Shown: piece by piece, positions 1 to 64,000 of the stretch
Layout: every line of letters starts with the position of its first letter
Position numbering within the stretch: position 1 is the first letter of the stretch
Assembly (NCBI GenBank): GCA_050250895.1
Contig: JBFWNU010000001.1
Location: 1,608,008 to 1,672,007 of the forward strand
Length of the DNA: 64,000 bases
From: Vulcanimicrobiota bacterium
GTDB lineage: Bacteria; Vulcanimicrobiota; Xenobia; Xenobiales; JADMJV01
Direction: 5' to 3'
Notes under the pieces: generated by a model
What the model was told of the DNA's origin: nothing
The model's input: only the letters and a program-made list of their open reading frames with translations
Database searches by the model: none
Translations under genes and position numbers: made by a program

Positions 1-994
1 CACCAATCTGCAAAAGATGCCTCACCTGCTGGTGGCGGGCACCACGGGGTCTGGTAAATCGGTCTGTGTCAACGGCCTGATCATCAGCTTGCTCTATCGC
101 TTTACCCCCCGTCAGCTGCAGATCATGATGGTGGACCCCAAGCAGGTCGAACTGTCGGTCTATGAAGGCATTCCTCACCTGGTGGGCTTTGCCGGGCAGG
201 GCCAGGGCGAGATTATCGTCGAGCCAAAGCGGGCTGCCCTGGCCCTTCATCAAGTTGTCGAACTGATGGAGCTACGCTACAAGATGTTCGCCGAATCCCG
301 GGTGCGCAACCTGGAGGAGTACAACCAGAAGGCCGCTGACCCGTTGCCATGGTTCGTGGTCATCATCGATGAGTTGGCCGACTTGATGATGGTGGCTTCG
401 AAGACGGTCGAAACCTCCATCTGCCGTATCGCTCAAAAGGCTCGGGCAGCCGGCATTCATTTGGTTCTGGCAACCCAGCGTCCATCGGCTGACGTGATTA
501 CCGGCCTGATCAAGGTGAACATTCCGTCCCGCTGTGCTTTTGCGGTGTCGTCACAAGTCGATTCGCGAGTCATCCTCGATACCGGTGGCGCCGAGCACCT
601 GCTGGGCAAAGGCGACATGCTCTTCATGCCGGTCGATGCTTCGGACCCTCGTCGAATTCAAGGCAGCTATGTGGGCAACGATGAGATCGCCAGGGTGGTC
701 GAGTTTTGGAAAGGTCAGGCTGCTCCCGAGAATCTTATCGAACTCGAGGTTTGCGAGATCGAGCAAGAGAGTAGCGACGATGGTGGCGACGATGCTGATG
801 ACGAGTTGGTCAAAGAAGCTCTGCAGGTCGTGCTCAAGCGCAAACAGGCCTCGGCCTCGATGCTACAGACCGAGCTCAAGGTTGGCTATGCTCGGGCCCG
901 TCGCATCTTGATGGCGATGGAGAAGAAGGGGTATGTCGGCCCCGCTGAGGGTAGCAAGCCGCGTAAGATTCTCTACACGGGCATTGAGCCGTAG
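1..994 (+). CDS. ftsK: DNA translocase FtsK/SpoIIIE, C-terminal part (5'-truncated by window edge)
   Basis: PHLLVAGTTGSGKS Walker A, VIIDELADLMM Walker B, ARAAGIHLVLATQRPS, C-terminal gamma domain (ASASMLQ..VGYARARRI). Confidence 0.96.
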   Translation, partial: TNLQKMPHLLVAGTTGSGKSVCVNGLIISLLYRFTPRQLQIMMVDPKQVELSVYEGIPHLVGFAGQGQGEIIVEPKRAALALHQVVELMELRYKMFAESRVRNLEEYNQKAADPLPWFVVIIDELADLMMVASKTVETSICRIAQKARAAGIHLVLATQRPSADVITGLIKVNIPSRCAFAVSSQVDSRVILDTGGAEHLLGKGDMLFMPVDASDPRRIQGSYVGNDEIARVVEFWKGQAAPENLIELEVCEIEQESSDDGGDDADDELVKEALQVVLKRKQASASMLQTELKVGYARARRILMAMEKKGYVGPAEGSKPRKILYTGIEP

Positions 995-1027
995 CAAAAA
1001 CGGGCGGTCAGGCCGCCCGTTTTTGCT
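993..1027. terminator. Bidirectional intrinsic terminator between ftsK and the lexA operon
   Basis: AGCAAAAACGGGCGG-tcagg-CCGCCCGTTTTTGCT, 15-bp inverted repeat with A/T runs on both sides. Confidence 0.88.
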
Positions 1028-1043
1028 TGAGGGGAGGGGTCCG

Positions 1044-1112
1044 ACCCGCCCGGCCTCCTCGAAGAGGCTGTTGAATCTGGTTCGGCGATTCCTCAGAGGA
1101 GGACGGGCGGGT
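1044..1112. repeat. Long imperfect inverted repeat (hairpin)
   Basis: ACCCGCCCGGCCTCCTC (1044-1060) pairs with GAGGAGGACGGGCGGGT (1096-1112) with one mismatch. Confidence 0.7.
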
Positions 1113-1164
1113 GGTTTTTAGGCTTGGCTTTTTCAGGTTTTGATGCGTTCCGCGCGTAGGTAGA

Positions 1165-1452
1165 TTACGCGCCCAAGAGCCACAGGCTGCTAAGCGCTGC
1201 GGCCATAGACATTCCGAAGACCATCACCTCCAATCCGTTAGCCAGGATGGTTCTCAGCTCCGGGTAAGCTGAGTGAGCAAGCTTGATGCATTTACGTGCC
1301 AGTTGTTTGAGGTAGGGGAGCGCCCGGCCACGACGGGAATCCCGTCGTGACCGGCGCCGAGGATTGGGGTTCCTCCAGGTGGTTCGGGGGCGAATGATTG
1401 AGAAAAATTCAACATTCAGGTCCATAGCAGTAGCAGTGGCGGGGTAACTCAT
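1165..1452 (-). CDS. Small basic protein with C-terminal transmembrane helix, last gene of lexA operon
   Basis: GGAGG RBS 6 nt before ATG; Arg-rich middle; hydrophobic C-terminus VMVFGMSMAAALSSLWLLGA. Confidence 0.65.
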   Translation of the reverse strand: MSYPATATAMDLNVEFFSIIRPRTTWRNPNPRRRSRRDSRRGRALPYLKQLARKCIKLAHSAYPELRTILANGLEVMVFGMSMAAALSSLWLLGA

Positions 1453-1518
1453 AGTGATCCTCCAGGTGATTCGGTTTCGCGACGGGATGGCTCTCGGTCT
1501 TATGCCGAGTGACCAGGG

Positions 1519-1695
1519 TTAGGCCGGAAAGTGGCCCAAAATTTCGCTGTCTGGGAAGAGAGCTTGAGCGGCTCGGACAAAGCGAGCGTGGGGTGTCTCT
1601 TTCTTGGCTTTCTTCGGCTTGGGACGTTTGGATACGGTCGAGAAGAGCGGCAGCGTAGTTTCTCTTGTCTTGTCGATGAGTCGTTGTGCCAACAT
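1519..1695 (-). CDS. Small hypothetical protein (58 aa) downstream of lexA
   Basis: AGGAGG RBS before ATG at 1695 (MLAQRLIDK...), 25 nt after the lexA stop. Confidence 0.65.
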   Translation of the reverse strand: MLAQRLIDKTRETTLPLFSTVSKRPKPKKAKKETPHARFVRAAQALFPDSEILGHFPA

Positions 1696-1720
1696 GAGGG
1701 TCTGCCTCCTTAAACTTTCT

Positions 1721-2341
1721 TTAGCGATACTTTCGAATGAGAGCCGAAACACGGCCGAGTAGCGAGAGATTTCCGAAGACGACGATGTCTTCGAAGGCGG
1801 GATTGTCAGAGCGAAGGATTACGCGGTCTTTTTCAGGATAGAATCTTTTGACGGTGGCCTCGTCTTCAACCATTGCAACTACGATTTCACCCCGATGAGC
1901 AGTGCTCTGTTTCTCTACCAGGACCAGGTCGCCGGGTTGAATGGCATCGGCCATACTTTCTCCCCGGACCCGCAACAAGAAGTGCTCCTGGTTGATGCCT
2001 AGCCAGTCGGAACACACCGGGATTTGATCCTCGATGTTCTCGACCGCCAGGATGGGTTGTCCGGCGGCGACTTCGCCGAGTAGCGGTATCATCGTTACGC
2101 GGTCTGAGAGGTCACTCATCAGCAGGTCGTCGGCTAACTGAATCGAGCGTGCTCGTGAGTCTCTGGTGAGATAGCCTTTCTTTTCCAGAGCGTCGATGTG
2201 CCTTCTTACACCCTGCGTCGACGCGATGTCGAAGTGAGAGGAGATCTCTCGGAGGGTGGGCGGATAGCCACGGCTCTGGATGGCCTCGACGATGAAGTCG
2301 AGAATGGCTTGCTGTCTATCAGTTAGTGATTGTCTAGTCAT
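1721..2341 (-). CDS. lexA: SOS transcriptional repressor LexA
   Basis: N-terminal wHTH (LTDRQQAILDFI..GYPPTLREI), Ala-Gly cleavage site (VAAGQP), catalytic Ser (GESM) and Lys (TVKRF). Confidence 0.97.
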   Translation of the reverse strand: MTRQSLTDRQQAILDFIVEAIQSRGYPPTLREISSHFDIASTQGVRRHIDALEKKGYLTRDSRARSIQLADDLLMSDLSDRVTMIPLLGEVAAGQPILAVENIEDQIPVCSDWLGINQEHFLLRVRGESMADAIQPGDLVLVEKQSTAHRGEIVVAMVEDEATVKRFYPEKDRVILRSDNPAFEDIVVFGNLSLLGRVSALIRKYR

Positions 2342-2343
2342 AG

Positions 2344-2417
2344 GTGCACATTTGGGTAGGTGCTCGTTTGTTCACTTCCTACATTGGCAGTATAGTGCCC
2401 GGATGTGCACCTGTCAA
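2344..2417 (-). promoter_or_regulatory. lexA sigma70 promoter with three candidate LexA boxes
   Basis: TTGACA(2417-2412)-17 nt-TATACT(2394-2389); related 16-mers at 2395-2410, 2360-2375 and 2344-2359. Confidence 0.8.
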
Positions 2418-2436
2418 GGTGATCTTGAAATTTTTT

Positions 2437-3075
2437 TTAGCCTGCCGCGATGGCCTTATCTTGTGGGGCTATCGTGGCTAGCGGCTTGCGGGCTTCTACC
2501 AGTGCGAGCGGAATCAGACCTTTGACAAGTTGGTGTTGCACTTTCTCGAAGCCGGCCTGTTCGACCAGAGCACTCAACCCTTTGGCACTAAAGCGGTGGC
2601 GAACTGGTAAGCCCAGGTGGTAGGCCAGGCTTGAGACCAGTCTCGACCAACGATCTTCACCGTGACAGAAGGTGGGTAGAAGCAGCACGCCTCCCGGACG
2701 CAGGCTAGGCAGGATAGCCGCCAGCGCCGGGCCGGGCCTGTCCAGCAGATGAATGAGGTTGCCCATGATGACGATATCGAAGCGTTCGTGGGGGTCCGGC
2801 CAGCTCTGCGAAGCATCGTGGCCCCGCGCGGTCACGTAAGGGATGGTTGATAGGCGCGCTACCATCGCGGGTGCCAGGTCTGTGGCCAGGTAGCGGGCGC
2901 AGCGAGGTGCGACCTCGCGAGCGATGGCGCCGGTGCCCGCACCAAGTTCTAGCACCTCCATGCCATGGTCAACCCTCAGGCGAATCCATTCGAGCATGCG
3001 GCGATAAGGACGGCCGAACAATAGCGAGATCAGTGGGTCATAGAAAGGGGCCAGCCAGTTCCAAAAGTCGCTCAT
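2437..3075 (-). CDS. Class I SAM-dependent methyltransferase
   Basis: VLELGAGTG motif I, ATDLAPAM, LRPGG. Confidence 0.9.
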   Translation of the reverse strand: MSDFWNWLAPFYDPLISLLFGRPYRRMLEWIRLRVDHGMEVLELGAGTGAIAREVAPRCARYLATDLAPAMVARLSTIPYVTARGHDASQSWPDPHERFDIVIMGNLIHLLDRPGPALAAILPSLRPGGVLLLPTFCHGEDRWSRLVSSLAYHLGLPVRHRFSAKGLSALVEQAGFEKVQHQLVKGLIPLALVEARKPLATIAPQDKAIAAG

Positions 3076-3361
3076 CGTCGCGATTTCTGGCGAGAGGTGG
3101 TAAGATCATTCCCGCTCGGGTCAAACTACCGCGGATAGTCAATTCACGACGAGGCGCCCGTGCGCAAGGAAGTTTGAGCGATGCTCCCTGGGCGACCTCT
3201 CACTTCGGGCGGATGCGCTAGGATATGGTTGGTGAGCTTCGCGCTCGAGGTCCATTTTGGGGGCCGTCAAGGCCGGCCGTCGACTGAGGGCTCGCATTTT
3301 TCGGACGAAGCCAGGCATATAGTGCAATCAGGCAGAAGCGAGGAAGTCGGCAAGCCTCGGC

Positions 3362-3422
3362 AAAATAAGAAAAGCCCCGGCTTTCGCCGGGGCGTTAGGT
3401 CCAACCAATGCTCATCTCACTG
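3362..3422 (-). ncRNA. Candidate small RNA ending in an intrinsic terminator
   Basis: Minus-strand GCCCCGGC-GAAA-GCCGGGGC hairpin plus U-rich tail (3362-3393) with no upstream minus-strand gene; -10-like TAAAGT at 3433-3428. Confidence 0.4.
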
Positions 3423-3551
3423 AGGAAACTTTACCGCGCCAGCGTCACAGGAGCGTTAAGGGCGCTAGCGTAAGTGTGTTCGTTTTTTCGTTCGGTGGAC
3501 GGGCGGGGTAGCAGGAAGAAAACTCGCGAGCGCGACTATAGCAGGGTCCGT

Positions 3552-3580
3552 TTGCGTGCGAAGGCGTTTTCGGCTAAAAT
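3552..3580 (+). promoter_or_regulatory. Putative sigma70 promoter of the 7TM-HD/ybeY operon
   Basis: TTGCGT-17 nt-TAAAAT. Confidence 0.55.
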
Positions 3581-3649
3581 ACAAGAATCAAGTGTCATTC
3601 ATCTTGAAAAGGACATGTCCGGCGATGAACAATCGCATCCGGAGCGCAT

Positions 3650-5767
3650 ATGGGTTCCCGAGTCCGGCCTAAAGAATCGTCCGACAAGCGGAATCCAGGC
3701 CACTCTTGGACCGTTTGGCTCCACTTTCTTTGGGTATTTTTAGCCCTCTGTATCACCTTAGCTATCGACCATTGGCCCGATCAGGTCAACCTGTCGGTGG
3801 GCGAGGTCAGTCCGGTCTCGGTCATGGCCGACCGGACCGTCGAGATCCCGAACGAACGAGCCACCGAGGAGGCCCGCCGCCGGGCGGCGAGCCAGGTGGA
3901 GACGGTCTACATCTTCGATCCGACCGCCGTTCGTCTCGGTGAGCAGAAGATCCAGGAAGCCTTCGATCTCATCGGTCGTATGGCCAGACTCAAGCGGGCC
4001 GTCAAGAAGGGCAAGCTGCCGGCCGAGTATGACGAGATGGCCCAGGCTCTGCCCATCAGTTTCAGCGCCTCGCAGCTCGATCTCTTGACCTCGACCGATC
4101 AAGACCAGTTGCTGATCCTCGAGACCACCGCGACCCATATCCTGTTTTCGGTGATGGAGACCAGCATTACCCAGGAAAGTCTGCCGGGGGTGCGGGCGGG
4201 CCTTCCCGAGATGGCCCAGGACCAGTTGGCCAGCCTCGACGAGAAGTATCGTCAGCCGGTTCTCGCTGCCGTTTCCGACTCTCTTTATCCCAACCGCAAT
4301 CCCGATTACGAGGCGACCAAACGCGCCGAGCAAGAGGCAATGGCTTCGGTCAAGCCCATCACCACCATTATCCCCAAAGGCTTTGCGGTGGTTCGCGAGG
4401 GAGACCTGGTCTCGCCGCGTCAGATTAGCGCGCTAGAAGCACTGGGCGTCAGCAAGCCCAAACTCAACGTTCAGCGACTGGTCGGTTACGCTCTGCTGGT
4501 CGGCTCGTTGATGCTGCTGGTGGTCGGTTTCTTGCGCCGCGAGCGCCCCGAGTTCTACTCGTCGCGACGTCATCTGGTGTTGCTCGGCGTGATCGTGGTC
4601 TCGACGGCCATCATCTGTCGGATGCTGGTGGGCTTGTCGATCTATCTGGCCCCCGTAGCCATCGCTTCGATTCTGGCTACCATCTTGCTCGAGGCTCGCC
4701 TAGGCTTGCTGGTCACGGGCTTTCTGGCCATCTACGTAGGTGTGATGGCTCAGAGTCTGCCCGCCTGTGGAGCCAGTTTCATCACGGGAGCGGCCGGTGT
4801 CCTGGCCTTGTCGAAGGTGACCAGCCGCAGCCGGCTGATCTATGCCAGTATCCTGGTGGGGCTAGCGAACCTGGCTGCGGTCGTGGCTTTCGAACTCGTA
4901 GACTCGGTAGGTTTCACCGACAGTCTCAACAACGTCGGATTCGGCTTGCTCAACGGCTTTTTGTCGGCCTGGCTGGCGGTCGGGGCCCTCCCCATGTTCG
5001 AGCACTTCTCCGGCATTACTACTCATCTGAAACTGCTCGACCTGTCTAACCTCAACGAGCCTCTGTTGCAGCGCCTGACTCGCGAGGCGCCGGGCACTTA
5101 TCAGCATTCGATGATGGTAGCCAACCTGGCCGAGCAGTGCGCCCGCGAGATCGGCGCCGACGCGATGTTGTGTCGGGTCGGGGCCTATTATCACGACATC
5201 GGCAAGATGAAGCGTCCGCGCTTTTTCATCGAGAACCAGACCGGACTCGAGAACCCGCATGACCGTCTGGCGCCGAGTCTTTCCACCAAGATTATCCTGT
5301 CTCACGTCAAGGACGGGCTCGAGATGGGTCGTCAAGCCAACTTGCCGGATACCTTGCTCGACTTTATCGCGCAGCATCACGGCACCAGTCTGGTGAGTTA
5401 CTTCTATCACCAGGCCCGCTCGCGTTCGAGCGAGCCCGTCTACGAAGATGACTTCCGCTATCCTGGCCCTAAGCCACAGACTCGCGAGACGGCCATTTTG
5501 CTGCTTTGCGACGGGCTCGAGGCAGCCGCCCGCACGCTGTCGCATCCTACACCCGAGAAGATCTCCGAGCTGGTGCACAAGATGATCAAGAACCATCTCG
5601 ATGACGGCCAGCTCGACGAATGCGATCTGTCGCTCAAGGACCTTCAGCTCATTCGCCAGTCTTTGATTCGGTCGCTGCAGGGGATTTATCACACCCGCAT
5701 CGAGTACCCGGAGGCATCCAGTCTCTCGGGACGAAAGAAAGTGACCCAGCTGAGGAGGAAAGTCTAG
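3650..5767 (+). CDS. pgpH: 7TM-HD phosphohydrolase (PgpH/YqfF-like c-di-AMP phosphodiesterase family)
   Basis: N-terminal TM, large extracytoplasmic domain, multi-TM region, APGTYQHS..YYHDIGK HD domain, FRYPGPKPQTRE; conserved position upstream of ybeY. Confidence 0.88.
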   Translation: MGSRVRPKESSDKRNPGHSWTVWLHFLWVFLALCITLAIDHWPDQVNLSVGEVSPVSVMADRTVEIPNERATEEARRRAASQVETVYIFDPTAVRLGEQKIQEAFDLIGRMARLKRAVKKGKLPAEYDEMAQALPISFSASQLDLLTSTDQDQLLILETTATHILFSVMETSITQESLPGVRAGLPEMAQDQLASLDEKYRQPVLAAVSDSLYPNRNPDYEATKRAEQEAMASVKPITTIIPKGFAVVREGDLVSPRQISALEALGVSKPKLNVQRLVGYALLVGSLMLLVVGFLRRERPEFYSSRRHLVLLGVIVVSTAIICRMLVGLSIYLAPVAIASILATILLEARLGLLVTGFLAIYVGVMAQSLPACGASFITGAAGVLALSKVTSRSRLIYASILVGLANLAAVVAFELVDSVGFTDSLNNVGFGLLNGFLSAWLAVGALPMFEHFSGITTHLKLLDLSNLNEPLLQRLTREAPGTYQHSMMVANLAEQCAREIGADAMLCRVGAYYHDIGKMKRPRFFIENQTGLENPHDRLAPSLSTKIILSHVKDGLEMGRQANLPDTLLDFIAQHHGTSLVSYFYHQARSRSSEPVYEDDFRYPGPKPQTRETAILLLCDGLEAAARTLSHPTPEKISELVHKMIKNHLDDGQLDECDLSLKDLQLIRQSLIRSLQGIYHTRIEYPEASSLSGRKKVTQLRRKV

Positions 5768-5805
5768 GTCTGCCTGACGTGGACGAGGACATAGGACCCC
5801 TTGCC

Positions 5806-6243
5806 GTGGTGATTACTCATCAGGTGGAGGAGTCCAGCGAGGTTCGCGAGAGCTTGCTTTTGCAGGCCGCGACGGTCGCCGCCCGGGTGGGGGGGTGCCG
5901 GGAAGAAGCCGAGCTGAGCCTGGTTATGGCTGACGATGAGATCATCCGTGAGCTCAACCGGGATTATCGGGGCATCGATAAGGCCACCGATGTGCTCTCT
6001 TTTGCCCAGGACGAAGGTCCAGCCTTTCCTCAAAGCGGCTTGCGGTTGCTTGGTGATGTCATCGTGTCGATCGATACGGTGCGCAGACAGGCGGCTAGCA
6101 ACGGCGTGGCTTTCGAGCGTGAGTTAGCCTGGGTGGTCTGCCACGGAGTCTTGCATCTGCTTGGCTACGATCATCAGAACGACGAGGAGCACGCCCAGAT
6201 GGTGGCCCTCGAGAATCAAGCCCTTCAGGAGCTGGGTTTCTGA
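5806..6243 (+). CDS. ybeY: rRNA maturation endoribonuclease YbeY
   Basis: LNRDYRGIDKATDVLSF and HGVLHLLGYDH zinc motif; GTG start at 5806 chosen from AGGA RBS (start uncertain). Confidence 0.93.
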   Translation: MVITHQVEESSEVRESLLLQAATVAARVGGCREEAELSLVMADDEIIRELNRDYRGIDKATDVLSFAQDEGPAFPQSGLRLLGDVIVSIDTVRRQAASNGVAFERELAWVVCHGVLHLLGYDHQNDEEHAQMVALENQALQELGF

Positions 6244-6671
6244 TGAAGATCTCCAAGAGCCCGGGCTTGTTGGCCAGTTTGCGATTCGCCCTCGATGGCT
6301 TGCGCTATACCTTCGAGCGCGAGCGGAATTTTCGCACTCACTGCGCCCTGGCCGTGGTAGCCTGTGGATTGGGCTGGCGGTGTGGACTGCCCCGCCTCGA
6401 CTTTCTCTGGGTGGGCCTGGTCATTACCCTGGTGTTGGTGGCAGAGTTGTTCAACACGGCCGTAGAGAGCCTGGTCGATATGGCTTCTCCTGCCGTCCAT
6501 CCTCTGGCCAAAGCGGCCAAGGACGCATCTGCCGCAGGCGTCCTGGTCACCTCTCTGTTTGCGGTGGTGGTGGGCTTGCTGATCTTCGGACCACACCTTG
6601 GTTGGTGGCAGGTTGGGTTGTTCTTGGGCCTGGTGGGCCTGAGCCTGGGAAAGGGTAGAGCGCCTTGTTAG
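6243..6671 (+). CDS. dgkA: Diacylglycerol/undecaprenol kinase family protein
   Basis: ERNFRTH, AELFNTAVESLVD, AKAAKDASAAGVL; follows ybeY. Confidence 0.9.
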   Translation: MKISKSPGLLASLRFALDGLRYTFERERNFRTHCALAVVACGLGWRCGLPRLDFLWVGLVITLVLVAELFNTAVESLVDMASPAVHPLAKAAKDASAAGVLVTSLFAVVVGLLIFGPHLGWWQVGLFLGLVGLSLGKGRAPC

Positions 6672-7906
6672 AGTTGTGGGGGCTGCCGGCCGTCGGAGTC
6701 GGAATGATTCTCGTGATCAGCCTGCTGGGCATGGCCGAGACGGCCCTGACTCAGGTAGGTTTACACCGCGTCCAGCGGATGTTGGCGGGTGACCAGGGGG
6801 ACGAGGCGTTCACCCCTGAAGAGCAAGCTCGCCTGCTGACCACGCTCCTGATGCTGCGCTCGATCCTGATTTTGATGCTGGGTGCTCTGACCGCTCTGTG
6901 GGCGGTGCGCATCGTGCCCGGGCCGGCCTATCTGCTGGCTTGCCTTTGCCTGACCACTCTGGTGCTGGTGGGTATCGAAGTCTTGGGGCGTCGCTACGCC
7001 CGGGTTCACTCCGATGCTATTGTGGCTAAGACTTTGTCCTTGCTGCGCAAGGTCAACCTGCTGCTCTCGCCCCTGGTCAACTTGATCTTCTTGCTGACCA
7101 ATCCCTTGAGCCCTGGTGAAGACAAGCTGCCCCTGGCCAGCCTGCAGGACCTGCACGAAGAGATCCTCGAGCTGAAATCGCAGGGCTTGCTCGAAGAAGC
7201 CGACACCGAGATGATCGAGTCGCTTTTCGAACTGGGCGAGACCATCGCTCGGGAGGTGATGGTGCCGCGGGTGGACATGATCTGCGCCCAGGTCGGCACC
7301 TCGCTGGGCGACGTGGTGGCCCTGATGAAAGAGCACGGGTTCTCGCGGATTCCGGTCTATCAGGATTCGATCGACACCATCTTGGGCTTCGTCCACGTCA
7401 AGGACCTGCTCACCGATATCGAGAACTCGACTCGGCCGGTGACCCGCGAAGACCTGCGCGAGGTGCTGGTGGTCCCCGGCACCAAGAAGGTAGTCGAGAT
7501 TTTGCGCGAGTTGCAGTCCGAGAATCTGGCTCTGGCGGTGGTGCTGGATGAATACGGCGGCACGGACGGCCTGCTCACTCTCGAGGACATCGTGGAAGAG
7601 ATCGTGGGTGACATCAACGACGAGTATGATCAGGAAGTGGCCGATCTCGAGATGCAGTCGGATGGCTCGGCCATTGTCGACGCCAAGATGATTCTCGAGG
7701 ATGTCAACGAGAGCCTGGGTCTGGACATTCCCGTCGACGAGCACGAGACGCTGGGCGGGTTCGTCTATGGCCAGCTGGGGCGCGTCCCCAAACCCGACGA
7801 GACCATCGAATTGGAAGGTCTGCGACTGACCGTGGTCGACGTCAATCGTCGCCGCATTACCCGTGTCCGTGTCGAGCGACTGGGTATCGAGGAGAACGTA
7901 GCCTGA
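6665..7906 (+). CDS. CNNM/CorC (hemolysin-like) protein: DUF21-CBS pair-CorC
   Basis: TM N-terminus, AREVMVPRVDM, GFSRIPVY, DEYGGTDGLLTLEDIVEEIVG, ETLGGFV. Confidence 0.92.
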   Translation: MLELWGLPAVGVGMILVISLLGMAETALTQVGLHRVQRMLAGDQGDEAFTPEEQARLLTTLLMLRSILILMLGALTALWAVRIVPGPAYLLACLCLTTLVLVGIEVLGRRYARVHSDAIVAKTLSLLRKVNLLLSPLVNLIFLLTNPLSPGEDKLPLASLQDLHEEILELKSQGLLEEADTEMIESLFELGETIAREVMVPRVDMICAQVGTSLGDVVALMKEHGFSRIPVYQDSIDTILGFVHVKDLLTDIENSTRPVTREDLREVLVVPGTKKVVEILRELQSENLALAVVLDEYGGTDGLLTLEDIVEEIVGDINDEYDQEVADLEMQSDGSAIVDAKMILEDVNESLGLDIPVDEHETLGGFVYGQLGRVPKPDETIELEGLRLTVVDVNRRRITRVRVERLGIEENVA

Positions 7907-8931
7907 GGCTGTGGCTGATGGTGGTGGCGCTGTGGTGGGCGCTGCCGGCGGCCGCTCAACCTCTGGTCATCGAGGACCAGGCTTATACTGACGCGCTGCG
8001 ACGGTCCAGCGGTTGGACGGGGGCCGATGGGGCCTATTCGGTGCCCGTCAAAGGCGGAACGCTCTGGCTCTTTAGCGATACCTTCGAGAGTACCATAGGC
8101 CCGGGCGGCCAGCGGCTACCCGGCTGGCGGATGGTCCACAACAGTCTGGCCTTTCAGCCTGGGGCGGACCCGTCTGCGCTGCAGTTTTGGCTACCGCCTC
8201 AGGGGCACTCGTGGTTCGAGCCGCCCGACGGCAAGGGCTGGTTCTGGCTGCTCGACGGAGTCGAGAGTCAGCCGGGTCGAGTTTGGGTGTTCCTATCGGG
8301 CTTTGAGGCCACCGGGACGGGGTCCTTTGATTTCGTGGGTCGGGGAGGCTGGCTGGCCGAGCTGAGCCTGACGCCGTCGGGTCCGAAAGTCGAGCGATAC
8401 TTGCGACTCGACTTCGGGCCGGCCGTCTTTGGAGCGGCCATTCTCGCCGAAGGCGACGACCTCTATCTCTATGGAACCATCGACCACCGCGATCATCGCG
8501 AGCTGGTGCTGGGCCGCACCAGCCGGGATCCCAGCGCTCTTTCGCAGTGGCGCTTTGCCGGCCCATCGGGTTGGGTGAGCCGGCCCGAGCAAGCCCGGGT
8601 GCTGGTGGACGAGGTGTCTAACGAGTTCTCGGTCCACTTTCAGCACGGTTTTTACTGGCTGATCTACGAGAGTCGCGGTAAGATCTTTCGGCGCCACAGT
8701 CGCAAGCCAGAGGGTCCGTTTTCGGAGGCCGAACTGGTCTATCAGCCTCCCGAGGCCAGTCGGGCGGGCCTCTTTGCCTACAACGCCAAAGCTCACCCCG
8801 AGCTGTCCCCAGCCGAGGGTCTGCTGGTCTCTTACAACGTGAACACCTATGACAATGATCGCCACCTTCGAGACGGCTGGTTGTACCGGCCGCACTTCAT
8901 TCGCTTGATGCCGCAGTGGTTCTGGCCGTGA
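7903..8931 (+). CDS. Secreted DUF4185/DUF5005-like beta-propeller (glycoside hydrolase-like) protein; probable CTG start
   Basis: Signal peptide ending PAAA-Q; GWTGADGAYS, WLFSDT, YNAKAHPEL, SYNVN, YRPHF motifs; CTGA overlap with upstream stop and GAGGAG RBS (alternative ATG at 7918). Confidence 0.72.
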   Translation: MRLWLMVVALWWALPAAAQPLVIEDQAYTDALRRSSGWTGADGAYSVPVKGGTLWLFSDTFESTIGPGGQRLPGWRMVHNSLAFQPGADPSALQFWLPPQGHSWFEPPDGKGWFWLLDGVESQPGRVWVFLSGFEATGTGSFDFVGRGGWLAELSLTPSGPKVERYLRLDFGPAVFGAAILAEGDDLYLYGTIDHRDHRELVLGRTSRDPSALSQWRFAGPSGWVSRPEQARVLVDEVSNEFSVHFQHGFYWLIYESRGKIFRRHSRKPEGPFSEAELVYQPPEASRAGLFAYNAKAHPELSPAEGLLVSYNVNTYDNDRHLRDGWLYRPHFIRLMPQWFWP

Positions 8932-9866
8932 GGGTGGCCGTGGTGCGCCTGGACGCCCTGGGCGATACGCTGCTGTCGACTCCCGCTCTGGCCGCTCTCA
9001 AGGCGGCCCGCCCCGAGGTCGAGTTTCGCCTCTTTGCGTCCGCGGTGGGCGCGCCCATTCTCGAGCCTCTGGGCGAAGTGGTGGTAGTACCCCCTGACTG
9101 GTCGGCGGGTCGCCTGGCGGCAGCCATTCGGGCAGGGCAACCCCAGGCAGTGGCGGTTCTTACCGAAAAGCGGCGAGGACTGGCTGCGGCCTTTCGCTCC
9201 AAGGCTCCCATGCGGCTCGGCTTTGACCCGGGTCGAAGCCAGCCATTGAAGGCCGTCTGGTTGCGCCTGGCCCTGACCCATCGAATGGCTTATCCCAACA
9301 ACCTCGAACTCGATCCTGGGCTGCACGAAGTCGAGCGCTATCATCGCCTGTTGGCCCCCCTGGGTCCTCTGCCTGGGCCCGGCCCGCTCAATCTGGGCCG
9401 AACCTTCCCCCGGCAACCGGCCGGACCGGTCGGGCTGCAGTTGACGCCGAAGTGGTGCCTCGACGACTGGAGCCCTCAGTTGGTGCTGACTTTGCTCGAC
9501 CGGCTGCCCGAGCCGGCCCTGGTGCTTTATGGGCCGGGCGAACGCGAGTGGGCCGAGCAATTGCTAGGTGAGCATCCGGTCCAGCGGGCCTATCATCCCG
9601 ACCTGATGGACTATGCCGCGGCTGTGGCCGGCTGCTCGATGTTGCTAACGCCTGACACGGGAGCAGCTCACGTGGCGGCGGCCGTGGGCACGCCGGTGGT
9701 GGATGTCTTTCGCGAGGCTCACCATCAACACTGCGTGCGCCGCTGGCGCCCCTGGCAGGTGAACCACCGAGTCGTCCTCAAGCCAGCTTTCTCGCCCCCG
9801 GCGCTGGTCAAGTTGGTGGACGAGGTGTCCACCGCGCTGGCAGAACTCAGTGCTGAATGTCGATAG
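8928..9866 (+). CDS. Glycosyltransferase family 9 (ADP-heptose:LPS heptosyltransferase-like)
   Basis: RLDALGDTLLSTP and TPDTGAAHVAAAVGTP motifs; GTGA overlap. Confidence 0.9.
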   Translation: MRVAVVRLDALGDTLLSTPALAALKAARPEVEFRLFASAVGAPILEPLGEVVVVPPDWSAGRLAAAIRAGQPQAVAVLTEKRRGLAAAFRSKAPMRLGFDPGRSQPLKAVWLRLALTHRMAYPNNLELDPGLHEVERYHRLLAPLGPLPGPGPLNLGRTFPRQPAGPVGLQLTPKWCLDDWSPQLVLTLLDRLPEPALVLYGPGEREWAEQLLGEHPVQRAYHPDLMDYAAAVAGCSMLLTPDTGAAHVAAAVGTPVVDVFREAHHQHCVRRWRPWQVNHRVVLKPAFSPPALVKLVDEVSTALAELSAECR

Positions 9867-11634
9867 CGATGTCGCCGATGATGAGGGTGTCCTCGTCTTG
9901 GAGCAGCTGAGGAATGTGGGTCGTCTGATCGGTCCACTTGACCCTGGCGCCGGTGTCGACGTAGTGCAGCGAACCATCGGTGCAGGTGGCTAGCAGACCG
10001 TCGTTGTGCGGACTGACGCTTGAAATGGCGGCCCCCAGGTCGAAGCGATAGGTGCGCCCGTTTTCGCGGGCTTGGGCCCAGACCAGGTCTCCGCTGGAAA
10101 AGCCCGCGGCCACATAGGGCTCGCCCTCGAGGTTGACCGTCTCGAGACTGGTCAGAAAGGCCCCCTCGGGCACGTGAATGGCCCGATTGGCCGTCTGGCC
10201 GGCCGGGGCCGCTATCACGATTTCGCGGGGGTTGGGGAGAACCTCCCACCCTTCCAGGCCCTGGAAGCGAAGCGATTTTTCACTGATAAGGCCGGGGCGG
10301 GCGGCCAAAGCCTGGCGCACGGCCGCGCCCGACGTAATCAGCTCTTCCACCACCTTGGGCAAATCCGAGCCGGCCAGGGCCAGATTGATGCCCCCGCCGA
10401 CCGCCACGGGCTTGCTGCCGACGGCCGTCACCAGGGGATTGGGCTGCTCCTTCCAGTTGATGATCTCGTGGAAAACCTCGTCGATCTGGGGGCCGCGCTC
10501 CCGACTCATCGAGGCCAGTCCAGGAAGCTGGCGAGAGTGCACCTCGGGCACTCCCAGGTTGTCGACCATCTCGACCAGAGAACCGAACTCGCGCTGATGT
10601 TCGACATCGAAGACCTTGTCCATGGTGAAGGCGAGCAGGCCTTTGTCGGTCCTGGCCACGGTCATGAACGGCCCACCCTCGGTCTGGAAGAGTTGGCGCG
10701 GCGGCTGGTCCGGGGCTAGTTCATAGACCCGGTGCGTCTGGTCATCGCGGGTGACGACCAGCATCGAGTCCGAGCCGTCGACATGCACCTGCTGAAGGTC
10801 GCGGCCTTCGAGGGTGAACAGTTCGCCGGCGGGCTGGCCCGGTGCGAGCCAGCGCAGGGTGAGGGTATCTCTCTGGTGAGACTCTTGCACCAGAAACTGA
10901 CCCTTTTCGTTGCTGAAAATCTGGTGGCTGCGGCCCTCATAGGGGTAGGACTCGACCTCGCCCGTGCGCGTGTTGACGCCGACCAGGGCCGTCTGGGTGC
11001 CGTGGTATTTGTTGGGCAAAGCCTCGAGACACCAGATCTTGTCACCCTCTTCGGCATACTGGTGTGAAGAGATGCGGTCGCTTTCGAAGAGGACCTTCTC
11101 GGCCTTGACCACGGCCAGATAGTCGGTGCGCTCGGCGATCACCGTCCCGGTGGCCGAAGCTTTCATTTCCAAGGGCAGAAAGGTCAGGGTGGCCGAGCTG
11201 GTCTGGTCGGGGTGCTGGGGGTCGAAGGTGGTGACCACCCCGTTGTTGTCCTCATTGCGGGTGTTGATGGCGAATCGCCCATCGGAGAGAGCGACCAGGG
11301 CCGACAGAAATTCGAGGCCTTTGGGGGCGATGCGGGCCACGCGTTCACCCGAGCTAGCCTTGATGACTTCGATGGCTTCGCCCGTCTTGAGGCAGACCTG
11401 GTCGGCCTCCTTCTGATACGACATCTCCCAGAATGTGCCGCCGACCGGCGTCTTGTAAAGTATCTCGCCTTTGGGATCAAAGCCCACCACGGCATCTTCG
11501 TAATAGTCGCGGGCCACGTAGTTGCCCGACTCGATGCGTTGCGGAGAAGCCAGACCGACGAGAGTCTGAGTGGAATTACCTGATTTGACGTGGTAGGCCC
11601 GTTGGGGCCAACCCGGGGTGGCGTGGGTTTTCAT
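9847..11634 (-). CDS. Hypothetical beta-propeller-like protein with acidic/hydrophobic C-terminal tail
   Basis: Long ORF with repeated short beta-strand/turn pattern, WD40/PQQ-like last blades; no signal peptide; start uncertain (11634 or 11646). Confidence 0.7.
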   Translation of the reverse strand: MKTHATPGWPQRAYHVKSGNSTQTLVGLASPQRIESGNYVARDYYEDAVVGFDPKGEILYKTPVGGTFWEMSYQKEADQVCLKTGEAIEVIKASSGERVARIAPKGLEFLSALVALSDGRFAINTRNEDNNGVVTTFDPQHPDQTSSATLTFLPLEMKASATGTVIAERTDYLAVVKAEKVLFESDRISSHQYAEEGDKIWCLEALPNKYHGTQTALVGVNTRTGEVESYPYEGRSHQIFSNEKGQFLVQESHQRDTLTLRWLAPGQPAGELFTLEGRDLQQVHVDGSDSMLVVTRDDQTHRVYELAPDQPPRQLFQTEGGPFMTVARTDKGLLAFTMDKVFDVEHQREFGSLVEMVDNLGVPEVHSRQLPGLASMSRERGPQIDEVFHEIINWKEQPNPLVTAVGSKPVAVGGGINLALAGSDLPKVVEELITSGAAVRQALAARPGLISEKSLRFQGLEGWEVLPNPREIVIAAPAGQTANRAIHVPEGAFLTSLETVNLEGEPYVAAGFSSGDLVWAQARENGRTYRFDLGAAISSVSPHNDGLLATCTDGSLHYVDTGARVKWTDQTTHIPQLLQDEDTLIIGDIAIDIQH

Positions 11635-11716
11635 CCTGACCACCATCCCAGAGCGAGCCCAAAAAGTGCTGAAAGAGAGAGGATCTCACCCAACCTACCT
11701 TCAAATGGCTGGCCCG

Positions 11717-12589
11717 ATGAAGTTCAGCATCGTGATACCGACCTTCAATCGCCGCGAGACGCTGGCGGAGGTCTTGCCGTCTCTGGCTCACCAGCAGTAT
11801 CCCACGGAAGACTACGAGATTCTGGTGTGTGACGCCGGCTCGACCGACGGGACCCTCGAGCTGCTCGAGGAGCTGGCCATACCCAATCTGCGCGTCTTGC
11901 CGGGTGGGGACAGCGGTCGCGGGGGCGCTCGCAATCGTGGTATTCGCGACGCCCGCGGCCAGATCGTGCTCTTTACCGATGCCGACATCATCGCCGACCC
12001 CAATCTGCTGGCCGAGCACGAGCGCTCCCACCGCCAGTTTCCGGGGGACCCGGTGGTGGGCTGCGAAATTCAGGTGGATAGCCTCGAGGAGTATTACGCC
12101 TATCGCCAGGATCCGTCCGCCCACGCCCGCCATCGCCCCGATCGGCGCACCTTGCCCTGGCACTATTTCCTGACCGGCAATGCCTCGGTAAACCGCGAGA
12201 CCCTGGTGGAAGTGGGCATGTTCGACGAGAACTTCACCGGCTATGGCCACGAGGACCTCGAGTTGGGCTACCGGTTGTTGGCCCGGGGCCTGACCATTCG
12301 CTATAACCCCCAGGCCATCAACTATCACTGGCATCCGGTGCCTTTCGACGAGCAGTGTCGCAAGATGCGCCTGGCCGGCGTTTCGACGGTGCGCTTCTAC
12401 AACAAGCACAAAGATTTGCGTATTCCCCTCATCATGGGCTGGAATCCCCTGTCCTTGTTGGTGCACGCCCTCATTGCCCGGGTGCCCACCCTCTATCGCT
12501 GGCTTGAGGCCCGCACCCCCGACTCGCATCTGGCCCGCGAGATCGTGCTGCAGTATCACTACCTTAGCGGTATCAAAGAAGCGCGGTGA
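11717..12589 (+). CDS. Glycosyltransferase family 2
   Basis: FSIVIPTFNR, DAGSTDGT, ARNRG, FTDAD, GYGHEDLELGYRL. Confidence 0.93.
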   Translation: MKFSIVIPTFNRRETLAEVLPSLAHQQYPTEDYEILVCDAGSTDGTLELLEELAIPNLRVLPGGDSGRGGARNRGIRDARGQIVLFTDADIIADPNLLAEHERSHRQFPGDPVVGCEIQVDSLEEYYAYRQDPSAHARHRPDRRTLPWHYFLTGNASVNRETLVEVGMFDENFTGYGHEDLELGYRLLARGLTIRYNPQAINYHWHPVPFDEQCRKMRLAGVSTVRFYNKHKDLRIPLIMGWNPLSLLVHALIARVPTLYRWLEARTPDSHLAREIVLQYHYLSGIKEAR

Positions 12590-13521
12590 ATCCCCTCCCG
12601 CTGGCCCAGTTCGAGCGGGTGCTGGTGGTGCGCACCGACCATATCGGTGATCTGGTCTTGAGCACGCCTTTCTTGCGGGCGTTGCGTAACGGTCTGCCGC
12701 AGGCCCACATCACGGCCCGGGTGGCTCCTTATACGCAAGAGGTGCTGGCCTCGAGCGGGTTGGTCGATCGGATCGTCACCGAAACTCCCGCGGAAGAGTT
12801 TCAGCTGGCCGTTTGCCTGGCTCCCCGCAGCCACAGCTACAAGCTGACCTACGCCTCGAAGGCCCCGGTCAGGGTCGGTTATTACTATGCCGGCCGACCG
12901 CTGGTGGCGGTGGCCACGCGTCTTTGGCTGACCCATCGCGCTCGGGTGGTGGTCGATCCCGAAGGGGTGGTGGCCCACGAGATCGACCAGTTGGCCAGCC
13001 TGGCCAGCTTGATGGGTCTCGACTACGACCAGCGCGAGCTCGAGCTTGGCATCGAGCGCCCCCGGCCCGGTGCGAGCCTGGTGCTGCATCTGGGCACTCG
13101 CTGGTTCACGGGCGAATGGAAAGTCGAACACCTGGCCCAGTTGACCGACCGACTGGGCTCGGTCACGGTCACTCACGGTCCGGCCGAAGCTCGCCAGGCC
13201 GCCGAGTTGAAGGCCCTGAGGCCTGGGCTCGAAGTGATTGGCGGGTTGAGCTTTAAAGAGTGGGCCACCACGCTGGGAGCCGCCCAGGCGGTGGTCTCGT
13301 GCGACACCGGAGCCGTCCATGTGGCGGCGGCCATGGGTAGACCCGTGGTGGTGGCCTACGAGCCTGACGTGATGAAGCTGTGTTCGCAGCAGTGGGCTCC
13401 CTGGCGGGTCGAGCATCGGGCCTGCGCCAAGCTCGAGCCGGCCCTGGCCATTCCCAGGCTGGTGCAAGCGGTAGAGGAACTGGTGGGCAAGAAAAGAATG
13501 CAAGCAGACTCAGCACCTTGA
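12586..13521 (+). CDS. Glycosyltransferase family 9
   Basis: RTDHIGDLVLSTP and SCDTGAVHVAAAMGRP motifs. Confidence 0.9.
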   Translation: MNPLPLAQFERVLVVRTDHIGDLVLSTPFLRALRNGLPQAHITARVAPYTQEVLASSGLVDRIVTETPAEEFQLAVCLAPRSHSYKLTYASKAPVRVGYYYAGRPLVAVATRLWLTHRARVVVDPEGVVAHEIDQLASLASLMGLDYDQRELELGIERPRPGASLVLHLGTRWFTGEWKVEHLAQLTDRLGSVTVTHGPAEARQAAELKALRPGLEVIGGLSFKEWATTLGAAQAVVSCDTGAVHVAAAMGRPVVVAYEPDVMKLCSQQWAPWRVEHRACAKLEPALAIPRLVQAVEELVGKKRMQADSAP

Positions 13522-13539
13522 GAGGAAATTAGGACATTC

Positions 13540-15336
13540 ATGCGGGCCGAACCCATGGGCAAAATGCGGCGCACCCATCGCTGCGACGAATTGCGCGAAA
13601 GCGACATCGGGCAGAAGGTGATCTTGATGGGGTGGGTCCACCGTCGTCGTGACCTCGGGGGGCTGATTTTTATCGACCTTCGCGACCGCTATGGCATTAC
13701 CCAGTGTGTCATCAATCCCGATGTGGGCAAGGCCTTCGAGAAAGCTGAGAGGATTCGTTCTGAGTTCGTGCTGGCTGTGGAGGGCACGGTCGAACGGCGT
13801 CCCGCCAAAACCGAGAACCCCAATCTGGCGACCGGCATGGTCGACGTCAAGGTCGAGGGGCTGCACATCCTCAATCCCTCGAAAGTGTTGCCGATTCAGG
13901 TCTCGGAAGAACAACAGGTGGTCGACCAGTCGACGCGCCTGACCTATCGCTATCTCGACCTGCGCCGGCCGGCCATGGCCAACAACATCATCCTGCGTCA
14001 CAAGCTGGCCAAGGCGGTGCGCGATTATCTTGACTCGGTCGATTTTCTCGAGATCGAGACCCCGATGCTGGTGCGCTCGACACCCGAAGGAGCGCGCGAC
14101 TACCTGGTGCCCAGTCGGGTCCATGCAGGTTGCTTTTACGCCCTGCCTCAATCTCCCCAGATTTTCAAGCAGTTGTTGATGGTGTCAGGCTTTGACCGCT
14201 ACTTTCAGATCGCTCGCTGTTTTCGCGATGAAGACTTGAGGGCCGATCGCCAGCCCGAGTTCACCCAGATCGACATGGAACTTTCCTTCGTGGGCCAAGA
14301 AGAGGTCTTCGCGGTGGTCGAGGGCATGCTGGCTCATACCTTCAAGACAGTGATGGGCGTCGAACTCGAGCTGCCCTTCCCCCGCATGCCTTATGCCGAC
14401 GCTATCGGCCGCTACGGCTCCGACAAACCCGACATGCGCTACGACCTCTCGTTTCATGACATGGCCGACCTGGCCGAGGGGACCGACTTCGGGGTCTTTC
14501 AGGCGGCCCTGCGCGAGGGGCACGCCGTCAAGGCGTTCTTCGTGCCCGGTCAGGGCGCAGCCTCGCGCAAGCTCCAGGACGAGTGGCAAGAGCTGGCTCG
14601 CGAGGCGGGTCTTCCCGGTCTGTTTTACGCTTCGCGCAAGCCCGAAGGCGGTTTCAAGTCCTCCTTGCTCAAGTTTCTGGGCGACGAGAAGATGGGCCGG
14701 CTTTTCGACCGGGTGGGCGCCGGTCCCGACGACCTGGTCGTCATGGCCGCCGGCCCTCACAAAGCTCTATGTCTCGGTTTGGGCAAGGTTCGAGTCGAGC
14801 TGGCCAAGCGTCTCAAGCTGGCCTCGGACGACTTCCGCTTTCACTGGGTGGTCGACTTTCCGCTGTTTCATTACAACGAAGAAGAAGACTGCCTCGAACC
14901 GGAGCATCACCCGTTCACTTCGGCCAATCCCGACGATGTCCATATGCTCGATAGCGACCCTCGCAAGGTGCGGGCGGCCGCCTATGACCTGGTCCTCAAC
15001 GGCAACGAGATGGCCTCGGGCAGCGTGCGTATCCATCAGCGCGAGATGCAAGAGAAGGTGCTCTCCTGCATCGGTCTTTCCATCGACGACGCTCGCCAGA
15101 AGTTCGGGTTTCTGTTGGATGCCTTCGAGTATGGGGCGCCTCCACACGCAGGCATCGCCCTGGGCTTTGACCGGCTGACGGCCATCTGCTGCGGCCAGGA
15201 CTCGATTCGCGAAGTGCTGGTCTTTCCCAAGAACGCCGGAGCCTTCGATCCGCTCACCAGGGCCCCGGTCGAAGTCAGCCAGGAGCAGCTCGATATTCTT
15301 CACCTCGACGTGCGCAAAGAACCCCCCACTAGCTAA
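13540..15336 (+). CDS. aspS: Aspartate--tRNA ligase
   Basis: GWVHRRRDLGGLIFIDLRDR, PEGARDYLVPSR, FRDEDLRADRQPEFTQID, GAPPHAGIALGFDRL. Confidence 0.98.
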   Translation: MRAEPMGKMRRTHRCDELRESDIGQKVILMGWVHRRRDLGGLIFIDLRDRYGITQCVINPDVGKAFEKAERIRSEFVLAVEGTVERRPAKTENPNLATGMVDVKVEGLHILNPSKVLPIQVSEEQQVVDQSTRLTYRYLDLRRPAMANNIILRHKLAKAVRDYLDSVDFLEIETPMLVRSTPEGARDYLVPSRVHAGCFYALPQSPQIFKQLLMVSGFDRYFQIARCFRDEDLRADRQPEFTQIDMELSFVGQEEVFAVVEGMLAHTFKTVMGVELELPFPRMPYADAIGRYGSDKPDMRYDLSFHDMADLAEGTDFGVFQAALREGHAVKAFFVPGQGAASRKLQDEWQELAREAGLPGLFYASRKPEGGFKSSLLKFLGDEKMGRLFDRVGAGPDDLVVMAAGPHKALCLGLGKVRVELAKRLKLASDDFRFHWVVDFPLFHYNEEEDCLEPEHHPFTSANPDDVHMLDSDPRKVRAAAYDLVLNGNEMASGSVRIHQREMQEKVLSCIGLSIDDARQKFGFLLDAFEYGAPPHAGIALGFDRLTAICCGQDSIREVLVFPKNAGAFDPLTRAPVEVSQEQLDILHLDVRKEPPTS

Positions 15337-16172
15337 TGGAGCAGCTTCTCGAACTGGTCGGACCCCGGCCATTTCACATTCCCGCCGAGAGGGCCCGGAC
15401 GGCTGCCGCCCGGATGGGGCTGACGGTCGAGCAGCTAATGATGCGGCTGGTGCCCATCGCGATGCGTCACTCCATCTGCCCTATCTCTGGATTTCAGGTG
15501 GGGGCGGTCGGCCTGGGAGTGAGCGGTGATCTCTACATGGGCACCAACCTCGAGTTCCCTGGGATGGCTCTCAATCAGACGGTTCATGGTGAGCAGTTTC
15601 TGATCGCCCAGGCCCTGGGGGGCGGCGAGAAAGGCTTCCGCTGTCTGGCCGTGTCGGCCCCTCCCTGTGGCCATTGTCGGCAGTTTCTCAATGAGCTCGA
15701 CGGGGCTTCGCGGCTCGAGATTGTGTTGACCAACGGCCGCCAGTATTCTCTCCACTCGCTCTTGCCGCATTTCTTCGGACCCGAAGACCTGGGCGTACAC
15801 GGGGCCCTGCTCAACTCGCCTCCGGCCTTCATCGAACTGAAGGAAGATTCCGACGATCCTTTGGTGCTCGAGGCTGCCGAGGCCGCCCGGGCCAGCTATG
15901 CTCCCTATTCGAACTGCCCGGCCGGAGTGGCGCTGGCAGCCGACGGTAAGCTCTATCGGGGCAGCTATGCCGAGAACGTGGCCTTCAATCCCAGCCTCTC
16001 GCCCTTACAATCGGCCCTGACCAACCTGGTGGCCGATGGGGTCGCCTTCGAGGCCATCGAACGAGTCGTGCTGGTTCAAAAGGACTTGAGCGGGGCTTGC
16101 CAGGAGCAGACCACCAGGGCCCTGCTCCAGGGCTTGAAGCCCGGGGCCGAACTCAGGGTGATCAGAATCTGA
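15336..16172 (+). CDS. cdd: Cytidine deaminase, two-domain homodimeric type
   Basis: HGEQ and PCGHCRQFLNEL zinc motifs; second domain SYAPYS..GSYAENVAFNPSLSPLQ. Confidence 0.92.
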   Translation: MEQLLELVGPRPFHIPAERARTAAARMGLTVEQLMMRLVPIAMRHSICPISGFQVGAVGLGVSGDLYMGTNLEFPGMALNQTVHGEQFLIAQALGGGEKGFRCLAVSAPPCGHCRQFLNELDGASRLEIVLTNGRQYSLHSLLPHFFGPEDLGVHGALLNSPPAFIELKEDSDDPLVLEAAEAARASYAPYSNCPAGVALAADGKLYRGSYAENVAFNPSLSPLQSALTNLVADGVAFEAIERVVLVQKDLSGACQEQTTRALLQGLKPGAELRVIRI

Positions 16173-19100
16173 GGTCGAGCTTCTGCTCGCCTTTCAGGTT
16201 CTCAAACAGCACCCGGTACCGGACCCGCCCGTCTTCACAGGGCTCTTGTTTGATGCTGAAGGGTGGAGTGCCGGGGGCTGCCTGGGGAATGGCTCCCGCC
16301 GGCAGGGGTGGAGTCACCAGATGGACGTTGGGAATCGTGTCGAATTGCCCGCTGATGCTGGCCTGATAGTGGTCACCCTGGTACTGGTGGCGGACGGCCC
16401 AGCGATCGCCGCTACCCGGGTCAGCAAACTCGAGATCTACGGGTTGGCCGCGTAAGCACTCGGGGATATTGGGGATGATGTCCATGCGAGTGGGCGTGGC
16501 CGGATCGCGATGCAGGCGAACGCCCCCTACCACTTCGACCATCGCCCACGGGACCGAAGCATTGGTCCAGCCAAAGCCGGGTCCTTCGCCCTGGGTCTCC
16601 TCATAGCGGCCTTTCTGGATCGGCGGATGATCGCCTTTGACCACGTCATAGCGTTCCAGGATCAGGCCGTCACGTTCGTGGACCCGAGCGATGGTGTCCA
16701 GCCACTTGGCGGTATGGCGGGCCGCCTCTTCGTGGCGACCGTAGCGAACTTCGCTTTCGATGGCCATCATGTGCAGGGGAGCCCAGCCGCTGGGGCCATT
16801 CCACTGCATCTCGGGATGACCGTAGTCTTCGGCCGTGGCCGCCAGTCCGTGTTCTTTTTCAAAGCGGGCTATCTTGTCGAGGCTGCGCTCGATCATCCTT
16901 TTCTCTTCGGGCACAGTGGGGTCGAGCATCCCGACCCAGAGCGGGGCCACCACGGCCGAGAGGGCGTCTTCTTCTTTGGCCAGCCCTTTGGGCTCGCCCT
17001 CGAAGCGATAATCGCGGAACATGCCGTCTTCTTCGTCCCAGCAGTAGCGAATCACATCGGCCTTGATGCGAGACGACTCGGTTTGCCAGTAAGACGCCTC
17101 GCTGCTATAACGCAACACCTCGACGTGATTGCCAGATTTTTGGGCCTGGTCGCGAAGGCGCAGGGCAATCACTTCCATGTCCCTGGCGTAGCCCCACAAA
17201 AAGGCGTTCAGGTCGGGTGGCACGAGGTCCTTGGTCTTGTCGTTGAAGCGAGAGGTCGTGTCAAAACCAGACTCGTCCATGGCGAACTTGTGGTTGGGGC
17301 CGCCCCAACGCGACAGGGCCGTAGGTTGGCCATTGATCTCGCCCACCGCGCGCCCGCCCTCCTCGCGCCAGAAGTCGCGAAAATCGCCAGCCATCACCTC
17401 GTAGGCTTCTTTCACCCAGCGCTGGGTCTGGGCGGCTCCGAACTGGCGGGTGCGAATGGGCTCGGACATGCGCACCAGCGACGGCAGGAAGGGTGGCTGG
17501 GACTTGTTGAGATAGACCGAGCGAGCGGCATTGGGCACGCGGCCTGTGCTCTTGAGCAGGTAGAGAAGGTTGTCGGTCATCGAGGCAACGAGCGACTCTT
17601 GACCTTGAAGCTGCATGCCTTTGGCCATGAACATCGTGTCCCAGTTGAACTGGGTCTTGAAGATGCCGACGCTGGGAACGGCGGCCGGATTGAAGTACTG
17701 AACAGCCGTGTCGTGGGCAGTGACCGAAGGCTCGATGGTCAAGGCGGGCCAGTTGTCTGAGATGGTGCCGTAAAGCTTGGTCCAGCCCGGCCTTCCGGCG
17801 TAGCCTCCCACGGTCGAAGCCGGACCGAGCGGACTGCTGACCCACTCGCGGTTGACGTGATAAAACTGTTCGAGCTGCGGATTCTCGCCGGCCGTGTAAA
17901 AGCTGGCGATGATGTCCCGAGGCAATTTGACCTGGCCATCTTCGAACAGGTCCAGGGCATAGGCCCGGTCGCCGACAATCACCTGATCCTTGCTGGTGGT
18001 GACAAAAAGACGGGCGCCGCCGCTTTCGACCACGAAGGCTCCGGGAGCCACCTCGGCCATTTGTGCCCCTTTGAGGCCGAGGTCGATGGTCGCCTGCCCG
18101 AGCTTGAGAGGCCCTTCCAGGGGACGCGCCTCGAGGGGCGACGGTGCCTCGAGGCCGGCTTTCTGGTCGGCGAAGCCAAGCCCGAAAACCCGCCCGAGCA
18201 GACCCCGTTGCTTGAGGTCTCGCACCAGGGCGGGCTTGAACATGCTCTGGTGCATCTGGCTGAGACGGCGGTCGATGCGGCCCACCTGGCTGATGGCCAC
18301 CTGGGGTGTGCCCTCGCCCCCTGACAGGGCAAACAGTTGCCGAAGACGATGCATGCCCTGAGGGCTACACCAGTCTTCGAGCCCCTCGTCGGCCCGATCC
18401 CATCGGTCGTTCGCCAGCAACGCCTGAGTGGCGAGGCCTCGGCTGCTGGTGTCGGGGCGGGCCTGGCTAGCCCAGCCAACGACCTGATCAGCGGCCGAGT
18501 TGGCTCCCAGCCGTTCGAGTTCGCGCCCCAGTAGCAGCAGGTCGGCGGGGTCGGCCGGGGTGTTGCCTTTGAGTTCCCAGCGACCGGCGAATTCGGGCAG
18601 TTGCTCGAGCATTCGTTTCTGCATGCCGGCTTCGACTGGGATGTTGGGGTCGAGCAACCCGGCTTCAAGAACCGTGAAGGCAGCCATGGTCTTGACCTCG
18701 GAGCGTTGGCCTGACGGCAGGTTGAGGTCGAAGAAGAAGCCCTTGTGATCGTCCCACATCGTGGAGAAGATTTTCTCTTTGCGCTGGGCGGCTCGGGCCT
18801 CCCACTGGTCGGCTTCTTCACCTTTGCCCAAGCGTCGCGCCATCTCGGCCAGGTCTTTCTCGGTGCGAAAGAGATCGGCGTTGAGGTCGATGGGACAGAA
18901 CTTTTGCGGATCGCCCGCAAAGCGCACCTCGTTTTTGGCTCCGCCCGCTTCTTCGAGGGTGGCGTCGTGGGAGTAGTCGACATCGCAATAGCGGTTGAGC
19001 CCGTTGGACAGCTGCTTGAAGTAGGTGTCGCTCCAGTTATGCTTGTGGTCGTCAGCGATCACCCGGTAGGCTCGGGCTAGAAATTCGGGGTCTTCATGAC

Positions 19101-19689
19101 GCTTGGCCTCTTCGAGCAGTAGCCGTGAGAGCTTGGGGGGAGCCGATCGTCCCAACGAGGCGAGATCGGTCGAGCCCGGCAGCGCGGTATAGCGCTCGCC
19201 CAGGGCCAGCCAGTTCTCCAGGCAGCCACGTGCCTCGGCGTCGGCGCCCATGGCTCGCAGCCCCCGGACCAACACTTCTGCATCGTTGAGTTCGAGGCGG
19301 CCCCTCGCGTCGGCAGGGTAAGGAAAGGGAAGGTTGACCTGGTTTTGGGAGTAGTCGGCCTGGTAGGTCCACACTCTGGACCAGGCCTCGCGCTGTTCGC
19401 CGCTTTCGAACAGCGACAAGAACTTGGCTTTGTGGACGGCCGCAGGGTCGCCCAGGGCAGGTAGGCTGGGGACCTTCATCTGGCGCTCGTGACCGGCCAG
19501 GACGGTGGTGGGGGCTGAGACGGAGGTGGCCTCGCGAACTTCGGCGGCGGGCCTCGCAGCCGCGTCGCCCTCGGTGAAGCTGGATTCTCGGACGATCGGC
19601 GTCTGGCCAGTGATCCTCTCGTCACGAGGATCGTTCGTGGGCGTCGGAGTCGACGGTTGATAGCACTCATGCCCCATAAAGAACTGCAT
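16162..19689 (-). CDS. Large trehalase (GH37) family protein with duplicated catalytic-type domain
   Basis: C-terminal domain: FNWDT, YLNKSQPPFL, ESGFDTTSRF, PPDLNAFL, QWNGPSGWAP, ERYDV, GFGWTN; N-terminal degenerate copy with PIDLNADL..MWDDHKGFFFD; start uncertain. Confidence 0.85.
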   Translation of the reverse strand: MQFFMGHECYQPSTPTPTNDPRDERITGQTPIVRESSFTEGDAAARPAAEVREATSVSAPTTVLAGHERQMKVPSLPALGDPAAVHKAKFLSLFESGEQREAWSRVWTYQADYSQNQVNLPFPYPADARGRLELNDAEVLVRGLRAMGADAEARGCLENWLALGERYTALPGSTDLASLGRSAPPKLSRLLLEEAKRHEDPEFLARAYRVIADDHKHNWSDTYFKQLSNGLNRYCDVDYSHDATLEEAGGAKNEVRFAGDPQKFCPIDLNADLFRTEKDLAEMARRLGKGEEADQWEARAAQRKEKIFSTMWDDHKGFFFDLNLPSGQRSEVKTMAAFTVLEAGLLDPNIPVEAGMQKRMLEQLPEFAGRWELKGNTPADPADLLLLGRELERLGANSAADQVVGWASQARPDTSSRGLATQALLANDRWDRADEGLEDWCSPQGMHRLRQLFALSGGEGTPQVAISQVGRIDRRLSQMHQSMFKPALVRDLKQRGLLGRVFGLGFADQKAGLEAPSPLEARPLEGPLKLGQATIDLGLKGAQMAEVAPGAFVVESGGARLFVTTSKDQVIVGDRAYALDLFEDGQVKLPRDIIASFYTAGENPQLEQFYHVNREWVSSPLGPASTVGGYAGRPGWTKLYGTISDNWPALTIEPSVTAHDTAVQYFNPAAVPSVGIFKTQFNWDTMFMAKGMQLQGQESLVASMTDNLLYLLKSTGRVPNAARSVYLNKSQPPFLPSLVRMSEPIRTRQFGAAQTQRWVKEAYEVMAGDFRDFWREEGGRAVGEINGQPTALSRWGGPNHKFAMDESGFDTTSRFNDKTKDLVPPDLNAFLWGYARDMEVIALRLRDQAQKSGNHVEVLRYSSEASYWQTESSRIKADVIRYCWDEEDGMFRDYRFEGEPKGLAKEEDALSAVVAPLWVGMLDPTVPEEKRMIERSLDKIARFEKEHGLAATAEDYGHPEMQWNGPSGWAPLHMMAIESEVRYGRHEEAARHTAKWLDTIARVHERDGLILERYDVVKGDHPPIQKGRYEETQGEGPGFGWTNASVPWAMVEVVGGVRLHRDPATPTRMDIIPNIPECLRGQPVDLEFADPGSGDRWAVRHQYQGDHYQASISGQFDTIPNVHLVTPPLPAGAIPQAAPGTPPFSIKQEPCEDGRVRYRVLFENLKGEQKLDLRF

Positions 19690-19803
19690 GGGCGCCGTTT
19701 CAGGGCGAATGATCAGCTTCTCTACCTCCCTCCTATTACTTGTTCAATGACACTGTGGAATCCTTCGGAAGGCTTCAATTCGCGGCGGCAGAATGAAAGG
19801 CCG

Positions 19804-20232
19804 ATGCCAGAGACGATTTCACACCCCGATGGCCTCTTCGAGTTGCGCCTGCCGTCGGATTGGCAATGGATAGCCGATGAGGGCGGAGGCGCGGCCGTGA
19901 GTCGTCACCCTCCGGGCGTGTTGCACCTCTCGGCCGAGGCCGTCGATGACCCGGCCGATTTCCCCAATCTGTCGCGAATGCTGGCCGGTTTCTTGACTCG
20001 GACCGGTCGTGCCGTAGCCACGGATGACCTGCTGCGGGTGCCCCTGACGGGAGCAGAGGGCTTCTCGTGGCAGTACATCGAGGACGAGAGTCGAGCCTGG
20101 CGAGTTTGGATCTTCGGCAATCGCGCCGCCTGGGTGTTTGCCAGCTTCAATTGTGCGCTGGAGGATGCTCCGGCCCATCAACACGCCGTGGATGGCCTGG
20201 TTCACAGTCTGCGATTGGTCGGACCCGGGTGA
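19804..20232 (+). CDS. Hypothetical protein (PsbP/DUF1795-like fold suspected)
   Basis: GLFELRLPSDW N-terminus and C-terminal VHSLRL pattern; AAAGG RBS. Confidence 0.6.
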   Translation: MPETISHPDGLFELRLPSDWQWIADEGGGAAVSRHPPGVLHLSAEAVDDPADFPNLSRMLAGFLTRTGRAVATDDLLRVPLTGAEGFSWQYIEDESRAWRVWIFGNRAAWVFASFNCALEDAPAHQHAVDGLVHSLRLVGPG

Positions 20233-20882
20233 CTCCCGAGGAGTTTCAGGTGGTTCGGCTCTCGCTGTGGGTGGCCGCCTGGGCGGCCTGTCTGGTGCTG
20301 CCCGTGGCCGTCGTAGTCGGTCTCTTTTTGAGCGGCCCGCGGCGCAGCGGTCAGGCCACTCTCGAGACCGTGGTGATGCTGCCGCTCGTATTGCCGCCGG
20401 TGGCCACCGGCTATTTCTTGCTGGTGCTGTTTAGTCCCAACGGCTGGCTCGGTGGTCGTTTGAGCGCTTTGGGTCTCTCGGTCGTGCTGGACTGGAAAGG
20501 AGCGGTGCTGGCTGCCACTTTGGTGGCTTTGCCGCTGGCGGTTCAGGTCGTCAAAGTGGCTCTCGGTCAGGTCGGTCGCGAGTGGCAAGAGGTCGCCGAA
20601 GTGCTGGGGGCCACTCCAGGTCTGGTTTTCTGGACCGTCACCTTACCGCTGGCCCGACGCGGGTTGGTGGCCGCCTGGGTGCTGGCCTTCGCGCGCGCCC
20701 TGGGAGAGTTCGGCGCCACCATTCTGGTGGCCGGCAACATCCCGGGCGCCACCCAGACCCTGCCTTCGGCTCTGTTCTCGGCCATCGAAACAGGCCACGA
20801 CCAGGCGGCCTTGCGCCTGGTCGTGCTGGCTTGCTTTATCGCGATGGGGGCGCTGTTGGTGGTGCGCCGGATGACCCGTTAG
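20229..20882 (+). CDS. modB: Molybdate ABC transporter permease
   Basis: LPLVLPPVATGYFLL, FARALGEFGATILVAGNIPG.TQTLP. Confidence 0.9.
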   Translation: MTPEEFQVVRLSLWVAAWAACLVLPVAVVVGLFLSGPRRSGQATLETVVMLPLVLPPVATGYFLLVLFSPNGWLGGRLSALGLSVVLDWKGAVLAATLVALPLAVQVVKVALGQVGREWQEVAEVLGATPGLVFWTVTLPLARRGLVAAWVLAFARALGEFGATILVAGNIPGATQTLPSALFSAIETGHDQAALRLVVLACFIAMGALLVVRRMTR

Positions 20883-21589
20883 CGGTCCAGTTTGCGGTGC
20901 ACCGCCCACAGGCCCATCAGATTAAAAAGGACCAGCAAGTAGAGGGGGGCCAGCAAGCTGTTACCGGCGGGAGTCACAGTCGCTTCGCCCGCGGGGGCGG
21001 GGGCGGGGGTGGGATCCTCGGCGACCGGCTTGGGAGCGCTCGGGGCCTTTTTTTGGAACGAGAGCGAGATTTCGGCCCAGCGACCGTTCTCACGATAGCT
21101 CTCCAAGTTGCTTTCATAACTGCGCACGCGATCGCGCACATACGATTGATACTCGCTTTCGACCATCAAGCGCTGCTGTTCGGGCAGCTGGGCAAAGAGC
21201 GAGTCGGTCTTGAGCTTGGCCATGGCTCGGAAGGCTTCGAGGTGCTGGCTGGCGTCGCGATAAGAACTGGTGTTGTCGCTGGTATAGACATTTTGCGCCT
21301 CGATCTGGCCGAGGCTGGCCAGTTCTTTCAGGAACCCCTCGACCCGGCCCGGAGGCAGCTTGATATTGGCGCTTCCACTGGCTGATTCGTTGCTGAGATT
21401 GAGGTTCTGGAGATCGGCTTCGTGCTGGCGGGCCAGCGCCTGCAGGCGGGTGGCAGTATCGTTGAAGTCCTGAGTGCTCAAGGTCAGGTTGACGCGAACC
21501 TGTTTGAGGTTGGGCTCTATCTGTTTTGCCCAGGTGGCGGTGGTGGCGGTGAGCAGGATAGCCGCGATGGCCAGTAAGTGAGATTTCAT
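20879..21589 (-). CDS. Exported membrane-anchored protein, DUF4349-like
   Basis: Signal peptide, ferredoxin-like/coiled-coil core, Pro-rich linker, C-terminal TM. Confidence 0.6.
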   Translation of the reverse strand: MKSHLLAIAAILLTATTATWAKQIEPNLKQVRVNLTLSTQDFNDTATRLQALARQHEADLQNLNLSNESASGSANIKLPPGRVEGFLKELASLGQIEAQNVYTSDNTSSYRDASQHLEAFRAMAKLKTDSLFAQLPEQQRLMVESEYQSYVRDRVRSYESNLESYRENGRWAEISLSFQKKAPSAPKPVAEDPTPAPAPAGEATVTPAGNSLLAPLYLLVLFNLMGLWAVHRKLDR

Positions 21590-21648
21590 GGACCCTCCCG
21601 AAAAGCGTTATTCAGGAGATGTCGCGAGTTGGTGGCAAATCTTCCGAG

Positions 21649-21679
21649 AAAAAAAAGGACCCACAATTCAAGGTGGGTC
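21649..21679 (-). terminator. Intrinsic terminator of the 64-aa gene
   Basis: GACCCAC-8 nt-GTGGGTC hairpin followed by U8 on the minus strand. Confidence 0.8.
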
Positions 21680-21872
21680 ACGCGGGAGTTTTTGTCTGCT
21701 CGACGAGCGCCGAAGCCGCCTCGTTCGCCCGGTTGTAGAATCCGCCGTCAGAGGCGATCCAGCCGGTTTCTTGAGGCGAGAAGACGTGTCGAATACGTCC
21801 GATCGGCCTTCCGTCAGCGAGACAGACTTCCCAGAGTCTGGGTCGAACGCGGTGATAATGGTAATTGCCCAC
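21678..21872 (-). CDS. Small hypothetical protein (64 aa), monocistronic
   Basis: GGAGG RBS 7 nt before GTG; near-consensus promoter upstream and terminator at the stop. Confidence 0.72.
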   Translation of the reverse strand: MGNYHYHRVRPRLWEVCLADGRPIGRIRHVFSPQETGWIASDGGFYNRANEAASALVEQTKTPA

Positions 21873-21901
21873 AGGTCTGCCTCCAATCTGAAGATACAAC
21901 C

Positions 21902-21988
21902 ATTATATCACAAGAAATATTGGATTGTCAAATAGTAAAGGGTCGATAGACTTGAAAAACCAATATCGCCATGGTAATCTCATACCAT
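21902..21988. promoter_or_regulatory. Divergent sigma70 promoter pair with shared operator-like repeats
   Basis: Minus: TTGACA(21931-21926)-18-TATAAT(21907-21902); plus: TTGAAA(21952-21957)-17-TAATCT(21975-21980); both carry CCAATAT just after -35; palindrome ATGGTA-N6-TACCAT at 21971-21988. Confidence 0.72.
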
Positions 21989-22000
21989 TCAGGAGGTGTG

Positions 22001-22429
22001 ATGGCCAAGTCCAGTGGCATTTTTCTAAACCTTTCCGAAGACGTCATCGAGTTGATAGACGAACGATGTGGTGGCCCGAGCTATAGGCCGGGCGAGAAGC
22101 GCCCGGGTCGCAGCGGCGGGCGCGCCGCCTGGGTGCGCGAGTTGATTCACCGAGAACTCGGTTTGGCTCCGCCCATCGACCCTCATCTAGAGAAGAGCCG
22201 CCAGCTCGAACGACGCCTGCAAGAACGCCGCAACAAGCGCGGACGACACGTTCCGGCCCTGGCCTGGGCCAAGACGGTCGAGCGGGTCATCGACCTGCGC
22301 GACCGCGGCAAGAGTCTGCGCGAGATCGCCTCGGCCCTCGAAGATGAGGGCATCGAGACCAAGCGCGGCGGACGCTGGTCGGCCCAAACGGTGCGCAACA
22401 TTTTGCTCGAGCAGGCCGGGGCCGACTGA
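22001..22429 (+). CDS. Putative DNA-binding protein: RHH-like N-terminus plus serine-recombinase-type DNA-binding domain (no catalytic domain)
   Basis: IFLNLSEDVIELIDE..RAAWVRELI; C-terminal SLREIASALEDEGIETKRGGRWSAQTVRNIL; AGGAGG RBS. Confidence 0.75.
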   Translation: MAKSSGIFLNLSEDVIELIDERCGGPSYRPGEKRPGRSGGRAAWVRELIHRELGLAPPIDPHLEKSRQLERRLQERRNKRGRHVPALAWAKTVERVIDLRDRGKSLREIASALEDEGIETKRGGRWSAQTVRNILLEQAGAD

Positions 22430-22493
22430 CCTTTCGCTAATCTCGGAGCCTGGCAAAACAGGCAAGCGGGTGACCAGAACCGAACTCGCCGGC

Positions 22494-23771
22494 ATGCGAA
22501 GAATGCTTGTCTGGCTGCTGTTGATGCTTTCGGCGGCCGCCTGGGCCCAGCCCGATCCTCTCCCCGAACCCGAGCGGGAGGCGGTCTGGCTCTATCGCGA
22601 AGCGCGAAAGTTGCATCAGGACGGCAGCCTCGAGCGGGCCGTGCAGATCTATCGCAGGGCCCTGGAGAAAGATCCGGGACGTCTAGAGTATCGCCCCTAT
22701 TTGGGTCTGGCTCTCGATCAATCAGGCCAACCCGAGGCAGCCCTCGAGCAGTATGACACCTATCTTCGCCTCGAGCCCGGTGACAATACCGTGCGCCTCA
22801 ACCGGTCGGCGGCCCTATTGCATGCCGGTCGTCTCGACGAGAGTTGGGAAGAACTCGAGGCTCTCAAAGTGTTGCTGCCCGGCAGCGCCACCCTGTACAA
22901 CCTCAGAGGGGTGGTCCAGCTTCGCCAGAACCACCCCAACCAGGCGGCCGCGGAGTTCACCAGCGCGCTGGCTGTCGACCCATCCGACCGCGAGGCCAAA
23001 GCCAATCTGGCCGTAGCCTATCTGAGGGCCAACGAATTATCGAAAGCGGCCGCCCAGCTCGAGAGCTTGCTGGCCGAGCAGCCGAACGACCCCACCGCCG
23101 CGAACAACCAGGCAATTCTGCTGGCTCGCACCGAAAAATCGCTCGAGGCTCGCAAGCTGCTCGAGCGCCTCGCCAAAGACACTTCTCGGGTCGAGCTGTG
23201 GCTGAATCTGGCCACCCTGCTGGCTCAGGCCGGCCAGGACCGGGCCGCTCTTTTGACGGTATCCGAGTTGTTGGATCGCGCCCCGGACTCGCCCGACGGC
23301 AAGCTTCTCTATGCCCGTCTGCTTTATCGCCAGGGCGAACACAAACGGGCTGAGCAGGCGCTCGAAGAGTTGCCCGAAGACTGGGCCGATCGTCCCCTGG
23401 TCCAGACTTATCGGGGGCTGGTTTGGCTCAAACTAGGAAACCTCGAACAAGCCCGCACTCAACTCGAGCGGGCGGCCGTGGCCTTGCCCGAGGACTGGGC
23501 TGTCCATCACAACCTGTCAGTGGCTCTAGGCCGCTTAGGAGAGTTGGAAGAGGCTGTTCGCGAGGCCCAGTCGGCCCTGGCCCGGGCGCCGCACGAGCCG
23601 GCTCTGGTCTACCATTTGGCCGTTCTCTATGACCGTCAGGCCCGCCCCCTCAAGGCTATCGACGCCTATCAGGAATATCTCGAATTGGTGCCCGACGATC
23701 CCGGCAAAGAGGGCCTGCTCGAACACATCCGCGAGCTGAAAGCCTACGCCGCTGGCCGCAAGCCCGAGTGA
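22494..23771 (+). CDS. Secreted tetratricopeptide repeat protein
   Basis: Signal peptide (AAAWA-Q), multiple TPR units (YLGLALDQSGQPEAALEQY, HNLSVALGRLGELEEAV). Confidence 0.88.
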   Translation: MRRMLVWLLLMLSAAAWAQPDPLPEPEREAVWLYREARKLHQDGSLERAVQIYRRALEKDPGRLEYRPYLGLALDQSGQPEAALEQYDTYLRLEPGDNTVRLNRSAALLHAGRLDESWEELEALKVLLPGSATLYNLRGVVQLRQNHPNQAAAEFTSALAVDPSDREAKANLAVAYLRANELSKAAAQLESLLAEQPNDPTAANNQAILLARTEKSLEARKLLERLAKDTSRVELWLNLATLLAQAGQDRAALLTVSELLDRAPDSPDGKLLYARLLYRQGEHKRAEQALEELPEDWADRPLVQTYRGLVWLKLGNLEQARTQLERAAVALPEDWAVHHNLSVALGRLGELEEAVREAQSALARAPHEPALVYHLAVLYDRQARPLKAIDAYQEYLELVPDDPGKEGLLEHIRELKAYAAGRKPE

Positions 23772-23828
23772 AGCTGGAGAGACACAAAAAGCCGTCCCGT
23801 AGACGGCTTCTCGCAAAGGCAACCGAGG

Positions 23829-25100
<1,272 letters not shown>

Positions 25101-25150
25101 TCCCTAACCTCCCGCAGGGGCAGAGGGCTGGACCTGCGCTCCCAATACCC

Positions 25151-25801
25151 TCAGCGACTCTCTTTGGTGATGACTTTGTCGATTATACCATACTCGACCG
25201 CCTCTTCGGCAGTCAGGTAGTAATCTCTCTCGGTCTCTTCTTCAATCTTGGCAAGATCTCTGCCAGTGTGCTTGGCGAGAATTTCGTTCATGACCTGCCT
25301 CGTTCGAAGAATCTCTCTGGCGTGGATGTCAATATCCGTAGCCTGTCCACCAATACCCCTTACCCAGGGTTGGTGGATCAGCACACGCGAAAACGGCAGT
25401 GCGTAGCGTTTTTCTTTTGCGCCCCCGGCCAGCAAGATGGCCGCCGCGCTGGCAGCCAGGCCCATACAGATGGTCGAAACGTCGCACTTCACCAATTGCA
25501 TACAATCGTAGATAGCCAATCCCGCGGTGGTCGAGCCACCCGGACTATTGATGTAGATATCAATATCCTTATCGGGATCTTCCTGCTCTAAGAATAGTAG
25601 CTGAGCAATAATCAAATTGCTGATGACGTCGACGATGGGAGTGCCCACGAAAATGATGCGGTTGCGCAGCAACCGTGAGTAGATGTCGTAAGAACGCTCG
25701 CCGCGTGCGGTCTGCTCGACCACCATCGGGACCAGACGACTGGCCTGCTCGATACGCTCCATGGGGTCTTGTGAATAGTTATCGCGATGTCTACGAATCA
25801 A
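25151..25801 (-). CDS. clpP: ATP-dependent Clp protease proteolytic subunit ClpP
   Basis: [27 protein letters not shown]; true start may be ATG 25762. Confidence 0.97.
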
Positions 25802-25803
25802 GC

Positions 25804-27417
25804 TCAGGACTCCGATGTTTTCTTTTTGCTCTTGGAAGAGCTCTTTTTGGCCTTAGCAGCGGGTTTAGCCTTGGTCTTTGCCTCGGGCTTCTCCTTTTCG
25901 CCTTTTGTCTCGGCTTTGCTGCTAGTTTTCTTTTTTGTTTTGGTCTTTTTAGCGGCGGCCTTTTTCTCGCTATTTTCTTCGTCAGGAGCCTCTTTCGTGG
26001 CTTCTTTCTTGGCCTTCTTCTCGGACTTGGCCTCGGCGGCAGGCTCTTCCGCAGTTTCTTTCTTGGATTTCTTTTTCGATTCGGACTTCTTGGTAGCGGG
26101 CTTGGGCTCTTCGCCCGGTAGGACGTAGGTCACGGAACCCTGCTCGGCAAGATGTTCCTGAACCTTGGCGCGCAAGAGGTCGTATTTCAACAGTTCGAGA
26201 GAGCCGTCCTCCCGCAGTTGCGCCCGCAGCTTCTTGGGTTTCATGCGGCGGTTCTTGGCCTCCGACTCGATGATGGAGTCCAATTCGGCCTCGTCGATGG
26301 CGAGGTTCTCGGACTTGGCTACCGAGTCGATGACCAGCTCGATGCGGGCCTCGAACAGACCCCGAGCTTGCATTTCACCGAGCCATTGCTCCTGCGAGAT
26401 GCCGCGCTGGGCCAGCCAGGCCTCGACTTCCAGGCCGTGCTGTTGAATCTCGCGAAACTCGCGGCGCAGTTCCTGGTTGCGCTTGAAGTTGACCAGAGCC
26501 TGGGGGACCGATTCCGGGGTTACCTCTTCGAGCAGCTTGGCTAGAATCTGGCCGGCGGCCTGGCTTTTGGCACGCTGCTTGACATTGCTCTCTAGCCGCT
26601 CGCGCACATCGTTGCGCAGCGCATCCAGGGTCTCGTGAGCCGAGACGGTCTTGGCGAAATCGTCGTCAAAGTCAGGTAGCTTGCGCTGCTTGAGTTCGCG
26701 GATTTTGAACTCGAAGGTGACGGGCTTGCCGGCCAACTCGTCGTTGGCGTAATCCTCGGGAAAGGTGACCGTGAATTCCTTCTCTTCGCCGGGCTTCATG
26801 CCGTAGAGGTTCTCGATGAACCCATCGATGAAGAGCTCTTTCTTCATCTCCATGAGATAGTTGTCGGCCTGACCCTCGAGAGGAGTGTCGCCATCGCGAC
26901 TGGTGTAGTCGACCAGGGCCAGGTCTCCTTCTTCGATACCTCGGTCCTCTTCGACGGGCACGATTTGGCCATGGCGCTCACGTAGACTGTTGAGGGTTTG
27001 CTCGACATCGCTGTCGCCGATCTCGGCCCGCTCTTGAGTCACTTCGATAGCCCGGAAGTCACTCAGTTCCACCAGCGGCTTCACCTCGAAAGTGGCTTTG
27101 AAGATCAGCTCTTTGCCGCGTTCGTTCTGAACGAAGTCCCAGGCCGGCTCGGAGAGGGGTCGAATATTTTCCTTCTCGAGGGCTTCCTGGTAGGCGCGGG
27201 GGACGAGGGCTTCGAGCACCTCGCGGGTCAGGCCGTCATCGGTGATGTATTTCTTGGCCAGTGCGGGGGGTACTTTGCCGCGACGAAAGCCGGGCATCGC
27301 GAACTGTTTGAGGACTTTTTTGAAGGCCTGGCTGTAGGCACCCTCTACCTGTTCGGTCCCGACCGTCACTTCCAATTCTTTCTCGCTGGGCGAGTTTTCT
27401 CTAACTACGACCTTCAT
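25804..27417 (-). CDS. tig: Trigger factor with Lys/Glu/Ala-rich C-terminal extension
   Basis: PGFRRGKVP ribosome-binding motif, FKBP domain ([15 protein letters not shown]), tig-clpP-clpX synteny. Confidence 0.96.
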
Positions 27418-27458
27418 CGGGCCTCCTTAGACAAGAAAAGAACTTATTTCGAGACATT

Positions 27459-27486
27459 AAAAGGGGCTGCCTGACCGGCAGCCCCC
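27459..27486 (-). terminator. Intrinsic terminator after tRNA pair
   Basis: GGGGCTGCC-ggtca-GGCAGCCCC-TTTT on minus strand. Confidence 0.78.
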
Positions 27487-27502
27487 GAAAACGAGTTTCT
27501 CT

Positions 27503-27577
27503 TGGAGCGGAAGAAGAGATTCGAACTCTCGACCCTTGCCTTGGCAAGGCAATGCTCTACCGCTGAGCTACTTCCGC
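27503..27577 (-). tRNA. tRNA-Gly(GCC), CCA encoded
   Basis: GCGGAAG acceptor stem, TTGCCAA anticodon loop, GTTCGAATC T-loop, 3' TCCA. Confidence 0.96.
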
Positions 27578-27647
27578 GCGGTCGGAAGGGTGCTTCGCCT
27601 CGCTGGCTCCATCTCCTTCCGGAAAGAAGCCGCTCCGCTGTCCTGAG

Positions 27648-27729
27648 TGGGCGAGAAGGGACTCGAACCCCCACGGATCTCTCCACCAGATCCTAAATCT
27701 GGCGCGTCTGCCAATTTCGCCACTCGCCC
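27648..27729 (-). tRNA. tRNA-Leu(TAG), CCA not encoded
   Basis: GGGCGAG acceptor stem, TTTAGGA anticodon loop, long variable arm, GTTCGAGTC T-loop. Confidence 0.95.
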
Positions 27730-27763
27730 AGCCACGAAAGCCAAGCAGTTCCTTCGGTTCCCT

Positions 27764-27792
27764 ATATTAGCCAGTTTGCCCAGGGCCGTCAA
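27764..27792 (-). promoter_or_regulatory. sigma70 promoter of tRNA-Leu/tRNA-Gly
   Basis: TTGACG-17 nt-TAATAT. Confidence 0.72.
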
Positions 27793-27905
27793 GCCCCCGG
27801 AGGAAGTCAGTTAAAAGAAGGAAGGTTTGACCCAACCACAAAGCCTCGCTTCTTTGGTAGGAGCAGGCCATCGAGCTTTCGAATACTGGCCTCTCATATC
27901 TTTGG

Positions 27906-28481
27906 TTGGAGAGTCTCATCGACGAGCAGGAACTAAATAGTATCCGTGACCAGTTGCAGGAGGACCCTTTCAATCAGGGTTTGCACCAACAGGTTTACGA
28001 TGCTTTGTCGGGCCAGGACGAGGCGCGTGCGCTGATCGATTTTTACCGACAACTCCAGCGCAACAACCCCGACGATTGGCGCCATCTGGTTAACCTGGCC
28101 AGGGCTTACAGTCAGACCGGCAAAGATTCGCTGGCCGTGGTCCAACTGCAGAAGCTGCTGCGCTCGGACCCCTCGCTCAAGGAAGTGTGGATGGACCTGG
28201 CTCGCTGCTATCAGCGGCTGAAGAAGGTCGAACTGGCACTGCGCGCTCTCAATAGCGCCATCGAGGTCGACCCCGGCTTTGCCGAGGCCCATGTCGAAAG
28301 AGTTCGCCTGCTGACCAGTACCGACGAGTTGGAAGAGGCTGCTGCCGCGGTCGTCTTCTCGCTCGAATGCGAACAGCTCAAGCCGGCTGTGGCCGAATGG
28401 CTAGAGGAGGTCGACGCCCACCTCGAGTCGGGCTATCGACCTCCTGACGAACTGCTCCAGCGCCAGTTGAATCTGGCCTGA
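27906..28481 (+). CDS. TPR domain protein
   Basis: NLARAYSQTGKDSLAVVQL and DLARCYQRLKKVELALRAL TPR helices. Confidence 0.8.
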   Translation: MESLIDEQELNSIRDQLQEDPFNQGLHQQVYDALSGQDEARALIDFYRQLQRNNPDDWRHLVNLARAYSQTGKDSLAVVQLQKLLRSDPSLKEVWMDLARCYQRLKKVELALRALNSAIEVDPGFAEAHVERVRLLTSTDELEEAAAAVVFSLECEQLKPAVAEWLEEVDAHLESGYRPPDELLQRQLNLA

Positions 28482-28488
28482 CAGCCCC

Positions 28489-30030
28489 TTACTCGGCCGC
28501 TAGTCTGCGTTTGATAAACTCCACCACGTGGTTGGTGGTGATGACTCCCACCGGTTTATTGTCGGCGTCGCACAGGGGCAGGTGGCGCTGGTTTCGCACC
28601 GAGAAGGCGTGCAGCGCCCGCGCGATGGGCAAATCCGCTCGCAGGGCCAGAGGCTTGATCCACATGCACTGACCGACGGTGACTTCCGAGAGGTCCTTCA
28701 CCAGCAAGGCCACCCGCAGGATGTCTCGATCGGTGAAGGCGCCGGCCAGTTCGCCTTTCTCGTCGCAAACCAGAGCGCAACCCTGATTGGCCTCTTTGAG
28801 GCGGTCCACCACGACGGCCAGGGTTTCGTCGGCGCTGCAAGTGATGGGTGGATTGGGCACGAGTTCGCTGATGGCGATGGTGGCCAGGCTCTGTTGCACC
28901 GGCGTCAGCGCTTCGGCCCAGCCGGCCATCATGTCGTTGAAGGCGCGCTCGAAAGGCGGTTGTTTGACGCGGCCGTTGGCCGGAGAGCTTTCGGTGCCAT
29001 CTTCGGTGACGGTCCAGATGTCCGACGAGAAGTAGAGCTCTTTGAGGTCGCCCTCGCCCTGGACAGCTTTGGCCGCCTCCACTTGACCCAGCAACCCGGT
29101 CTCGTAAGTCATCTTGGTGACATCGCGGAAGATGCCGATGGGAACCGGATAGTTGGGATAGGTCAGCCGGCTGAGCGCGTAGGCCAGGTTGGTGTCTTCC
29201 TGGTTGGCGTCGTGGACCAGCAGGTCGCTTTCGTTGATGTCGTCGCCCAGTTCCACCACTTCGAGGCTCAGTCCCTTGGACCGGATGCCTTTGTTGGCGC
29301 CGGTTCCGAAGCGCATGGGTTTGCCCTGCTCGAGAATCAGCACGTTGTCTTTCTTGGTGTTGGGATCGGTGGCGTATTTCCAGGCCCCGTCATTGAAGAT
29401 GTTGCAGTTTTGATAGACCTCGACGAACGAAGTGCCTTTGTGCTCGGCGGCGGCCCGGAGGATGGATTGGAGGTGCTTGGTCTCGACATCGATGGAGCGG
29501 GCCACGAAGGTAGCCTCGGCCGCCAGGGCCAGGCTAATGGGATTGAGCGGTTGTTCGACCGATCCCATCGGCGAGGATTTGGTCTTGTGTCCGGCCAGGG
29601 AAGTGGGCGAAAACTGTCCCTTGGTCAGGCCGTAGATGCGGTTATTGAACAGGATGATGTTGATATCGATATTGCGGCGCAGGGCGTGGATGAGGTGGTT
29701 GCCGCCGATGGACAACGAGTCGCCATCGCCGGTGATCACGAAGACGGTCAATTCGGGGCGGGCCAACTTGAGTCCAGTAGCCAGGGTTGGGGCCCGTCCA
29801 TGGATGCTGTGAATGCCGTAGGTGTCCATATAGTAGGGGAAGCGACTCGAACATCCGATGCCCGAGATGAAAACGATGTTCTCTTTGGGCAGGCCGAGCT
29901 CGGGCAGAATCTTCTGCATCTGAGCTAGAATCGCGTAATCGCCGCAACCGGGACACCAGCGCACATCCTGATCGGAGGTGAAGTCCTTGCGGTTGAGAAT
30001 GGGGAGTTCGGGTGCCAGCGTGTTGGCCAT
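28489..30030 (-). CDS. korB: 2-oxoacid:ferredoxin oxidoreductase beta subunit fused to a C-terminal CBS pair
   Basis: WCPGCGD, SGIGCSSR, TGDGD TPP motif; last ~130 aa CBS-like (GELAGAFTDRDIL; HLPLCDADNKPVGVIT). Confidence 0.93.
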   Translation of the reverse strand: MANTLAPELPILNRKDFTSDQDVRWCPGCGDYAILAQMQKILPELGLPKENIVFISGIGCSSRFPYYMDTYGIHSIHGRAPTLATGLKLARPELTVFVITGDGDSLSIGGNHLIHALRRNIDINIILFNNRIYGLTKGQFSPTSLAGHKTKSSPMGSVEQPLNPISLALAAEATFVARSIDVETKHLQSILRAAAEHKGTSFVEVYQNCNIFNDGAWKYATDPNTKKDNVLILEQGKPMRFGTGANKGIRSKGLSLEVVELGDDINESDLLVHDANQEDTNLAYALSRLTYPNYPVPIGIFRDVTKMTYETGLLGQVEAAKAVQGEGDLKELYFSSDIWTVTEDGTESSPANGRVKQPPFERAFNDMMAGWAEALTPVQQSLATIAISELVPNPPITCSADETLAVVVDRLKEANQGCALVCDEKGELAGAFTDRDILRVALLVKDLSEVTVGQCMWIKPLALRADLPIARALHAFSVRNQRHLPLCDADNKPVGVITTNHVVEFIKRRLAAE

Positions 30031-30034
30031 GGTG

Positions 30035-31888
30035 TTATGCTTGTCCCTTCAGCGTTTCCACGATTTTTCGATGGATGTCGGCGATCCTGAACGGCCTGCC
30101 TTCTACCTGAGGGTAAGACACGATGTCGATGCCAAAGGTTGCGCGCAGGACATAAGCCAGTTGACCCATGTTCATTTCCGGCAGCAGAATCTGTTTGTAG
30201 TTGCCCAGAATGGTCTTGAGGTTTTTGGGAAACGGGCTCAGGTAGCGCACATGGCTGGCCGCCACCGACAGGCCCTCTCGTTGAGCTTGCTGGACGGCGG
30301 AGCGGATGGCTCCGAAAGTGCTACCCCAGCCAAGTACCAACAAATCTCCTTGAGGAGGTCCGAAAACCTTTTGCTCGGGAATGATGTCGGCCAGCCGGGC
30401 CACTTTTTCGGCGCGGTCGTTGACCATTTGCTGGTGATGGCCCGGCTTGTAAGAAACGTTGCCGGTTTCGGGCGCTTTAGCCAGACCGCCGACTCGATGT
30501 TCGAGGCCTTTGGTGCCCGGAATGGCCCAGGGTCGGGCCAGGCTTTCAGGGTCTCGCTTGTAGGGCATGAAACCCACCGTATGGGTGGGATGGTCGACCT
30601 GGATGGGCGCGATCAAGTCGGGGTTGGGAATCCGCCACGGCTCGGAACTGTTGGCCAGGTAGCCATCCGACAACAGCAGCACCGGGGCCATACACCGCAC
30701 CGCCAGGCGGAAGGCCTCGATGGCCATGGTGAAGCAGTCAGACGGGGTCGAGGGAGCCAGAATCGGCAGGGGAGCCTCGCCGTTACGTCCGAAGTAGGCC
30801 ATCATCAGATCGCTCTGCTCGGGTTTGGTGGGCAGCCCCGTGCTCGGCCCACCGCGCTGGACATCGACGAGAACCAGAGGTAACTCGAGCACCAGGGCCA
30901 GGTTGAGAGCCTCGCTCTTGAGAGCTACTCCGGGACCGCTCGAGGCGGTGGCTGCGAAGGCTCCGCCAAAGGCGGCGCCCACGGTGGAACCCATGGCCGC
31001 AATTTCGTCCTCGGCCTGGAAGGTGCGCACATCGAAGTTGCGCAGGGCGGCCAGGGCGTGCAGAATGTCGCTGGCCGGCGTGATGGGATAAGAGCCGTAG
31101 AAGAGCGGTTTGCCGGCTCGTTTGGCGGCAGTCACCAGCCCCATGGCCAGGGCTTCGTTGCCGGTTACGGTCCGATAGACGCCTGGTGAGAGTTTGGCCG
31201 GTGCCACCCGATAGCGGCATTGGAAGGTCTCGGTGGTGTCGCCGTAGTTGTAGCCGGCTTTGAAAGCCCGGGTGTTGGCCTCGATCAGGACGGGCGCTTT
31301 GCGGAACTTGTCCTTGATCCACTCTAACGTGGGCTCGGTGGGCCGGTCGTACATCCAGAAGGCCAGACCCAGGGCAAAGAAATTCTTGGTGCGATCGATC
31401 TCTTTGTGAGACAGGCCCTCGATGTCTTCCAGGGCTGCCTTGTTGAGGGTCGACAGAGGAATCTTGTGGACTTTGAACGCCTTGAGGGCCTCGTCATCTT
31501 CGAGGGGGTCGTGATCGTAGTGGGCCTTCTTGAGGTTGTTCTTGGTGAAGGCGTCGGTGTTGACGATCAGCGTGCCACCCTGCTTGAGGTCTTTGAGATT
31601 GGCGGCCAGGGCGGCCGGATTCATGGCCACCAGCACATCGGGAGCGTCGCCCGGAGTGAAGATGTTGCGGGCGGCCAGGTTGACCTGGAAGCCGCTGACT
31701 CCGGCTAGAGTGCCGGCAGGAGCGCGGATCTCGGCTGGAAAGTCGGGCAAAGTCGAGATGTCGTTGCCGGCGATGGCCGAGGCGTTGGTGAACTGGGTGC
31801 CGGTCAACTGCATGCCGTCACCGGAATCGCCACTAAAGCGGACGATAACAGATTCGATCTCTTCGATCAGGGGGGCTTCAACAGCCAT
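30035..31888 (-). CDS. korA: 2-oxoacid:ferredoxin oxidoreductase alpha subunit (gamma-alpha fusion)
   Basis: [40 protein letters not shown]. Confidence 0.95.
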
Positions 31889-31897
31889 TTTTCCTCC

Positions 31898-32365
31898 TCA
31901 GGCTCCGTGACGGGTCCTGGCGTACTGGTCTGGTTCGGGGGGTTGGTTGTAAACGTGCATGTGGAATCGATCGCTAAGGTAGCGCACGAACGACTGCTGA
32001 TCGATGTTGCCGACCACTTCACCGTTGGCATCGACGATGGGGACGTTGCGGATCCGGTTGCCATCCATCACCTCGAGGGCTGCGGCGGCGCCACTATCTC
32101 GCGAGACCGTCTTGGGATTGGCCGTCATGATTTCCGAGACGGGTTTTTGCCAGGTGTCGGCTTGACCAAGAACCTTGGTGAAGACGTCATGGTCGGTGAA
32201 GATGCCTACCAGTTTCTTTCCGTCTTGGATGAGGGCGCAATTGGTTTTTTCATCGCGCATGCGGCCGACCGTGTCGGCCACCGTGGTGTCCTTCTGGACC
32301 CCGATCCATTGTCCGATTTCGAGGGCGGTGACCCGGATCTCTCCGAGTTCGGATTCTAAGCTCAT
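31898..32365 (-). CDS. Stand-alone CBS domain protein
   Basis: KLVGIFTDHDV, VSEIMTANP, IRNVPIVD..VVG; start at ATG 32365 (track ORF over-extended). Confidence 0.88.
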   Translation of the reverse strand: MSLESELGEIRVTALEIGQWIGVQKDTTVADTVGRMRDEKTNCALIQDGKKLVGIFTDHDVFTKVLGQADTWQKPVSEIMTANPKTVSRDSGAAAALEVMDGNRIRNVPIVDANGEVVGNIDQQSFVRYLSDRFHMHVYNQPPEPDQYARTRHGA

Positions 32366-32518
32366 TGGCTGCTCCCAGGCGGATTTGCTCGCGCAAAGTG
32401 TCGAAAAATCAGGCCGTTCCTTCGCCAAGCGAGATCGACTTCCTGCGCCAATTTGGGATTCTTCAACGGTTTGGCGACGCTTGACAGCCCGGGGCGGTTG
32501 GCCTACCATCCAGGTCGA

Positions 32519-33091
32519 ATGTCCGCTCCCGTCACCATTTTGGGCACCGACGTCATGGGCACCAGTCTGGGGCTGTTGCTGGCTGGCGTCAATTGGCCCC
32601 TGGCCGGGCTCTGGGATCCGGACCACAACCTGGCCCTGACCCGGTCTCTTTTGATCGGGTGCTCGGCCTTTGCCCGACTCGAGGAACCGGTCTCTAAGGC
32701 CAGCCTGGTGCTGGCCTGTCTGGAGGATGATGCCTGGGCCACCTGGGCCCCCGTCGCCGAGGCGGCCCTGGGCCCCGACGCCCTGCTGGTGCGAGTGGGA
32801 GGCGCCGGGTCGTGCGCCCTTTTGCCCATTGCCCAGATCGAAGCGCTCGAGCAGGCTGGTCGATTGCGACGGGCCTTCTTCGGGCTGGTGGGCAGCGACC
32901 CGGATTGCGCTCGGCTGGCGGCTCTGGTCGAGGCCCTGGGGGGGCAGCCGGTGCGTCTGGAAGCCGGTTCTCATCTGGCCATTCACGACTTTCGGCAGGG
33001 AATGAGTTCCCTGGCCCGGGCCGCGCAAGAGCGGCTGGGACGCAGCGACCTGCTGGCTCCCCTGGCTCACGACCTGCTGGTTGGTCAATAG
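32519..33091 (+). CDS. Degenerate Rossmann-like oxidoreductase (DUF2520/F420-oxidoreductase-like)
   Basis: VTILGTDVMGTSLG Rossmann-like start; LVEALGGQP. Confidence 0.55.
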   Translation: MSAPVTILGTDVMGTSLGLLLAGVNWPLAGLWDPDHNLALTRSLLIGCSAFARLEEPVSKASLVLACLEDDAWATWAPVAEAALGPDALLVRVGGAGSCALLPIAQIEALEQAGRLRRAFFGLVGSDPDCARLAALVEALGGQPVRLEAGSHLAIHDFRQGMSSLARAAQERLGRSDLLAPLAHDLLVGQ

Positions 33092-33146
33092 AAGTTTAAC
33101 AAACGGCAGCGGGAGATCGCCGGCTGCCAGCAAACAGTCACAAACA

Positions 33147-33518
33147 ATGAGCATCCGCCTCGGACGCACTCGGGCACTCGCAGTGCTGGTCCTGACGGCG
33201 TGGCTGGTCGGACAGGCAGCCATGTTTGGCCATCGGCATGGTGAATTCGAAGCCGATGAGGTCGCCTATCAACGACAGCAGGCCTGGTGCAACTCGCATC
33301 ACGCCCAGGCTCCCCACCATGATTTGTCGGCGCCGCTGGACGGACATCACGACTGCCACCTGTGCCGACTTCTATCCCAGCTCAGTTTCGATCTTTCCCC
33401 CGCCCAGCTTTGGGCCGGCGAGATTCGCACTGCCGAGATCGCCCCTGGCCAGGACGGGGTTCTGCCCGGCCAATCGGTTCGGGGACTGCTCAAGACGCGC
33501 GCTCCTCCTTTGAGCTAG
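33147..33518 (+). CDS. DUF2946/CruR-like His-rich leader protein with CxxC and C-terminal RAPP
   Basis: Hydrophobic N-terminal segment, HHDCHLC, ends TRAPPLS; upstream of exbB. Confidence 0.78.
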   Translation: MSIRLGRTRALAVLVLTAWLVGQAAMFGHRHGEFEADEVAYQRQQAWCNSHHAQAPHHDLSAPLDGHHDCHLCRLLSQLSFDLSPAQLWAGEIRTAEIAPGQDGVLPGQSVRGLLKTRAPPLS

Positions 33519-33651
33519 TAAGCCACCCCATCGTCTCACTGGTCTGTGACGGCCCTTCGGCTCGATGTTGCCTCTTTGGCTCCGGCCGTGGCTGCATTTT
33601 TGGACCTACTGAGGGTGTCCCTGCGGATACCAATTCATCCTTGGAGTCTTT

Positions 33652-34263
33652 ATGTTGCACTTGATTCAAGAGGGCGGAGTCTTCATGATCCCTCTTCTTC
33701 TGGGCTCGGCTATCACTGTCGGTGTTGCTCTCGAGCGTTTGATCTTCTTTCTCGGTCTCGACGGGGGCGGGACCGCGTTTCGCGAGCAGTTGCGGGGCGG
33801 CATTTCCCGCCCCGAGCAACTGCTGAACGAACTCGAGAATCGGCGAGGAGTGGTGGCGGCCACGGCCAGGGCCGGGCTAGCACACTGGTCCGACGATCCC
33901 GAACAGATGGCCGCTGCCATGGCCGCCTCGGCCCGGAGTGAAAGCAAGCAGCTTCGTCGCTTTCTGCCGTTGCTCGAGACGACCGTCACGGCCTGCCCGC
34001 TGATCGGGCTTTTGGGCACCATCACCGGTATGATGGGCGTTTTCAGGGTGGTGGCCCAGAAGTTGGCCAACGATCCCCACGCCAACACGACCGGCATTAC
34101 GGCTGGTATCGGCGAGGCCCTGATCGCCACGGCCACCGGCATCCTGGTGGCGGTAGTGGCGCTGCTCATCCACAATGCCTTCCAGGCTTGGGGCGAGGCT
34201 CATCTCGATGAGGCCGAGCAGGTGGCCGACCTGCTGCAACTGGCCCGGCGGAGGGCCGCATGA
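33652..34263 (+). CDS. exbB: ExbB/TolQ/MotA proton channel
   Basis: GGVFMIPL, CPLIGLLGTITGMM, GIGEALIATATG. Confidence 0.93.
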   Translation: MLHLIQEGGVFMIPLLLGSAITVGVALERLIFFLGLDGGGTAFREQLRGGISRPEQLLNELENRRGVVAATARAGLAHWSDDPEQMAAAMAASARSESKQLRRFLPLLETTVTACPLIGLLGTITGMMGVFRVVAQKLANDPHANTTGITAGIGEALIATATGILVAVVALLIHNAFQAWGEAHLDEAEQVADLLQLARRRAA

Positions 34264-34694
34264 CCGAACTCTTTCCCGAGCGGCGCAAGCGCCTCGCCCC
34301 GCGCATCGAGATCATCCCGATGGTGGATGTGATGTTCTTGTTGCTGGTGTTCTATATTCTCTCGACCATCGCCCTGACCACCCAGGCGGGCATCCCTGTG
34401 CAGTTGCCCGAGGCCGCCAATACGGCCCAGAACCCGGTGGAAGAGGTGGTCGTCACCATCGACAAGGAGGGCCAATTCTTTGTCAACAAAGACAAGGTCA
34501 AGCCTGAAGAATTGGCGGGCGCGGTCGAGCAACTAGCCAGCACTCGTGAAGGCGGCCTCGAGCACCTCAAAGAGGGAAACATCGTGCTCAACGCCGATCT
34601 GTCGGTGCAGCATCGATTGGTCATCCAGGCGATGGACCAGTTGCGCTCGCTCGGCATCACCAATTTCGCCATCGCCACCGAGGCCCAGCCTTGA
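34260..34694 (+). CDS. exbD: ExbD/TolR
   Basis: IEIIPMVDVMFLLLVFY TM with conserved Asp; LNAD..V..MDQL. Confidence 0.93.
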   Translation: MTELFPERRKRLAPRIEIIPMVDVMFLLLVFYILSTIALTTQAGIPVQLPEAANTAQNPVEEVVVTIDKEGQFFVNKDKVKPEELAGAVEQLASTREGGLEHLKEGNIVLNADLSVQHRLVIQAMDQLRSLGITNFAIATEAQP

Positions 34695-35626
34695 AACGTC
34701 TCTTGGTCTGCGTCCTGATTTCGGTCGGGTTGCACCTGGCGCTCTTTCCGTCATTCTTGCAGGGGCTGTTGGGCTCGGGGCATCATCATGCCCTGGTCGA
34801 GCCGGTGCCGCTCAAAGTTCGGCTGGTCCAACGCCCTCGCCCGAAGCCGACACCTCGGGCGACGCCCAAGCCCGCTCCCAGGCCGACTCCTAAAATCAAG
34901 CCTAAACCTCGACCGGCTCCGCCTCCGATCGCCCATCAGCCACCCCCTCCCAAACCAGCGCCCCGCCCGGCTCCCAGGCCCAGGCCGCGGACTCGCAGCT
35001 ATCCCAAAGCTCATCCCAGTCGCCCCTCTCCACCGCCTCCTCGCTCGCGTCCTAAGGTCCTCACTTCGACTCGCTCTGACCCCGCCTCGAGTTCGCGCCC
35101 ACCGGTGGCTTCCGGAGACGAGCCCGGAGCGGGCCGCGTTCCCGAGAATCCTCAACCCGCGCCGCCCTCACCGGCTCTCCCGAGCCAACCGCAGCCAGCC
35201 GGCCCTGACCCCGGCCCAGTCGAGCCAGCTCCGGTCGAACCTGCCCCGGCCCCGGTGGAACCCGCGCCGCGACCTGCCCCGACCCCCAAACCGTCGCCCT
35301 CGCCGAAGCCTGCCCCGGCCCCGCAACCACCACCTCTTCCGGCAGCGCCGAAAAGTCGTAAGGCCGATTTTATGGCCGTCGACACGATCGTGCTACCGGC
35401 CCGCTTTCGCCGCACCAGGGTCGAGACCGAAATGCAGGTTCGCATCGTGGTCAACCCCGACGAGAGCTTTCAAATTAGTGCTGGCTCCAGTTCCGGCGAC
35501 CCCGCCGTGGACGAATTCATCTTAGAAGAGTTACGCCGGGTCGGTCAGGCCCAGGTGCGCACCGACGACCAGGGCCAGCCCATCCGAGGCATGGTCAGAA
35601 AAACCGTCAGGATCAAGGTCGACTAG
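34691..35626 (+). CDS. tonB: TonB-like energy transducer
   Basis: SVGLH TM motif, long Pro-rich linker, divergent C-terminal domain (SSGDPAVDE). Confidence 0.78.
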   Translation: MKRLLVCVLISVGLHLALFPSFLQGLLGSGHHHALVEPVPLKVRLVQRPRPKPTPRATPKPAPRPTPKIKPKPRPAPPPIAHQPPPPKPAPRPAPRPRPRTRSYPKAHPSRPSPPPPRSRPKVLTSTRSDPASSSRPPVASGDEPGAGRVPENPQPAPPSPALPSQPQPAGPDPGPVEPAPVEPAPAPVEPAPRPAPTPKPSPSPKPAPAPQPPPLPAAPKSRKADFMAVDTIVLPARFRRTRVETEMQVRIVVNPDESFQISAGSSSGDPAVDEFILEELRRVGQAQVRTDDQGQPIRGMVRKTVRIKVD

Positions 35627-35905
35627 GTGGCGCGCCTGGCAAGACAAACGGTGGCCCTGGCTCTGGTTTCGCTATTGCTGACCGGAGCCCACCACCATCG
35701 CGAAGCCCACCATACATCAGGCTTGCATCTGCACGCGGGCACGAGCGAGAGTCCCTGCGCCCTCTGTCTGCTCGGCACCGGACTGCCGCCGGCTCCGCAG
35801 CAACTTTCATCCGCCCCTCGAGCGAGCGTTCTCGTGGTCATGCCGACCCCTCCCAGGCTCTCGCTCGAACGCACCCCAGCCAGCTCTCGCGGCCCCCCGC
35901 TCTAG
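35627..35905 (+). CDS. Second DUF2946/CruR-like leader protein with CxxC and C-terminal RGPP
   Basis: Hydrophobic N-terminus, HHHREAHH, CALC, ends SRGPPL; directly upstream of the TBDR. Confidence 0.78.
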   Translation: MARLARQTVALALVSLLLTGAHHHREAHHTSGLHLHAGTSESPCALCLLGTGLPPAPQQLSSAPRASVLVVMPTPPRLSLERTPASSRGPPL

Positions 35906-35941
35906 CTCTCCTCCCGAACCGACAAACAATTCCAAGGAGAG
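35906..35941 (+). promoter_or_regulatory. Anti-Shine-Dalgarno hairpin sequestering the TBDR RBS
   Basis: CTCTCCT (35906-35912) is complementary to AGGAGAG (35935-35941). Confidence 0.65.
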
Positions 35942-35946
35942 TATCT

Positions 35947-38298
35947 ATGAAACCGTTTCTTGCAGCGATATGCTGCGTCATGCTGTGCATGGGCTCGGTG
36001 CTGGCCGCCCAGGTCGAAGGAGACCTGCTGATCGAGGTGGTCAAAGAAGCCGACGAAAGCCCCGTCGCCGACGCCGTGGTAACCGTGAAGAATCGTGAGG
36101 GCACGCGCACGATTCAGGAAGTCCGCACCGGCCCCGATGGCAAGGCCAGGGTCAAAAACCTGCCCCTGGGCGACTATCTGGTCGAGGTTACCCATCCCGA
36201 GGTTGGTCGCGACAGCGCGATCGTCAAGATCAACCCCGCTACCGACAACAACTTTACTGCCTATCTGGTGGCCTCTGACGAGCCCGCCGAAGTGCTTGAG
36301 GTGCGCGGTGACCGCCTGCTGGTAAACTCGAAGGACCCCAGCAGCGGAGCCACCACCCGGCGCGACGGCCAGTTCCTCGAGCGCCAACTGACCAACGGCA
36401 ACTCGCTGCAAGCCGTCTTGAGTACGGCCCCCGGCGTGCAGACCAACTCGGTCGGTCAGGTGCATGTTCGCGGTGAGCACAAAGCCCTGACTCTGTCCCT
36501 CGACGGGGTGGACGTGCCGGTGCCCACCGAGAGTTCCATCACGCAGCCTCTGGATCCCGAGTTTCTCGACCAGATCGAGGTGGGAACGGGCAACTACGAC
36601 GCCTCCAAAGGGGGTCAATTGGGAGTGGTGGTCAACGCCACCACCGAGACTCCCGACGAGCCTTTCGTCAAGCTCGAGGCTCGCGCCGGCGACAAGGGTC
36701 AAAGCGAGTTCGTGCTCAAGGCCGGCGGGGCTAACGAGGACAAGACGTTTTCTTACTTCGTGGGAGCCCGCCACCGTCAGAGTGACCTCTATCTCGAGCC
36801 CCCGCATCCCGACCAGCAGACGCTCAACAACCACGGCGAGTTGACCAGCTTGCTCCTGCGGCTCAACTCGAATTCCGAGCACGATAAGTTCGGGCTCACT
36901 CTCTCGCATCAGAATGCCGACCTGGGCATTCCCCAGACTCCGGCCAACTTCACGGCCGGGGTTCGCCAGCAGCAAAGCGACGCGAACACTTTGATCCTGG
37001 GCTCGTGGAAGCACGAGTTTTCGCCCGAGACGGACATGCAACTGGGATTGGCCTTTTTGCGCAGTCGTCAGAAGGTGAACAACAACGGGGTCTTCACCAA
37101 CTTCACGGCCGTCTCGCCGGCTGTCGACGAAGAACTAGCCGAAGAGGGCTTTCCGGCCGATCCGGCCAGTCCTGGCTCGCCCTATCTACCCAGCTCCGAC
37201 CTCGAGGTCAGCCAGTTCCAGCCGAGTCTGGAAGTGACTCACCGGCTGGGTGAGAACGAGCGCCTCAAAGCGGGGCTGACAGCCAACTTCATCAACTCGC
37301 GCCAGAGTCTGGACATCACTGACCCCGGCGGGGGTGGCGGGTTGCCAAATCCGGCCGGCTTGCCGGGAGCGGTCACACGCTTTCGTGCCAACCTTGACCG
37401 TGACGCCTTCATCGGTGGTCTGTTCGTCAGCCATACCCTGCCTTTGAGCGAAACCATCACCCTCAACTACGGGTTGCGGGCTGACACCTTCGACAACGGC
37501 CTGGGTGTGAACACGGGGCAACTCAGCCCCCGGGTCAATCTGATCTGGGGCCCCACCGAGACGCAGGCGGTGCGGCTTTCTTATAACCGTCTCTTCCAAC
37601 CACCGCCGCTCGAACTCGACACCAGCGGCCAGACTCAGGTTTTGCCACAGCGCACCCACGCCTACGAGTTGAGCTACGAGAACCAGTTCGCCAAGAACGT
37701 GGTGGGCAAAATCGCTTTCGTCTATAAGGACTACACCGACCAAATCGATGTGGGCTTGCTGATTCCCAACAGCAACATCCCCGTCTTTGCGCCGATCAAC
37801 TTCGCCCGGGCTCGCTACCAGGGGGTCGAACTCAGCGTCAACACCTTCAATGAACTCGGCTGGAACGGCTTTCTCTCGGCCACCATCGGCGAGGCAAAAC
37901 CCACCGTTCCGGGCGTTTTTACCACTGAGTTTCCCGAATACAACGACCACGACCAGCGCGTCCAGGTGACCGGCGGCACCAGCTACACCTGGGAAAACGG
38001 CCTCTCGGCCGGCGTCGACTTTCTCTACGGCTCGGGCTTTCCCCAAGAGGCCCTGCCGCTCTACAACGCGGCCGGCATCAACCCTTTTGGCCTGACCGGT
38101 GATCGCCTCGACCGCTTCATCACCAACCTCAACATTCAGTATCTACCAGAGAACAAGGCTGGCCCCGACCTGGGCTTCGGGCTACAGGTCTTCAACGTGT
38201 TCGACGACCGCTCGCTGCTGAACTTTCTCAGCGAGTTCTCGGGAACACGCTTCGTCCAGGGTCGCCGCTTTCTGTTCAACGGCCAGGTCAGGTTTTAG
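35947..38298 (+). CDS. TonB-dependent receptor with N-terminal carboxypeptidase-regulatory-like domain
   Basis: Signal peptide, plug (APGV..VHVRG..LDGV), LNYGLRAD, LSPRVNL, NVFD, C-terminal Phe. Confidence 0.92.
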   Translation: MKPFLAAICCVMLCMGSVLAAQVEGDLLIEVVKEADESPVADAVVTVKNREGTRTIQEVRTGPDGKARVKNLPLGDYLVEVTHPEVGRDSAIVKINPATDNNFTAYLVASDEPAEVLEVRGDRLLVNSKDPSSGATTRRDGQFLERQLTNGNSLQAVLSTAPGVQTNSVGQVHVRGEHKALTLSLDGVDVPVPTESSITQPLDPEFLDQIEVGTGNYDASKGGQLGVVVNATTETPDEPFVKLEARAGDKGQSEFVLKAGGANEDKTFSYFVGARHRQSDLYLEPPHPDQQTLNNHGELTSLLLRLNSNSEHDKFGLTLSHQNADLGIPQTPANFTAGVRQQQSDANTLILGSWKHEFSPETDMQLGLAFLRSRQKVNNNGVFTNFTAVSPAVDEELAEEGFPADPASPGSPYLPSSDLEVSQFQPSLEVTHRLGENERLKAGLTANFINSRQSLDITDPGGGGGLPNPAGLPGAVTRFRANLDRDAFIGGLFVSHTLPLSETITLNYGLRADTFDNGLGVNTGQLSPRVNLIWGPTETQAVRLSYNRLFQPPPLELDTSGQTQVLPQRTHAYELSYENQFAKNVVGKIAFVYKDYTDQIDVGLLIPNSNIPVFAPINFARARYQGVELSVNTFNELGWNGFLSATIGEAKPTVPGVFTTEFPEYNDHDQRVQVTGGTSYTWENGLSAGVDFLYGSGFPQEALPLYNAAGINPFGLTGDRLDRFITNLNIQYLPENKAGPDLGFGLQVFNVFDDRSLLNFLSEFSGTRFVQGRRFLFNGQVRF

Positions 38299-38307
38299 GA
38301 GGCGGTC

Positions 38308-39429
38308 ATGAAACGATGGATAACGATAATCTCTTTGCTGCTCCTCAGCGCTTGCACTACCGGTGGTAGTGGGGTGGTCGAGGCCGACACCCTCGAGACC
38401 AATTTCGTGCAAACCACGATTCGGCTCGAACGCACTTTTCTCTACGCCCTGGCGGGCTCGAATCTGCACGCCTTTCTGGTCAACCCGGGGGAAGAGATTC
38501 TGGCCCACGGCGAAGCCGACGAAGAAGAGGGCCCCGAGGGCGGCACTCTCGAGGGGTTGGACGGCTCGCCGTTCGACCTGGGAGCGGCGGTGGTCGATGC
38601 GGCTGCGGCCCGCGAGGGACGCTTTCTCTACTTTGCCGATCAGGCCGGGCGGCGCATCCTGGCGTTCGAGGTGAACGGGGCCACCGGTCGCCTGGGGGCC
38701 CTGCCCGGGCTGACCCTCACCCAATCGCCGGCGCGTTTGCTGTCGCTCGGCGAACGACTGATTGCCCTGGGCACTCGCATCACTCTGCTCGAGGTCGATC
38801 AGGCCGGAGGCCTCAGTCAGGTCTCGGAGGACAATCAGGCGGCTACAGCCGGCCTGATAGCCGACGACCTGTTGCTGACCGTCGACAACAACTCTGTGAC
38901 CAGTTGGCGGATCGGTGACAACGGTCTGACCATGCTCGGCATGACCCCGCTGGGCGCGGGCGAGCATCCGGCTCTGCTCTTGCTTGACGATCTGCTCCTG
39001 GTGGCCAATCGCACCACCAGTGTCCTTCATCGAGTGCGGGTGGGACCCAACGGGGGCCTGACCGGGCTAGCCGACTTCGCCTTGCCGGCCGACCAGATGG
39101 GTCCGTCTGACCTGATCGCGTTCGAAGACCGGGTGGTGGTGGCCAACCGCGACAGCGACAATCTGTCGCTGCTCGAAGTCGATCCCCTTACCGGGGACAT
39201 CACCGCTGAGCCGGCACTCGAGAGCGGTGGCTCAGGGCCGGTTCGCCTGATCGGGGCGCTGGACTTTGTCTATGTGGCTCACCAGAACGACGGTGCGGTG
39301 AGCCTGCTCGAGTCTGACGAAGGCGAACTGGAGGTGCATGAGGACACCTTCGAAACCGAACCGGGAGTGGGCCCGCTGGTGTCCATCGACCGGGTCGAGT
39401 CGGTGGAGGTTACTACGCCGATTCAGTAG
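38308..39429 (+). CDS. Lipoprotein, lactonase-like 7-bladed beta-propeller
   Basis: LSAC lipobox; repeats VANRDSDNLSLL, YVAHQNDGAVS, GRFLYFAD. Confidence 0.8.
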   Translation: MKRWITIISLLLLSACTTGGSGVVEADTLETNFVQTTIRLERTFLYALAGSNLHAFLVNPGEEILAHGEADEEEGPEGGTLEGLDGSPFDLGAAVVDAAAAREGRFLYFADQAGRRILAFEVNGATGRLGALPGLTLTQSPARLLSLGERLIALGTRITLLEVDQAGGLSQVSEDNQAATAGLIADDLLLTVDNNSVTSWRIGDNGLTMLGMTPLGAGEHPALLLLDDLLLVANRTTSVLHRVRVGPNGGLTGLADFALPADQMGPSDLIAFEDRVVVANRDSDNLSLLEVDPLTGDITAEPALESGGSGPVRLIGALDFVYVAHQNDGAVSLLESDEGELEVHEDTFETEPGVGPLVSIDRVESVEVTTPIQ

Positions 39430-39489
39430 GTCTATTTCGGCTGGTCCGCCTGGAGTTGGCGGGCCAGCTCGAAATGGGCCTGGGCTGCC

Positions 39490-40944
39490 TCACGCGTTGT
39501 AGGTGCTGGAGGTCACCGCGCCGCCGTGGCCGGTCCAGTCGGTGTGGAAATACTCACCGCGAGCTTTGTCGAGCCGCTCGTAGGTGTGGGCCCCGAAGTA
39601 GTCTCGTTGGGCCTGGAGCAGGTTGGCCGGCAAGCGTTCGCGGCGATAGCCGTCAAAGAAGGCCAGGGCCGAACTCAGCGCTGGCACGCTCACGCCCGCT
39701 TCGACCGCCCGGGCCACCACCCGACGCCAGCTCGCCTGAGCCCCCTCGACCTGTTCTTTGAAATAGGGGTCGAGCAGCAGATTGGTGAGCTTGGGATTCT
39801 GTTCATAGGCGGCCTTGATTTTGCCCAGAAAGGCCGAGCGGATGATGCACCCCTCGCGCCACATCAGGGCGATACCACCATAATTGAGGTTCCAGCCGAA
39901 CTCGGCAGCGGCAGCCCGGAACAGCATGTAACCCTGAGTGTAAGAAATGATCTTGGCCGCATACAGGGCCTGGCTGATATCTTCGAGGAAGGCAGCCCGA
40001 TCGCCAGAGAAACCGGGCTTCGGCCCGCTCAGCAACTTGGCAGCTTGAACCCGCTCGTCTTTTAGGGCCGACAGGCAGCGGCTAAAGACGGCCTCGCCGA
40101 TCAGGGTCAGCGGAATGCCCATATCGAGCGCCGAGACCGCCGTCCATTTGCCGGTGCCCTTCTGGCCCGCGGTGTCGAGGATTTTGTCCACCAGTGGATT
40201 GCCGTCGTCGTCGCGAAAGGCCAGGATCTCGCTGGTGATCTCGACGAGATAAGAGTCGAGCTTGCCCTTGTTCCAGTTGGTGAAAACCTCGCTCATCTCG
40301 GCCGGCGCCATGCCCAGCAGATTGGCCATCAGGTCGTAGGCCTCGCAGATGAGCTGCATATCGCCATACTCGATGCCGTTATGGACCATCTTGACGTAGT
40401 GGCCCGCTCCGCCCTCACCGACCCAGTCGCAACACGGGCTGCCATCGGCAACCTTGGCCGCGATGGCCTGGAAGATCGGCTTGACGTGGGGCCAGGCCTC
40501 GGGCGAGCCACCCGGCATCATGGAAGGGCCGTGTCGGGCACCCTCTTCGCCACCCGAGACGCCGCAGCCGATGTAGAGTAAGCCCTTCTCTTCGAGTTCG
40601 CGATGGCGGCGGATCGAATCTTCGTAGTGCGAATTGCCGCCGTCAATGAGGATGTCGCCGGCTTCGAGTAGAGGCAGAAGCTGGTTGATGACAGCATCGA
40701 CCGGGGCCCCGGCCTTGACCATGATCATCACTCGCCGGGGGCGCTTTAGCTTGGACACTAGCTCTTCAACGGTATGGGCGCCCTGCACCCTGGTGCCTTT
40801 GGCCTCGTTGGCCAGAAATTCGTCGACCTTCGAGGTGGTGCGATTGTAGACGGCCACGGTGTAGCCGTGATCGTCCATGTTGAGCACGAGGTTCTGGCCC
40901 ATTACGGCCAGACCGATAAGACCGATATCCGCTGTTGCTGTCAT
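39490..40944 (-). CDS. gnd: 6-phosphogluconate dehydrogenase, decarboxylating
   Basis: [33 protein letters not shown]; start ATG 40944. Confidence 0.98.
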
Positions 40945-40999
40945 AGCCGCTCCTTTGCTCGGGAAGGTCGATTCACCTTTTGGCCAGAAAAACGGCGCC

Positions 41000-41671
41000 G
41001 TGGGAAGCTTGTTCAAGAAAAAACCTGAAGAACCCGAGGCGCCGCCAGAGCCCGAGTACAACGGCAATCCGGTGGCCGACCTCAAAGGTCACGCCATCAA
41101 GGCCTTCAAACTGCAACCGCCTTTCACGGGACGCATCGTGGACACTTGTGCCATCAACAAGTTCCCGATCACCGACGACCACCGGGCCGCGGTCGACCTC
41201 GAGCAGGCCTGCTTGCTCTGGATCGCCCTGATTCAGAGTTCGAACACCCGGCTGATGCCGCGCGAACAACTGTATGGCTCGTTGACCCAGGCGCTCGAAG
41301 AGGCCCTGGCCGCTCTCGGCAAAGAGTTCTGGCTGACCTGGCTGCAGCGGGGGGCCGACTGGATCGCCCGCGAGCGTCAAGAAGACGAACTGGAGGAGCG
41401 TTGGGAAGAGTTAGGCATTCCTTTCGACAAGCCCAAGATCCAGGGCCGCTCACGCCGCTTTCACGTCCAGATTCTTTATCGTATGCACAGCGGCTTCCAA
41501 GGCATTTTCCGGGACGGGTATATGGTGCAAGAGCGTATCGAAGCGGCTAGCCGTCCGGTGATCGACCGCCTGTTCTTGCCTGAGGAGCGGCCCCTCGACC
41601 AGTCCGAGGTGATCGAGAATTTCATCCTGCCGGTCATCCAGCGAACCCTTGACGGCCGCATTCCGGAGTAG
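41000..41671 (+). CDS. Hypothetical protein
   Basis: GC3-biased ORF divergent from gnd; start uncertain. Confidence 0.65.
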
Positions 41672-41676
41672 CATTG

Positions 41677-42135
41677 ATGTCCAAGGTCGAGATCCGCAAA
41701 TTCGAACGACAGCCGGTGGTTTCCATTCGGTGCCAAACTACCATGGCCCAGCTATCGGCCAGTTTTGGCGAGATTCTGCCCCGGGTCTTTCAAGAGCTGC
41801 AGGCTCGAGGGGCGGCACCGGCGGGGGCGCCTTTCGGTCGCTACCATGCCTTTTCTCCCGATTCGATCGACCTCGAGGCGGGTTTGCCCGTGACCGAGGC
41901 GCCGACGGTCGACCCCCCGTTACAGGCCAGCGAGCTGCCGGCTTGCGAGGCCGCCGTGCTGGTGCATCTGGGTCCCTACGACAATCTGAAGGCGACCTAT
42001 GACGCGCTGGAAGCGTGGTTCAAAGAGCACGGTCGTAGCCAGGGCGGCGCGCCCTGGGAGGTCTACCTGACCGACCCCGGGTCAGAGCCCGACTCTTCCA
42101 GGTGGAAGACCGAAGTCATCTGGCCGCTCGCCTGA
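41677..42135 (+). CDS. GyrI-like small-molecule-binding protein
   Basis: HLGPYDNL..Y..L..W, PWEVYLTDP..WKTEVIWPL. Confidence 0.9.
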   Translation: MSKVEIRKFERQPVVSIRCQTTMAQLSASFGEILPRVFQELQARGAAPAGAPFGRYHAFSPDSIDLEAGLPVTEAPTVDPPLQASELPACEAAVLVHLGPYDNLKATYDALEAWFKEHGRSQGGAPWEVYLTDPGSEPDSSRWKTEVIWPLA

Positions 42136-42144
42136 ACCGAGCTG

Positions 42145-45100
42145 TTACGGCATTTCCAATAGGCCAACTCCCTGCCCGAAGTCGACTACCAATTCTGTCT
42201 TTGACCCGGCCAGCCCGCTGGCCATCAGTCCGGCATCGCGGGCGTCGAGGAGTGTAGCCTCGACTCGTTCACCATCAATCCGAACGATCAGGCCCCAGGG
42301 ATGGGCCAGGAAGTAGGGTCCGTTGGGCTGAGGTTCTAGCCGCTCGACGTGAGCCAGAGCGCGGGGTAAAGGGCGCTCGACCCATTGCTCGTTTTGTCGC
42401 CAAAACACTTTGGTGGGCTTGGGTTCTGGCGCCTCACCGTTGAGAAGGTCCAGGCTGGAGAAGTTCTCGTTCTGGTTGCAGGTCAGTTGGAGAATTCCAT
42501 CAACCACCGAGAGGGTCCCGGTCAGTCCCTCGGGGGTGTCGACTTTTGCGCTTCGACCACTTTTGAGGTCCAGTCGTCGCAATCCGTCGTCGAACCACCA
42601 GGCCTGATTGTCCACCAGGATTGGCTGGGACCAACCTTGATACTCTATTGGTTGAGGTGGAGCAGGTGGCGAGCCCGGCTGCCAAAAGCGAAGATTCGAC
42701 CCGCCGAGCCAGAAGCCCGATTTGTCCGGAAGACACCAGGCCAGTTCTTCGCTGCTTGCTCCCAACTCTTCCCCATGTTGCCAGTCGTCTTGTTCTGGAC
42801 GATAGCGCCAAAGTTGCTGAAACTCCGGTCCGTTGTGCATCACCCAGGCATCCTCTCCCAGGCAAAACCCTCTCGTGTCATCGTCTTCTCCGAGGAGAGG
42901 TAAATGGCGACCTCGGTGCCAGCCTGACTTCCAGAACCAGAAGCCGGTGTCGGTCAGGGCTGCCGGGTGGGGAGAGAAGAGAGTCAAGACGAATTCTCCA
43001 TCCAACGGGGCCAAGTTGGGTCGAGCCACCCGCCAGTGCCAATCCCGACTGCCTTCCAGAGCCTGCTGGCAGAGTTTGACGGCTTGCTTGTCCTGACCCT
43101 TCACCAGCAACTGCCGGATCCGCAAGGCTCGGTGGGATGGGTTGCTGCCGGCCAAACCGTCCGGCTGTTCTGGTTCGGCGAATTGGCTTAGATAGGCTGA
43201 GGTAACCCGAGCCCGGGCCAGCCGAGCCAACCTGTCGGTCTCGTCCGGCAGCGAAAGCAGTGGGCGATCACTTGTTTTGAGGTCTTCTCCCAGGCAGAGC
43301 CAGGCTGCGGCTCGATGGCGAGGGTCGTTTTCCTTAAGCCAGCGTTCAACCACCAGACGGGCCGCCTCAGGACGATGGTGAACGAGCGTCCATAGGGCCA
43401 CCCCAGCCACGGTGGGATGCTGAGCCGAGGTGAGGGACTCGACCGTGTTCAGCAGACCTGGCGACGGACTCCTCAGTCTTCGTAGGGCCAGACAGGCCGC
43501 TACCACCAGCGACGGGTTTTTATCGGTCAACCAGGCGCTCCAGGCCGGGTTGTCTCCCCAGTCGAGTCCTCTGAGCGCCTCGGAAAGATCGCCTGGCTTT
43601 TCGGCCCCGAGTCGTCGAGCCAGCGAGGGAAGATACTCCTCTGGGCCGAGTTCGCTTTCCCGAAAGTGCAGGCGCAGCAGATATTCCAGCTCAAAGGCTG
43701 AAGCTTGATGAACTAACGGCTCGATGGCCTGTCGTGAGGTCCAGGTGGCCAACGCCCCGGCCCGGTCTTGGCCTCGGACGTCGACCTCGACTACGGCGGC
43801 GCCTAGCTCGTCGTTGTCGTCGATGGAGATTGCGAAGACGCTCTCCAGAGCGGCTTCTCGAACGCTCACGTCGGGGTCGGCCAGGCCCGCCAACAGAGCG
43901 CGGTGGGCCGGCTCTTGGGGGCCTTGCCATTGGCTCAGTTGTAGGAAAAATTGGCGGCGAAATTCAGGATCGGGATCTTGCCACAGCGCGGGCAGGCGCG
44001 CTGCCAGACGGTCCCCACCCAGTCGGCAGAAAGCTGCCAGAATGGGGATTCGGTCCTGCTCTGAAGCGAGCGCTTCCTCTACCACCTCGGCTGCCCGGCC
44101 GTAATCGAGCGCCCCGGCCAGCTCGGCGGCCCTGGTCCGGTTCGCTGGCTCGGGGTCCTCTCGCATGACCGTCAGCAGAATTGGAAGCATCTCCAGGCTC
44201 GGTTCTTCCAGTTCGTTGAGCACCATCGTTCTCGCCAGGCAGTGGGGGCCGGCGAGGGTTTCTCTGATGCGCTCACGAGCCTGAGGATCAGGCAGCCGTG
44301 CTAGTGCGCTCAGGACCGCCGCCCGAGCATAGGCGGCGGGGTGGCGGCTGGCGACCAGCAGAGCCTGAAGGTTCTCCGAATCGGCCAAAAAATGGGCCAC
44401 GCTGGCTACCACCTCGGGATCGGGGTCTGCGAGGGAACTCTCTATGGACTCTTCGAGCACTTCTTGCTGGGCCACTCGGGCGGCCCAGGCCCGCAGCTCA
44501 GGGTCGGAGTGCCGTAACAGTTCAGCCGCCTTCTGGCGGGCCTCAGGACGGTCCATCTGAGCAATTTGGCAGGCTGCCAGGTTTCGCAAACTGGCTCGTG
44601 GACTGGCCAACCACATAGACAGACCCTCAACGCCTCCCTGGTTAAGCCTGGCCAGAGCGGTAGCCGCCCGCGAGGCCTGTTTCCCACCTTCGAAACCTCG
44701 CGTCGCCAGCGCCGGGCCGAGGGTCAGGCTGGTTACCTCGCTCCCCGCTCTCCAGGCTTCGGCTCGCACCGAGTAGTCGTCATCCATCGAGAGAGTAGCC
44801 AGAGCCTCCATCGCGGCTGGGGCTGAAAGCGCCCCCAAAGCCCGCGCGGCTGCGACGCGGCTGGTGGTCGAGGTAGAGGCGGCAAGCTCCAACAGCTCTG
44901 AAAGGCTATCCTCAGGAGCCACCCGGGCCAGGGCCCAGGCGAGGGCCGATAGGGTTTTGGGGTCACTCGGCAGCTTCTTCTCCCTTTGAAACCTCCGTCG
45001 TATCGGACCGCTCGCCTCAGCGGCACGTAAAATCCCCAGGGCCTCGATGGCAATCCTCCCGGAATCGGGAGAGTCAATCTGGGCCAGCAAATCTCCCACC

Positions 45101-47049
45101 GCGACCAGTTGCAGCGAGGACAGGGCCGCGTTTGCCTGCTCCTGGGCCTCGGCCAGACTGTTGCCCGGTCCCATGTACATCAACACGAGAGCCTCCTGGT
45201 CCCGCAGCACCAGAGCGGCCACGCCACATACCGGATCCTGATTGACGTGTCCTTCGAAGGTCAACTTCCTGGCCGGTGTGCCGGCCAATTCCAGGTCCTC
45301 AACCTCTACTTGCTTGTAGCCCCGAACGATGTTGGCCAGTTGGACTTCAGAGGCGCGTTGGTAATCATCCAGGCTTACCTTCATCGGCAGACTTTCGGCC
45401 ACGGCCACGGCTGTTCCGTGCGGGCCTATCATCGCGTAGAGGACGACCGGGTTGCGCTCGGCCAGATAGGAAGAGAAGGACCATTGGGCGGAGGGAAGGC
45501 GAGCGATCAACCCACGGCCCGGATCAACAAAGACTCCGCCTTCGACTCGTGGCCGAGCGGGGTCGCGGTGACCGTCCCCCAGTTCTTGCTCGGCTATTCG
45601 GGCCGAGAGCACACGCGCTTGCAAACCCGTAGGAATCGAGACCTGAGCGAGTTCTGACGCGGCTTGAGCCTCGGCCAGCTTGAGGTAGGTCGAAGGCAGG
45701 CCCACCGAGCCCACGGAGGGATCCACTGGCACCCAACCGTCGCCCAGCCAGACTTCACTCCACTGATGCCAGACCAGATGCTCGATGCCGTCGAAAGCCA
45801 GGCCCACACAAATGCGGGTGGGGATGCCACTCGACCTGGCCAGGGCGGCAAAGAGCAGGGAGTGCTCGGTACAGTCTCCTTCTCGACTGCGCAGGGTCTC
45901 CTCAGCCGAAGCGTAATGGACGCGATAGCCTTTTTGCTGAATGTTCTCGAAAACCCAACGGGCCAACTTCTCGCTGGCGGCCCGGGCCGAGGTCTCGGAA
46001 CCCACCACCTCTCTGGCGGTGGCTCCGATTTCGGGGGCCGTGGACTGGATGAAGGTGGTTGGCTCGAGGTAGGGTGATAACTCGGGAGCCAGCGGTTGGT
46101 CCAGGCTCTGGTCGCCCTGGGAATTGTCCGAGCGAGTCAGTCTGACACGCAGAGCGTGACCGGTCTTTTGGAACGACTGGTAGGGGCCATCGGGGAACTC
46201 AGGCAGACCGCCCTCCATCGTCAGGGACAAGGTTAATTCGTCGAGTTCACGAGCCCGTGGAATGCCTCCATCCACCGGGACCGACATCAGCCGAAGGACA
46301 TCCCCCGCCGTATCCATGGTCAGGGCTTGCTCGCGATCGCAACGCTCGAAGCGCATACCAACGTCTTCCATGAGCATTCGGACGAGATGGCCGTCGAGAT
46401 CAAGCCACATTGAGACCGTCCGACTTCCACGCACCAAATCCACCACGGCGACCTCGCGCGACTCGCCCTGAATGCTCGCCAAGCGACGGGCGACCACCTC
46501 GCAATGGCCCGCGCGCTCCAGGCCTTCCTCGTGATCGTATTCTAGATAGTCTTCTCGATCACCGACTCTGTACCCGCGTTCTTCCAGGGCGAGCAGCGCC
46601 AATTCACTGTCGGCATTCGAGTTCTTTCGTTGATAGCTGCGACGCTTGCTGGGGCCGGTTTCTCTGCCCTGACTGTCGACCAGTCGCACGACTTCGTGTA
46701 CGGTGTCTCCCAGGAAGCGTTGCTCGGTAATCAATATCTCTCCGTCGGACTCTTGCTGACGCTCCTCGCGAAACAGCGGAGTGCCGTTCTCGCCGTCTAG
46801 CAGAACCAGGGTGGTCTGCTTGCGTGAGGTTTGGTCGGTGCCTCGTTGTAGCAGCGTCTCTGCCTCACTATAGCGTCGAAACACTTGACGTCCCTCAAAA
46901 CTCGTCTCGCTACGCTCCTCCTGAATTCTGAGGTAGCCTACCTTACGTGAGAAAAGATAGATTTCGAACCAGGTGTCGCTGGGCGGAGCAGCGTTTGCCG
47001 CCGAACACACGATGAGAAGGCAGAGCGCGAGCTGGACAAGGCGAGTCAT
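42145..47049 (-). CDS. Large exported transglutaminase-like protein with HEAT repeats and C-terminal beta-rich domain
   Basis: Signal peptide; GDCTEHS..WHQWSEVW..WVPVDP Cys-His-Asp triad; many HEAT-like repeats (DPDVSVREAALE). Confidence 0.85.
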   Translation of the reverse strand: MTRLVQLALCLLIVCSAANAAPPSDTWFEIYLFSRKVGYLRIQEERSETSFEGRQVFRRYSEAETLLQRGTDQTSRKQTTLVLLDGENGTPLFREERQQESDGEILITEQRFLGDTVHEVVRLVDSQGRETGPSKRRSYQRKNSNADSELALLALEERGYRVGDREDYLEYDHEEGLERAGHCEVVARRLASIQGESREVAVVDLVRGSRTVSMWLDLDGHLVRMLMEDVGMRFERCDREQALTMDTAGDVLRLMSVPVDGGIPRARELDELTLSLTMEGGLPEFPDGPYQSFQKTGHALRVRLTRSDNSQGDQSLDQPLAPELSPYLEPTTFIQSTAPEIGATAREVVGSETSARAASEKLARWVFENIQQKGYRVHYASAEETLRSREGDCTEHSLLFAALARSSGIPTRICVGLAFDGIEHLVWHQWSEVWLGDGWVPVDPSVGSVGLPSTYLKLAEAQAASELAQVSIPTGLQARVLSARIAEQELGDGHRDPARPRVEGGVFVDPGRGLIARLPSAQWSFSSYLAERNPVVLYAMIGPHGTAVAVAESLPMKVSLDDYQRASEVQLANIVRGYKQVEVEDLELAGTPARKLTFEGHVNQDPVCGVAALVLRDQEALVLMYMGPGNSLAEAQEQANAALSSLQLVAVGDLLAQIDSPDSGRIAIEALGILRAAEASGPIRRRFQREKKLPSDPKTLSALAWALARVAPEDSLSELLELAASTSTTSRVAAARALGALSAPAAMEALATLSMDDDYSVRAEAWRAGSEVTSLTLGPALATRGFEGGKQASRAATALARLNQGGVEGLSMWLASPRASLRNLAACQIAQMDRPEARQKAAELLRHSDPELRAWAARVAQQEVLEESIESSLADPDPEVVASVAHFLADSENLQALLVASRHPAAYARAAVLSALARLPDPQARERIRETLAGPHCLARTMVLNELEEPSLEMLPILLTVMREDPEPANRTRAAELAGALDYGRAAEVVEEALASEQDRIPILAAFCRLGGDRLAARLPALWQDPDPEFRRQFFLQLSQWQGPQEPAHRALLAGLADPDVSVREAALESVFAISIDDNDELGAAVVEVDVRGQDRAGALATWTSRQAIEPLVHQASAFELEYLLRLHFRESELGPEEYLPSLARRLGAEKPGDLSEALRGLDWGDNPAWSAWLTDKNPSLVVAACLALRRLRSPSPGLLNTVESLTSAQHPTVAGVALWTLVHHRPEAARLVVERWLKENDPRHRAAAWLCLGEDLKTSDRPLLSLPDETDRLARLARARVTSAYLSQFAEPEQPDGLAGSNPSHRALRIRQLLVKGQDKQAVKLCQQALEGSRDWHWRVARPNLAPLDGEFVLTLFSPHPAALTDTGFWFWKSGWHRGRHLPLLGEDDDTRGFCLGEDAWVMHNGPEFQQLWRYRPEQDDWQHGEELGASSEELAWCLPDKSGFWLGGSNLRFWQPGSPPAPPQPIEYQGWSQPILVDNQAWWFDDGLRRLDLKSGRSAKVDTPEGLTGTLSVVDGILQLTCNQNENFSSLDLLNGEAPEPKPTKVFWRQNEQWVERPLPRALAHVERLEPQPNGPYFLAHPWGLIVRIDGERVEATLLDARDAGLMASGLAGSKTELVVDFGQGVGLLEMP

Positions 47050-47164
47050 GGCGATAGTTTCGCATGGGATTTAGAGGTATCCTTTCGTCTTTAGTGCCTG
47101 GCTGAAGGGTAAGTCAGGTTCTTCCTGAGGGAGTCGGTCGTTAAGGCGTAGAATTGCCGCTCCG

Positions 47165-48280
47165 ATGGAGCAGTTGGATGTCAATGCCTACTACGCCCTG
47201 GGCATACCGGCCTATTTTCTGCTGATCGCCTGGGAGGTCTGGGCCACCCGTCGCCAGGGCCTGAAGGTCTACGGTTTTGCCGACACGATCTGCAACATCA
47301 GCGGCGGCATGGGCGAGATTATGATCGGGTTCTTCATCGGCCCCTACCTCTTCTGGCTCTACGCCTGGGCCTATGACCACTTCGCCCTGATCCGTTGGCC
47401 CGACCACTCCTGGGTGCCGTGGGCGCTGGCCCTCTTCGGAGGCGACTTCTGCTATTACCTCTACCATCGCGCCGGCCACGCCGTGGCCTGTCTGTGGGCT
47501 ATCCACGGAGTCCATCATCAGGCCGAAGAGATGAACGTGACGGTGGCCATGCGCCACCCCTGGTTTTCGGACCTCTACTCGGTCTTCTTCTACGCTCCCC
47601 TCCCCTTGCTGGGCATCCCGCCGCTGCACTTTTTCGTCTGCATCGCCATCATCTCGTTCTATGCCCTGTTGGTCCACTCGAGGGTGTTCCATCGCCCCGG
47701 CTTCTATCTGCTGGTGACTCCCGCCACCCATATCGTCCATCACGCCACCAACCCGCGTTATCTCGGCAAGAACCTGGGCGCCATGTTCACCATCTGGGAC
47801 CGACTTTTTGGCACTCACGTCGAACTCGACCCCGACGACCCGCCGGTGCTGGGCACTCGGCGCGGCTACGAGACCCACAGCGGCGCTCGGTCGCAGTGGA
47901 TCTTCTTTCGTGATCTCCTGGCGGCGGCCCGCCAGGCCGACAACTGGAGAGACCGCTTCTGGGTGTTCTTTGGCCATCCAGGCTGGTTGCCCCCCGGGGC
48001 CTCGCTGCCAGCCACCCATCCGCCTCCGGCCGACCGCGAGATAGGCTGGCTGACCAAGAGCTATGTCATGCTGCAGTATGTTCCGATGGCTCTGTTTTCG
48101 TTGATGATCGTGGCTCAGCGCGAGCTGTTTAGCGCCGGTCTGGTAGCGGTCGTGGCCGTCTTCTACTTCTGGGGATTGGCTACTCTGGGTGGCATGCTCG
48201 ACGGCAGTCGCCCGGCCCGGCGCTGGGAGGCGGCCAGGCTGGTCACCGGCGCCCTGGTCGTCTGTTTTTGGATCGCTTGA
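47165..48280 (+). CDS. Sterol desaturase/fatty acid hydroxylase family (alkylglycerol monooxygenase-like)
   Basis: His boxes YLYHRAGH, IHGVHH, HIVHH; NLGAMFTIWDRLFGT. Confidence 0.9.
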   Translation: MEQLDVNAYYALGIPAYFLLIAWEVWATRRQGLKVYGFADTICNISGGMGEIMIGFFIGPYLFWLYAWAYDHFALIRWPDHSWVPWALALFGGDFCYYLYHRAGHAVACLWAIHGVHHQAEEMNVTVAMRHPWFSDLYSVFFYAPLPLLGIPPLHFFVCIAIISFYALLVHSRVFHRPGFYLLVTPATHIVHHATNPRYLGKNLGAMFTIWDRLFGTHVELDPDDPPVLGTRRGYETHSGARSQWIFFRDLLAAARQADNWRDRFWVFFGHPGWLPPGASLPATHPPPADREIGWLTKSYVMLQYVPMALFSLMIVAQRELFSAGLVAVVAVFYFWGLATLGGMLDGSRPARRWEAARLVTGALVVCFWIA

Positions 48281-49005
48281 TGAGCGAGGTGGTGGGGGTC
48301 GAGAATCTCAGCGTCGACTTCGGGCGCGGACCGGTTCTCGATCAGGTCTCGTTTAGCCTCACGGGCCCCGGCTTCGTGGGGATTCTAGGTCCCAACGGGG
48401 CCGGCAAGACCACCCTTTTGAGTGTGCTCGAAGGCCTGCAGCGGCCCTCGGGCGGAGTGGTTCGGCTCTTTGGCCAGAATTTGGCCGGGGTCGCCTATCC
48501 CCGCCATCGCACCGGGGTGGTGCTGCAAAAAGAATGCGCCTTCGAGGGCATTCGTGTCGGTGAGTATGCCGAGCTGTTTGCAGCCCTGTATGGGGTTGAG
48601 CGCGGACAAGAGCGGATCTTGGCCGAGGCCGAACTCGCTCACCGGGACACTTTGCCGCTGGCGCGCCTTTCGGGCGGCGAGGCCCAGCGACTGTTTCTGG
48701 CCGCCGCCACGGTCCACCAACCGGAGCTGGTCTTTCTTGACGAGCCGACCGCTCACCTCGACCCCGATAGCCGGCGCGAGGCGGGTCGTCGGCTGCGAAG
48801 CCTGGCCGAAAGTCGCACGGTGGTGATGACCACTCACGACTTGCGCGAGGCTCAGGAGCTTTTCGACCAGGCGATCTTTCTCGTCGAGGGCAGGGTCCGG
48901 GCTCAGGGCACGGTCGAGAGTCTACGCCATGGCTTTGAAACCCTGGAAGAGGCGTTCATCGCTCGCTGCAGCGTGCGCATCGGCCCTCGAGGCGACCAGC
49001 ATTGA
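48280..49005 (+). CDS. ABC transporter ATP-binding protein
   Basis: GPNGAGKTT, LSGGE, FLDEPT, TTH. Confidence 0.93.
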   Translation: MSEVVGVENLSVDFGRGPVLDQVSFSLTGPGFVGILGPNGAGKTTLLSVLEGLQRPSGGVVRLFGQNLAGVAYPRHRTGVVLQKECAFEGIRVGEYAELFAALYGVERGQERILAEAELAHRDTLPLARLSGGEAQRLFLAAATVHQPELVFLDEPTAHLDPDSRREAGRRLRSLAESRTVVMTTHDLREAQELFDQAIFLVEGRVRAQGTVESLRHGFETLEEAFIARCSVRIGPRGDQH

Positions 49006-49988
49006 GAGCCTTCTGGCTATTGACCCGCCTGCGCATGGCCGAGATCGTGCGCGTGCCCAGCACCATGGTTTTCTTTTTCGTGATGCCCGCGGTCATGCTG
49101 CTGGTCACGGCCGCGCTCTTTGCGGGCGGCCAACCCTATTCGCTCTGCCGGGTCGGGTTGGTGGGTGACACCGGCGGCCCCTGGGCTCTGGCCTCAGAGA
49201 TTCGCTGGTCGAACGAGAACCTCGAGCAAGGCCTGGCTCGGCTAAGAACCTCCCAGCTCAATGCCCTGATCACGCGGGACGGCGGCGGTCTGGTGGTGTT
49301 GGTCGGCCCCCGCCAACGCTTGCTGGGCGACGGTTTGGCCGCCGCCCTGCCCAAACCCGCTCGGGTCGAGGTGGTAACCGTGCCAGGGGCCAGTTTCGTC
49401 TACTACCTTTGCCCGGGAATCCTGGCTTTGGCCGTAATTCTCAGCGGGCTCTTCGGGCTCGGCCATAGCCTGGCCCGCTACCGGCAGAGCCACTTCTTGC
49501 GCAAGCTGGCCACCACGCCCCTGTCGAAGTGGACCTTCATCGCCTCGCAGCTCTGTGGGCGCGGCCTGTTGGTGCTGTTGCAAGGCGGGTTGTTGCTGCT
49601 CCTCATGGCACTGCTCGGGCTTCCCCTGAGTCTGGTGCAAGTCGTCGAAGCGATGCTGATTTGCTCGCTAGGCTTGCTGGTCTTCCTGGGGCTGGGGTTC
49701 GTGTTGGCCTGCTTCGTGCGCAATGAAGGGGTGTTGGCTGACGCCATCAACGCGCTGGGTTGGCCTCTGGTGCTGGGGTCCGAGATCTTCTTCCCCAGCG
49801 ATGTGTTGCCGGGTCCTTTGCCGGTCCTGGCCGGCTGGTTGCCGTCCACCGAGCTGGTACGATTGTTGCGGGGTGTACTGCTCGGTGGCCCGGGCGAGCG
49901 GCTGGTAGGGATGGGCGAGTTGGCCCTGTGGGCGGTGCTCGCCTTTGCCCTGGGCGGTCTGCTCTTCGATTGGACTCGGCTGGATTAG
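49002..49988 (+). CDS. ABC-2 type exporter permease
   Basis: Multi-TM protein, FLRKLATTPLSKWTF, coupled to the ATPase. Confidence 0.88.
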   Translation: MRAFWLLTRLRMAEIVRVPSTMVFFFVMPAVMLLVTAALFAGGQPYSLCRVGLVGDTGGPWALASEIRWSNENLEQGLARLRTSQLNALITRDGGGLVVLVGPRQRLLGDGLAAALPKPARVEVVTVPGASFVYYLCPGILALAVILSGLFGLGHSLARYRQSHFLRKLATTPLSKWTFIASQLCGRGLLVLLQGGLLLLLMALLGLPLSLVQVVEAMLICSLGLLVFLGLGFVLACFVRNEGVLADAINALGWPLVLGSEIFFPSDVLPGPLPVLAGWLPSTELVRLLRGVLLGGPGERLVGMGELALWAVLAFALGGLLFDWTRLD

Positions 49989-50995
49989 GTGGTTCTCAGC
50001 CGGGTGGCCAGGTCTCGCCAACCGGTTAGACGGCCCCGTTGACCGAGGGCCTGAGCCATGCCTCGGCAGGCGGTCCAACATTGCTGGCAACCCTCGATCG
50101 GTTGGCGGTCGGCGACCATCCGGGCGTGTATCACGCCAAGCGCCTCGTCTTTGACGTTGCCATAGACGGTGTCGATCCGTTCGATGCAGGCGGCCACATT
50201 GCCGACGTGGTCGATGTTGAAGGACTGCACCCCGGCCCGACAGGTTGGCAGCTCGCCGTCCCCGAGAAAGGCGTGCATGTCGCGAAAGTAGTCGCCGAAG
50301 TAGCGCAGGTGAGGGTAGCGGCGCCACCACTTCAAGAGCGCCTCGGCGGCTTCGGGACCGGGCAACTGGTCGAGTTGCGAGCGCCCGCGTCGAAAGCCCC
50401 CGGTCGATAGCAGCGTGAACTGATGGCCCACGCCATGGGCGTGGCTGAGCTCGAGCAAAGCCTCGAGATCGCGCCAATTGTCTTCCATCACCACGCTCAT
50501 CACGGCCACCTGTTTGCCGCCGCGGGGGGCGGCGGCTCGTAGCCGGTCGACGGCTTGCCAGGCCCTTTCGAAGGCCCCGGGCAAGCAGCGTTTGGCGTCG
50601 TGACGCTCCGGGTCGGGATAGTCGATCGAGATGCAGCAGGTACCCAGCCCTGCCTCGAACAGGGCCCTGGCATTTTCGGCCGTAACATACCAGCCGTTGG
50701 TGAAGAGAGTCGGGATGTGCTGGTCCGAGAAGGCGCCGACGATCTCGACTAAGTCCTGGCGTACGAACGGCTCGCCGCCTTCGATCGAGATCAGAAAGTT
50801 GCCCAGTTGACCGAGTTCGCTGGCCAGGCGCCGGTAGTGGTCGAGAGACAACTCGTGGTCGCGGTCGGTGTTGGGCCAGAAATCGCAAAAGCTGCATTTC
50901 ATGTTGCAGCGGTTGGTGACCTGGAGAAGGCAGTTGAAGGGCCGGTTGAAAAGCACCCCCAGGGCAAAGCGCAGATCGCGAAGCCAGTCCTGCAT
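49985..50995 (-). CDS. Radical SAM protein with SPASM/twitch domain
   Basis: CNMKCSFC, GGEP, TNG; C-terminal CRAG..ACIE..CQQCWTAC. Confidence 0.92.
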   Translation of the reverse strand: MQDWLRDLRFALGVLFNRPFNCLLQVTNRCNMKCSFCDFWPNTDRDHELSLDHYRRLASELGQLGNFLISIEGGEPFVRQDLVEIVGAFSDQHIPTLFTNGWYVTAENARALFEAGLGTCCISIDYPDPERHDAKRCLPGAFERAWQAVDRLRAAAPRGGKQVAVMSVVMEDNWRDLEALLELSHAHGVGHQFTLLSTGGFRRGRSQLDQLPGPEAAEALLKWWRRYPHLRYFGDYFRDMHAFLGDGELPTCRAGVQSFNIDHVGNVAACIERIDTVYGNVKDEALGVIHARMVADRQPIEGCQQCWTACRGMAQALGQRGRLTGWRDLATRLRTT

Positions 50996-51087
50996 CGGGG
51001 CGTCTTCCTCGGCGGGAGACGAAAGCCATCCTAGATTGATAAAAGACGAGCCAGAGGCCCTTTGCTGGCTAGCAAGAAAGGCAAGGT

Positions 51088-52260
51088 ATGCGCTTGTTTG
51101 TCGCTTGCTGGGCCCTGCTCCTCCTGAGCCTGCCGGCCCTGGGCGAGCCCGGCTTCTGGGACCAGCCGCGCCGCGGTGCCAACGGCTTTCTCACGCATCC
51201 CACCGAAGAGTGGTTTGCCCAGGCCCACCAGGCGGGGCTGGAGTGGGTGCGCTTGAGCCCGGCCAACTGGCCGGCCGCCGAGCGCGACTTTCTGGTGGGC
51301 GATGCCGATCATTATCAAGGCATTCCTAAGGCCGACCTGGCTTTGCTCAAAGAGGTGCTGGGGTGGGCCGAGCAACACCACGTGAAAGTGGTCCTGACCC
51401 AATTGACCCTGCCCGGGGCTCGCTACCGCCAGCACAACGGCAATCGCTATGACGACCGCATTTGGCAAGATGCCGAGTTCCGCCGTCAGGCGGCCGCCTT
51501 CTGGCGCGACCTGGCCCGTGAGCTGCACGGCAATCCGGCCATTGTTGCCTATAACCTGCTCAACGAGCCCGCCCCGGAACTGGGCACCGGACTGCCCGAA
51601 TATGGAACCACTCCCGACGACCAGCGTCACTGGTATGCCCAGCATCGAGGCACGGGGCGTGACCTGCCAGCCTTTTACAACCAGGTCATCGCGGCCATTC
51701 GCGAGGTCGACCCCGACACCCCGATCATGCTCGATGCCGGTTGGTATTCCCAGCCGATGGCGTTCACCGCCTGGCCCTCCTTCGAAGACGACAATCTGCT
51801 CTACGACTTTCATAGCTACGAGCCGTCAGAGTTCGTCAGTCGCCTCAACTTTCGCGAGCATCGAGGCTATGTCTATCCCGGTCGCATTCCCTATGCGGGC
51901 CGTGAGATGCAATGGGACAAGGCCACCCTGCGGGGCCACCTGCAGCCGTTTTTCGACTGGGCCAAACAGCGGTCGATCCCCACGAGCCGCCTGGTGGCCG
52001 GCGAGTTCGGCTGCTTTCGCCGCAATCCAGGCTGTGCTCAGTACCTGGCCGACTCCATCGACATCTTCGAAGAACACGGGATTCACTGGGCCTTCTACGG
52101 TTTTCGCGAAGACGGCTGGGAGGGTATGGACTATGAGGTCGGCCCCGGGCCGCTCGGCCCGGGGTATTGGGAGGCCGTCGAGGCTGGTCAGCGACCGCCG
52201 CTGGAGCGCGGTCCTAATCCGCTCTGGAACGCCATCCAGGCGCGGCTTCCGCGGAGGTAG
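51088..52260 (+). CDS. Secreted glycoside hydrolase family 5
   Basis: Signal peptide; LLNEP acid/base, FHSYEP, AGEFG nucleophile. Confidence 0.9.
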   Translation: MRLFVACWALLLLSLPALGEPGFWDQPRRGANGFLTHPTEEWFAQAHQAGLEWVRLSPANWPAAERDFLVGDADHYQGIPKADLALLKEVLGWAEQHHVKVVLTQLTLPGARYRQHNGNRYDDRIWQDAEFRRQAAAFWRDLARELHGNPAIVAYNLLNEPAPELGTGLPEYGTTPDDQRHWYAQHRGTGRDLPAFYNQVIAAIREVDPDTPIMLDAGWYSQPMAFTAWPSFEDDNLLYDFHSYEPSEFVSRLNFREHRGYVYPGRIPYAGREMQWDKATLRGHLQPFFDWAKQRSIPTSRLVAGEFGCFRRNPGCAQYLADSIDIFEEHGIHWAFYGFREDGWEGMDYEVGPGPLGPGYWEAVEAGQRPPLERGPNPLWNAIQARLPRR

Positions 52261-52262
52261 AG

Positions 52263-52722
52263 TTGGGTGCGATTACCTTCGCCTTGGACCTGGATCTTCA
52301 TCGCTTTCAGGCGATAGCCTCGGCCTTTCGTGCTCGCGTGGGGCCGCCTTTCGGGGACTGTCAGTTGCTAGGGATGGACCTGGGCGTGCGCGAGAAGTGG
52401 TTGCTTGAAGTCGTGCCGCGCCTGGATGGCGCCTGCCTCTCGCCAGAGTGCCGGATTCGCTCGCAAGCGGGGAGCGGCTCTCGGCCACGGTGGAGGCGGG
52501 TCGGGCGAGGGATTGCTGGGTTGGCTCGATGGCCAGGAGACGAGCGCCCTGGTGGCTCTTCTTGAGGCCTACCCTCTGGCTGGACCGATTCCACCGACGC
52601 TAGGCGACTTAGACCCCTTTCTTGCCCAGGAATATCTGCCGGACCTTCGGGCCGTGATGGTTCGGTTGCGCGATTTCGCCGCTGCGACCCGGGGTCGGGG
52701 ACTGATCCTCAGGCGTCAGTAG
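52263..52722 (+). pseudogene. Possible frameshifted or internally deleted hypothetical gene
   Basis: Overlapping ORFs 52263-52565 and 52405-52722; the protein-like halves switch frame near 52460-52485. Confidence 0.4.
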
Positions 52723-52747
52723 TTCCTCTACGGTTACTTTTTTTGGG

Positions 52748-52776
52748 TTGACATTTTACCGAACGTTCGGTAAAAT
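52748..52776 (+). promoter_or_regulatory. sigma70 promoter overlapped by a perfect 24-bp palindrome (likely TetR operator)
   Basis: TTGACA-17-TAAAAT; ATTTTACCGAACGTTCGGTAAAAT at 52753-52776. Confidence 0.85.
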
Positions 52777-52804
52777 ACAGAAACCAACAATAAGGAGCCT
52801 TCCA

Positions 52805-53401
52805 ATGAAGCTTTATGGCCACCCTCTATCCGGTCACTCTCACCGAGTGGAGTTGTTCCTCAACCTGCTCGGACTCGACTTTGAAAGTGTCACTGTAGAC
52901 TTGCTGAAGGGCGAGCATCGCCAAGACGATTTTTTGCGCCTCAACCCCTTCGGCCAGGTACCGGTGCTCGAGGATGACGGAATCGTGCTGGCCGACTCCA
53001 ACGCGATTCTAGTCTATCTAGCCCAGCGCTATGGTCCCGAGTGGCTTCCGGCCGACCCGGTTGTCCAGGCTCGCATCCAGCGCTGGCTTTCGGTGGCCGC
53101 CGGTGAGCTCGCTTCGGGTCCGGCCGCGGCCCGCCTGGTTACCGTGTTCGGAGCTGGCTATGACCACCTGGCGGTGAAGGAGAAGGCCCACAAGTTACTT
53201 GGTCTGCTCGAGGCTCACCTGGGGCAAGCATCGTGGATGGCGGGCGAGCGACCTACCATCGCCGACATCTCGCTTTATACCTATGTCGCTCACGCCCCCG
53301 AGGGCCAGGTCGCCCTGGATGCTTATCCGAAGGTGCGAGCCTGGCTGGACCGCATCGAACAGCTGCCCAACTTCGTCGGCATGCAGAAGACGAAGGTGTG
53401 A
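52805..53401 (+). CDS. Glutathione S-transferase family protein
   Basis: [26 protein letters not shown]. Confidence 0.93.
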
Positions 53402-53402
53402 G

Positions 53403-54329
53403 ATGATAGGCCCTTCCCCGTTTCATCCAGGCGAGCAGCTCGTCCAGGAGAGGGCCGGCGTGCGAACCAAAGCCGAGGCTCTTGGGCAACGCATGATCAA
53501 GACCTCTATGCCCGCTCAGCACCAGGAGTTCTACGCCCAGCTCCCACTGCTGTTTTTCGCCACTCTCGACGGTGAAGGGCGGCCGTGGGCCTCGGTGCTC
53601 TCGGGCCAGCCCGGCTTTGCCCAGGCCCCTGGCCCCGACAGGCTGAGGGTCCAGGCGCGGCCCCCCGCTTTCGACCCCGGTCTCTTTCAAGAAGGCGCTC
53701 TGGTGGGCATGCTGGGACTGGAGTTCGAGACCCGCCGGCGCAATCGACTCAACGGCCGCATCAGGTCGGTTCAGGACCAGGGCTTCAGCCTCGAGGTGCA
53801 CCAGGCGTTCGGAAATTGCCCCAAGTATATTCAGACCCGCAGCCGACGACCACATCGCCTCCGCCCCCGATTGTTGGCTCAAAGCTCGCGTTTCGAGCCG
53901 TCGATGGCCTCTCTCATCGAGCATTCGGACACGTTCATGGTTGCCTCGGTCAACCCCGGCGAGGGTCTGGACCTTTCCCACCGAGGGGGACGGCCCGGGT
54001 TTGTGAAAGTGGTCGACGAGCGCACGCTCTGGTGGCCCGATTTCGTAGGCAACAACCAGTTCAATACGCTGGGCAACCTCGCTGTCGACGGCCGCAGCGG
54101 GTATCTTTTCTTCGATCTCGCCAGGGGAATGTTGCTTTATCTAACGGGCCATACTTCGATTCACTGGGAGCATCCCGAGCTGCAGGCAGTGGAAGGGGCA
54201 AAGCGCATGCTGAGCTTTCGCCTGGAGGAGGCGCGGATGGTGGCCGATAGCTTGCCGTTTCGCTGGCAACTCGAGCAGTCTTCGCCGGGGTTGGTTGGCA
54301 CCGGGACCTTTACTCAGGGCAACCCCTGA
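53403..54329 (+). CDS. Pyridoxamine 5'-phosphate oxidase-like FMN-binding protein (tandem domains)
   Basis: PFHPGE, RRRNRLNG, GNCPKYIQ, SHRGGRPGFV, GNNQFNTLGN. Confidence 0.9.
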   Translation: MIGPSPFHPGEQLVQERAGVRTKAEALGQRMIKTSMPAQHQEFYAQLPLLFFATLDGEGRPWASVLSGQPGFAQAPGPDRLRVQARPPAFDPGLFQEGALVGMLGLEFETRRRNRLNGRIRSVQDQGFSLEVHQAFGNCPKYIQTRSRRPHRLRPRLLAQSSRFEPSMASLIEHSDTFMVASVNPGEGLDLSHRGGRPGFVKVVDERTLWWPDFVGNNQFNTLGNLAVDGRSGYLFFDLARGMLLYLTGHTSIHWEHPELQAVEGAKRMLSFRLEEARMVADSLPFRWQLEQSSPGLVGTGTFTQGNP

Positions 54330-54375
54330 CAGGCCAGCCATCGTGGGGCGCGAACACCAGGTGAGGAGAACGATC

Positions 54376-54933
54376 GTGCCAGCCCCCATCGTATCGAAAG
54401 AAGAAGTGTTGCAGCGCCTCACCGAGGCCTTTCGCCGGGTGGGCTACGAGGGGGCGTCCATGGCCTTTCTGGCCGAGCAGACCGGGCTCAAGAAGGCCAG
54501 CCTCTACCACTACTTTCCGGGCGGCAAGAAGGAGATGGGTGAGGCTGCCCTGGCTCAGGTCGGCTTGTGGTTACAGGACGAGATCCTGGCCACTCTGCTC
54601 CAAGACAAGCCTCCCCGGGAACGGTTGCAAGCCATGAGCGTCAGGCTCGACGAGTTCTATCAGTCGGGCCAGAAGTGGTGCCTGGTCGACCTCTTCTCGG
54701 TGGGCGAGGCGGGTCAGCACTTTCAGAGCATTCTTAAAGAGGCTCTAACCACCTGGATGAAAGAGTTGGCCCGAGTGGCCGAGCAGGCGGGAGTGGAGAA
54801 GAAGCTGGCTCGCCACCGGGCCGAAGAGGTCTTGATCGCCCTGCAAGGCTCCCTGGTCATGGCTCGCGCTCTGGGCGAACCCGGGCTTTTCTTGCGCACC
54901 CTTCGCGAGCTACCGGCTCGGATGCTCGATTAA
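54376..54933 (+). CDS. TetR/AcrR family transcriptional regulator
   Basis: FRRVGYEGASM..GLKKASLYHYFPGGK HTH; AGGAG RBS before GTG. Confidence 0.93.
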   Translation: MPAPIVSKEEVLQRLTEAFRRVGYEGASMAFLAEQTGLKKASLYHYFPGGKKEMGEAALAQVGLWLQDEILATLLQDKPPRERLQAMSVRLDEFYQSGQKWCLVDLFSVGEAGQHFQSILKEALTTWMKELARVAEQAGVEKKLARHRAEEVLIALQGSLVMARALGEPGLFLRTLRELPARMLD

Positions 54934-56276
54934 TCGGGAAATTTCCAGCCGGCCAGGAATTGGCGGCCCAGGCGCTTGCCCACATCTCGCAGTAGCGGAG
55001 CCAATTGGCGATAGGCCGAGAGCACCTCGACCACCTCATCGACCAGCCGCTCGACCTCCTCTGCGCGGATGGTCAGGGGCGGCTCGAGCTTGAGCACGTC
55101 CCAGCGCAGGGCGGCCGGTTGGCAGATGATGCCGCGCTCGAGCAGACGCACGGCCAGCCATTGGCCGAAGACGTTGCGCGAGACGGCTCCCACCACCGAG
55201 CCTTTCAAGCCCCCGGGCTCGACGCCCAGTTCCACGCCGACCAGCAAGCCGCGCCCACGCACTTCGCGGACCAGGGGGTGCCCGTCGAGGGCCGTGCGCA
55301 AGCCCTCGAGCAGTTGCTCGCCTCGTAGGCGCGCGTTTTCGACCAGGCTTTCCTCGCCGAGAATGCGCAAGCTGGCTCTGGCGGCGGCACAGCCGAGAGC
55401 GTAGCCCGAGAAGGTCGAGCCATGCAGGTCGAAGCGCTCCATCGTGCCATAGGCTCGCTGGTGCAAGTCTCGGCTGGTGAGACAGGCCGAGACCGGCAGG
55501 ATGCCGCCTCCCAGTGCCTTACCCAGAATCACCACATCGGGTTCGAGCTGGCCCTGAAAAGCAAACAGTTGCCCGCTGCGTCCCAGGCCGGTCTGGACCT
55601 CGTCGAGCAAGAGCAGCGAGCCGTTGGCCCGACACAAGCGCTGGGCCTGGCTCAGATAATCTGGCCCGGGCAGGCGGACCCCGCCCTCGCCCTGGATGGG
55701 CTCGACCAGAAAGGCGGCCACGCCGGGATGCAGGGCCTTCTCGAGGGCGGCCAGATCACCGAAGGGGACCCGCAGGCAGTCCGTCAGAAGCGGCTCGAAG
55801 GGGGCCCGCATGCGCTCGGCGCCCATCACCGAAAGCGCCCCGAAGCCGGTGCCGTGAAAGCCGTCTTCGCAGTAGACGAAGCCGGCCCGTCCGGTGGCCG
55901 CCCGGGCCAGCTTGAGGGCCGATTCGACCGCCTCGCCACCCGAGGTCGAAAACATGGCCACCTCGAGGGGTGGGCCGGCCAGGGCCGTCAGCTCTTGAGC
56001 CAGTTCGGCCACGGCTGGCGAGGGCCCGATGTGGAGCAGGTCGGGGTGGGGCTTGGCCAGCTCGTCAGACAGCGCCTTGCGTAGGGCCGGGTGGCGATGG
56101 CCGAGGTTGGTGGCTCCGAACCCGGCCAGGGCATCGAGATATTCGCGACCCTCGCTATCCCACAGTCGGGTGCCCTCGGCTCGCACAAAGACCCGGCCAT
56201 AGCCGAGAACGCCCAGCAGTTTGACGAAGGCCGGGTTGACGTGGCGGGCATAGGTCTCGACGATGGGGTGGCTCAG
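54930..56276 (-). CDS. Class III PLP-dependent aminotransferase; probable CTG start
   Basis: YLDALAGFG..LGH, FLVEPIQGEGG, DEVQTGLGRSG, GKALGGG; frame extends 30 codons above the track start (YARHVNPAFVKLLG) to a CTGA overlap with GGAGG RBS. Confidence 0.9.
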   Translation of the reverse strand: MSHPIVETYARHVNPAFVKLLGVLGYGRVFVRAEGTRLWDSEGREYLDALAGFGATNLGHRHPALRKALSDELAKPHPDLLHIGPSPAVAELAQELTALAGPPLEVAMFSTSGGEAVESALKLARAATGRAGFVYCEDGFHGTGFGALSVMGAERMRAPFEPLLTDCLRVPFGDLAALEKALHPGVAAFLVEPIQGEGGVRLPGPDYLSQAQRLCRANGSLLLLDEVQTGLGRSGQLFAFQGQLEPDVVILGKALGGGILPVSACLTSRDLHQRAYGTMERFDLHGSTFSGYALGCAAARASLRILGEESLVENARLRGEQLLEGLRTALDGHPLVREVRGRGLLVGVELGVEPGGLKGSVVGAVSRNVFGQWLAVRLLERGIICQPAALRWDVLKLEPPLTIRAEEVERLVDEVVEVLSAYRQLAPLLRDVGKRLGRQFLAGWKFPD

Positions 56277-57304
56277 GGGGCCTCCAGGCGGTCGCGCAAA
56301 GTGGCCGCAAGGGCCGGGGCGTCTTGAGCCATGCCGCGCAGGAACTGGCTGCTCACGCCGCGGGCGCAGTGGACTCCCATCAGGAACAGGCCAGGCGTAT
56401 TGACGCTCTCGCCCTGGTTGCCCAAGGGGTGGCCGTCGGCCGGCGAGCGAGCCACGCTCTCGGGCAGATAGGCCATGGCGTAGCGGTAGCCGGTGGCGCA
56501 GACCACCAGGTCGAACTCGGCCTGGCTGCCGTCGCTAAAGGTGGCCGTCTTGCCCTCGAAGGTCTTCACCGGGGGGCGCACCTGCAGCCGGCCCTCTTGC
56601 TGAAAACGGCGAAAGTCCTGGTCATAGCCGGTGAAGGTGGGTGACTTGCGGCAATAGCCCCAGGCCAGCCAGCGGGGCAGCCAGGACAGCCGAAAGGCAT
56701 AGTCATGAACATCGCGCCCCAGCAGGCGCTGAGGGCTGAACTTGACCTGGCCGCGGCAGCTGACCGTGGGCTTGAGGCCGGCTCGGCAGCTTTCTTCGGC
56801 GATCTCGACGGCGCTCACTCCACGACCGATGATGAGCAGACGCCGAGCGGCCAGCTGGTCGGGCCCTCGCCACTGGCTCGAGTGCATCCAGTTGGGTCCG
56901 AGGGGAAGGTCGGGCCAGTTCAACCCGTCCATGCCAGTGGCCGTGACCACGGCTTGAAAGTGCTGGCGGTGGTCGCCAAAATCGACCTCGAAACCGCCCT
57001 CGACCACCGTCAGGCTGGTCACTTCGGCCGGCTCGGGCTCGAGTTCGAAATGGCGCGCGTAGTGGTGCAGATAGTCGCGATAGCCGGCCACGGTGACGTA
57101 TTCTCCCGGTGTCTCGATGGCCAGACCCGGCAAGCTGGTCCAGCGGGCTGGCGACGAGAGCGTGATGCGTTCGTGTAGCCAGTTGTAGGCTCCACCCGGG
57201 CGGCCCTGGCGGTCGACGAAGCGGGCCTGGATACCCTGCTGAGCCAGGCTGGCCATGGTGGCAAGCCCCGCCGGTCCTGCTCCGATCACCAGCACCTGAC
57301 TCAT
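56273..57304 (-). CDS. Flavin-containing monooxygenase-like NAD(P)/FAD oxidoreductase
   Basis: GAGPAG, ATG, WMHSSQWR (FMO motif), GRGVSA, ATGY. Confidence 0.88.
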   Translation of the reverse strand: MSQVLVIGAGPAGLATMASLAQQGIQARFVDRQGRPGGAYNWLHERITLSSPARWTSLPGLAIETPGEYVTVAGYRDYLHHYARHFELEPEPAEVTSLTVVEGGFEVDFGDHRQHFQAVVTATGMDGLNWPDLPLGPNWMHSSQWRGPDQLAARRLLIIGRGVSAVEIAEESCRAGLKPTVSCRGQVKFSPQRLLGRDVHDYAFRLSWLPRWLAWGYCRKSPTFTGYDQDFRRFQQEGRLQVRPPVKTFEGKTATFSDGSQAEFDLVVCATGYRYAMAYLPESVARSPADGHPLGNQGESVNTPGLFLMGVHCARGVSSQFLRGMAQDAPALAATLRDRLEAP

Positions 57305-57380
57305 TCCCAGGCTTTCGCGAGGTCGACCGACCATCCCGCCGGGGAAAGAAAAGATGCCGGGGGGGCGAACTCTAGACTCC

Positions 57381-58130
57381 ATGGGACTTCTCTCGCGCGA
57401 TACCTCGCCCGAAGCTGAAAAAGTTCAGTTTGACATCCTCCGACGCCGCGGCATGCAGGGGCGGCTGGTCCTGCTAGAAGAGGCGATGCTGACCGGCTGG
57501 GCTCTGGCTCGCATGGGGGTGGCCCAGCGGCACGGTGAAGGCGTGCCAGATGCCGACCAGGAGAAAGACGCGATGAAGCCACTGGAAACCCCGCTTGAGG
57601 TGACGCGGGTGCTCGACGCTTTGGCTATTCCCTATGTGGTCGGCGGTTCCTACGCCAGCAGCCTCCACGGGGAACCGCGCTCTACTCGCGATTGTGATCT
57701 GGTGGTGGAATTGGTCAAAGGGCATCTCGGTCGCTTTTGCCAGGCCCTCGAGGACAAATTCTACTTGAGTCGAGCAGCCATCGAAGAGGCCTTGGCTCGC
57801 AAGAGCACGTTCAATCTCATTCACTTTCAAACAGGTTTCAAGATCGACATCTTCGTCTCGGCTGGGCGCCCGTTCGACCGAGAGCGCATGGCCCGAGCCC
57901 TGGTTCTCGAGGTTGCCGGCCAACCGGTCAGATTCTCGACGGCCGAGGACACGATCCTGGCCAAATTGGAGTGGCAGGCTCTGTCGAACAGCGAACAGCA
58001 GTGGCGCGATATTCTCGGTATCGTCCTGCTAGCGGAAGACGGCTTGGACCGGGGCTATCTGCGCCATTGGGCAACCGAACTCGGTGTGCTTGAGCAACTC
58101 GAGCAAGCCTTCGCGGCGGTTAGCGAATAA
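57381..58130 (+). CDS. Nucleotidyltransferase-fold protein with N-terminal antitoxin-like segment
   Basis: VVGGSYASSLHGEPRSTRDCDLVV NTase motif, KIDIF, EDTILAKL; N-terminal DTSPEAEKVQFDILRR; internal AGGAG-ATG at 57573. Confidence 0.8.
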   Translation: MGLLSRDTSPEAEKVQFDILRRRGMQGRLVLLEEAMLTGWALARMGVAQRHGEGVPDADQEKDAMKPLETPLEVTRVLDALAIPYVVGGSYASSLHGEPRSTRDCDLVVELVKGHLGRFCQALEDKFYLSRAAIEEALARKSTFNLIHFQTGFKIDIFVSAGRPFDRERMARALVLEVAGQPVRFSTAEDTILAKLEWQALSNSEQQWRDILGIVLLAEDGLDRGYLRHWATELGVLEQLEQAFAAVSE

Positions 58131-59592
58131 ACGGGCCTTTGCCGAAAGGAGCGCCGCCCGTGCCGGGCCCCTTGGCGGCCCCGCGGTGGAACAGGTTGAA
58201 ACCGCAGGCCGGCATGATGCGGCCGTCGATCTGCGGGTAGTGATGACAGCACTTCATCAGCCGTTCGACATCGAAGTCGTGGCGGTCCATGTAATGGTGG
58301 ATGAAAATGGTCTTGACCTGGCGCTCGGCGATGCGGATCAGTTCCTGGCGGGGTAGATTCTGGTTGGGAAACATCTCGAGCAGGGCCCGGCGCATGGCCT
58401 TGATGATCTTCTGGCTGTCGGGCACTTCTCCCGCGGCGCTCCACAGGTCATCGATGACCTGGCGAATGGAGTCCTCAGTCTGGGCGTTGGGCTCGATGGT
58501 GGCCGTCTGGGCGAATAGATCGAGATGCTTGCGCATGTCGACAAAGCGAGGAAACGGCAAGAAGGTGCCGTCGCCCATATTGAGCAGGTAGGTCAGCGAC
58601 ACGCACAGCGGGTGCGAGCATGGCAGCGGGATGAAGTCTTCGCGGGCCACCGCTCCGTCGGTTTGCTCGTCGATGGCCCGGATGACTCCGGGAATGGTCA
58701 GCCGGTCCATCGGATCGTGCGGAAAGACGCCGCCCCCGTGGCCGGTGGCCGAGAAAGGCTGGATCAAGAGCGAGAGCACATGGTCGCGCTCCATTAGCAG
58801 GCGCACCGCGTCGCCCAGCTGGTGCTCGTTGACCCCCCGGGCCGGCACATAAGCGATCTGGGTCGAGATGCCCAGCTCGGCTAGATTTTCGAGGGCTTTC
58901 CACTTGGTCTCCATCAGCGGCACCCCGCGGATGGTCGTTTGGATCTCGTCGGTAAAGCCGTCGAGCTGCAAGATGACATAGACGTTGCGAGCCTTGAGTT
59001 GCTCGCAAAACTCGCGCGAGTTGGCGATGCGAATGCCGTTGGTCACCACCGACACGCGGCCGATTTCGGGCCGGGTGGCCATGTCCACCAGCTCGAGAAA
59101 ACGGGGATGGGAGGTGGGTTCGCCTCCGCTCAGGGTGATGGTCTCGAGACTGCCCTCGGCTTTGAGCAGCAGGTCGATGATGCCCTGGAAGTCGTCGTTG
59201 GTCATGTGGTTGGAATACTGGTTATTCACGATGCACACCGGGCATTCGAGGTTGCAGTGATCGGTGATCTCGACGATGGGCAGACAGGTGTGCTGCTGGT
59301 GGGCCGGGCACAGACCGCAGTCGGTGGGGCAGCCGGCCTTGACGGCGGTAGAGAAGTGCAAAGGGGTGCTGCCCGGCTTGATGTAGGAAAAGGCCTTCTG
59401 GTAATACTCGGCGTCTTCGCTGACCAGGGCTTCGCTATGGCCATGGTCGGGGCAGAACTTGAGAAAATAGACCTTGCCTTCGCGAAAGACCACCTGCGCC
59501 TGAATGATCTTGAGACACTCGGGGCAGCAGCTCATGGTCATCTTGAAGAAGGTGTAAGGGCGGTCGCCTCGGCAACAGGATGGACTGGTCAT
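58120..59592 (-). CDS. Radical SAM enzyme of the Tes/GDGT-MAS/Mss (MJ0619-like) family
   Basis: N-terminal CPEC..CPDHG, CPTDCGLCPAH..TC, CNLECPVC, GGEP, C-terminal MD..ERLMKCC..DGRIMPAC; ATGA overlap with the ACP gene. Confidence 0.88.
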   Translation of the reverse strand: MTSPSCCRGDRPYTFFKMTMSCCPECLKIIQAQVVFREGKVYFLKFCPDHGHSEALVSEDAEYYQKAFSYIKPGSTPLHFSTAVKAGCPTDCGLCPAHQQHTCLPIVEITDHCNLECPVCIVNNQYSNHMTNDDFQGIIDLLLKAEGSLETITLSGGEPTSHPRFLELVDMATRPEIGRVSVVTNGIRIANSREFCEQLKARNVYVILQLDGFTDEIQTTIRGVPLMETKWKALENLAELGISTQIAYVPARGVNEHQLGDAVRLLMERDHVLSLLIQPFSATGHGGGVFPHDPMDRLTIPGVIRAIDEQTDGAVAREDFIPLPCSHPLCVSLTYLLNMGDGTFLPFPRFVDMRKHLDLFAQTATIEPNAQTEDSIRQVIDDLWSAAGEVPDSQKIIKAMRRALLEMFPNQNLPRQELIRIAERQVKTIFIHHYMDRHDFDVERLMKCCHHYPQIDGRIMPACGFNLFHRGAAKGPGTGGAPFGKGPFIR

Positions 59593-59966
59593 GGGGTTTG
59601 CACTTCCTTCTGTTTCAGCTCGACCACCCGGGCCAGGCTGGCCACCGTGATGTGCGAGAAAAGATCGGCTGGATAGAGCGGTCGGGGAGCCTGACGCAGG
59701 CTGGGCAGCCATTCATACAGGCGCTCGAGGTCGGGTTCGCTCAGGGGACCCTGTTCTTGCTCGCTCAACTCGCCCCGCAATAGCCGGTCGAGCTCAGAGT
59801 TGCGCAACTTGACGCGAAAGCGTTTTTCCAGCGTAAAGAGCAGGTCGAGCAGGTCCAACGAGTCGGCGCCCAGGTCATCGAACAGGCGCGATTCGGACTG
59901 AACGTCGTCGGGGTCGAGGGCGAGCCGCTCGCACAGAACCGTTTGAACCGTTGCCACGACGCTCAC
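59589..59966 (-). CDS. Acyl carrier protein with internal insertion
   Basis: DDLGADSLDLLDLLFTLEKRF phosphopantetheine site; about 45 extra residues before ITVASL. Confidence 0.9.
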   Translation of the reverse strand: MSVVATVQTVLCERLALDPDDVQSESRLFDDLGADSLDLLDLLFTLEKRFRVKLRNSELDRLLRGELSEQEQGPLSEPDLERLYEWLPSLRQAPRPLYPADLFSHITVASLARVVELKQKEVQTP

Positions 59967-60255
59967 CCGGGCCTCACCTCGTCGCCATGGGTTGTTGAAA
60001 ACCGCCGAGACGCGGAGACGCTGAGGTTTTGACTCATCGTACGATGATGCGGAGCGGTGCGAGACCTGAGGTGGGCGGCAATGAATTGGTAGACATCCAC
60101 AGTGCCTGACGCTTCGCGGTGGGCTACTTCTTTACCCCCGCGGCCACTCCAGCCGGGAGGGTTGTTCGAGTCCCGGTTGGTTAATCAACCGGTCGAGCCG
60201 ACCCGCCCCGCTGGCACCGCCCCCTCGGCGCCAAGAGCTTGCGTAATGGCTGGGG

Positions 60256-60462
60256 CTAGCCGAAGACCGAGGCCCACTCGAGCCAATCGTCGCCGGTGGC
60301 TTCCCGGGCTGGACCGCGTGGGTCTTCCTTCTTGGGCTGGTCGGGGGTTTGGCTCATGGTCCCGATCAACGAGTAGCCTACGCCCAGCGAGAGGCAACTG
60401 TTGAAGTTTCCATCCAGGTTTGGCGTGGCGCCGTCAAAGTCGGCGTTTCCGGAGTTTGGCAT
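60256..60462 (-). CDS. Small hypothetical peptide (68 aa, or 33 aa from ATG 60357)
   Basis: GAGGA RBS 5 nt before ATG 60462; ends DDWLEWASVFG. Confidence 0.35.
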   Translation of the reverse strand: MPNSGNADFDGATPNLDGNFNSCLSLGVGYSLIGTMSQTPDQPKKEDPRGPAREATGDDWLEWASVFG

Positions 60463-60731
60463 GGTTGTCCTCACTTCGCGCCGAGATCTGCTTCGAGCCC
60501 ACCGAGTAACGGTGCTCTTTTAAGCTACCGTCAGGATGACCATCGGACCACATCCAGCGGAGCTCGGAGTGTCAAGTGCGCTACTTCGATTGTCACGCAA
60601 CTGGTCGCGGATGTCTAGTTTCTTGGAACTGGCGCCGCAGATTTAACCCTTTGGTCACAACTTGTTCACAAGGTTAACTTCGCATTCAATGGCCAGAGGT
60701 TCTCTTTGGGCTGGTTTTCCAGGAACTCGTC

Positions 60732-60760
60732 TTGCGTATAGGGAATTGGTCGGCTATACT
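60732..60760 (+). promoter_or_regulatory. Putative sigma70 promoter of the B-box/Ubl/E1 operon
   Basis: TTGCGT-17 nt-TATACT. Confidence 0.62.
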
Positions 60761-60796
60761 TGAATTCCATGTCGGTAGGGGTGAGGGTGAAGTTTC

Positions 60797-61192
60797 TTGC
60801 AGTGTAGTTCCCATCCAGAAGTCGAGGCCACTACGCGTTGCGAAGGATGTGGCGAGCTGTTTTGCCACCAGTGCACCACCGAGGTGCGAGGCGAGAAATA
60901 CTGCCGGGCCTGCAAGCACATCCCCATCCTGGGCAATCCTATCGGCGCTCTCTCTGACCAGAGCCCTGGCGAAACCTGTCAACCGGCGGCCGAGGCCCTC
61001 AAGTTCGCCGTCATCGGAATGCTCTGCTGCGGAGCGATCATGGGCCCGCTGGCCGTCATCAAGGCGCTCGAAGCCAAGAAGCTCATCGAGAACGAGCCTC
61101 ACTATACCGGGGTCGGAATGGCCAATGCCGCGCTTTTGGTGGGCGGCATGGAGACTTTGATCTGGCTGGTTGGCCTGTTGGGGAACGGCTGA
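60797..61192 (+). CDS. B-box-type zinc finger plus DUF4190-like membrane domain
   Basis: CSSHP..CEGC..FCHQC..YCRAC; two TMs with GPLAVIKA..TGVGMANAALLVG. Confidence 0.82.
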   Translation: MQCSSHPEVEATTRCEGCGELFCHQCTTEVRGEKYCRACKHIPILGNPIGALSDQSPGETCQPAAEALKFAVIGMLCCGAIMGPLAVIKALEAKKLIENEPHYTGVGMANAALLVGGMETLIWLVGLLGNG

Positions 61193-61824
61193 TGAGAGAG
61201 TTGATCTGCCCCGAGTGCCAGGCCGAGATCGTGGTGCTCGATGACAAGACCGCCTATTGCCCGCGCCACGGTGGCAAGTTCAAACTGTTGCATCTGGCTC
61301 CGGCCTCTCGGGTCGAACTGGCCCGTGAACTCGAGACGACGACGCCGGGGCCGGGAGTGGGCAACCAGAAGTGCCACTATCATCAGGAGGTCGACGCCAG
61401 GTTCTTGTGTCGTGGCTGCGGCAAGCCGTGTTGCCGACTGTGCACGTTTGCCATTGGAATGATGAAGCTGTGCGCCGATTGTGCCACCACCGGGCCCGAG
61501 CCGCTCATTCCCAAGCGTAAGAAACTCGTGGATAACGCCCTGCGGCTGGCCGGATTGGCCACCTTCTTCTTCGTGGGCATCATCGTCTTGTTGGTTTCGG
61601 GTAGCGATCTCTTAGCGATTCTGGGAGTGCTGGGGATCTTCTTGATTCCGTTCTTCGTCATGATCCCGTCGACGGTGGGCTTTTTCATGGCGCTAGAGGC
61701 GGTCGACCGACATCTCGAGAATCCTGTGGTGTTATGGGGGGCTCTCATCTGGAATGGTCTCATCTTTAGCATCTTTGCCTATCTGGGGCTGCGTTTCCTG
61801 GTGGCCCTGTTCCTGGGGGTATGA
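61192..61824 (+). CDS. Zinc ribbon plus B-box zinc finger plus 3-TM membrane protein
   Basis: CPEC..CPRH; CHYHQ..CRGCGKPCCRLC..LCADC; hydrophobic C-terminal half. Confidence 0.82.
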   Translation: MRELICPECQAEIVVLDDKTAYCPRHGGKFKLLHLAPASRVELARELETTTPGPGVGNQKCHYHQEVDARFLCRGCGKPCCRLCTFAIGMMKLCADCATTGPEPLIPKRKKLVDNALRLAGLATFFFVGIIVLLVSGSDLLAILGVLGIFLIPFFVMIPSTVGFFMALEAVDRHLENPVVLWGALIWNGLIFSIFAYLGLRFLVALFLGV

Positions 61825-62492
61825 TCGTGCAATATGAGATTCACGCCGATACGACCTTTGCGGTGCGACGCCTGGCCATCACTCCCCAAGGGGTCGTCTA
61901 CACCCGCTCGATCGGGCAACCCCTGCACGTTCTCTACCCAGACATCACGGCTGTCCTGGTTTCGAGTACCGACATGCTGACCATTCACGCCAAAGGCGAG
62001 ATCATGCGTCTGGGGCTCAAGCCCGAGCACCAGCCGGCCCTGCAGGCGATGCTGGGTTATCTCAAAGCGGCCGTGCCCGAGGCCGAGGACGCCCTCGAGG
62101 CCACCTTTAGCGAGCACCCGCCCGAGCTACCGCCGGAAGAGCCGGTGCGCCAACCGGGTGGCCTCAAAGAAGTGAAGTTCGCTCCTATGTCGGCCCAAGA
62201 ATTGGCCGCGAGGCGACAGCCTCCGCCCGGAGCCCAGAACATTCCCGAGCCTAGCAAATTGGGACAGGTGAGTCCTCGAATCGGTTCCAAGCCGGTCTCG
62301 CTCGGTGTCGAAGGCTCGCCCCAGCCTAAGGCCCAGCCGGATCATGAGGCGATGTTGATGGAGCGCCGGGCCCGCCAATACGACCTGCCTCCCAGCGCGC
62401 CCCCCATTCCCAAGCCGGCTGCCGATAGCCCCAGCGGACCCATCAGCGCAGCCGAGATCATCAAGCGCAGGCAAGCGCGAGAGGAGAGCTAG
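61821..62492 (+). CDS. PH-like domain protein with Pro-rich disordered tail
   Basis: RLAITPQGVVY..YPDITAV..LTI..C-terminal helix pattern typical of bacterial PH folds; ATGA overlap. Confidence 0.6.
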   Translation: MIVQYEIHADTTFAVRRLAITPQGVVYTRSIGQPLHVLYPDITAVLVSSTDMLTIHAKGEIMRLGLKPEHQPALQAMLGYLKAAVPEAEDALEATFSEHPPELPPEEPVRQPGGLKEVKFAPMSAQELAARRQPPPGAQNIPEPSKLGQVSPRIGSKPVSLGVEGSPQPKAQPDHEAMLMERRARQYDLPPSAPPIPKPAADSPSGPISAAEIIKRRQAREES

Positions 62493-62762
62493 ATGTCAGA
62501 GGTTCGCGTCAAGATTCTGGACGTTTCCGGCAGCCGCAGTCGTGAAGCCGAACTGCCGGCTGACGTGCCGGTCGAGCGCTTGCTCATTCTGCTGGTCGAA
62601 CGACTCGAACTGCCGCTCAACAGCCCCGACGGGCAGCTGATGGTCTACAAGCTTCACCATCGCGCCAGCGGGCGCCAGTTGCTCGATCACGAGACCCTGG
62701 GCCAGGCCCAGGTCAAGCACGGCGAAGAGTTGCGTCTGCAGCCGGAGATCATCGCTGGATGA
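62493..62762 (+). CDS. Ubiquitin-like protein (EsaB/YukD-like beta-grasp) ending in Gly
   Basis: VRVKILD..ELPADVPVERL..QLLDHETLGQAQVKHGEELRLQPEIIAG; directly upstream of E1. Confidence 0.88.
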   Translation: MSEVRVKILDVSGSRSREAELPADVPVERLLILLVERLELPLNSPDGQLMVYKLHHRASGRQLLDHETLGQAQVKHGEELRLQPEIIAG

Positions 62763-63928
62763 CGATGACCCTGGCAGAGGGCCGCTTTGCTCGCTTCTCG
62801 CAGATCGGGTGGTGGAATCAAGAGCTGCTCGCTCGGGCTCGCGTACTGGTGATCGGAGCCGGCGCGCTCGGCAACGAAGTGGTCAAGAACCTGGCTTTGC
62901 TCGGGGTCGGCAATCTGGTCATCGCCGATATGGACACCATCGAGCTCTCGAATCTAAGCCGAAGTGTCCTCTTTCGGGCTGAAGACGAAGGCAAGGCCAA
63001 AGCCGAGGTGGCGGCCGCCGCCGCGCGCTCCCTCTATCCCGACATGAAGATTCAGGCGGTGGTGGTGAACGTGCTGGCAGGTTTGGGCCTGGGCTACTTC
63101 CGCTGGGCCCACGTCGTGGTGGGGGCCCTCGACAATCGCGAGGCGCGGGTCTTTGTCAACAGTCGCTGCGCTCAACTGGGCAAGGCCTGGTTCGATGGAG
63201 GCATCGAGGCGCTCAACGGGGTGGTGCGCGGCTTTTCGGCCCCCGACACGGCTTGCTATGAGTGCACCATGTCCAAGCAAGACTGGGAGCAGATCGAGAA
63301 ACGGCGCTCCTGCTCTTTGTTGGCCCGCCAAGCCCTGGCTCAGGGGACCATGCCGACGACGCCGACTACCGCCTCGGTGATCGGCGGGATGCAGGCTCAA
63401 GAGTTGGTGAAGTTCTTGCACCACGGTCACGACGAGTCGGCCTTGCTGGGCAAGGGCTTCTTTTTCGAAGGGCTGCGGCATTCGTCCTATCCCATCAGCT
63501 ATCGAATCAACCCCGAATGTCCCTGGCACGAGCCCGCCTGCTCCGTCGAGAGTTGCCCGCAGTTTTCGAGCCAGACCGTGATCGACGAGCTCTGGTCTTT
63601 CGCCGAGGAGCGCCTGGGTGGCCTGGACGGGCTGGATTTTTCGCGCGAGATGGTCGAGCGCCTCACTTGCCCGAGCTGTGGCGACGAGCGCCAACTCTAC
63701 AAAGCCCTGGACCACCTCAGCGAGGCTGACGCCCCCTGTCCCGAGTGTGGGCAAGAGTGCTTTCCGGCCCTTTTTCACGGGGTCCACGCCAGCAGCGCCG
63801 CCCGAGCTCAGACGCCGGCCCAGCTGGGTCTGCCGCGCTGGGACATCATCTGGGCTCGCCGTGGTGAGGAGTATCTCGGCCTCGAACTCAGCGGCGACCG
63901 GCCTGAAGAACTCGGGGTGCCGGCATGA
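62759..63928 (+). CDS. E1-like (ThiF/MoeB family) ubiquitin-activating enzyme with C-terminal zinc-ribbon domain
   Basis: GAGALGNE, SNLSRS, DNREAR, CYEC, candidate catalytic Cys in RSCSLL, CPWH, CPSC..CPEC. Confidence 0.93.
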   Translation: MTMTLAEGRFARFSQIGWWNQELLARARVLVIGAGALGNEVVKNLALLGVGNLVIADMDTIELSNLSRSVLFRAEDEGKAKAEVAAAAARSLYPDMKIQAVVVNVLAGLGLGYFRWAHVVVGALDNREARVFVNSRCAQLGKAWFDGGIEALNGVVRGFSAPDTACYECTMSKQDWEQIEKRRSCSLLARQALAQGTMPTTPTTASVIGGMQAQELVKFLHHGHDESALLGKGFFFEGLRHSSYPISYRINPECPWHEPACSVESCPQFSSQTVIDELWSFAEERLGGLDGLDFSREMVERLTCPSCGDERQLYKALDHLSEADAPCPECGQECFPALFHGVHASSAARAQTPAQLGLPRWDIIWARRGEEYLGLELSGDRPEELGVPA

Positions 63929-64000
63929 AAGTGGGCGAGTGGAACGAAGAAACCGAGTGGGCTCGCAAGGACTTTCCCGGCCCGGCCGGTGTCGACGAGA
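63925..64000 (+). CDS. Next gene of the operon, 3'-truncated (MKVGEWNEETEWARKDFPGPAGVDE...)
   Basis: ATGA overlap with the E1 stop; open to the window end; product cannot be identified from 25 aa. Confidence 0.6.
   Translation, partial: MKVGEWNEETEWARKDFPGPAGVDE

Follow-up and report, generated by a model that had tools for sequence, protein, structure and literature searches.

An insertion-bearing acyl carrier protein and a Tes-superfamily radical SAM enzyme are encoded in one conserved bacterial biosynthetic cluster

The gene pair and its carrier protein

All coordinates are positions in the window, the 64,000-nt stretch of DNA analysed here (contig JBFWNU010000001.1, 1,608,008 to 1,672,007, forward strand). 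On its minus strand lie an acyl carrier protein (ACP) gene at 59589-59966 (125 aa, GTG start) and the gene of a Tes-superfamily radical SAM enzyme, here called TesA, at 58120-59592 (490 aa; PF04055 and PF23545). The sequence-only reading had described an ACP stop overlapping the ATG of a 490-aa radical SAM enzyme, and this arrangement was recovered: the ACP stop TGA (59589-59591) and the TesA ATG (59590-59592) share the word ATGA at 59589-59592 of the minus strand, as read off the sequence. A Shine-Dalgarno-like word, AAGGAAG (59603-59609, minus strand), so named for its resemblance to the consensus only, was located within the ACP gene, 10 nt 5' of the TesA ATG. In the one related genome with the same arrangement (L009), the ACP (5615-5980) and the enzyme (5977-7443) have an identical 4-bp overlap, and the TesA proteins of the two genomes are 82% identical. 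The overlap, kept in both genomes of the order, is predicted to couple the translation of the two genes. A 530-aa reading of TesA from an ATG at 59712 was dropped, since homologues begin at the 490-aa start and residues 11-19 are conserved. An Rfam scan of the 0.8 kb upstream of the ACP gene yielded a single chance-level match (E 0.45), and the promoter and terminator scan yielded no usable signal.

The carrier matched PF00550 (PP-binding) at E 6.2e-11, its 42.8 bits exceeding the gathering cut-off of 20.8. Residues L32, G33, D35, S36, L37 and D38 were invariant in an alignment of 31 sequences, Ser36 lying in the motif DLGADSLD. Besides this DSL motif, a long insertion had been noticed in the ACP, and it was confirmed as about 45 residues, placed after helix III and ahead of the last helix (about residues 64-105), absent from ordinary ACPs and kept across the 31 homologues. 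The AF2 model (pLDDT 84) comprised the ACP helices and extra helices at 77-86, 88-92 and 99-105. The Foldseek matches listed for this model were almost all ACPs (TMt 0.65-0.84), without exception among the top ones, which are 71-101 aa long, and none reached E<=0.001. RPA2022 and AcpXL are carriers linked to very-long-chain acyl groups and, like the cluster ACP, they are longer than housekeeping ACP. RPA2022, a 'specialized ACP' of Rhodopseudomonas palustris (94-101 aa, PDB 2KW2/3LMO), was among the best structural matches (TMq 0.58-0.62), but the identity to ACPs of the RPA2022/AcpXL type was only 20%, and the extra helices of the cluster ACP precede the last helix. The language-model neighbours of the ACP were automatically named as AcpXL family, which is recorded as a lead only.

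Scores of the cluster ACP were under the cut-offs of all 16 NCBIfam ACP models, those for housekeeping AcpP (TIGR00517 and related) included, the best score being 53.6 bits where 71 is required. In the host genome, 22 PP-binding matches were detected; the insertion-type ACP profile at E<=1e-20 identified a single copy, and a housekeeping acpP candidate adjoins a fabG-like gene at C1:624092. One phosphopantetheinyl transferase gene (PF01648) was present in the genome, at C2:682994-683245, outside the cluster.

A full-length homologue of archaeal Tes

The four Cys clusters previously listed for the enzyme were all present in TesA, as C23xxC26...C47xxH50, C88xxxC92xxC95...C103, C113xxxC117xxC120 and C448C449...C463. 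In a 36-row alignment of TesA and relatives of it and of TesB, a second Tes-like paralogue 37% identical to it, these motif residues were invariant save H50 and C103, C103 being conserved in at least 90% of the rows. The C-terminal invariants were C448, C449, C463 and M435, and also C325 and C330, from which the cluster ligands are putatively assigned. According to PMC13459092, the metallocentres of Tes are a rubredoxin-like Fe (3Cys+His), [4Fe-4S]N (3Cys+His), the radical SAM CxxxCxxC and [4Fe-4S]C (3Cys+Met). All four were matched in TesA, by C23/C26/C47/H50, C88/C92/C95/H98, C113/C117/C120 and the C-terminal Cys/Met set.

Similarity to archaeal Tes was not confined to these motifs. Archaeal Tes joins two saturated tails of ether phospholipids by C(sp3)-C(sp3) coupling. 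With 7TOL, given as the Methanocaldococcus jannaschii (M. jannaschii) Tes in PMC13459092, TesA gave a phmmer E of 3.3e-71 across residues 16-471. In the Foldseek search, the AF2 model of TesA (pLDDT 89.6) matched 7TOM/7TOL at E 3.7e-41 and TM 0.77, with 486-499 aligned columns and 30-31% identity, and the next match covered the radical SAM core only (TM 0.36). TesA keeps the same four-domain architecture as archaeal Tes/GDGT-MAS over its whole length, with the rubredoxin-like CxxC...CxxH, CxxxCxxC..H, radical SAM CxxxCxxC and C-terminal Cys/Met motifs. It differs in being bacterial, in occurring as a diverged TesA/TesB pair, and in its setting: its surroundings are not isoprenoid ether-lipid genes but a cluster of fatty-acid/polyketide type that includes an ACP of its own.

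Identity with the Tes equivalog itself was not upheld. Against the Tes/GDGT-MAS model NF045702 (cut-off 450), TesA scored 277.1 bits and TesB 255.1 bits, and a whole-genome search with this model gave no match over the cut-off. The best-scoring NCBIfam model of TesA was that of TrsS (NF045646), a family of the same superfamily, at 282.4 bits, far under the cut-off of 490. In a FastTree phylogeny of 106 rows, TesA and TesB fell within a 50-row half (support 99), whereas two proteins that pass the Tes cut-off (P0232 and P0265) and one that passes that of TrsS (P0254, 545 bits) share a 25-row clade in the other half; 0 of 10 proteins sampled from the TesA half passed either cut-off. At E<=1e-30, the family counts 506 representatives. 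Homology of TesA to archaeal Tes/GDGT-MAS extends over the full length, yet TesA belongs to neither the Tes nor the TrsS equivalog.

The enzyme had been placed in a 'Tes/Mss family', of which the first half stood, as a whole-architecture homologue, and the second did not. Mss (Thermotoga maritima, Thermoanaerobacter ethanolicus) is likewise a proposed radical SAM enzyme that joins unactivated carbons of two fatty acyl tails, but it represents a different radical SAM lineage by its authors' BLAST result: in Sahonero-Canavesi et al. 2022 (PMC13159169), a search with a confirmed Tes is reported to have found no Tes homologue in the two Mss-bearing species. The main text of that paper contains 'acyl carrier' and 'ACP' 0 times each and mentions no cluster context. 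A fused ACP in the longer Myxococcota homologues of TesA (566-609 aa) was considered and rejected, the extra part being a second N-terminal zinc ribbon. A TesA homologue (P0101) is also encoded by the cultured myxobacterium Archangium violaceum.

A conserved cluster with its own carrier

ACP and TesA do not form a two-gene system: they belong to a biosynthetic cluster of some 14 genes that is conserved, has spread horizontally and is present in Acidobacteriota, Burkholderiales, Betaproteobacteria, Turneriella, Bdellovibrionales, Acidimicrobiaceae and metagenomes. It encodes three radical SAM enzymes, TesA, TesB and a small SPASM-type one, and besides the ACP a FabF-like ketosynthase (KS) whose partner is a truncated KS-like protein (KSb), three FabG-like SDRs and a FabZ-like dehydratase. 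A nitroreductase-family protein, a PigE-like aminotransferase, a flavin monooxygenase and a small membrane protein complete the set. When 14 query proteins were compared by tblastn with TesA-centred loci, the aminotransferase, SPASM, SDR, membrane-protein, TesB, FabZ-like, KS and KS-like genes recurred as neighbours of TesA.

In the host genome, the cluster genes are scattered across ~50 kb of one strand (C1:1657998-1708086). Further members were located on the minus strand of the window. The flavin monooxygenase gene (Pyr_redox_3/FMO-like by Pfam) occupies 56273-57382, its true start probably being the Met at about 57304, directly before the GAGPAG motif, and orthologues were found at or near TesA in L008, L009, L012, L013, L031, L036 and L037. 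The class-III aminotransferase (54930-56186; PF00202, E 2e-86) had PigE as its best NCBIfam model (380 bits, cut-off 850), and its orthologue comes after TesA in most loci. The small radical SAM enzyme (49985-50995; PF04055) is 58% identical to its L011 orthologue, whose best matches were NirJ2/SPASM-type NCBIfam models, all under cut-off; its gene follows that of the aminotransferase in L008, L010, L011, L013, L030, L031, L036 and L040.

A type II FAS/PKS-like set of KS, KS-like protein, dehydratase, ketoreductase and ACP was encoded together, the KS, KS-like, FabZ/FabA-like and FabG-like genes being contiguous with the ACP gene in L051, L053, L054, L056 and L057; in the host genome, the set is divided between the window and C1:1699163-1708086. 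Betaproteobacteria bacterium GR16-43 (L013 plus L051) offers an example of the cluster in contiguous form. The FabF-like KS scored 388 bits, under its cut-off of 493, and the KS-like partner (258 aa) consists of the PF00109 N-terminal domain only. Features in common with the highly reducing, PKS/FAS-like type II systems (aryl-polyene, flexirubin and cispentacin types) are the discrete KS and its truncated KS-like partner, the FabZ-like dehydratase, the FabG-like reductases and the dedicated ACP, although the matches of cluster proteins to the AmcF, AmcE, AmcB and FlxB models were weak and all under cut-off, and the cluster ACP has the ~45-aa insertion. Literature searches found no Tes-family radical SAM enzyme in known systems of this type. 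No thioesterase was seen in the cluster ORFs scanned; an LPG_synthase_TM protein was present in 3 loci (L013, L008 and L036) and a PlsC-type acyltransferase (PF01553) in only 1 (L052).

The insertion-bearing ACP was found in 10 of the 10 TesA-bearing genomes examined. In a sample of 301 genomes of the phylum, its profile at E<=1e-20 matched exactly the 2 with a TesA orthologue, and gave no match in the 2 genomes holding just a distant Tes-like protein. The cluster ACPs of other lineages are 38-46% identical and carry the same insertion in 8 of 8 genomes, and G054 also has the ACP. The earlier claim that the ACP belongs with the enzyme is borne out by this distribution; the ACP is a cluster-specific carrier, and a pathway link between it and TesA is strongly supported. 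A chance neighbour, that is, an unrelated carrier from housekeeping or another pathway, would agree with the many PP-binding matches in the genome and with the rarity of the adjacency described below, but is already contradicted by this co-occurrence, as well as by the single copy in the host genome and the acpP candidate elsewhere, and is considered very improbable.

Adjacency, the main argument of the sequence-only reading, turned out to be lineage-specific: the ACP gene directly precedes TesA in only 1 of the 22 other loci, one that comes from the host's own order. In the other lineages (8 of 8), its place is behind a ketosynthase module with KS, SDR and nitroreductase genes. A search of the TesA-centred loci by tblastn and a DSL-motif regex detected the ACP in L009/L020 only, the ACPs of other lineages lying just beyond the flanks, from where they were recovered by whole-genome PF00550 and profile searches. 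The ACP-TesA junction is a derived rearrangement of the host's order; in the usual arrangement of the cluster, the two genes stand last and first.

Proposed function and rival explanations

Family assignments, cluster membership, the specificity of the ACP and the rearrangement were demonstrated above, and the chemistry, substrate, tethering and product of the cluster are inferred. In the proposed mechanism, the phosphopantetheine at ACP Ser36 would carry a chain built by the KS/KS-like, reductase and dehydratase enzymes, and the extra ACP helices would probably give a larger carrier, suited to long or bulky chains. TesA (and TesB) would use 5'-deoxyadenosyl radicals and an auxiliary cluster to form C-C bonds at unactivated carbons of the chain, most likely while it is still ACP-bound, and the aminotransferase and monooxygenase would install and modify an amine. 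For Tes itself, a sulfur-adduct intermediate is known. Our confidence in this reading, a chain carried by the cluster ACP with C-C bonds made on it by TesA/TesB, most likely in tethered form, is evenly balanced. It draws on the full-length Tes homology of TesA and the metal-ligand motifs matching the four Tes centres, on the recurring cluster neighbours, the specificity of the ACP and the ATGA overlap in both genomes of the order, on an ACP shape with RPA2022 among its best structural matches, and on the lack of a thioesterase in the scanned ORFs, with an acyltransferase in one locus only. The narrower claim, C(sp3)-C(sp3) coupling by TesA/TesB on ACP-tethered chains, by joining two acyl-ACPs tail to tail or by forming a bond inside a single chain, is rather doubtful; if true, it would be the first case of carrier-protein dependence in the Tes superfamily, and many soil and freshwater bacteria would make an amino lipid of very long, two-headed or carbocyclic form.

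Bacterial Tes homologues are discussed candidates for membrane-spanning lipids that serve as palaeoclimate proxies. The function of these homologues, which number in the hundreds, has been open since 2022 (Zeng et al., PMC8941075), and a 2026 review, which treats Mss separately, describes radical SAM modification of ketoacyl lipids as essentially unknown besides ladderanes and the Jaw5 product. One branch of these homologues is now tied to a self-contained chain-building machinery with an unusual ACP, which provides a defined gene set for expression, a defined carrier on which intermediates could be caught by mass spectrometry, and an either/or question on the substrate, acyl-ACP or free lipid. 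The branch probably represents specialised metabolism and not a core pathway for membrane lipids, which bears on the recognition of brGDGT producers by the Tes homologues in their genomes. The pair offers a handle on the role of bacterial Tes relatives. The cluster is widespread and undescribed: no paper on it was found among the literature matches listed, although the supplementary homologue lists of Zeng 2022 and Sahonero-Canavesi 2022 may include members of the clade, and a search for GDGT-MAS together with ketosynthase had no match.

Tethered action is opposed by the behaviour of archaeal Tes, which, according to PMC13459092, takes whole membrane phospholipids into two hydrophobic pockets and does not act on a carrier protein. 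It is also opposed by gene order: the ACP is away from TesA in 21 of the 22 other loci and with the ketosynthase module in all eight other lineages, where its position speaks for nothing beyond participation in chain building, and since the cluster is broken up and rearranged in the host's order, the ACP-TesA junction could be an accident of rearrangement. These points favour a different course, to which we give an appreciable but less than even probability, in which the ACP serves the ketosynthase module only, the released chain enters a membrane lipid (e.g. a long-chain amino- or glycerolipid), and TesA/TesB act there in the manner of archaeal Tes to give a membrane-spanning or macrocyclic lipid, the junction being a by-product. 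The conserved small membrane protein would be in keeping with such a course, and the LPG-synthase-type protein or the PlsC-type acyltransferase of some loci would be consistent with a Tes-like substrate in the form of a finished membrane lipid; a role in brGDGT or iso-diabolic acid formation has been proposed for bacterial Tes homologues (Zeng 2022, PMC8941075). Most loci, however, are without lipid-assembly genes, the rare and patchy occurrence of the cluster in the phylum is a better fit to specialised metabolism than to a core lipid of the membrane, diabolic-type lipids would not be expected to involve an aminotransferase and a flavin monooxygenase, and the 4-bp coupling was retained in two genomes whose TesA proteins have diverged to 82% identity.

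That TesA is no C-C coupling enzyme but performs other radical chemistry on a cluster intermediate, such as methylation, desaturation or formation of C-S or C-N bonds, is improbable in our estimate, although several close homologues still bear the old database name '7,8-dihydro-6-hydroxymethylpterin dimethyltransferase', that of a methylating enzyme. For the founding member, MJ0619, the function assigned on structural grounds is that of Tes, and a pterin pathway context was absent. PMC13459092 describes the M. jannaschii Tes as PDB 7TOL. The scores under the Tes and TrsS cut-offs and the position in a different tree half suggest that the function may have diverged, and the sister family TrsS, mentioned only in a table (PMC13188914), has no known function; against this, the metal-site motifs were kept in both TesA and TesB, including the C-terminal Cys/Met set that parks the first radical.

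The ACP-TesA gene pair and its cluster in the window's own genome

Reading of the open reading frames placed the ACP gene at window 59966 to 59589 (minus strand, GTG start, 125 aa) and the gene of the radical SAM enzyme TesA at 59592 to 58120 (minus strand, 490 aa), the TGA stop of the former and the ATG of the latter overlapping by 4 bp as ATGA, with an AAGGAAG word 10 nt upstream of the TesA ATG. The sequence-only reading had described this overlap correctly, leaving only the strand unnamed, and the four Cys groups it had listed are all present in TesA.

Three further cluster members lie on the same strand: a flavin monooxygenase (56273-57382), a PigE-like class-III aminotransferase (54930-56186) and a small radical SAM (SPASM) enzyme (49985-50995), interspersed with unrelated genes for a GH5 cellulase-family protein, a GST, a PNPOx-like protein and a TetR regulator. 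A 258-aa ORF without a Pfam or NCBIfam match (57354-58130, plus strand) runs convergent to TesA, overlaps its 3' end by 11 bp and separates it from the monooxygenase, while the two genes adjoin directly in G054, a genome of the same order. Two paralogues of this ORF (42% identity) were found in the own genome, on contig C10 and at C1:83438, and it may therefore be a mobile or addiction-type insert. The plus-strand stretch 47165-49988, which encodes a membrane protein of the fatty-acid hydroxylase family and the ATPase and permease of an ABC-2 type transporter, converges on the small radical SAM gene and ends directly at it. On the other side, an operon-like row (60797-63928, plus strand) encodes two membrane proteins with B-box-type zinc fingers, a 223-aa protein without a family, a ubiquitin-fold protein resembling YukD (62493-62762) and an enzyme of the ThiF/E1-like kind (62759-63928); these genes may form a bacterial module for ubiquitin-like conjugation.

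A second group of cluster genes, also on the minus strand, was located about 37 kb further on, comprising a FabG-like SDR, a FabF-like ketosynthase (KS), a 258-aa KS-like partner, a FabZ-like dehydratase, TesB (37% identical to TesA), a small membrane protein and two more FabG-like SDRs; a nitroreductase-family gene of the same set (C1:1680723-1681280) lies between the two groups. Only in this genome does a tryptophan--tRNA ligase gene (C1:1699879-1700955; L017:4880-5956, minus; TIGR00233, 254 bits, above cut-off) separate the KS from an SDR. An AAA_14/DUF4143 ATPase gene on the opposite strand (C1:1704941-1706098; L017:9942-11099, plus) splits TesB from the membrane-protein gene, another sign of cluster break-up here. 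The genome has 22 PP-binding matches, a housekeeping-type acpP adjoining a fabG-like gene, and one PPTase gene, away from the cluster.

Relationship of TesA to the Tes family

TesA matched the Pfam Radical_SAM domain and an N-terminal zinc ribbon (PF23545), and scored 282 bits against TrsS (cut-off 490) and 277 bits against Tes (cut-off 450) in NCBIfam; being below both cut-offs and at nearly equal distance from the two, it belongs to neither. Its sole solved full-length relative is the M. jannaschii GDGT-MAS/Tes (7TOL; E 3.3e-71, residues 16-471). The AlphaFold2 model (pLDDT 89.6) superposed on 7TOM/7TOL with a TM of 0.77 across 486-499 columns, and the Foldseek matches that followed covered the radical SAM core alone (TM 0.36). 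According to a 2026 review (PMC13459092), Tes has four metal centres: a rubredoxin-like Fe (3Cys+His), an N-terminal [4Fe-4S] cluster (3Cys+His), the radical SAM cluster, and a C-terminal [4Fe-4S] cluster (3Cys+Met) that takes up the first substrate radical. TesA carries motifs that match these four centres, C23/C26/C47/H50, C88/C92/C95/H98, C113/C117/C120, and, as assigned from sequence, C448/C449/C463 with M435, and nearly all of these residues were invariant in an alignment of 36 TesA and TesB sequences. Three Myxococcota-labelled homologues (P0067, P0071 and P0101; 566-607 aa) carry two tandem N-terminal zinc-ribbon modules instead of one.

At E<=1e-30 a full phmmer search gave 506 representatives clustered at 50% identity. 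A FastTree phylogeny (LG+CAT, SH-like support, midpoint root) was built from 95 of the 150 best representatives, the 55 outside 420-580 aa being dropped, plus 11 sequences from the present analysis. The tree divides into two halves, one of which (50 rows, support 99) holds both the TesA clade (8 rows, support 100) and a separate TesB clade (support 99). Two proteins passing the Tes cut-off (P0232, 518 bits; P0265, 593 bits) and one passing that of TrsS (P0254, 545 bits) shared a 25-row clade in the opposite half, while none of the 10 proteins sampled from the TesA half reached either cut-off. This supports TesA as a separate branch, a quick tree without an outgroup giving no order of events. 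The earlier assignment to a Tes/Mss family holds at the superfamily level and fails for Tes proper, from which TesA and TesB stand apart by cut-off and tree half. It also fails for Mss: Sahonero-Canavesi et al. 2022 (PMC13159169) detected no Tes homologue by BLAST in the Mss-bearing species. The same paper gives Tes homologues in 3 of 14 acidobacteria producing iso-diabolic acid.

The cluster in other genomes and the origin of the ACP-TesA junction

Orthologues of TesA (69-83% identity) were found in records labelled Acidobacteriota, Pyrinomonadaceae, Burkholderiales, Betaproteobacteria GR16-43, Turneriella, Bdellovibrionales and Vulcanimicrobiota, with one of 52% identity in Acidimicrobiaceae and others in metagenomes. 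When 14 cluster proteins were mapped onto the TesA loci, the same neighbours recurred, usually in the order TesA, aminotransferase, SPASM enzyme, (monooxygenase), SDR, SDR, membrane protein, TesB, FabZ-like, KS-like, KS, SDR, (nitroreductase). A PlsC-type acyltransferase gene (PF01553; L052:5946-6881, minus) lies just past the ACP in the Turneriella cluster, and an LPG_synthase_TM membrane protein is encoded within the cluster in L013 (11699-12715, plus), L008 and L036, a hint that in some lineages the product perhaps ends in a membrane lipid.

The ACP matched PF00550 (E 6.2e-11) and reached the cut-off of no NCBIfam ACP model. Its AlphaFold2 model (pLDDT 84) has helices at 3-14, 36-50 (beginning at Ser36), 58-63 and, last, 108-123, with three additional helices within 77-105. 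Its Foldseek matches were ACPs of 71-101 aa, among them the 'specialized ACP' RPA2022, and the insertion was covered by no solved ACP among them. A word-indexed protein search retrieved 24 more ACPs of this type (122-170 aa), all with the insertion. In whole-genome searches an insertion-type ACP, 38-46% identical to that of the window, was present in all eight further TesA genomes (G301-G308), immediately behind the genes for KS, SDR and, in clusters that have one, the nitroreductase. Where the sole Tes-like protein was a distant one (38-40% identity), as in two genomes of the phylum, the ACP matches were all of the ordinary kind. Among 301 sampled genomes of the phylum, for each of which an initial filter passed no more than 14 candidates to scoring, a TesA-like protein was found in four at E<=1e-60, with orthologue-level identity only in the window's genome and G054, exactly the two recovered by the ACP profile at E<=1e-20. 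The link of the ACP to TesA is real at the pathway level.

The adjacency of the two genes, on which the sequence-only reading had leaned, did not prove conserved: by tblastn and an ACP-family profile, the ACP lay upstream of TesA in one of 22 loci from other genomes (TesA start present, >=400 bp upstream, >=50% identity), some of the metagenome loci seeming to repeat one organism (L008/L036; L029-L031). Loci missing the N-terminus or with <400 bp upstream (L007, L016, L032, L035, L037, L038, L040, L042-L047 and L049), relatives of 43-44% identity (L041, L046) and a remnant (L050) were left out. The single case, L009, is a contig of G054, where the overlap is likewise 4 bp. In the usual order TesA and the ACP occupy opposite ends of the cluster. 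In G054 the block ACP-TesA-monooxygenase...aminotransferase-SPASM is inverted and directly follows the nitroreductase gene, as joining of the cluster ends and then inversion would give, and the window and G054 are nested among other lineages in the TesA tree; the junction is therefore read as derived, by local rearrangement. In the metagenome remnant (L050:741-1057) the first 39 TesA residues run into the C-terminal part of an insertion-type ACP (profile positions 70-127), which looks like a deletion scar with everything between the two cluster-end genes lost.

Possible action on an ACP-tethered chain

Besides a dedicated carrier protein, the cluster encodes discrete enzymes for chain building, namely the KS, its KS-like partner, SDRs of ketoreductase type and a dehydratase, perhaps joined by a nitroreductase-type reductase. 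It further encodes a flavin monooxygenase, an omega-type aminotransferase and three radical SAM enzymes, of which two possess the complete Tes set of metal sites. A chain would be built on Ser36 of the ACP, and TesA and TesB would form C-C bonds at unactivated carbons through the Tes mechanism, in which a first hydrogen is abstracted, the radical is held at the C-terminal cluster, and a second H abstraction is followed by coupling; an amine would also be introduced. Zeng et al. 2022 (PMC8941075) report 456 bacterial Tes homologues and suggest a role in brGDGT synthesis, the terms 'acyl carrier', 'polyketide' and 'neighbor' being absent from the main text; an ACP-linked Tes homologue goes unmentioned in the available text of the 2026 review (PMC13459092), and our literature search, which covered the main texts of articles, found no paper on the TesA/TesB/ACP cluster.

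That the Tes-like steps take place on the ACP-tethered chain is a good, testable hypothesis, to which we give an even chance. TesA and TesB could also act after release of the chain into a lipid, a possibility we hold with less confidence; the Tes precedent, in which the substrates are whole phospholipids, and the usual position of the ACP beside the ketosynthase count against tethered action. Action on the tethered chain is favoured by the translational coupling kept in the window's order, by how rarely the scanned clusters encode enzymes for release or transfer, and by the unusual carrier itself.

Follow-up and report, generated by a model that had tools for sequence, protein, structure and literature searches.

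Results

Organization of the operon

The window, the whole 64,000-nucleotide stretch of DNA that was analysed, ends within an operon of nine co-oriented and mostly overlapping genes (g1 to g9), of which g7 to g9, also coupled, lie beyond the window edge (Table 1). By gene content the operon encodes a ubiquitin-like protein (Ubl), an E1, an E2, a RING E3, a deubiquitinase, two B-box membrane proteins and the product of g3. The original prediction had described six tightly coupled ORFs behind one promoter, beginning at 60732 and encoding a B-box protein with a DUF4190 region, a protein with a Zn ribbon, a B-box and three transmembrane helices, a putative PH-like protein with a Pro-rich region, an 89-residue Ubl ending in IIAG, an E1 with a candidate catalytic Cys and an extra C-terminal Zn domain, and a truncated sixth gene. 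All six frames are real, lie on the + strand and are joined by the overlapping junctions that had been listed. The start and the promoter were not confirmed: position 60732 is the TTG of an overlapping ORF in a different frame, the B-box gene starting at a TTG two codons past the preceding in-frame stop, and a scan of L002 1900-10000 for sigma-70 consensus sites returned none on the + strand and one on the - strand, against a chance expectation of 1.1. The upstream neighbours, on the - strand, encode an ACP, a radical SAM enzyme, a flavin monooxygenase and an aminotransferase; as had been claimed, thiamine, Moco and sulfur-transfer (sulfur-carrier) genes are absent nearby. Genes for an EssC-type ATPase or a WXG100 protein are missing from the operon and its flanks, and no protease or unfoldase that might read a tag is encoded within the operon.

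Table 1. Genes of the operon and the convergent gene that follows it
Gene	Product	Position	Strand	Length	Remarks
g1	B-box and DUF4190-type membrane hairpin	60797..61192	+	131 aa	TTG start
g2	Zn ribbon, B-box and TM	61192..61824	+	210 aa	TGATG junction with g1
g3	No-Pfam domain and Pro-rich tail	61821..62492	+	223 aa	ATGA junction
g4	YukD-type Ubl	62493..62762	+	89 aa	TAG-ATG junction
g5	E1	62759..63928	+	389 aa	ATGA junction
g6	JAB/MPN metallopeptidase	63925..64000	+	349 aa	ATGA junction; 5' end in window, full extent to G000:C1:1672981 (L002 5925-6974)
g7	TM and FHA	L002 6986-8317			Downstream, outside window
g8	RING, Zn ribbon and TM	L002 8314-8874			Downstream, outside window
g9	E2	L002 8871-9353			Downstream, outside window
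	DUF2752 protein	L002 9336-9899	-		Convergent, after g9

The Ubl and its activating enzyme

The Ubl is the sole match in the genome to Pfam YukD (PF08817; 3.1e-12; 47.5 bits, cut-off 27). The Pfam namesake, YukD of B. subtilis, is reported in the cited part of PMC1779556 to be unconjugated, an observation that counts against conjugation. The C terminus of g4 is PEIIAG, and PEI[T/I]AG is invariant at this position across orthologues, as are A88, G89 and K53 in 30 sequences. The suggestion that a Ubl already ending in Gly needs no maturation holds for this genome but fails for the family, since only nine of the 40 orthologues stop at the Gly (8/31 in metagenome loci), 30 extend past it by a variable tail of 1-57 aa and one forms a fusion with the E1.

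The E1 contains a ThiF-fold adenylation domain (ThiF, 1.9e-53). Across 33 sequences its ATP motifs (GxGxxGxE 33-40, R68, K81 and D125) are invariant, and so are the candidate catalytic C185, a conserved Cys that follows the first CxxC, and the C304/C307/C327/C330 set of the C-terminal domain; a further Zn site is formed by C166/C169/C254/H257. Beyond ThiF, the protein gave no Pfam match, for instance to a rhodanese domain. Its best solved relatives are the eukaryotic UBA7, UBA1, SAE2 and UBA3 (1e-29 to 1e-20), with ThiF (6e-18) and MoeB (7e-14) following, and with NCBIfam models it falls far below the cut-offs for both ThiF (123 bits against 275) and MoeB (117 against 449). The E1 and the E2 are nearer to their eukaryotic counterparts than to ThiF/MoeB.

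The JAB, RING and E2 proteins

The truncated sixth gene proved to encode a membrane-anchored JAB/MPN peptidase (JAB 9.8e-11, Prok-JAB 1.7e-10; one transmembrane helix, 223-241) in which the JAMM residues E50, H114, H116, S124 and D127 are present, the E...HxH...S..D motif being kept in 38 sequences. The E2 matches UQ_con (1.2e-14; 54.6 bits, cut-off 27), and its H88, P89, N90 and C97 are invariant in A1 (three sequences); in a set of 52 sequences these residues reach 90% conservation or more. The prediction that the operon specifies a conjugation system is thus supported by what lies downstream, where JAB, RING and E2 genes were found and sulfur-carrier genes were not.

The RING of g8 matches Prok-RING_1 (2.9e-6) at 27.6 bits, under the gathering cut-off of 29.1, while its orthologue in L047 reaches 44.4 bits. 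The Zn ligands C3, C6, C19, C22, H27, C30, C37 and C42 are present, and the C4HC3 pattern is whole in 36/46 called proteins. Of the 36 complete patterns, 34 have a hydrophobic residue just before the second Cys (Ile in 25), and a Trp follows H-x2-C in 44/45; both sit at positions that we take to be E2-contacting. Sister clades have a fusion of a RING-TM protein with a trypsin-like protease (Trypsin_2, 6.9e-23).

The B-box proteins, g3 and g7

In g1 the matches to DUF4190 (1.3e-6) and to the B-box (3e-4 to 9e-4; 19.9-22.8 bits against the PF00643 cut-off of 24.1) fall below the Pfam gathering cut-offs. Together with the score of the g8 RING, these sub-threshold values are points against reading the operon as a conjugation system. 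The eight B-box ligands of g1 (C3, H6, C15, C18, C23, C26, C36 and C39), and K40, are invariant in 28 orthologues; matches to the g1 HMM occur in 28/56 sources. The g2 protein consists of an N-terminal Zn ribbon, a single B-box (C61...C98; 2.4e-4, and in another search 25.5 bits, above the cut-off) and 3-4 transmembrane helices; many orthologues have two B-boxes, and the B-box of the L010 orthologue scores 29.1 bits. The B-boxes of g1 and g2 share homology (hhalign probability 97%), and g1, g2 and g8 follow a common plan, in which an N-terminal cytosolic treble-clef Zn domain precedes C-terminal transmembrane helices; the membrane parts of g1 and g8 are weakly similar (hhalign 56%).

The N-terminal domain of g3, some 90 residues, is conserved and has no Pfam match; the Pro-rich tail is real and present only in this genome. 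The g3 family comprises 127 proteins (E <= 1e-3), and the 120 listed have no Pfam domain, with 'hypothetical protein' as the sole name in use. The gene lies between g2 and the Ubl in 14/28 core loci and in 14/19 complete metagenome operons. At one locus, L112, g1, g2 and g3 occur by themselves, with no adjoining Ubl or enzyme genes.

The product of g7 is a conserved, glycine-rich, multi-pass membrane protein with a C-terminal, YscD/EssC-like FHA domain. When aligned to GarA, the Arg of the G-R motif is replaced by Ala and the Ser of S-x-x-H by Leu, and the family consensus has neither Arg nor Ser at these two phosphothreonine-binding positions. By analogy with YukD, which is clasped by YukB FHA domains in type VIIb secretion (cited section of PMC12637312), we read g7 as a putative non-covalent receptor or effector of the Ubl.

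Linkage and distribution

Conserved linkage of the B-box genes to the Ubl and E1, on which the original prediction depended, holds when approached from either side. With the E2 as seed, both B-box genes are present in 27/27 loci of one E1 clade that have sufficient upstream DNA, and in 0/5 loci of sister clades. With B-box1 as seed, Ubl and E1 accompany it in 27/28 metagenome loci that have at least 2.5 kb of downstream DNA, and all eight genes in 19/19 that have at least 6.1 kb. Besides the operon described here, g1, Ubl, E1 and E2 occur together in 27 loci, where eight genes (all but g3) keep one order, g2 of L042 being detected by HMM only. The E1 tree separates, with 100/99 support, a clade of 31 rows from a 7-row group that lacks B-boxes; 27 of the 31 have B-boxes, and the other four are truncated on the upstream side.

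The E2 is present in 4/401 genomes of the phylum and in 0/15 other members of the family, and the operon flanks are not conserved between genomes. Within the B-box clade the E1 tree follows phyla in part, so part of the spread is vertical. As the distribution is patchy and crosses phyla, an accessory stress or conflict module fits better than a housekeeping system.

PADLOC has no dedicated family for this operon, giving generic E1 and JAB matches and none for the E2, Ubl, RING, B-box or FHA proteins. A Bil system (bilA-D) was rejected, as BilD was matched in part only (7.3e-7, residues 27-89) and the JAB matches were generic. Viral contigs yielded no copy with the query used, and no defence genes are among the operon's neighbours; these observations, with the generic PADLOC matches, lend no direct support to a defence role.

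Discussion

The operon probably encodes a self-contained, membrane-tethered system for the conjugation and deconjugation of a Ubl. The observed basis for this view is gene content and order, the catalytic and Zn-binding residues, the Gly terminus with its variable tails, and the linkage; from these we infer the biochemical steps, the targets, the trigger and the roles of the B-box, g3, g7 and DUF2752 proteins. In the proposed cycle, in which most parts are membrane-anchored and the E1 is soluble, the E1 would adenylate Gly89 of the Ubl and then carry it as a thioester on Cys185, before handing it to Cys97 of the UBC-type E2. The membrane C4HC3 RING protein g8 would deliver the charged E2 to targets on the inner side of the cytoplasmic membrane; there the Ubl would become linked to an amine, most likely of a lysine. 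The membrane-anchored JAB would remove the mark and, where the orthologous Ubl is tailed or fused to the E1, would also expose the terminal Gly. The JAB probably doubles as the maturase across the family.

Burroughs, Iyer and Aravind (Mol Biosyst 2011) are said to have predicted bacterial Ubl-E1-E2-RING-JAB operons from genomes, and their study is reportedly the source of Pfam Prok-RING_1. It is said to have proposed that a YukD-like Ubl is conjugated, and to have described membrane-anchored RINGs and a sporadic distribution in Planctomycetes, Acidobacteria and others. Like those operons, the one described here unites the five functions (Ubl, E1, E2, RING and JAB), and four features of the type, namely the E1, the UBC-fold E2, the Prok-RING_1 RING and the JAB with intact JAMM motif, are present. 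In contrast with the abstract of that study, which reportedly gave prokaryotic B-boxes functions unrelated to the ubiquitin system, a B-box pair is here fixed in one operon clade. Our literature search found no experimental study of this operon kind and no biochemical evidence for any member.

Related, uncharacterized operons exist across diverse bacteria, according to the cited portions of PMC4197634 and PMC5654768. The Ub-E1-E2-RING-Rpn11 operon of Caldiarchaeum subterraneum has been reconstituted in vitro, Rpn11 processing the Ub precursor (as described in parts of PMC5654768 and PMC6043591). Both it and the present operon are minimal sets of modifier, E1, UBC-type E2, RING E3 and JAB deubiquitinase; the archaeal modifier, however, is ubiquitin-like rather than YukD-like. 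The Caldiarchaeum operon, whose proteins we take to be soluble, also lacks B-box, FHA and DUF2752 genes. Among bacteria, the Bil (types I and II), Bub and CBASS Cap2/Cap3 operons of E1, E2, JAB and Ubl perform real conjugation, are sparsely distributed and in some cases antiphage; the cited part of that account describes them without an E3 gene, Bub having a DUF6527 protease (10.1101/2024.11.21.623966). In contrast, the present operon has a RING E3 gene and an E2 that passes Pfam UQ_con.

It is possible, if rather unlikely, that the system serves housekeeping or regulatory turnover of membrane proteins, in the manner of ERAD, and is not a conflict or stress module. A membrane C4HC3 RING, a UBC E2 and an Rpn11-like JAB are parts that would suit such a role, the RING-TM/Trypsin_2 fusion of sister clades ties the system to membrane proteolysis, and neither nearby defence genes nor, with the query used, a viral copy were found. 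The restricted occurrence within phylum and family and the unconserved flanks, however, are unlike those of a housekeeping system, and the operon is without an unfoldase or protease.

Less likely is that the B-box proteins belong to the ligase, the E3-like element of the original prediction, with the RING protein g8 joining g1 and g2 by way of their membrane hairpins to form a split, TRIM-like E3. Eukaryotic TRIM ligases, which are RING-B-box-coiled coil proteins, carry B-boxes alongside RINGs, and MARCH and Doa10 are membrane RING-CH ligases. The present system resembles these in combining RING and B-box, with a C4HC3 RING at the N terminus of a membrane protein and a UBC E2; the homology seen here, however, extends to the Zn-finger folds only. 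The shared plan of g1, g2 and g8, the homology of the two B-boxes and the strict co-occurrence of B-box and RING-E2 genes in one clade are consistent with a joint ligase. In contrast, the sister clades retain RING, E2, E1 and JAB in the absence of B-boxes, which indicates that the B-box is dispensable for the core reaction; L112 has g1, g2 and g3 apart from the Ubl and enzyme genes, and g1 resembles g8 only weakly in its membrane part. Indeed, as the operon has a RING E3 that keeps residues of the E2-contact type, the B-box proteins need not be ligases. As for a TRIM-type E3 in the strict sense, this was rejected, the RING and the B-boxes being on separate membrane proteins.

It is very improbable that the Ubl is left unconjugated and acts as a structural clamp, building a membrane complex round the FHA protein as YukD/EsaB does, with E1, E2 and JAB otherwise employed. 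The match to Pfam YukD, and the position of the Ubl next to a conserved membrane protein with a YscD/EssC-like, non-phosphopeptide FHA domain, recall the pairing of YukD/EsaB with YukB (EssC), where the relevant parts of PMC12637312 and PMC1779556 report binding that is non-covalent and a YukD that is unconjugated. The type VIIb system, however, has no E1, E2, RING or JAB, and its secretion ATPase is absent here; with neither EssC/YukB ATPase nor WXG100 and with those four proteins in their place, a type VII secretion Ubl locus was rejected. Furthermore, the invariant Ala-Gly terminus, the variable tails and the E1 fusion form a pattern that only use of the Gly carboxylate would lead one to expect, and conservation extends to the E1 and E2 catalytic Cys, the HPN and JAMM motifs and the RING ligands. 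Close to refuted is a ThiS/MoaD-ThiF/MoeB type sulfur-carrier system for a cofactor or natural product, which the ThiF fold of the E1 and the opposite-strand radical SAM enzyme and ACP might suggest, as the E2, RING and JAB genes are translationally coupled to an E1 that has low NCBIfam scores and lacks a second Pfam domain, and the upstream genes are not kept beside the operon in other genomes.

The core Ubl-E1-JAB-RING-E2 kind is already predicted, and the conserved B-box pair is the addition seen here. We infer a role for the B-box proteins outside the ligase, and read g1, g2 and g3 as a separable, clade-specific accessory module that may recruit substrates or be a substrate; of the roles in the original prediction, adaptor, sensor or substrate may each apply to the B-box proteins. 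A bolder and quite improbable proposal is that the RING and B-box membrane proteins, g3 and the DUF2752 protein form one E3 complex, a split TRIM-like machine that, on envelope or phage stress, would attach the Ubl to g7 or to an amine-bearing membrane lipid, switching on a membrane pore or scaffold that the JAB would reset; the attachment of Atg8 to phosphatidylethanolamine provides a parallel for a lipid-linked Ubl. If this were true, the operon would be the first Ubl system of bacteria to combine a RING-B-box partnership with a membrane read-out.

The operon extends beyond the window

The operon comprises nine genes, numbered g1 to g9 in order, which encode two B-box proteins (B-box1 and B-box2), the protein g3, a ubiquitin-like protein (Ubl), an E1, a JAB protein, a transmembrane FHA protein (g7), a RING protein and an E2. 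Within the window (G000:C1:1608008-1672007) the + strand carries, from 60797 to the end, five intact ORFs and the beginning of another, and the junctions named in the original prediction (TGATG, ATGA, TAG-ATG, ATGA and ATGA) match those found here. Its proposed start at 60732, however, belongs to an overlapping ORF in a different frame; g1 begins at TTG 60797, two codons past the preceding in-frame stop. Four more operon genes (g6-g9) reach into the DNA that continues past the window (L002), where the JAB, RING and E2 genes that had been sought downstream are all present and coupled in the operon. Of the nine proteins, five are anchored in the membrane and carry their Zn or catalytic domains N-terminally, and seven are without an NCBIfam family. 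Genome-wide there is one match to YukD, one to UQ_con and three to the B-box, two of which lie in the operon. A sigma-70 scan returned no promoter-like site on the + strand of the operon region.

The third B-box gene of the genome has no Ubl gene beside it and adjoins phosphodiesterase-like and TPR-like genes. The divergent genes upstream of g1, possibly a small biosynthetic cluster, are not kept beside the operon in other genomes.

Features of the operon, its surroundings and related loci (L002, DNA continuing past the window, window position = L002 position + 58000; other L handles, loci from this genome, other genomes or metagenome contigs)
Feature	Location	Strand	Content
g1, B-box1		+	B-box, DUF4190 membrane hairpin
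g2, B-box2		+	Zn ribbon, B-box, 3-4 transmembrane helices
g4, Ubl		+	Pfam YukD 3.1e-12; C-terminus IIAG
g5, E1		+	ThiF-fold E1 1.9e-53; additional C-terminal four-Cys domain
g6, JAB	L002 5925-6974	+	JAB/MPN 9.8e-11; one transmembrane helix
g7	L002 6986-8317	+	11-base spacer precedes; N-terminal helix, variable loop (probably periplasmic), about six glycine-rich helices, C-terminal FHA at about residues 345-443 (Yop-YscD_cpl 3.7e-14, FHA 4e-8)
g8, RING	L002 8314-8874	+	ATGA overlap; Prok-RING_1 (2.9e-6; 27.6 bits against a cut-off of 29.1), Zn ribbon, transmembrane helices
g9, E2	L002 8871-9353	+	start overlaps g8; UQ_con E2, 1.2e-14
DUF2752 membrane protein gene	L002 9336-9899 (window-extended 67336-67899)	-	adjacent, convergent
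Divergent upstream cluster	window 54930-59966	-	ACP, radical SAM enzyme with HMPTM-type Zn ribbon, flavin monooxygenase-like protein, class III aminotransferase
Third B-box gene	G000:C5:268535-268618 (L066 1255-1737)	-	B-box, one transmembrane helix
Ubl-E1 fusion	L031 641-2143		single ORF, 500 aa
RING-protease fusions	L047 8613-10004; L051 8652-10004		Prok-RING_1, transmembrane helices, trypsin-like protease (Trypsin_2 6.9e-23)
FHA-RING-RING-E2 genes	L007 (G007:C4) 3059-7198		directly past lepA
g1-g2-g3 trio	L112 9065-10659		followed by unrelated genes
Rearranged locus	L092 9-2771		g1 and g2-Ubl-E1 on opposite strands

Conserved residues of the predicted enzymes

An alignment of 33 E1s shows the nucleotide-binding motif, R68, K81, D125 and the CxxC...C..H Zn site to be invariant, together with C185 and the C-terminal cysteines C304, C307, C327 and C330. 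C185 lies 16 residues past the first CxxC, the position of the reactive Cys in ThiF and UBA5, and the ranges over which the E1 aligns with its solved relatives fit this correspondence. The top-scoring of these relatives are eukaryotic (UBA7 at 1.1e-29, UBA1, SAE2 and UBA3), with ThiF (6e-18) and MoeB (7e-14) lower. Similarly, the E2 profile matches eukaryotic E2s, Ubc13 and UbcH10 among them, with HPN and C97 conserved, and the JAB protein retains E50, H114, H116, S124 and D127. The RING pattern, C-x2-C-x12-C-x2-C-x4-H-x2-C-x6-C-x4-C, is complete in 36 of the 46 orthologues; in the other ten the start has probably been called too late. A hydrophobic residue (Ile in 25) precedes the second Cys in 34 of the 36 full-pattern orthologues, and Trp follows H-x2-C in 44 of 45 orthologues, the residue being Tyr in this genome; in eukaryotic RINGs, c-Cbl for instance, the E2 is contacted through these two positions.

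The Ubl terminus points to a modifier

That the Ubl might be a sulfur carrier can be dismissed, as the scores of the E1 against ThiF and MoeB in NCBIfam fall far below the cut-offs, the neighbouring genes are unrelated, and E2, RING and JAB genes are coupled to the operon. A purely structural role like that of YukD, the family that the protein matches, has to be weighed against its C-terminus. All 40 Ubl orthologues from genome loci carry the terminus E[I/V][T/I]AG, and the protein ends at the Gly in nine of them, including that of this genome, while unrelated tails of 1-57 residues follow in 30. In the one other case the Ubl is naturally fused to the E1 (L031), its Ala-Gly being followed by a linker of roughly 20 residues and then by the enzyme. 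The Ubl likewise ends at Gly in 8 of the 31 proteins of the metagenome set, and K53 is also invariant. To judge from these sequences, an invariant Gly with free-running tails is characteristic of a modifier, the carboxylate of which a peptidase would uncover before it is activated, and the combination speaks against a role that is structural only, as in YukD.

The B-box pair is linked to the Ubl and E1 genes

Searches with the E2 gave matches in four of the 401 genomes of the phylum (this one counted) and in none of the family's 15 other members. When 185,579 species genomes were scanned with the same protein, 55 loci from many phyla were identified, the cassette occurring in Planctomycetota, Verrucomicrobiota, Acidobacteriota and Gemmatimonadota among others, and viral contigs scanned with the E2 alignment gave ten pattern matches and no relatives. 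The combination of g1, Ubl, E1 and E2 was recovered in 27 further loci by tblastn and by HMMs built from the matches, and in these the order g1, g2, Ubl, E1, JAB, g7, RING, E2 is constant, g3 aside (in one locus, L042, g2 was detected by HMM only). The flanks of the 28 core loci that hold these four genes have families in common only between pairs of close relatives, DUF2752 excepted.

Pattern and HMM searches found two to three B-boxes in each g1-Ubl-E1-E2 locus, one to two in the truncated loci L031 and L059, and none in the remaining loci, save two weak matches on the - strand. The E1 tree, of 38 rows (L028, in which the E1 start was miscalled, was excluded), splits with support of 100/99 into a clade of 31 rows and seven rows without B-boxes. 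B-boxes occur in 27 rows of the larger clade, and in the other four (L014, L031, L055 and L059) the upstream DNA is cut off; thus the B-box pair is present in all 27 testable loci of the clade. In the sister clades it is found in none of the five loci with several kb upstream (L047, L051, L053, L062 and L063).

The reverse search, with B-box1 against metagenome contigs, matched 275 stretches and provided 180 relatives, of which the best 80 were used. Among these best 80 of 180, 28 loci extend at least 2.5 kb downstream, and Ubl and E1 lie on the same strand in 27 of them; the 19 loci that extend at least 6.1 kb each contain all eight genes. Conserved linkage of the B-box genes to Ubl-E1, as originally predicted, is therefore seen with either the E2 or B-box1 as query. 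In the lone exception, the metagenome locus L112, g1, g2 and a g3 homologue are not followed by Ubl or enzyme genes, which indicates that g1-g2-g3 form a module that can be separated from the rest. L092 shows a rare rearrangement, g1 facing away from g2-Ubl-E1.

Accessory proteins

Although tblastn with g3 returned no homologue, many loci hold a small ORF between g2 and Ubl, and an HMM built from this ORF scores the first ~90 residues of g3 at 9e-21; the Pro-rich tail of g3 is unique to this genome. Among the 28 core loci 14 have the gene, as do 14 of the 19 complete metagenome operons, and a search of 5.8 billion clusters places 127 members in the family at E <= 1e-3. No Pfam domain occurs in the 120 of these 127 members listed, for which 'hypothetical protein' is the sole name, and Pfam found no common family in 14 g3 orthologues. 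The g3 profile retrieved nothing meaningful from the PDB sequences, the best match (E 0.11) falling in the Pro-rich tail.

The FHA protein g7 is kept in both clades, Chloroflexota loci excepted. Numerous Gly, Arg, Gln and Asp residues are invariant in its membrane part, which belongs to no known family; Pfam reports for 29 orthologues only the FHA domain, plus a faint Gly-zipper_YMGG in four. Canonical FHA domains hold phosphothreonine with the Arg of a G-R motif and the Ser of S-x-x-H. Compared with GarA, these residues of the g7 domain are replaced by Ala and Leu, respectively, and both are likewise missing from the family consensus, IGxSPRSD...VAxxHA. The top Pfam match of the domain is the YscD/EssC-like cytoplasmic FHA family, and in B. 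subtilis type VIIb secretion both FHA domains of YukB are reported to clasp YukD, which stabilises them (PMC12637312). Because of this family match and the clasping of YukD by YukB, we propose that the g7 FHA domain may bind the Ubl.

The DUF2752 gene lies beside the operon in 19 of the 56 genome loci, directly after E2, before g1 or within the cluster (L015, L025, L026, L030, L044, L051 and L055 are examples), and it also occurs in 10 of the best 80 (of 180) metagenome relatives. All seven of the DUF2752 proteins tested passed the Pfam cut-off, and the protein probably represents a tenth component with a loose attachment to the operon.

Variants without B-boxes

The clade of Riflebacteria and Planctomycetaceae lacks B-boxes and has extra RING-TM proteins, and its E2 bears a Cys-rich tail. 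The long tails on the E2 of L047 and of L007/L049 appear B-box-like by eye, yet match neither the Pfam B-box nor our own B-box HMM, and they are not taken as E2-B-box fusions. Loci of the sister clades also contain a RING-protease fusion (L047 and L051). In the Chloroflexota clade the order is E1-Ubl-E2-JAB-JAB-RING, without the FHA protein, and in a genome of the same phylum as ours (G007) the FHA-RING-RING-E2 genes have no Ubl, E1 or JAB nearby. Comparison of the variants indicates that the invariant core consists of Ubl, E1, E2, RING and JAB.

Discussion

Burroughs, Iyer and Aravind reportedly predicted in 2011 that RING E3s act with E1, E2, JAB and YukD-like Ubls, and are said to have grouped prokaryotic B-boxes with membrane peptidases rather than with the ubiquitin system. 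The core of the operon is a member of the kind predicted then, and the original proposal of a conjugation system is supported by the downstream E2, RING and JAB genes and by the conserved B-box linkage. Related ubiquitylation operons are described, in two papers that both cite the 2011 work, as scattered in bacteria and uncharacterised (PMC4197634, PMC5654768). The literature searched contains no experimental work on a RING-containing bacterial operon, and no paper tying B-box or DUF4190 proteins to such an operon.

The operon does not belong to a known defence family, as PADLOC yields, apart from a partial match to BilD, only generic matches for E1 and JAB. The bench-tested systems, CBASS Cap2/Cap3, Bil and Bub, are described without any gene for an E3 (10.1101/2024.11.21.623966). 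In contrast with these systems, the operon encodes a predicted RING E3 and anchors more than half of its proteins in the membrane.

It is the fixed B-box1/B-box2/g3 module of one large clade, the degenerate FHA partner proposed for a YukD-type Ubl and the recurrent DUF2752 that make the operon a variant worth bench work. We can only infer the targets and trigger of the system and what its accessory proteins do. The genes are small, so that direct testing of the predictions is feasible. No RNA run was found among the sequencing runs, and six DNA runs contain small shares (0.08-0.11), from which nothing was concluded on expression or habitat.

One small cassette thus covers all the enzymatic steps of eukaryote-style ubiquitination, with an E1, a UBC E2 with HPN, a predicted RING E3 and a JAMM deubiquitinase. 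The conserved pairing of bacterial B-boxes with RING-E2 bears on the origin of the RING-B-box partnership of TRIM proteins. Similarly, a YukD-type Ubl that appears conjugatable, encoded with an FHA membrane protein, would join two uses of the ubiquitin fold believed to be separate.
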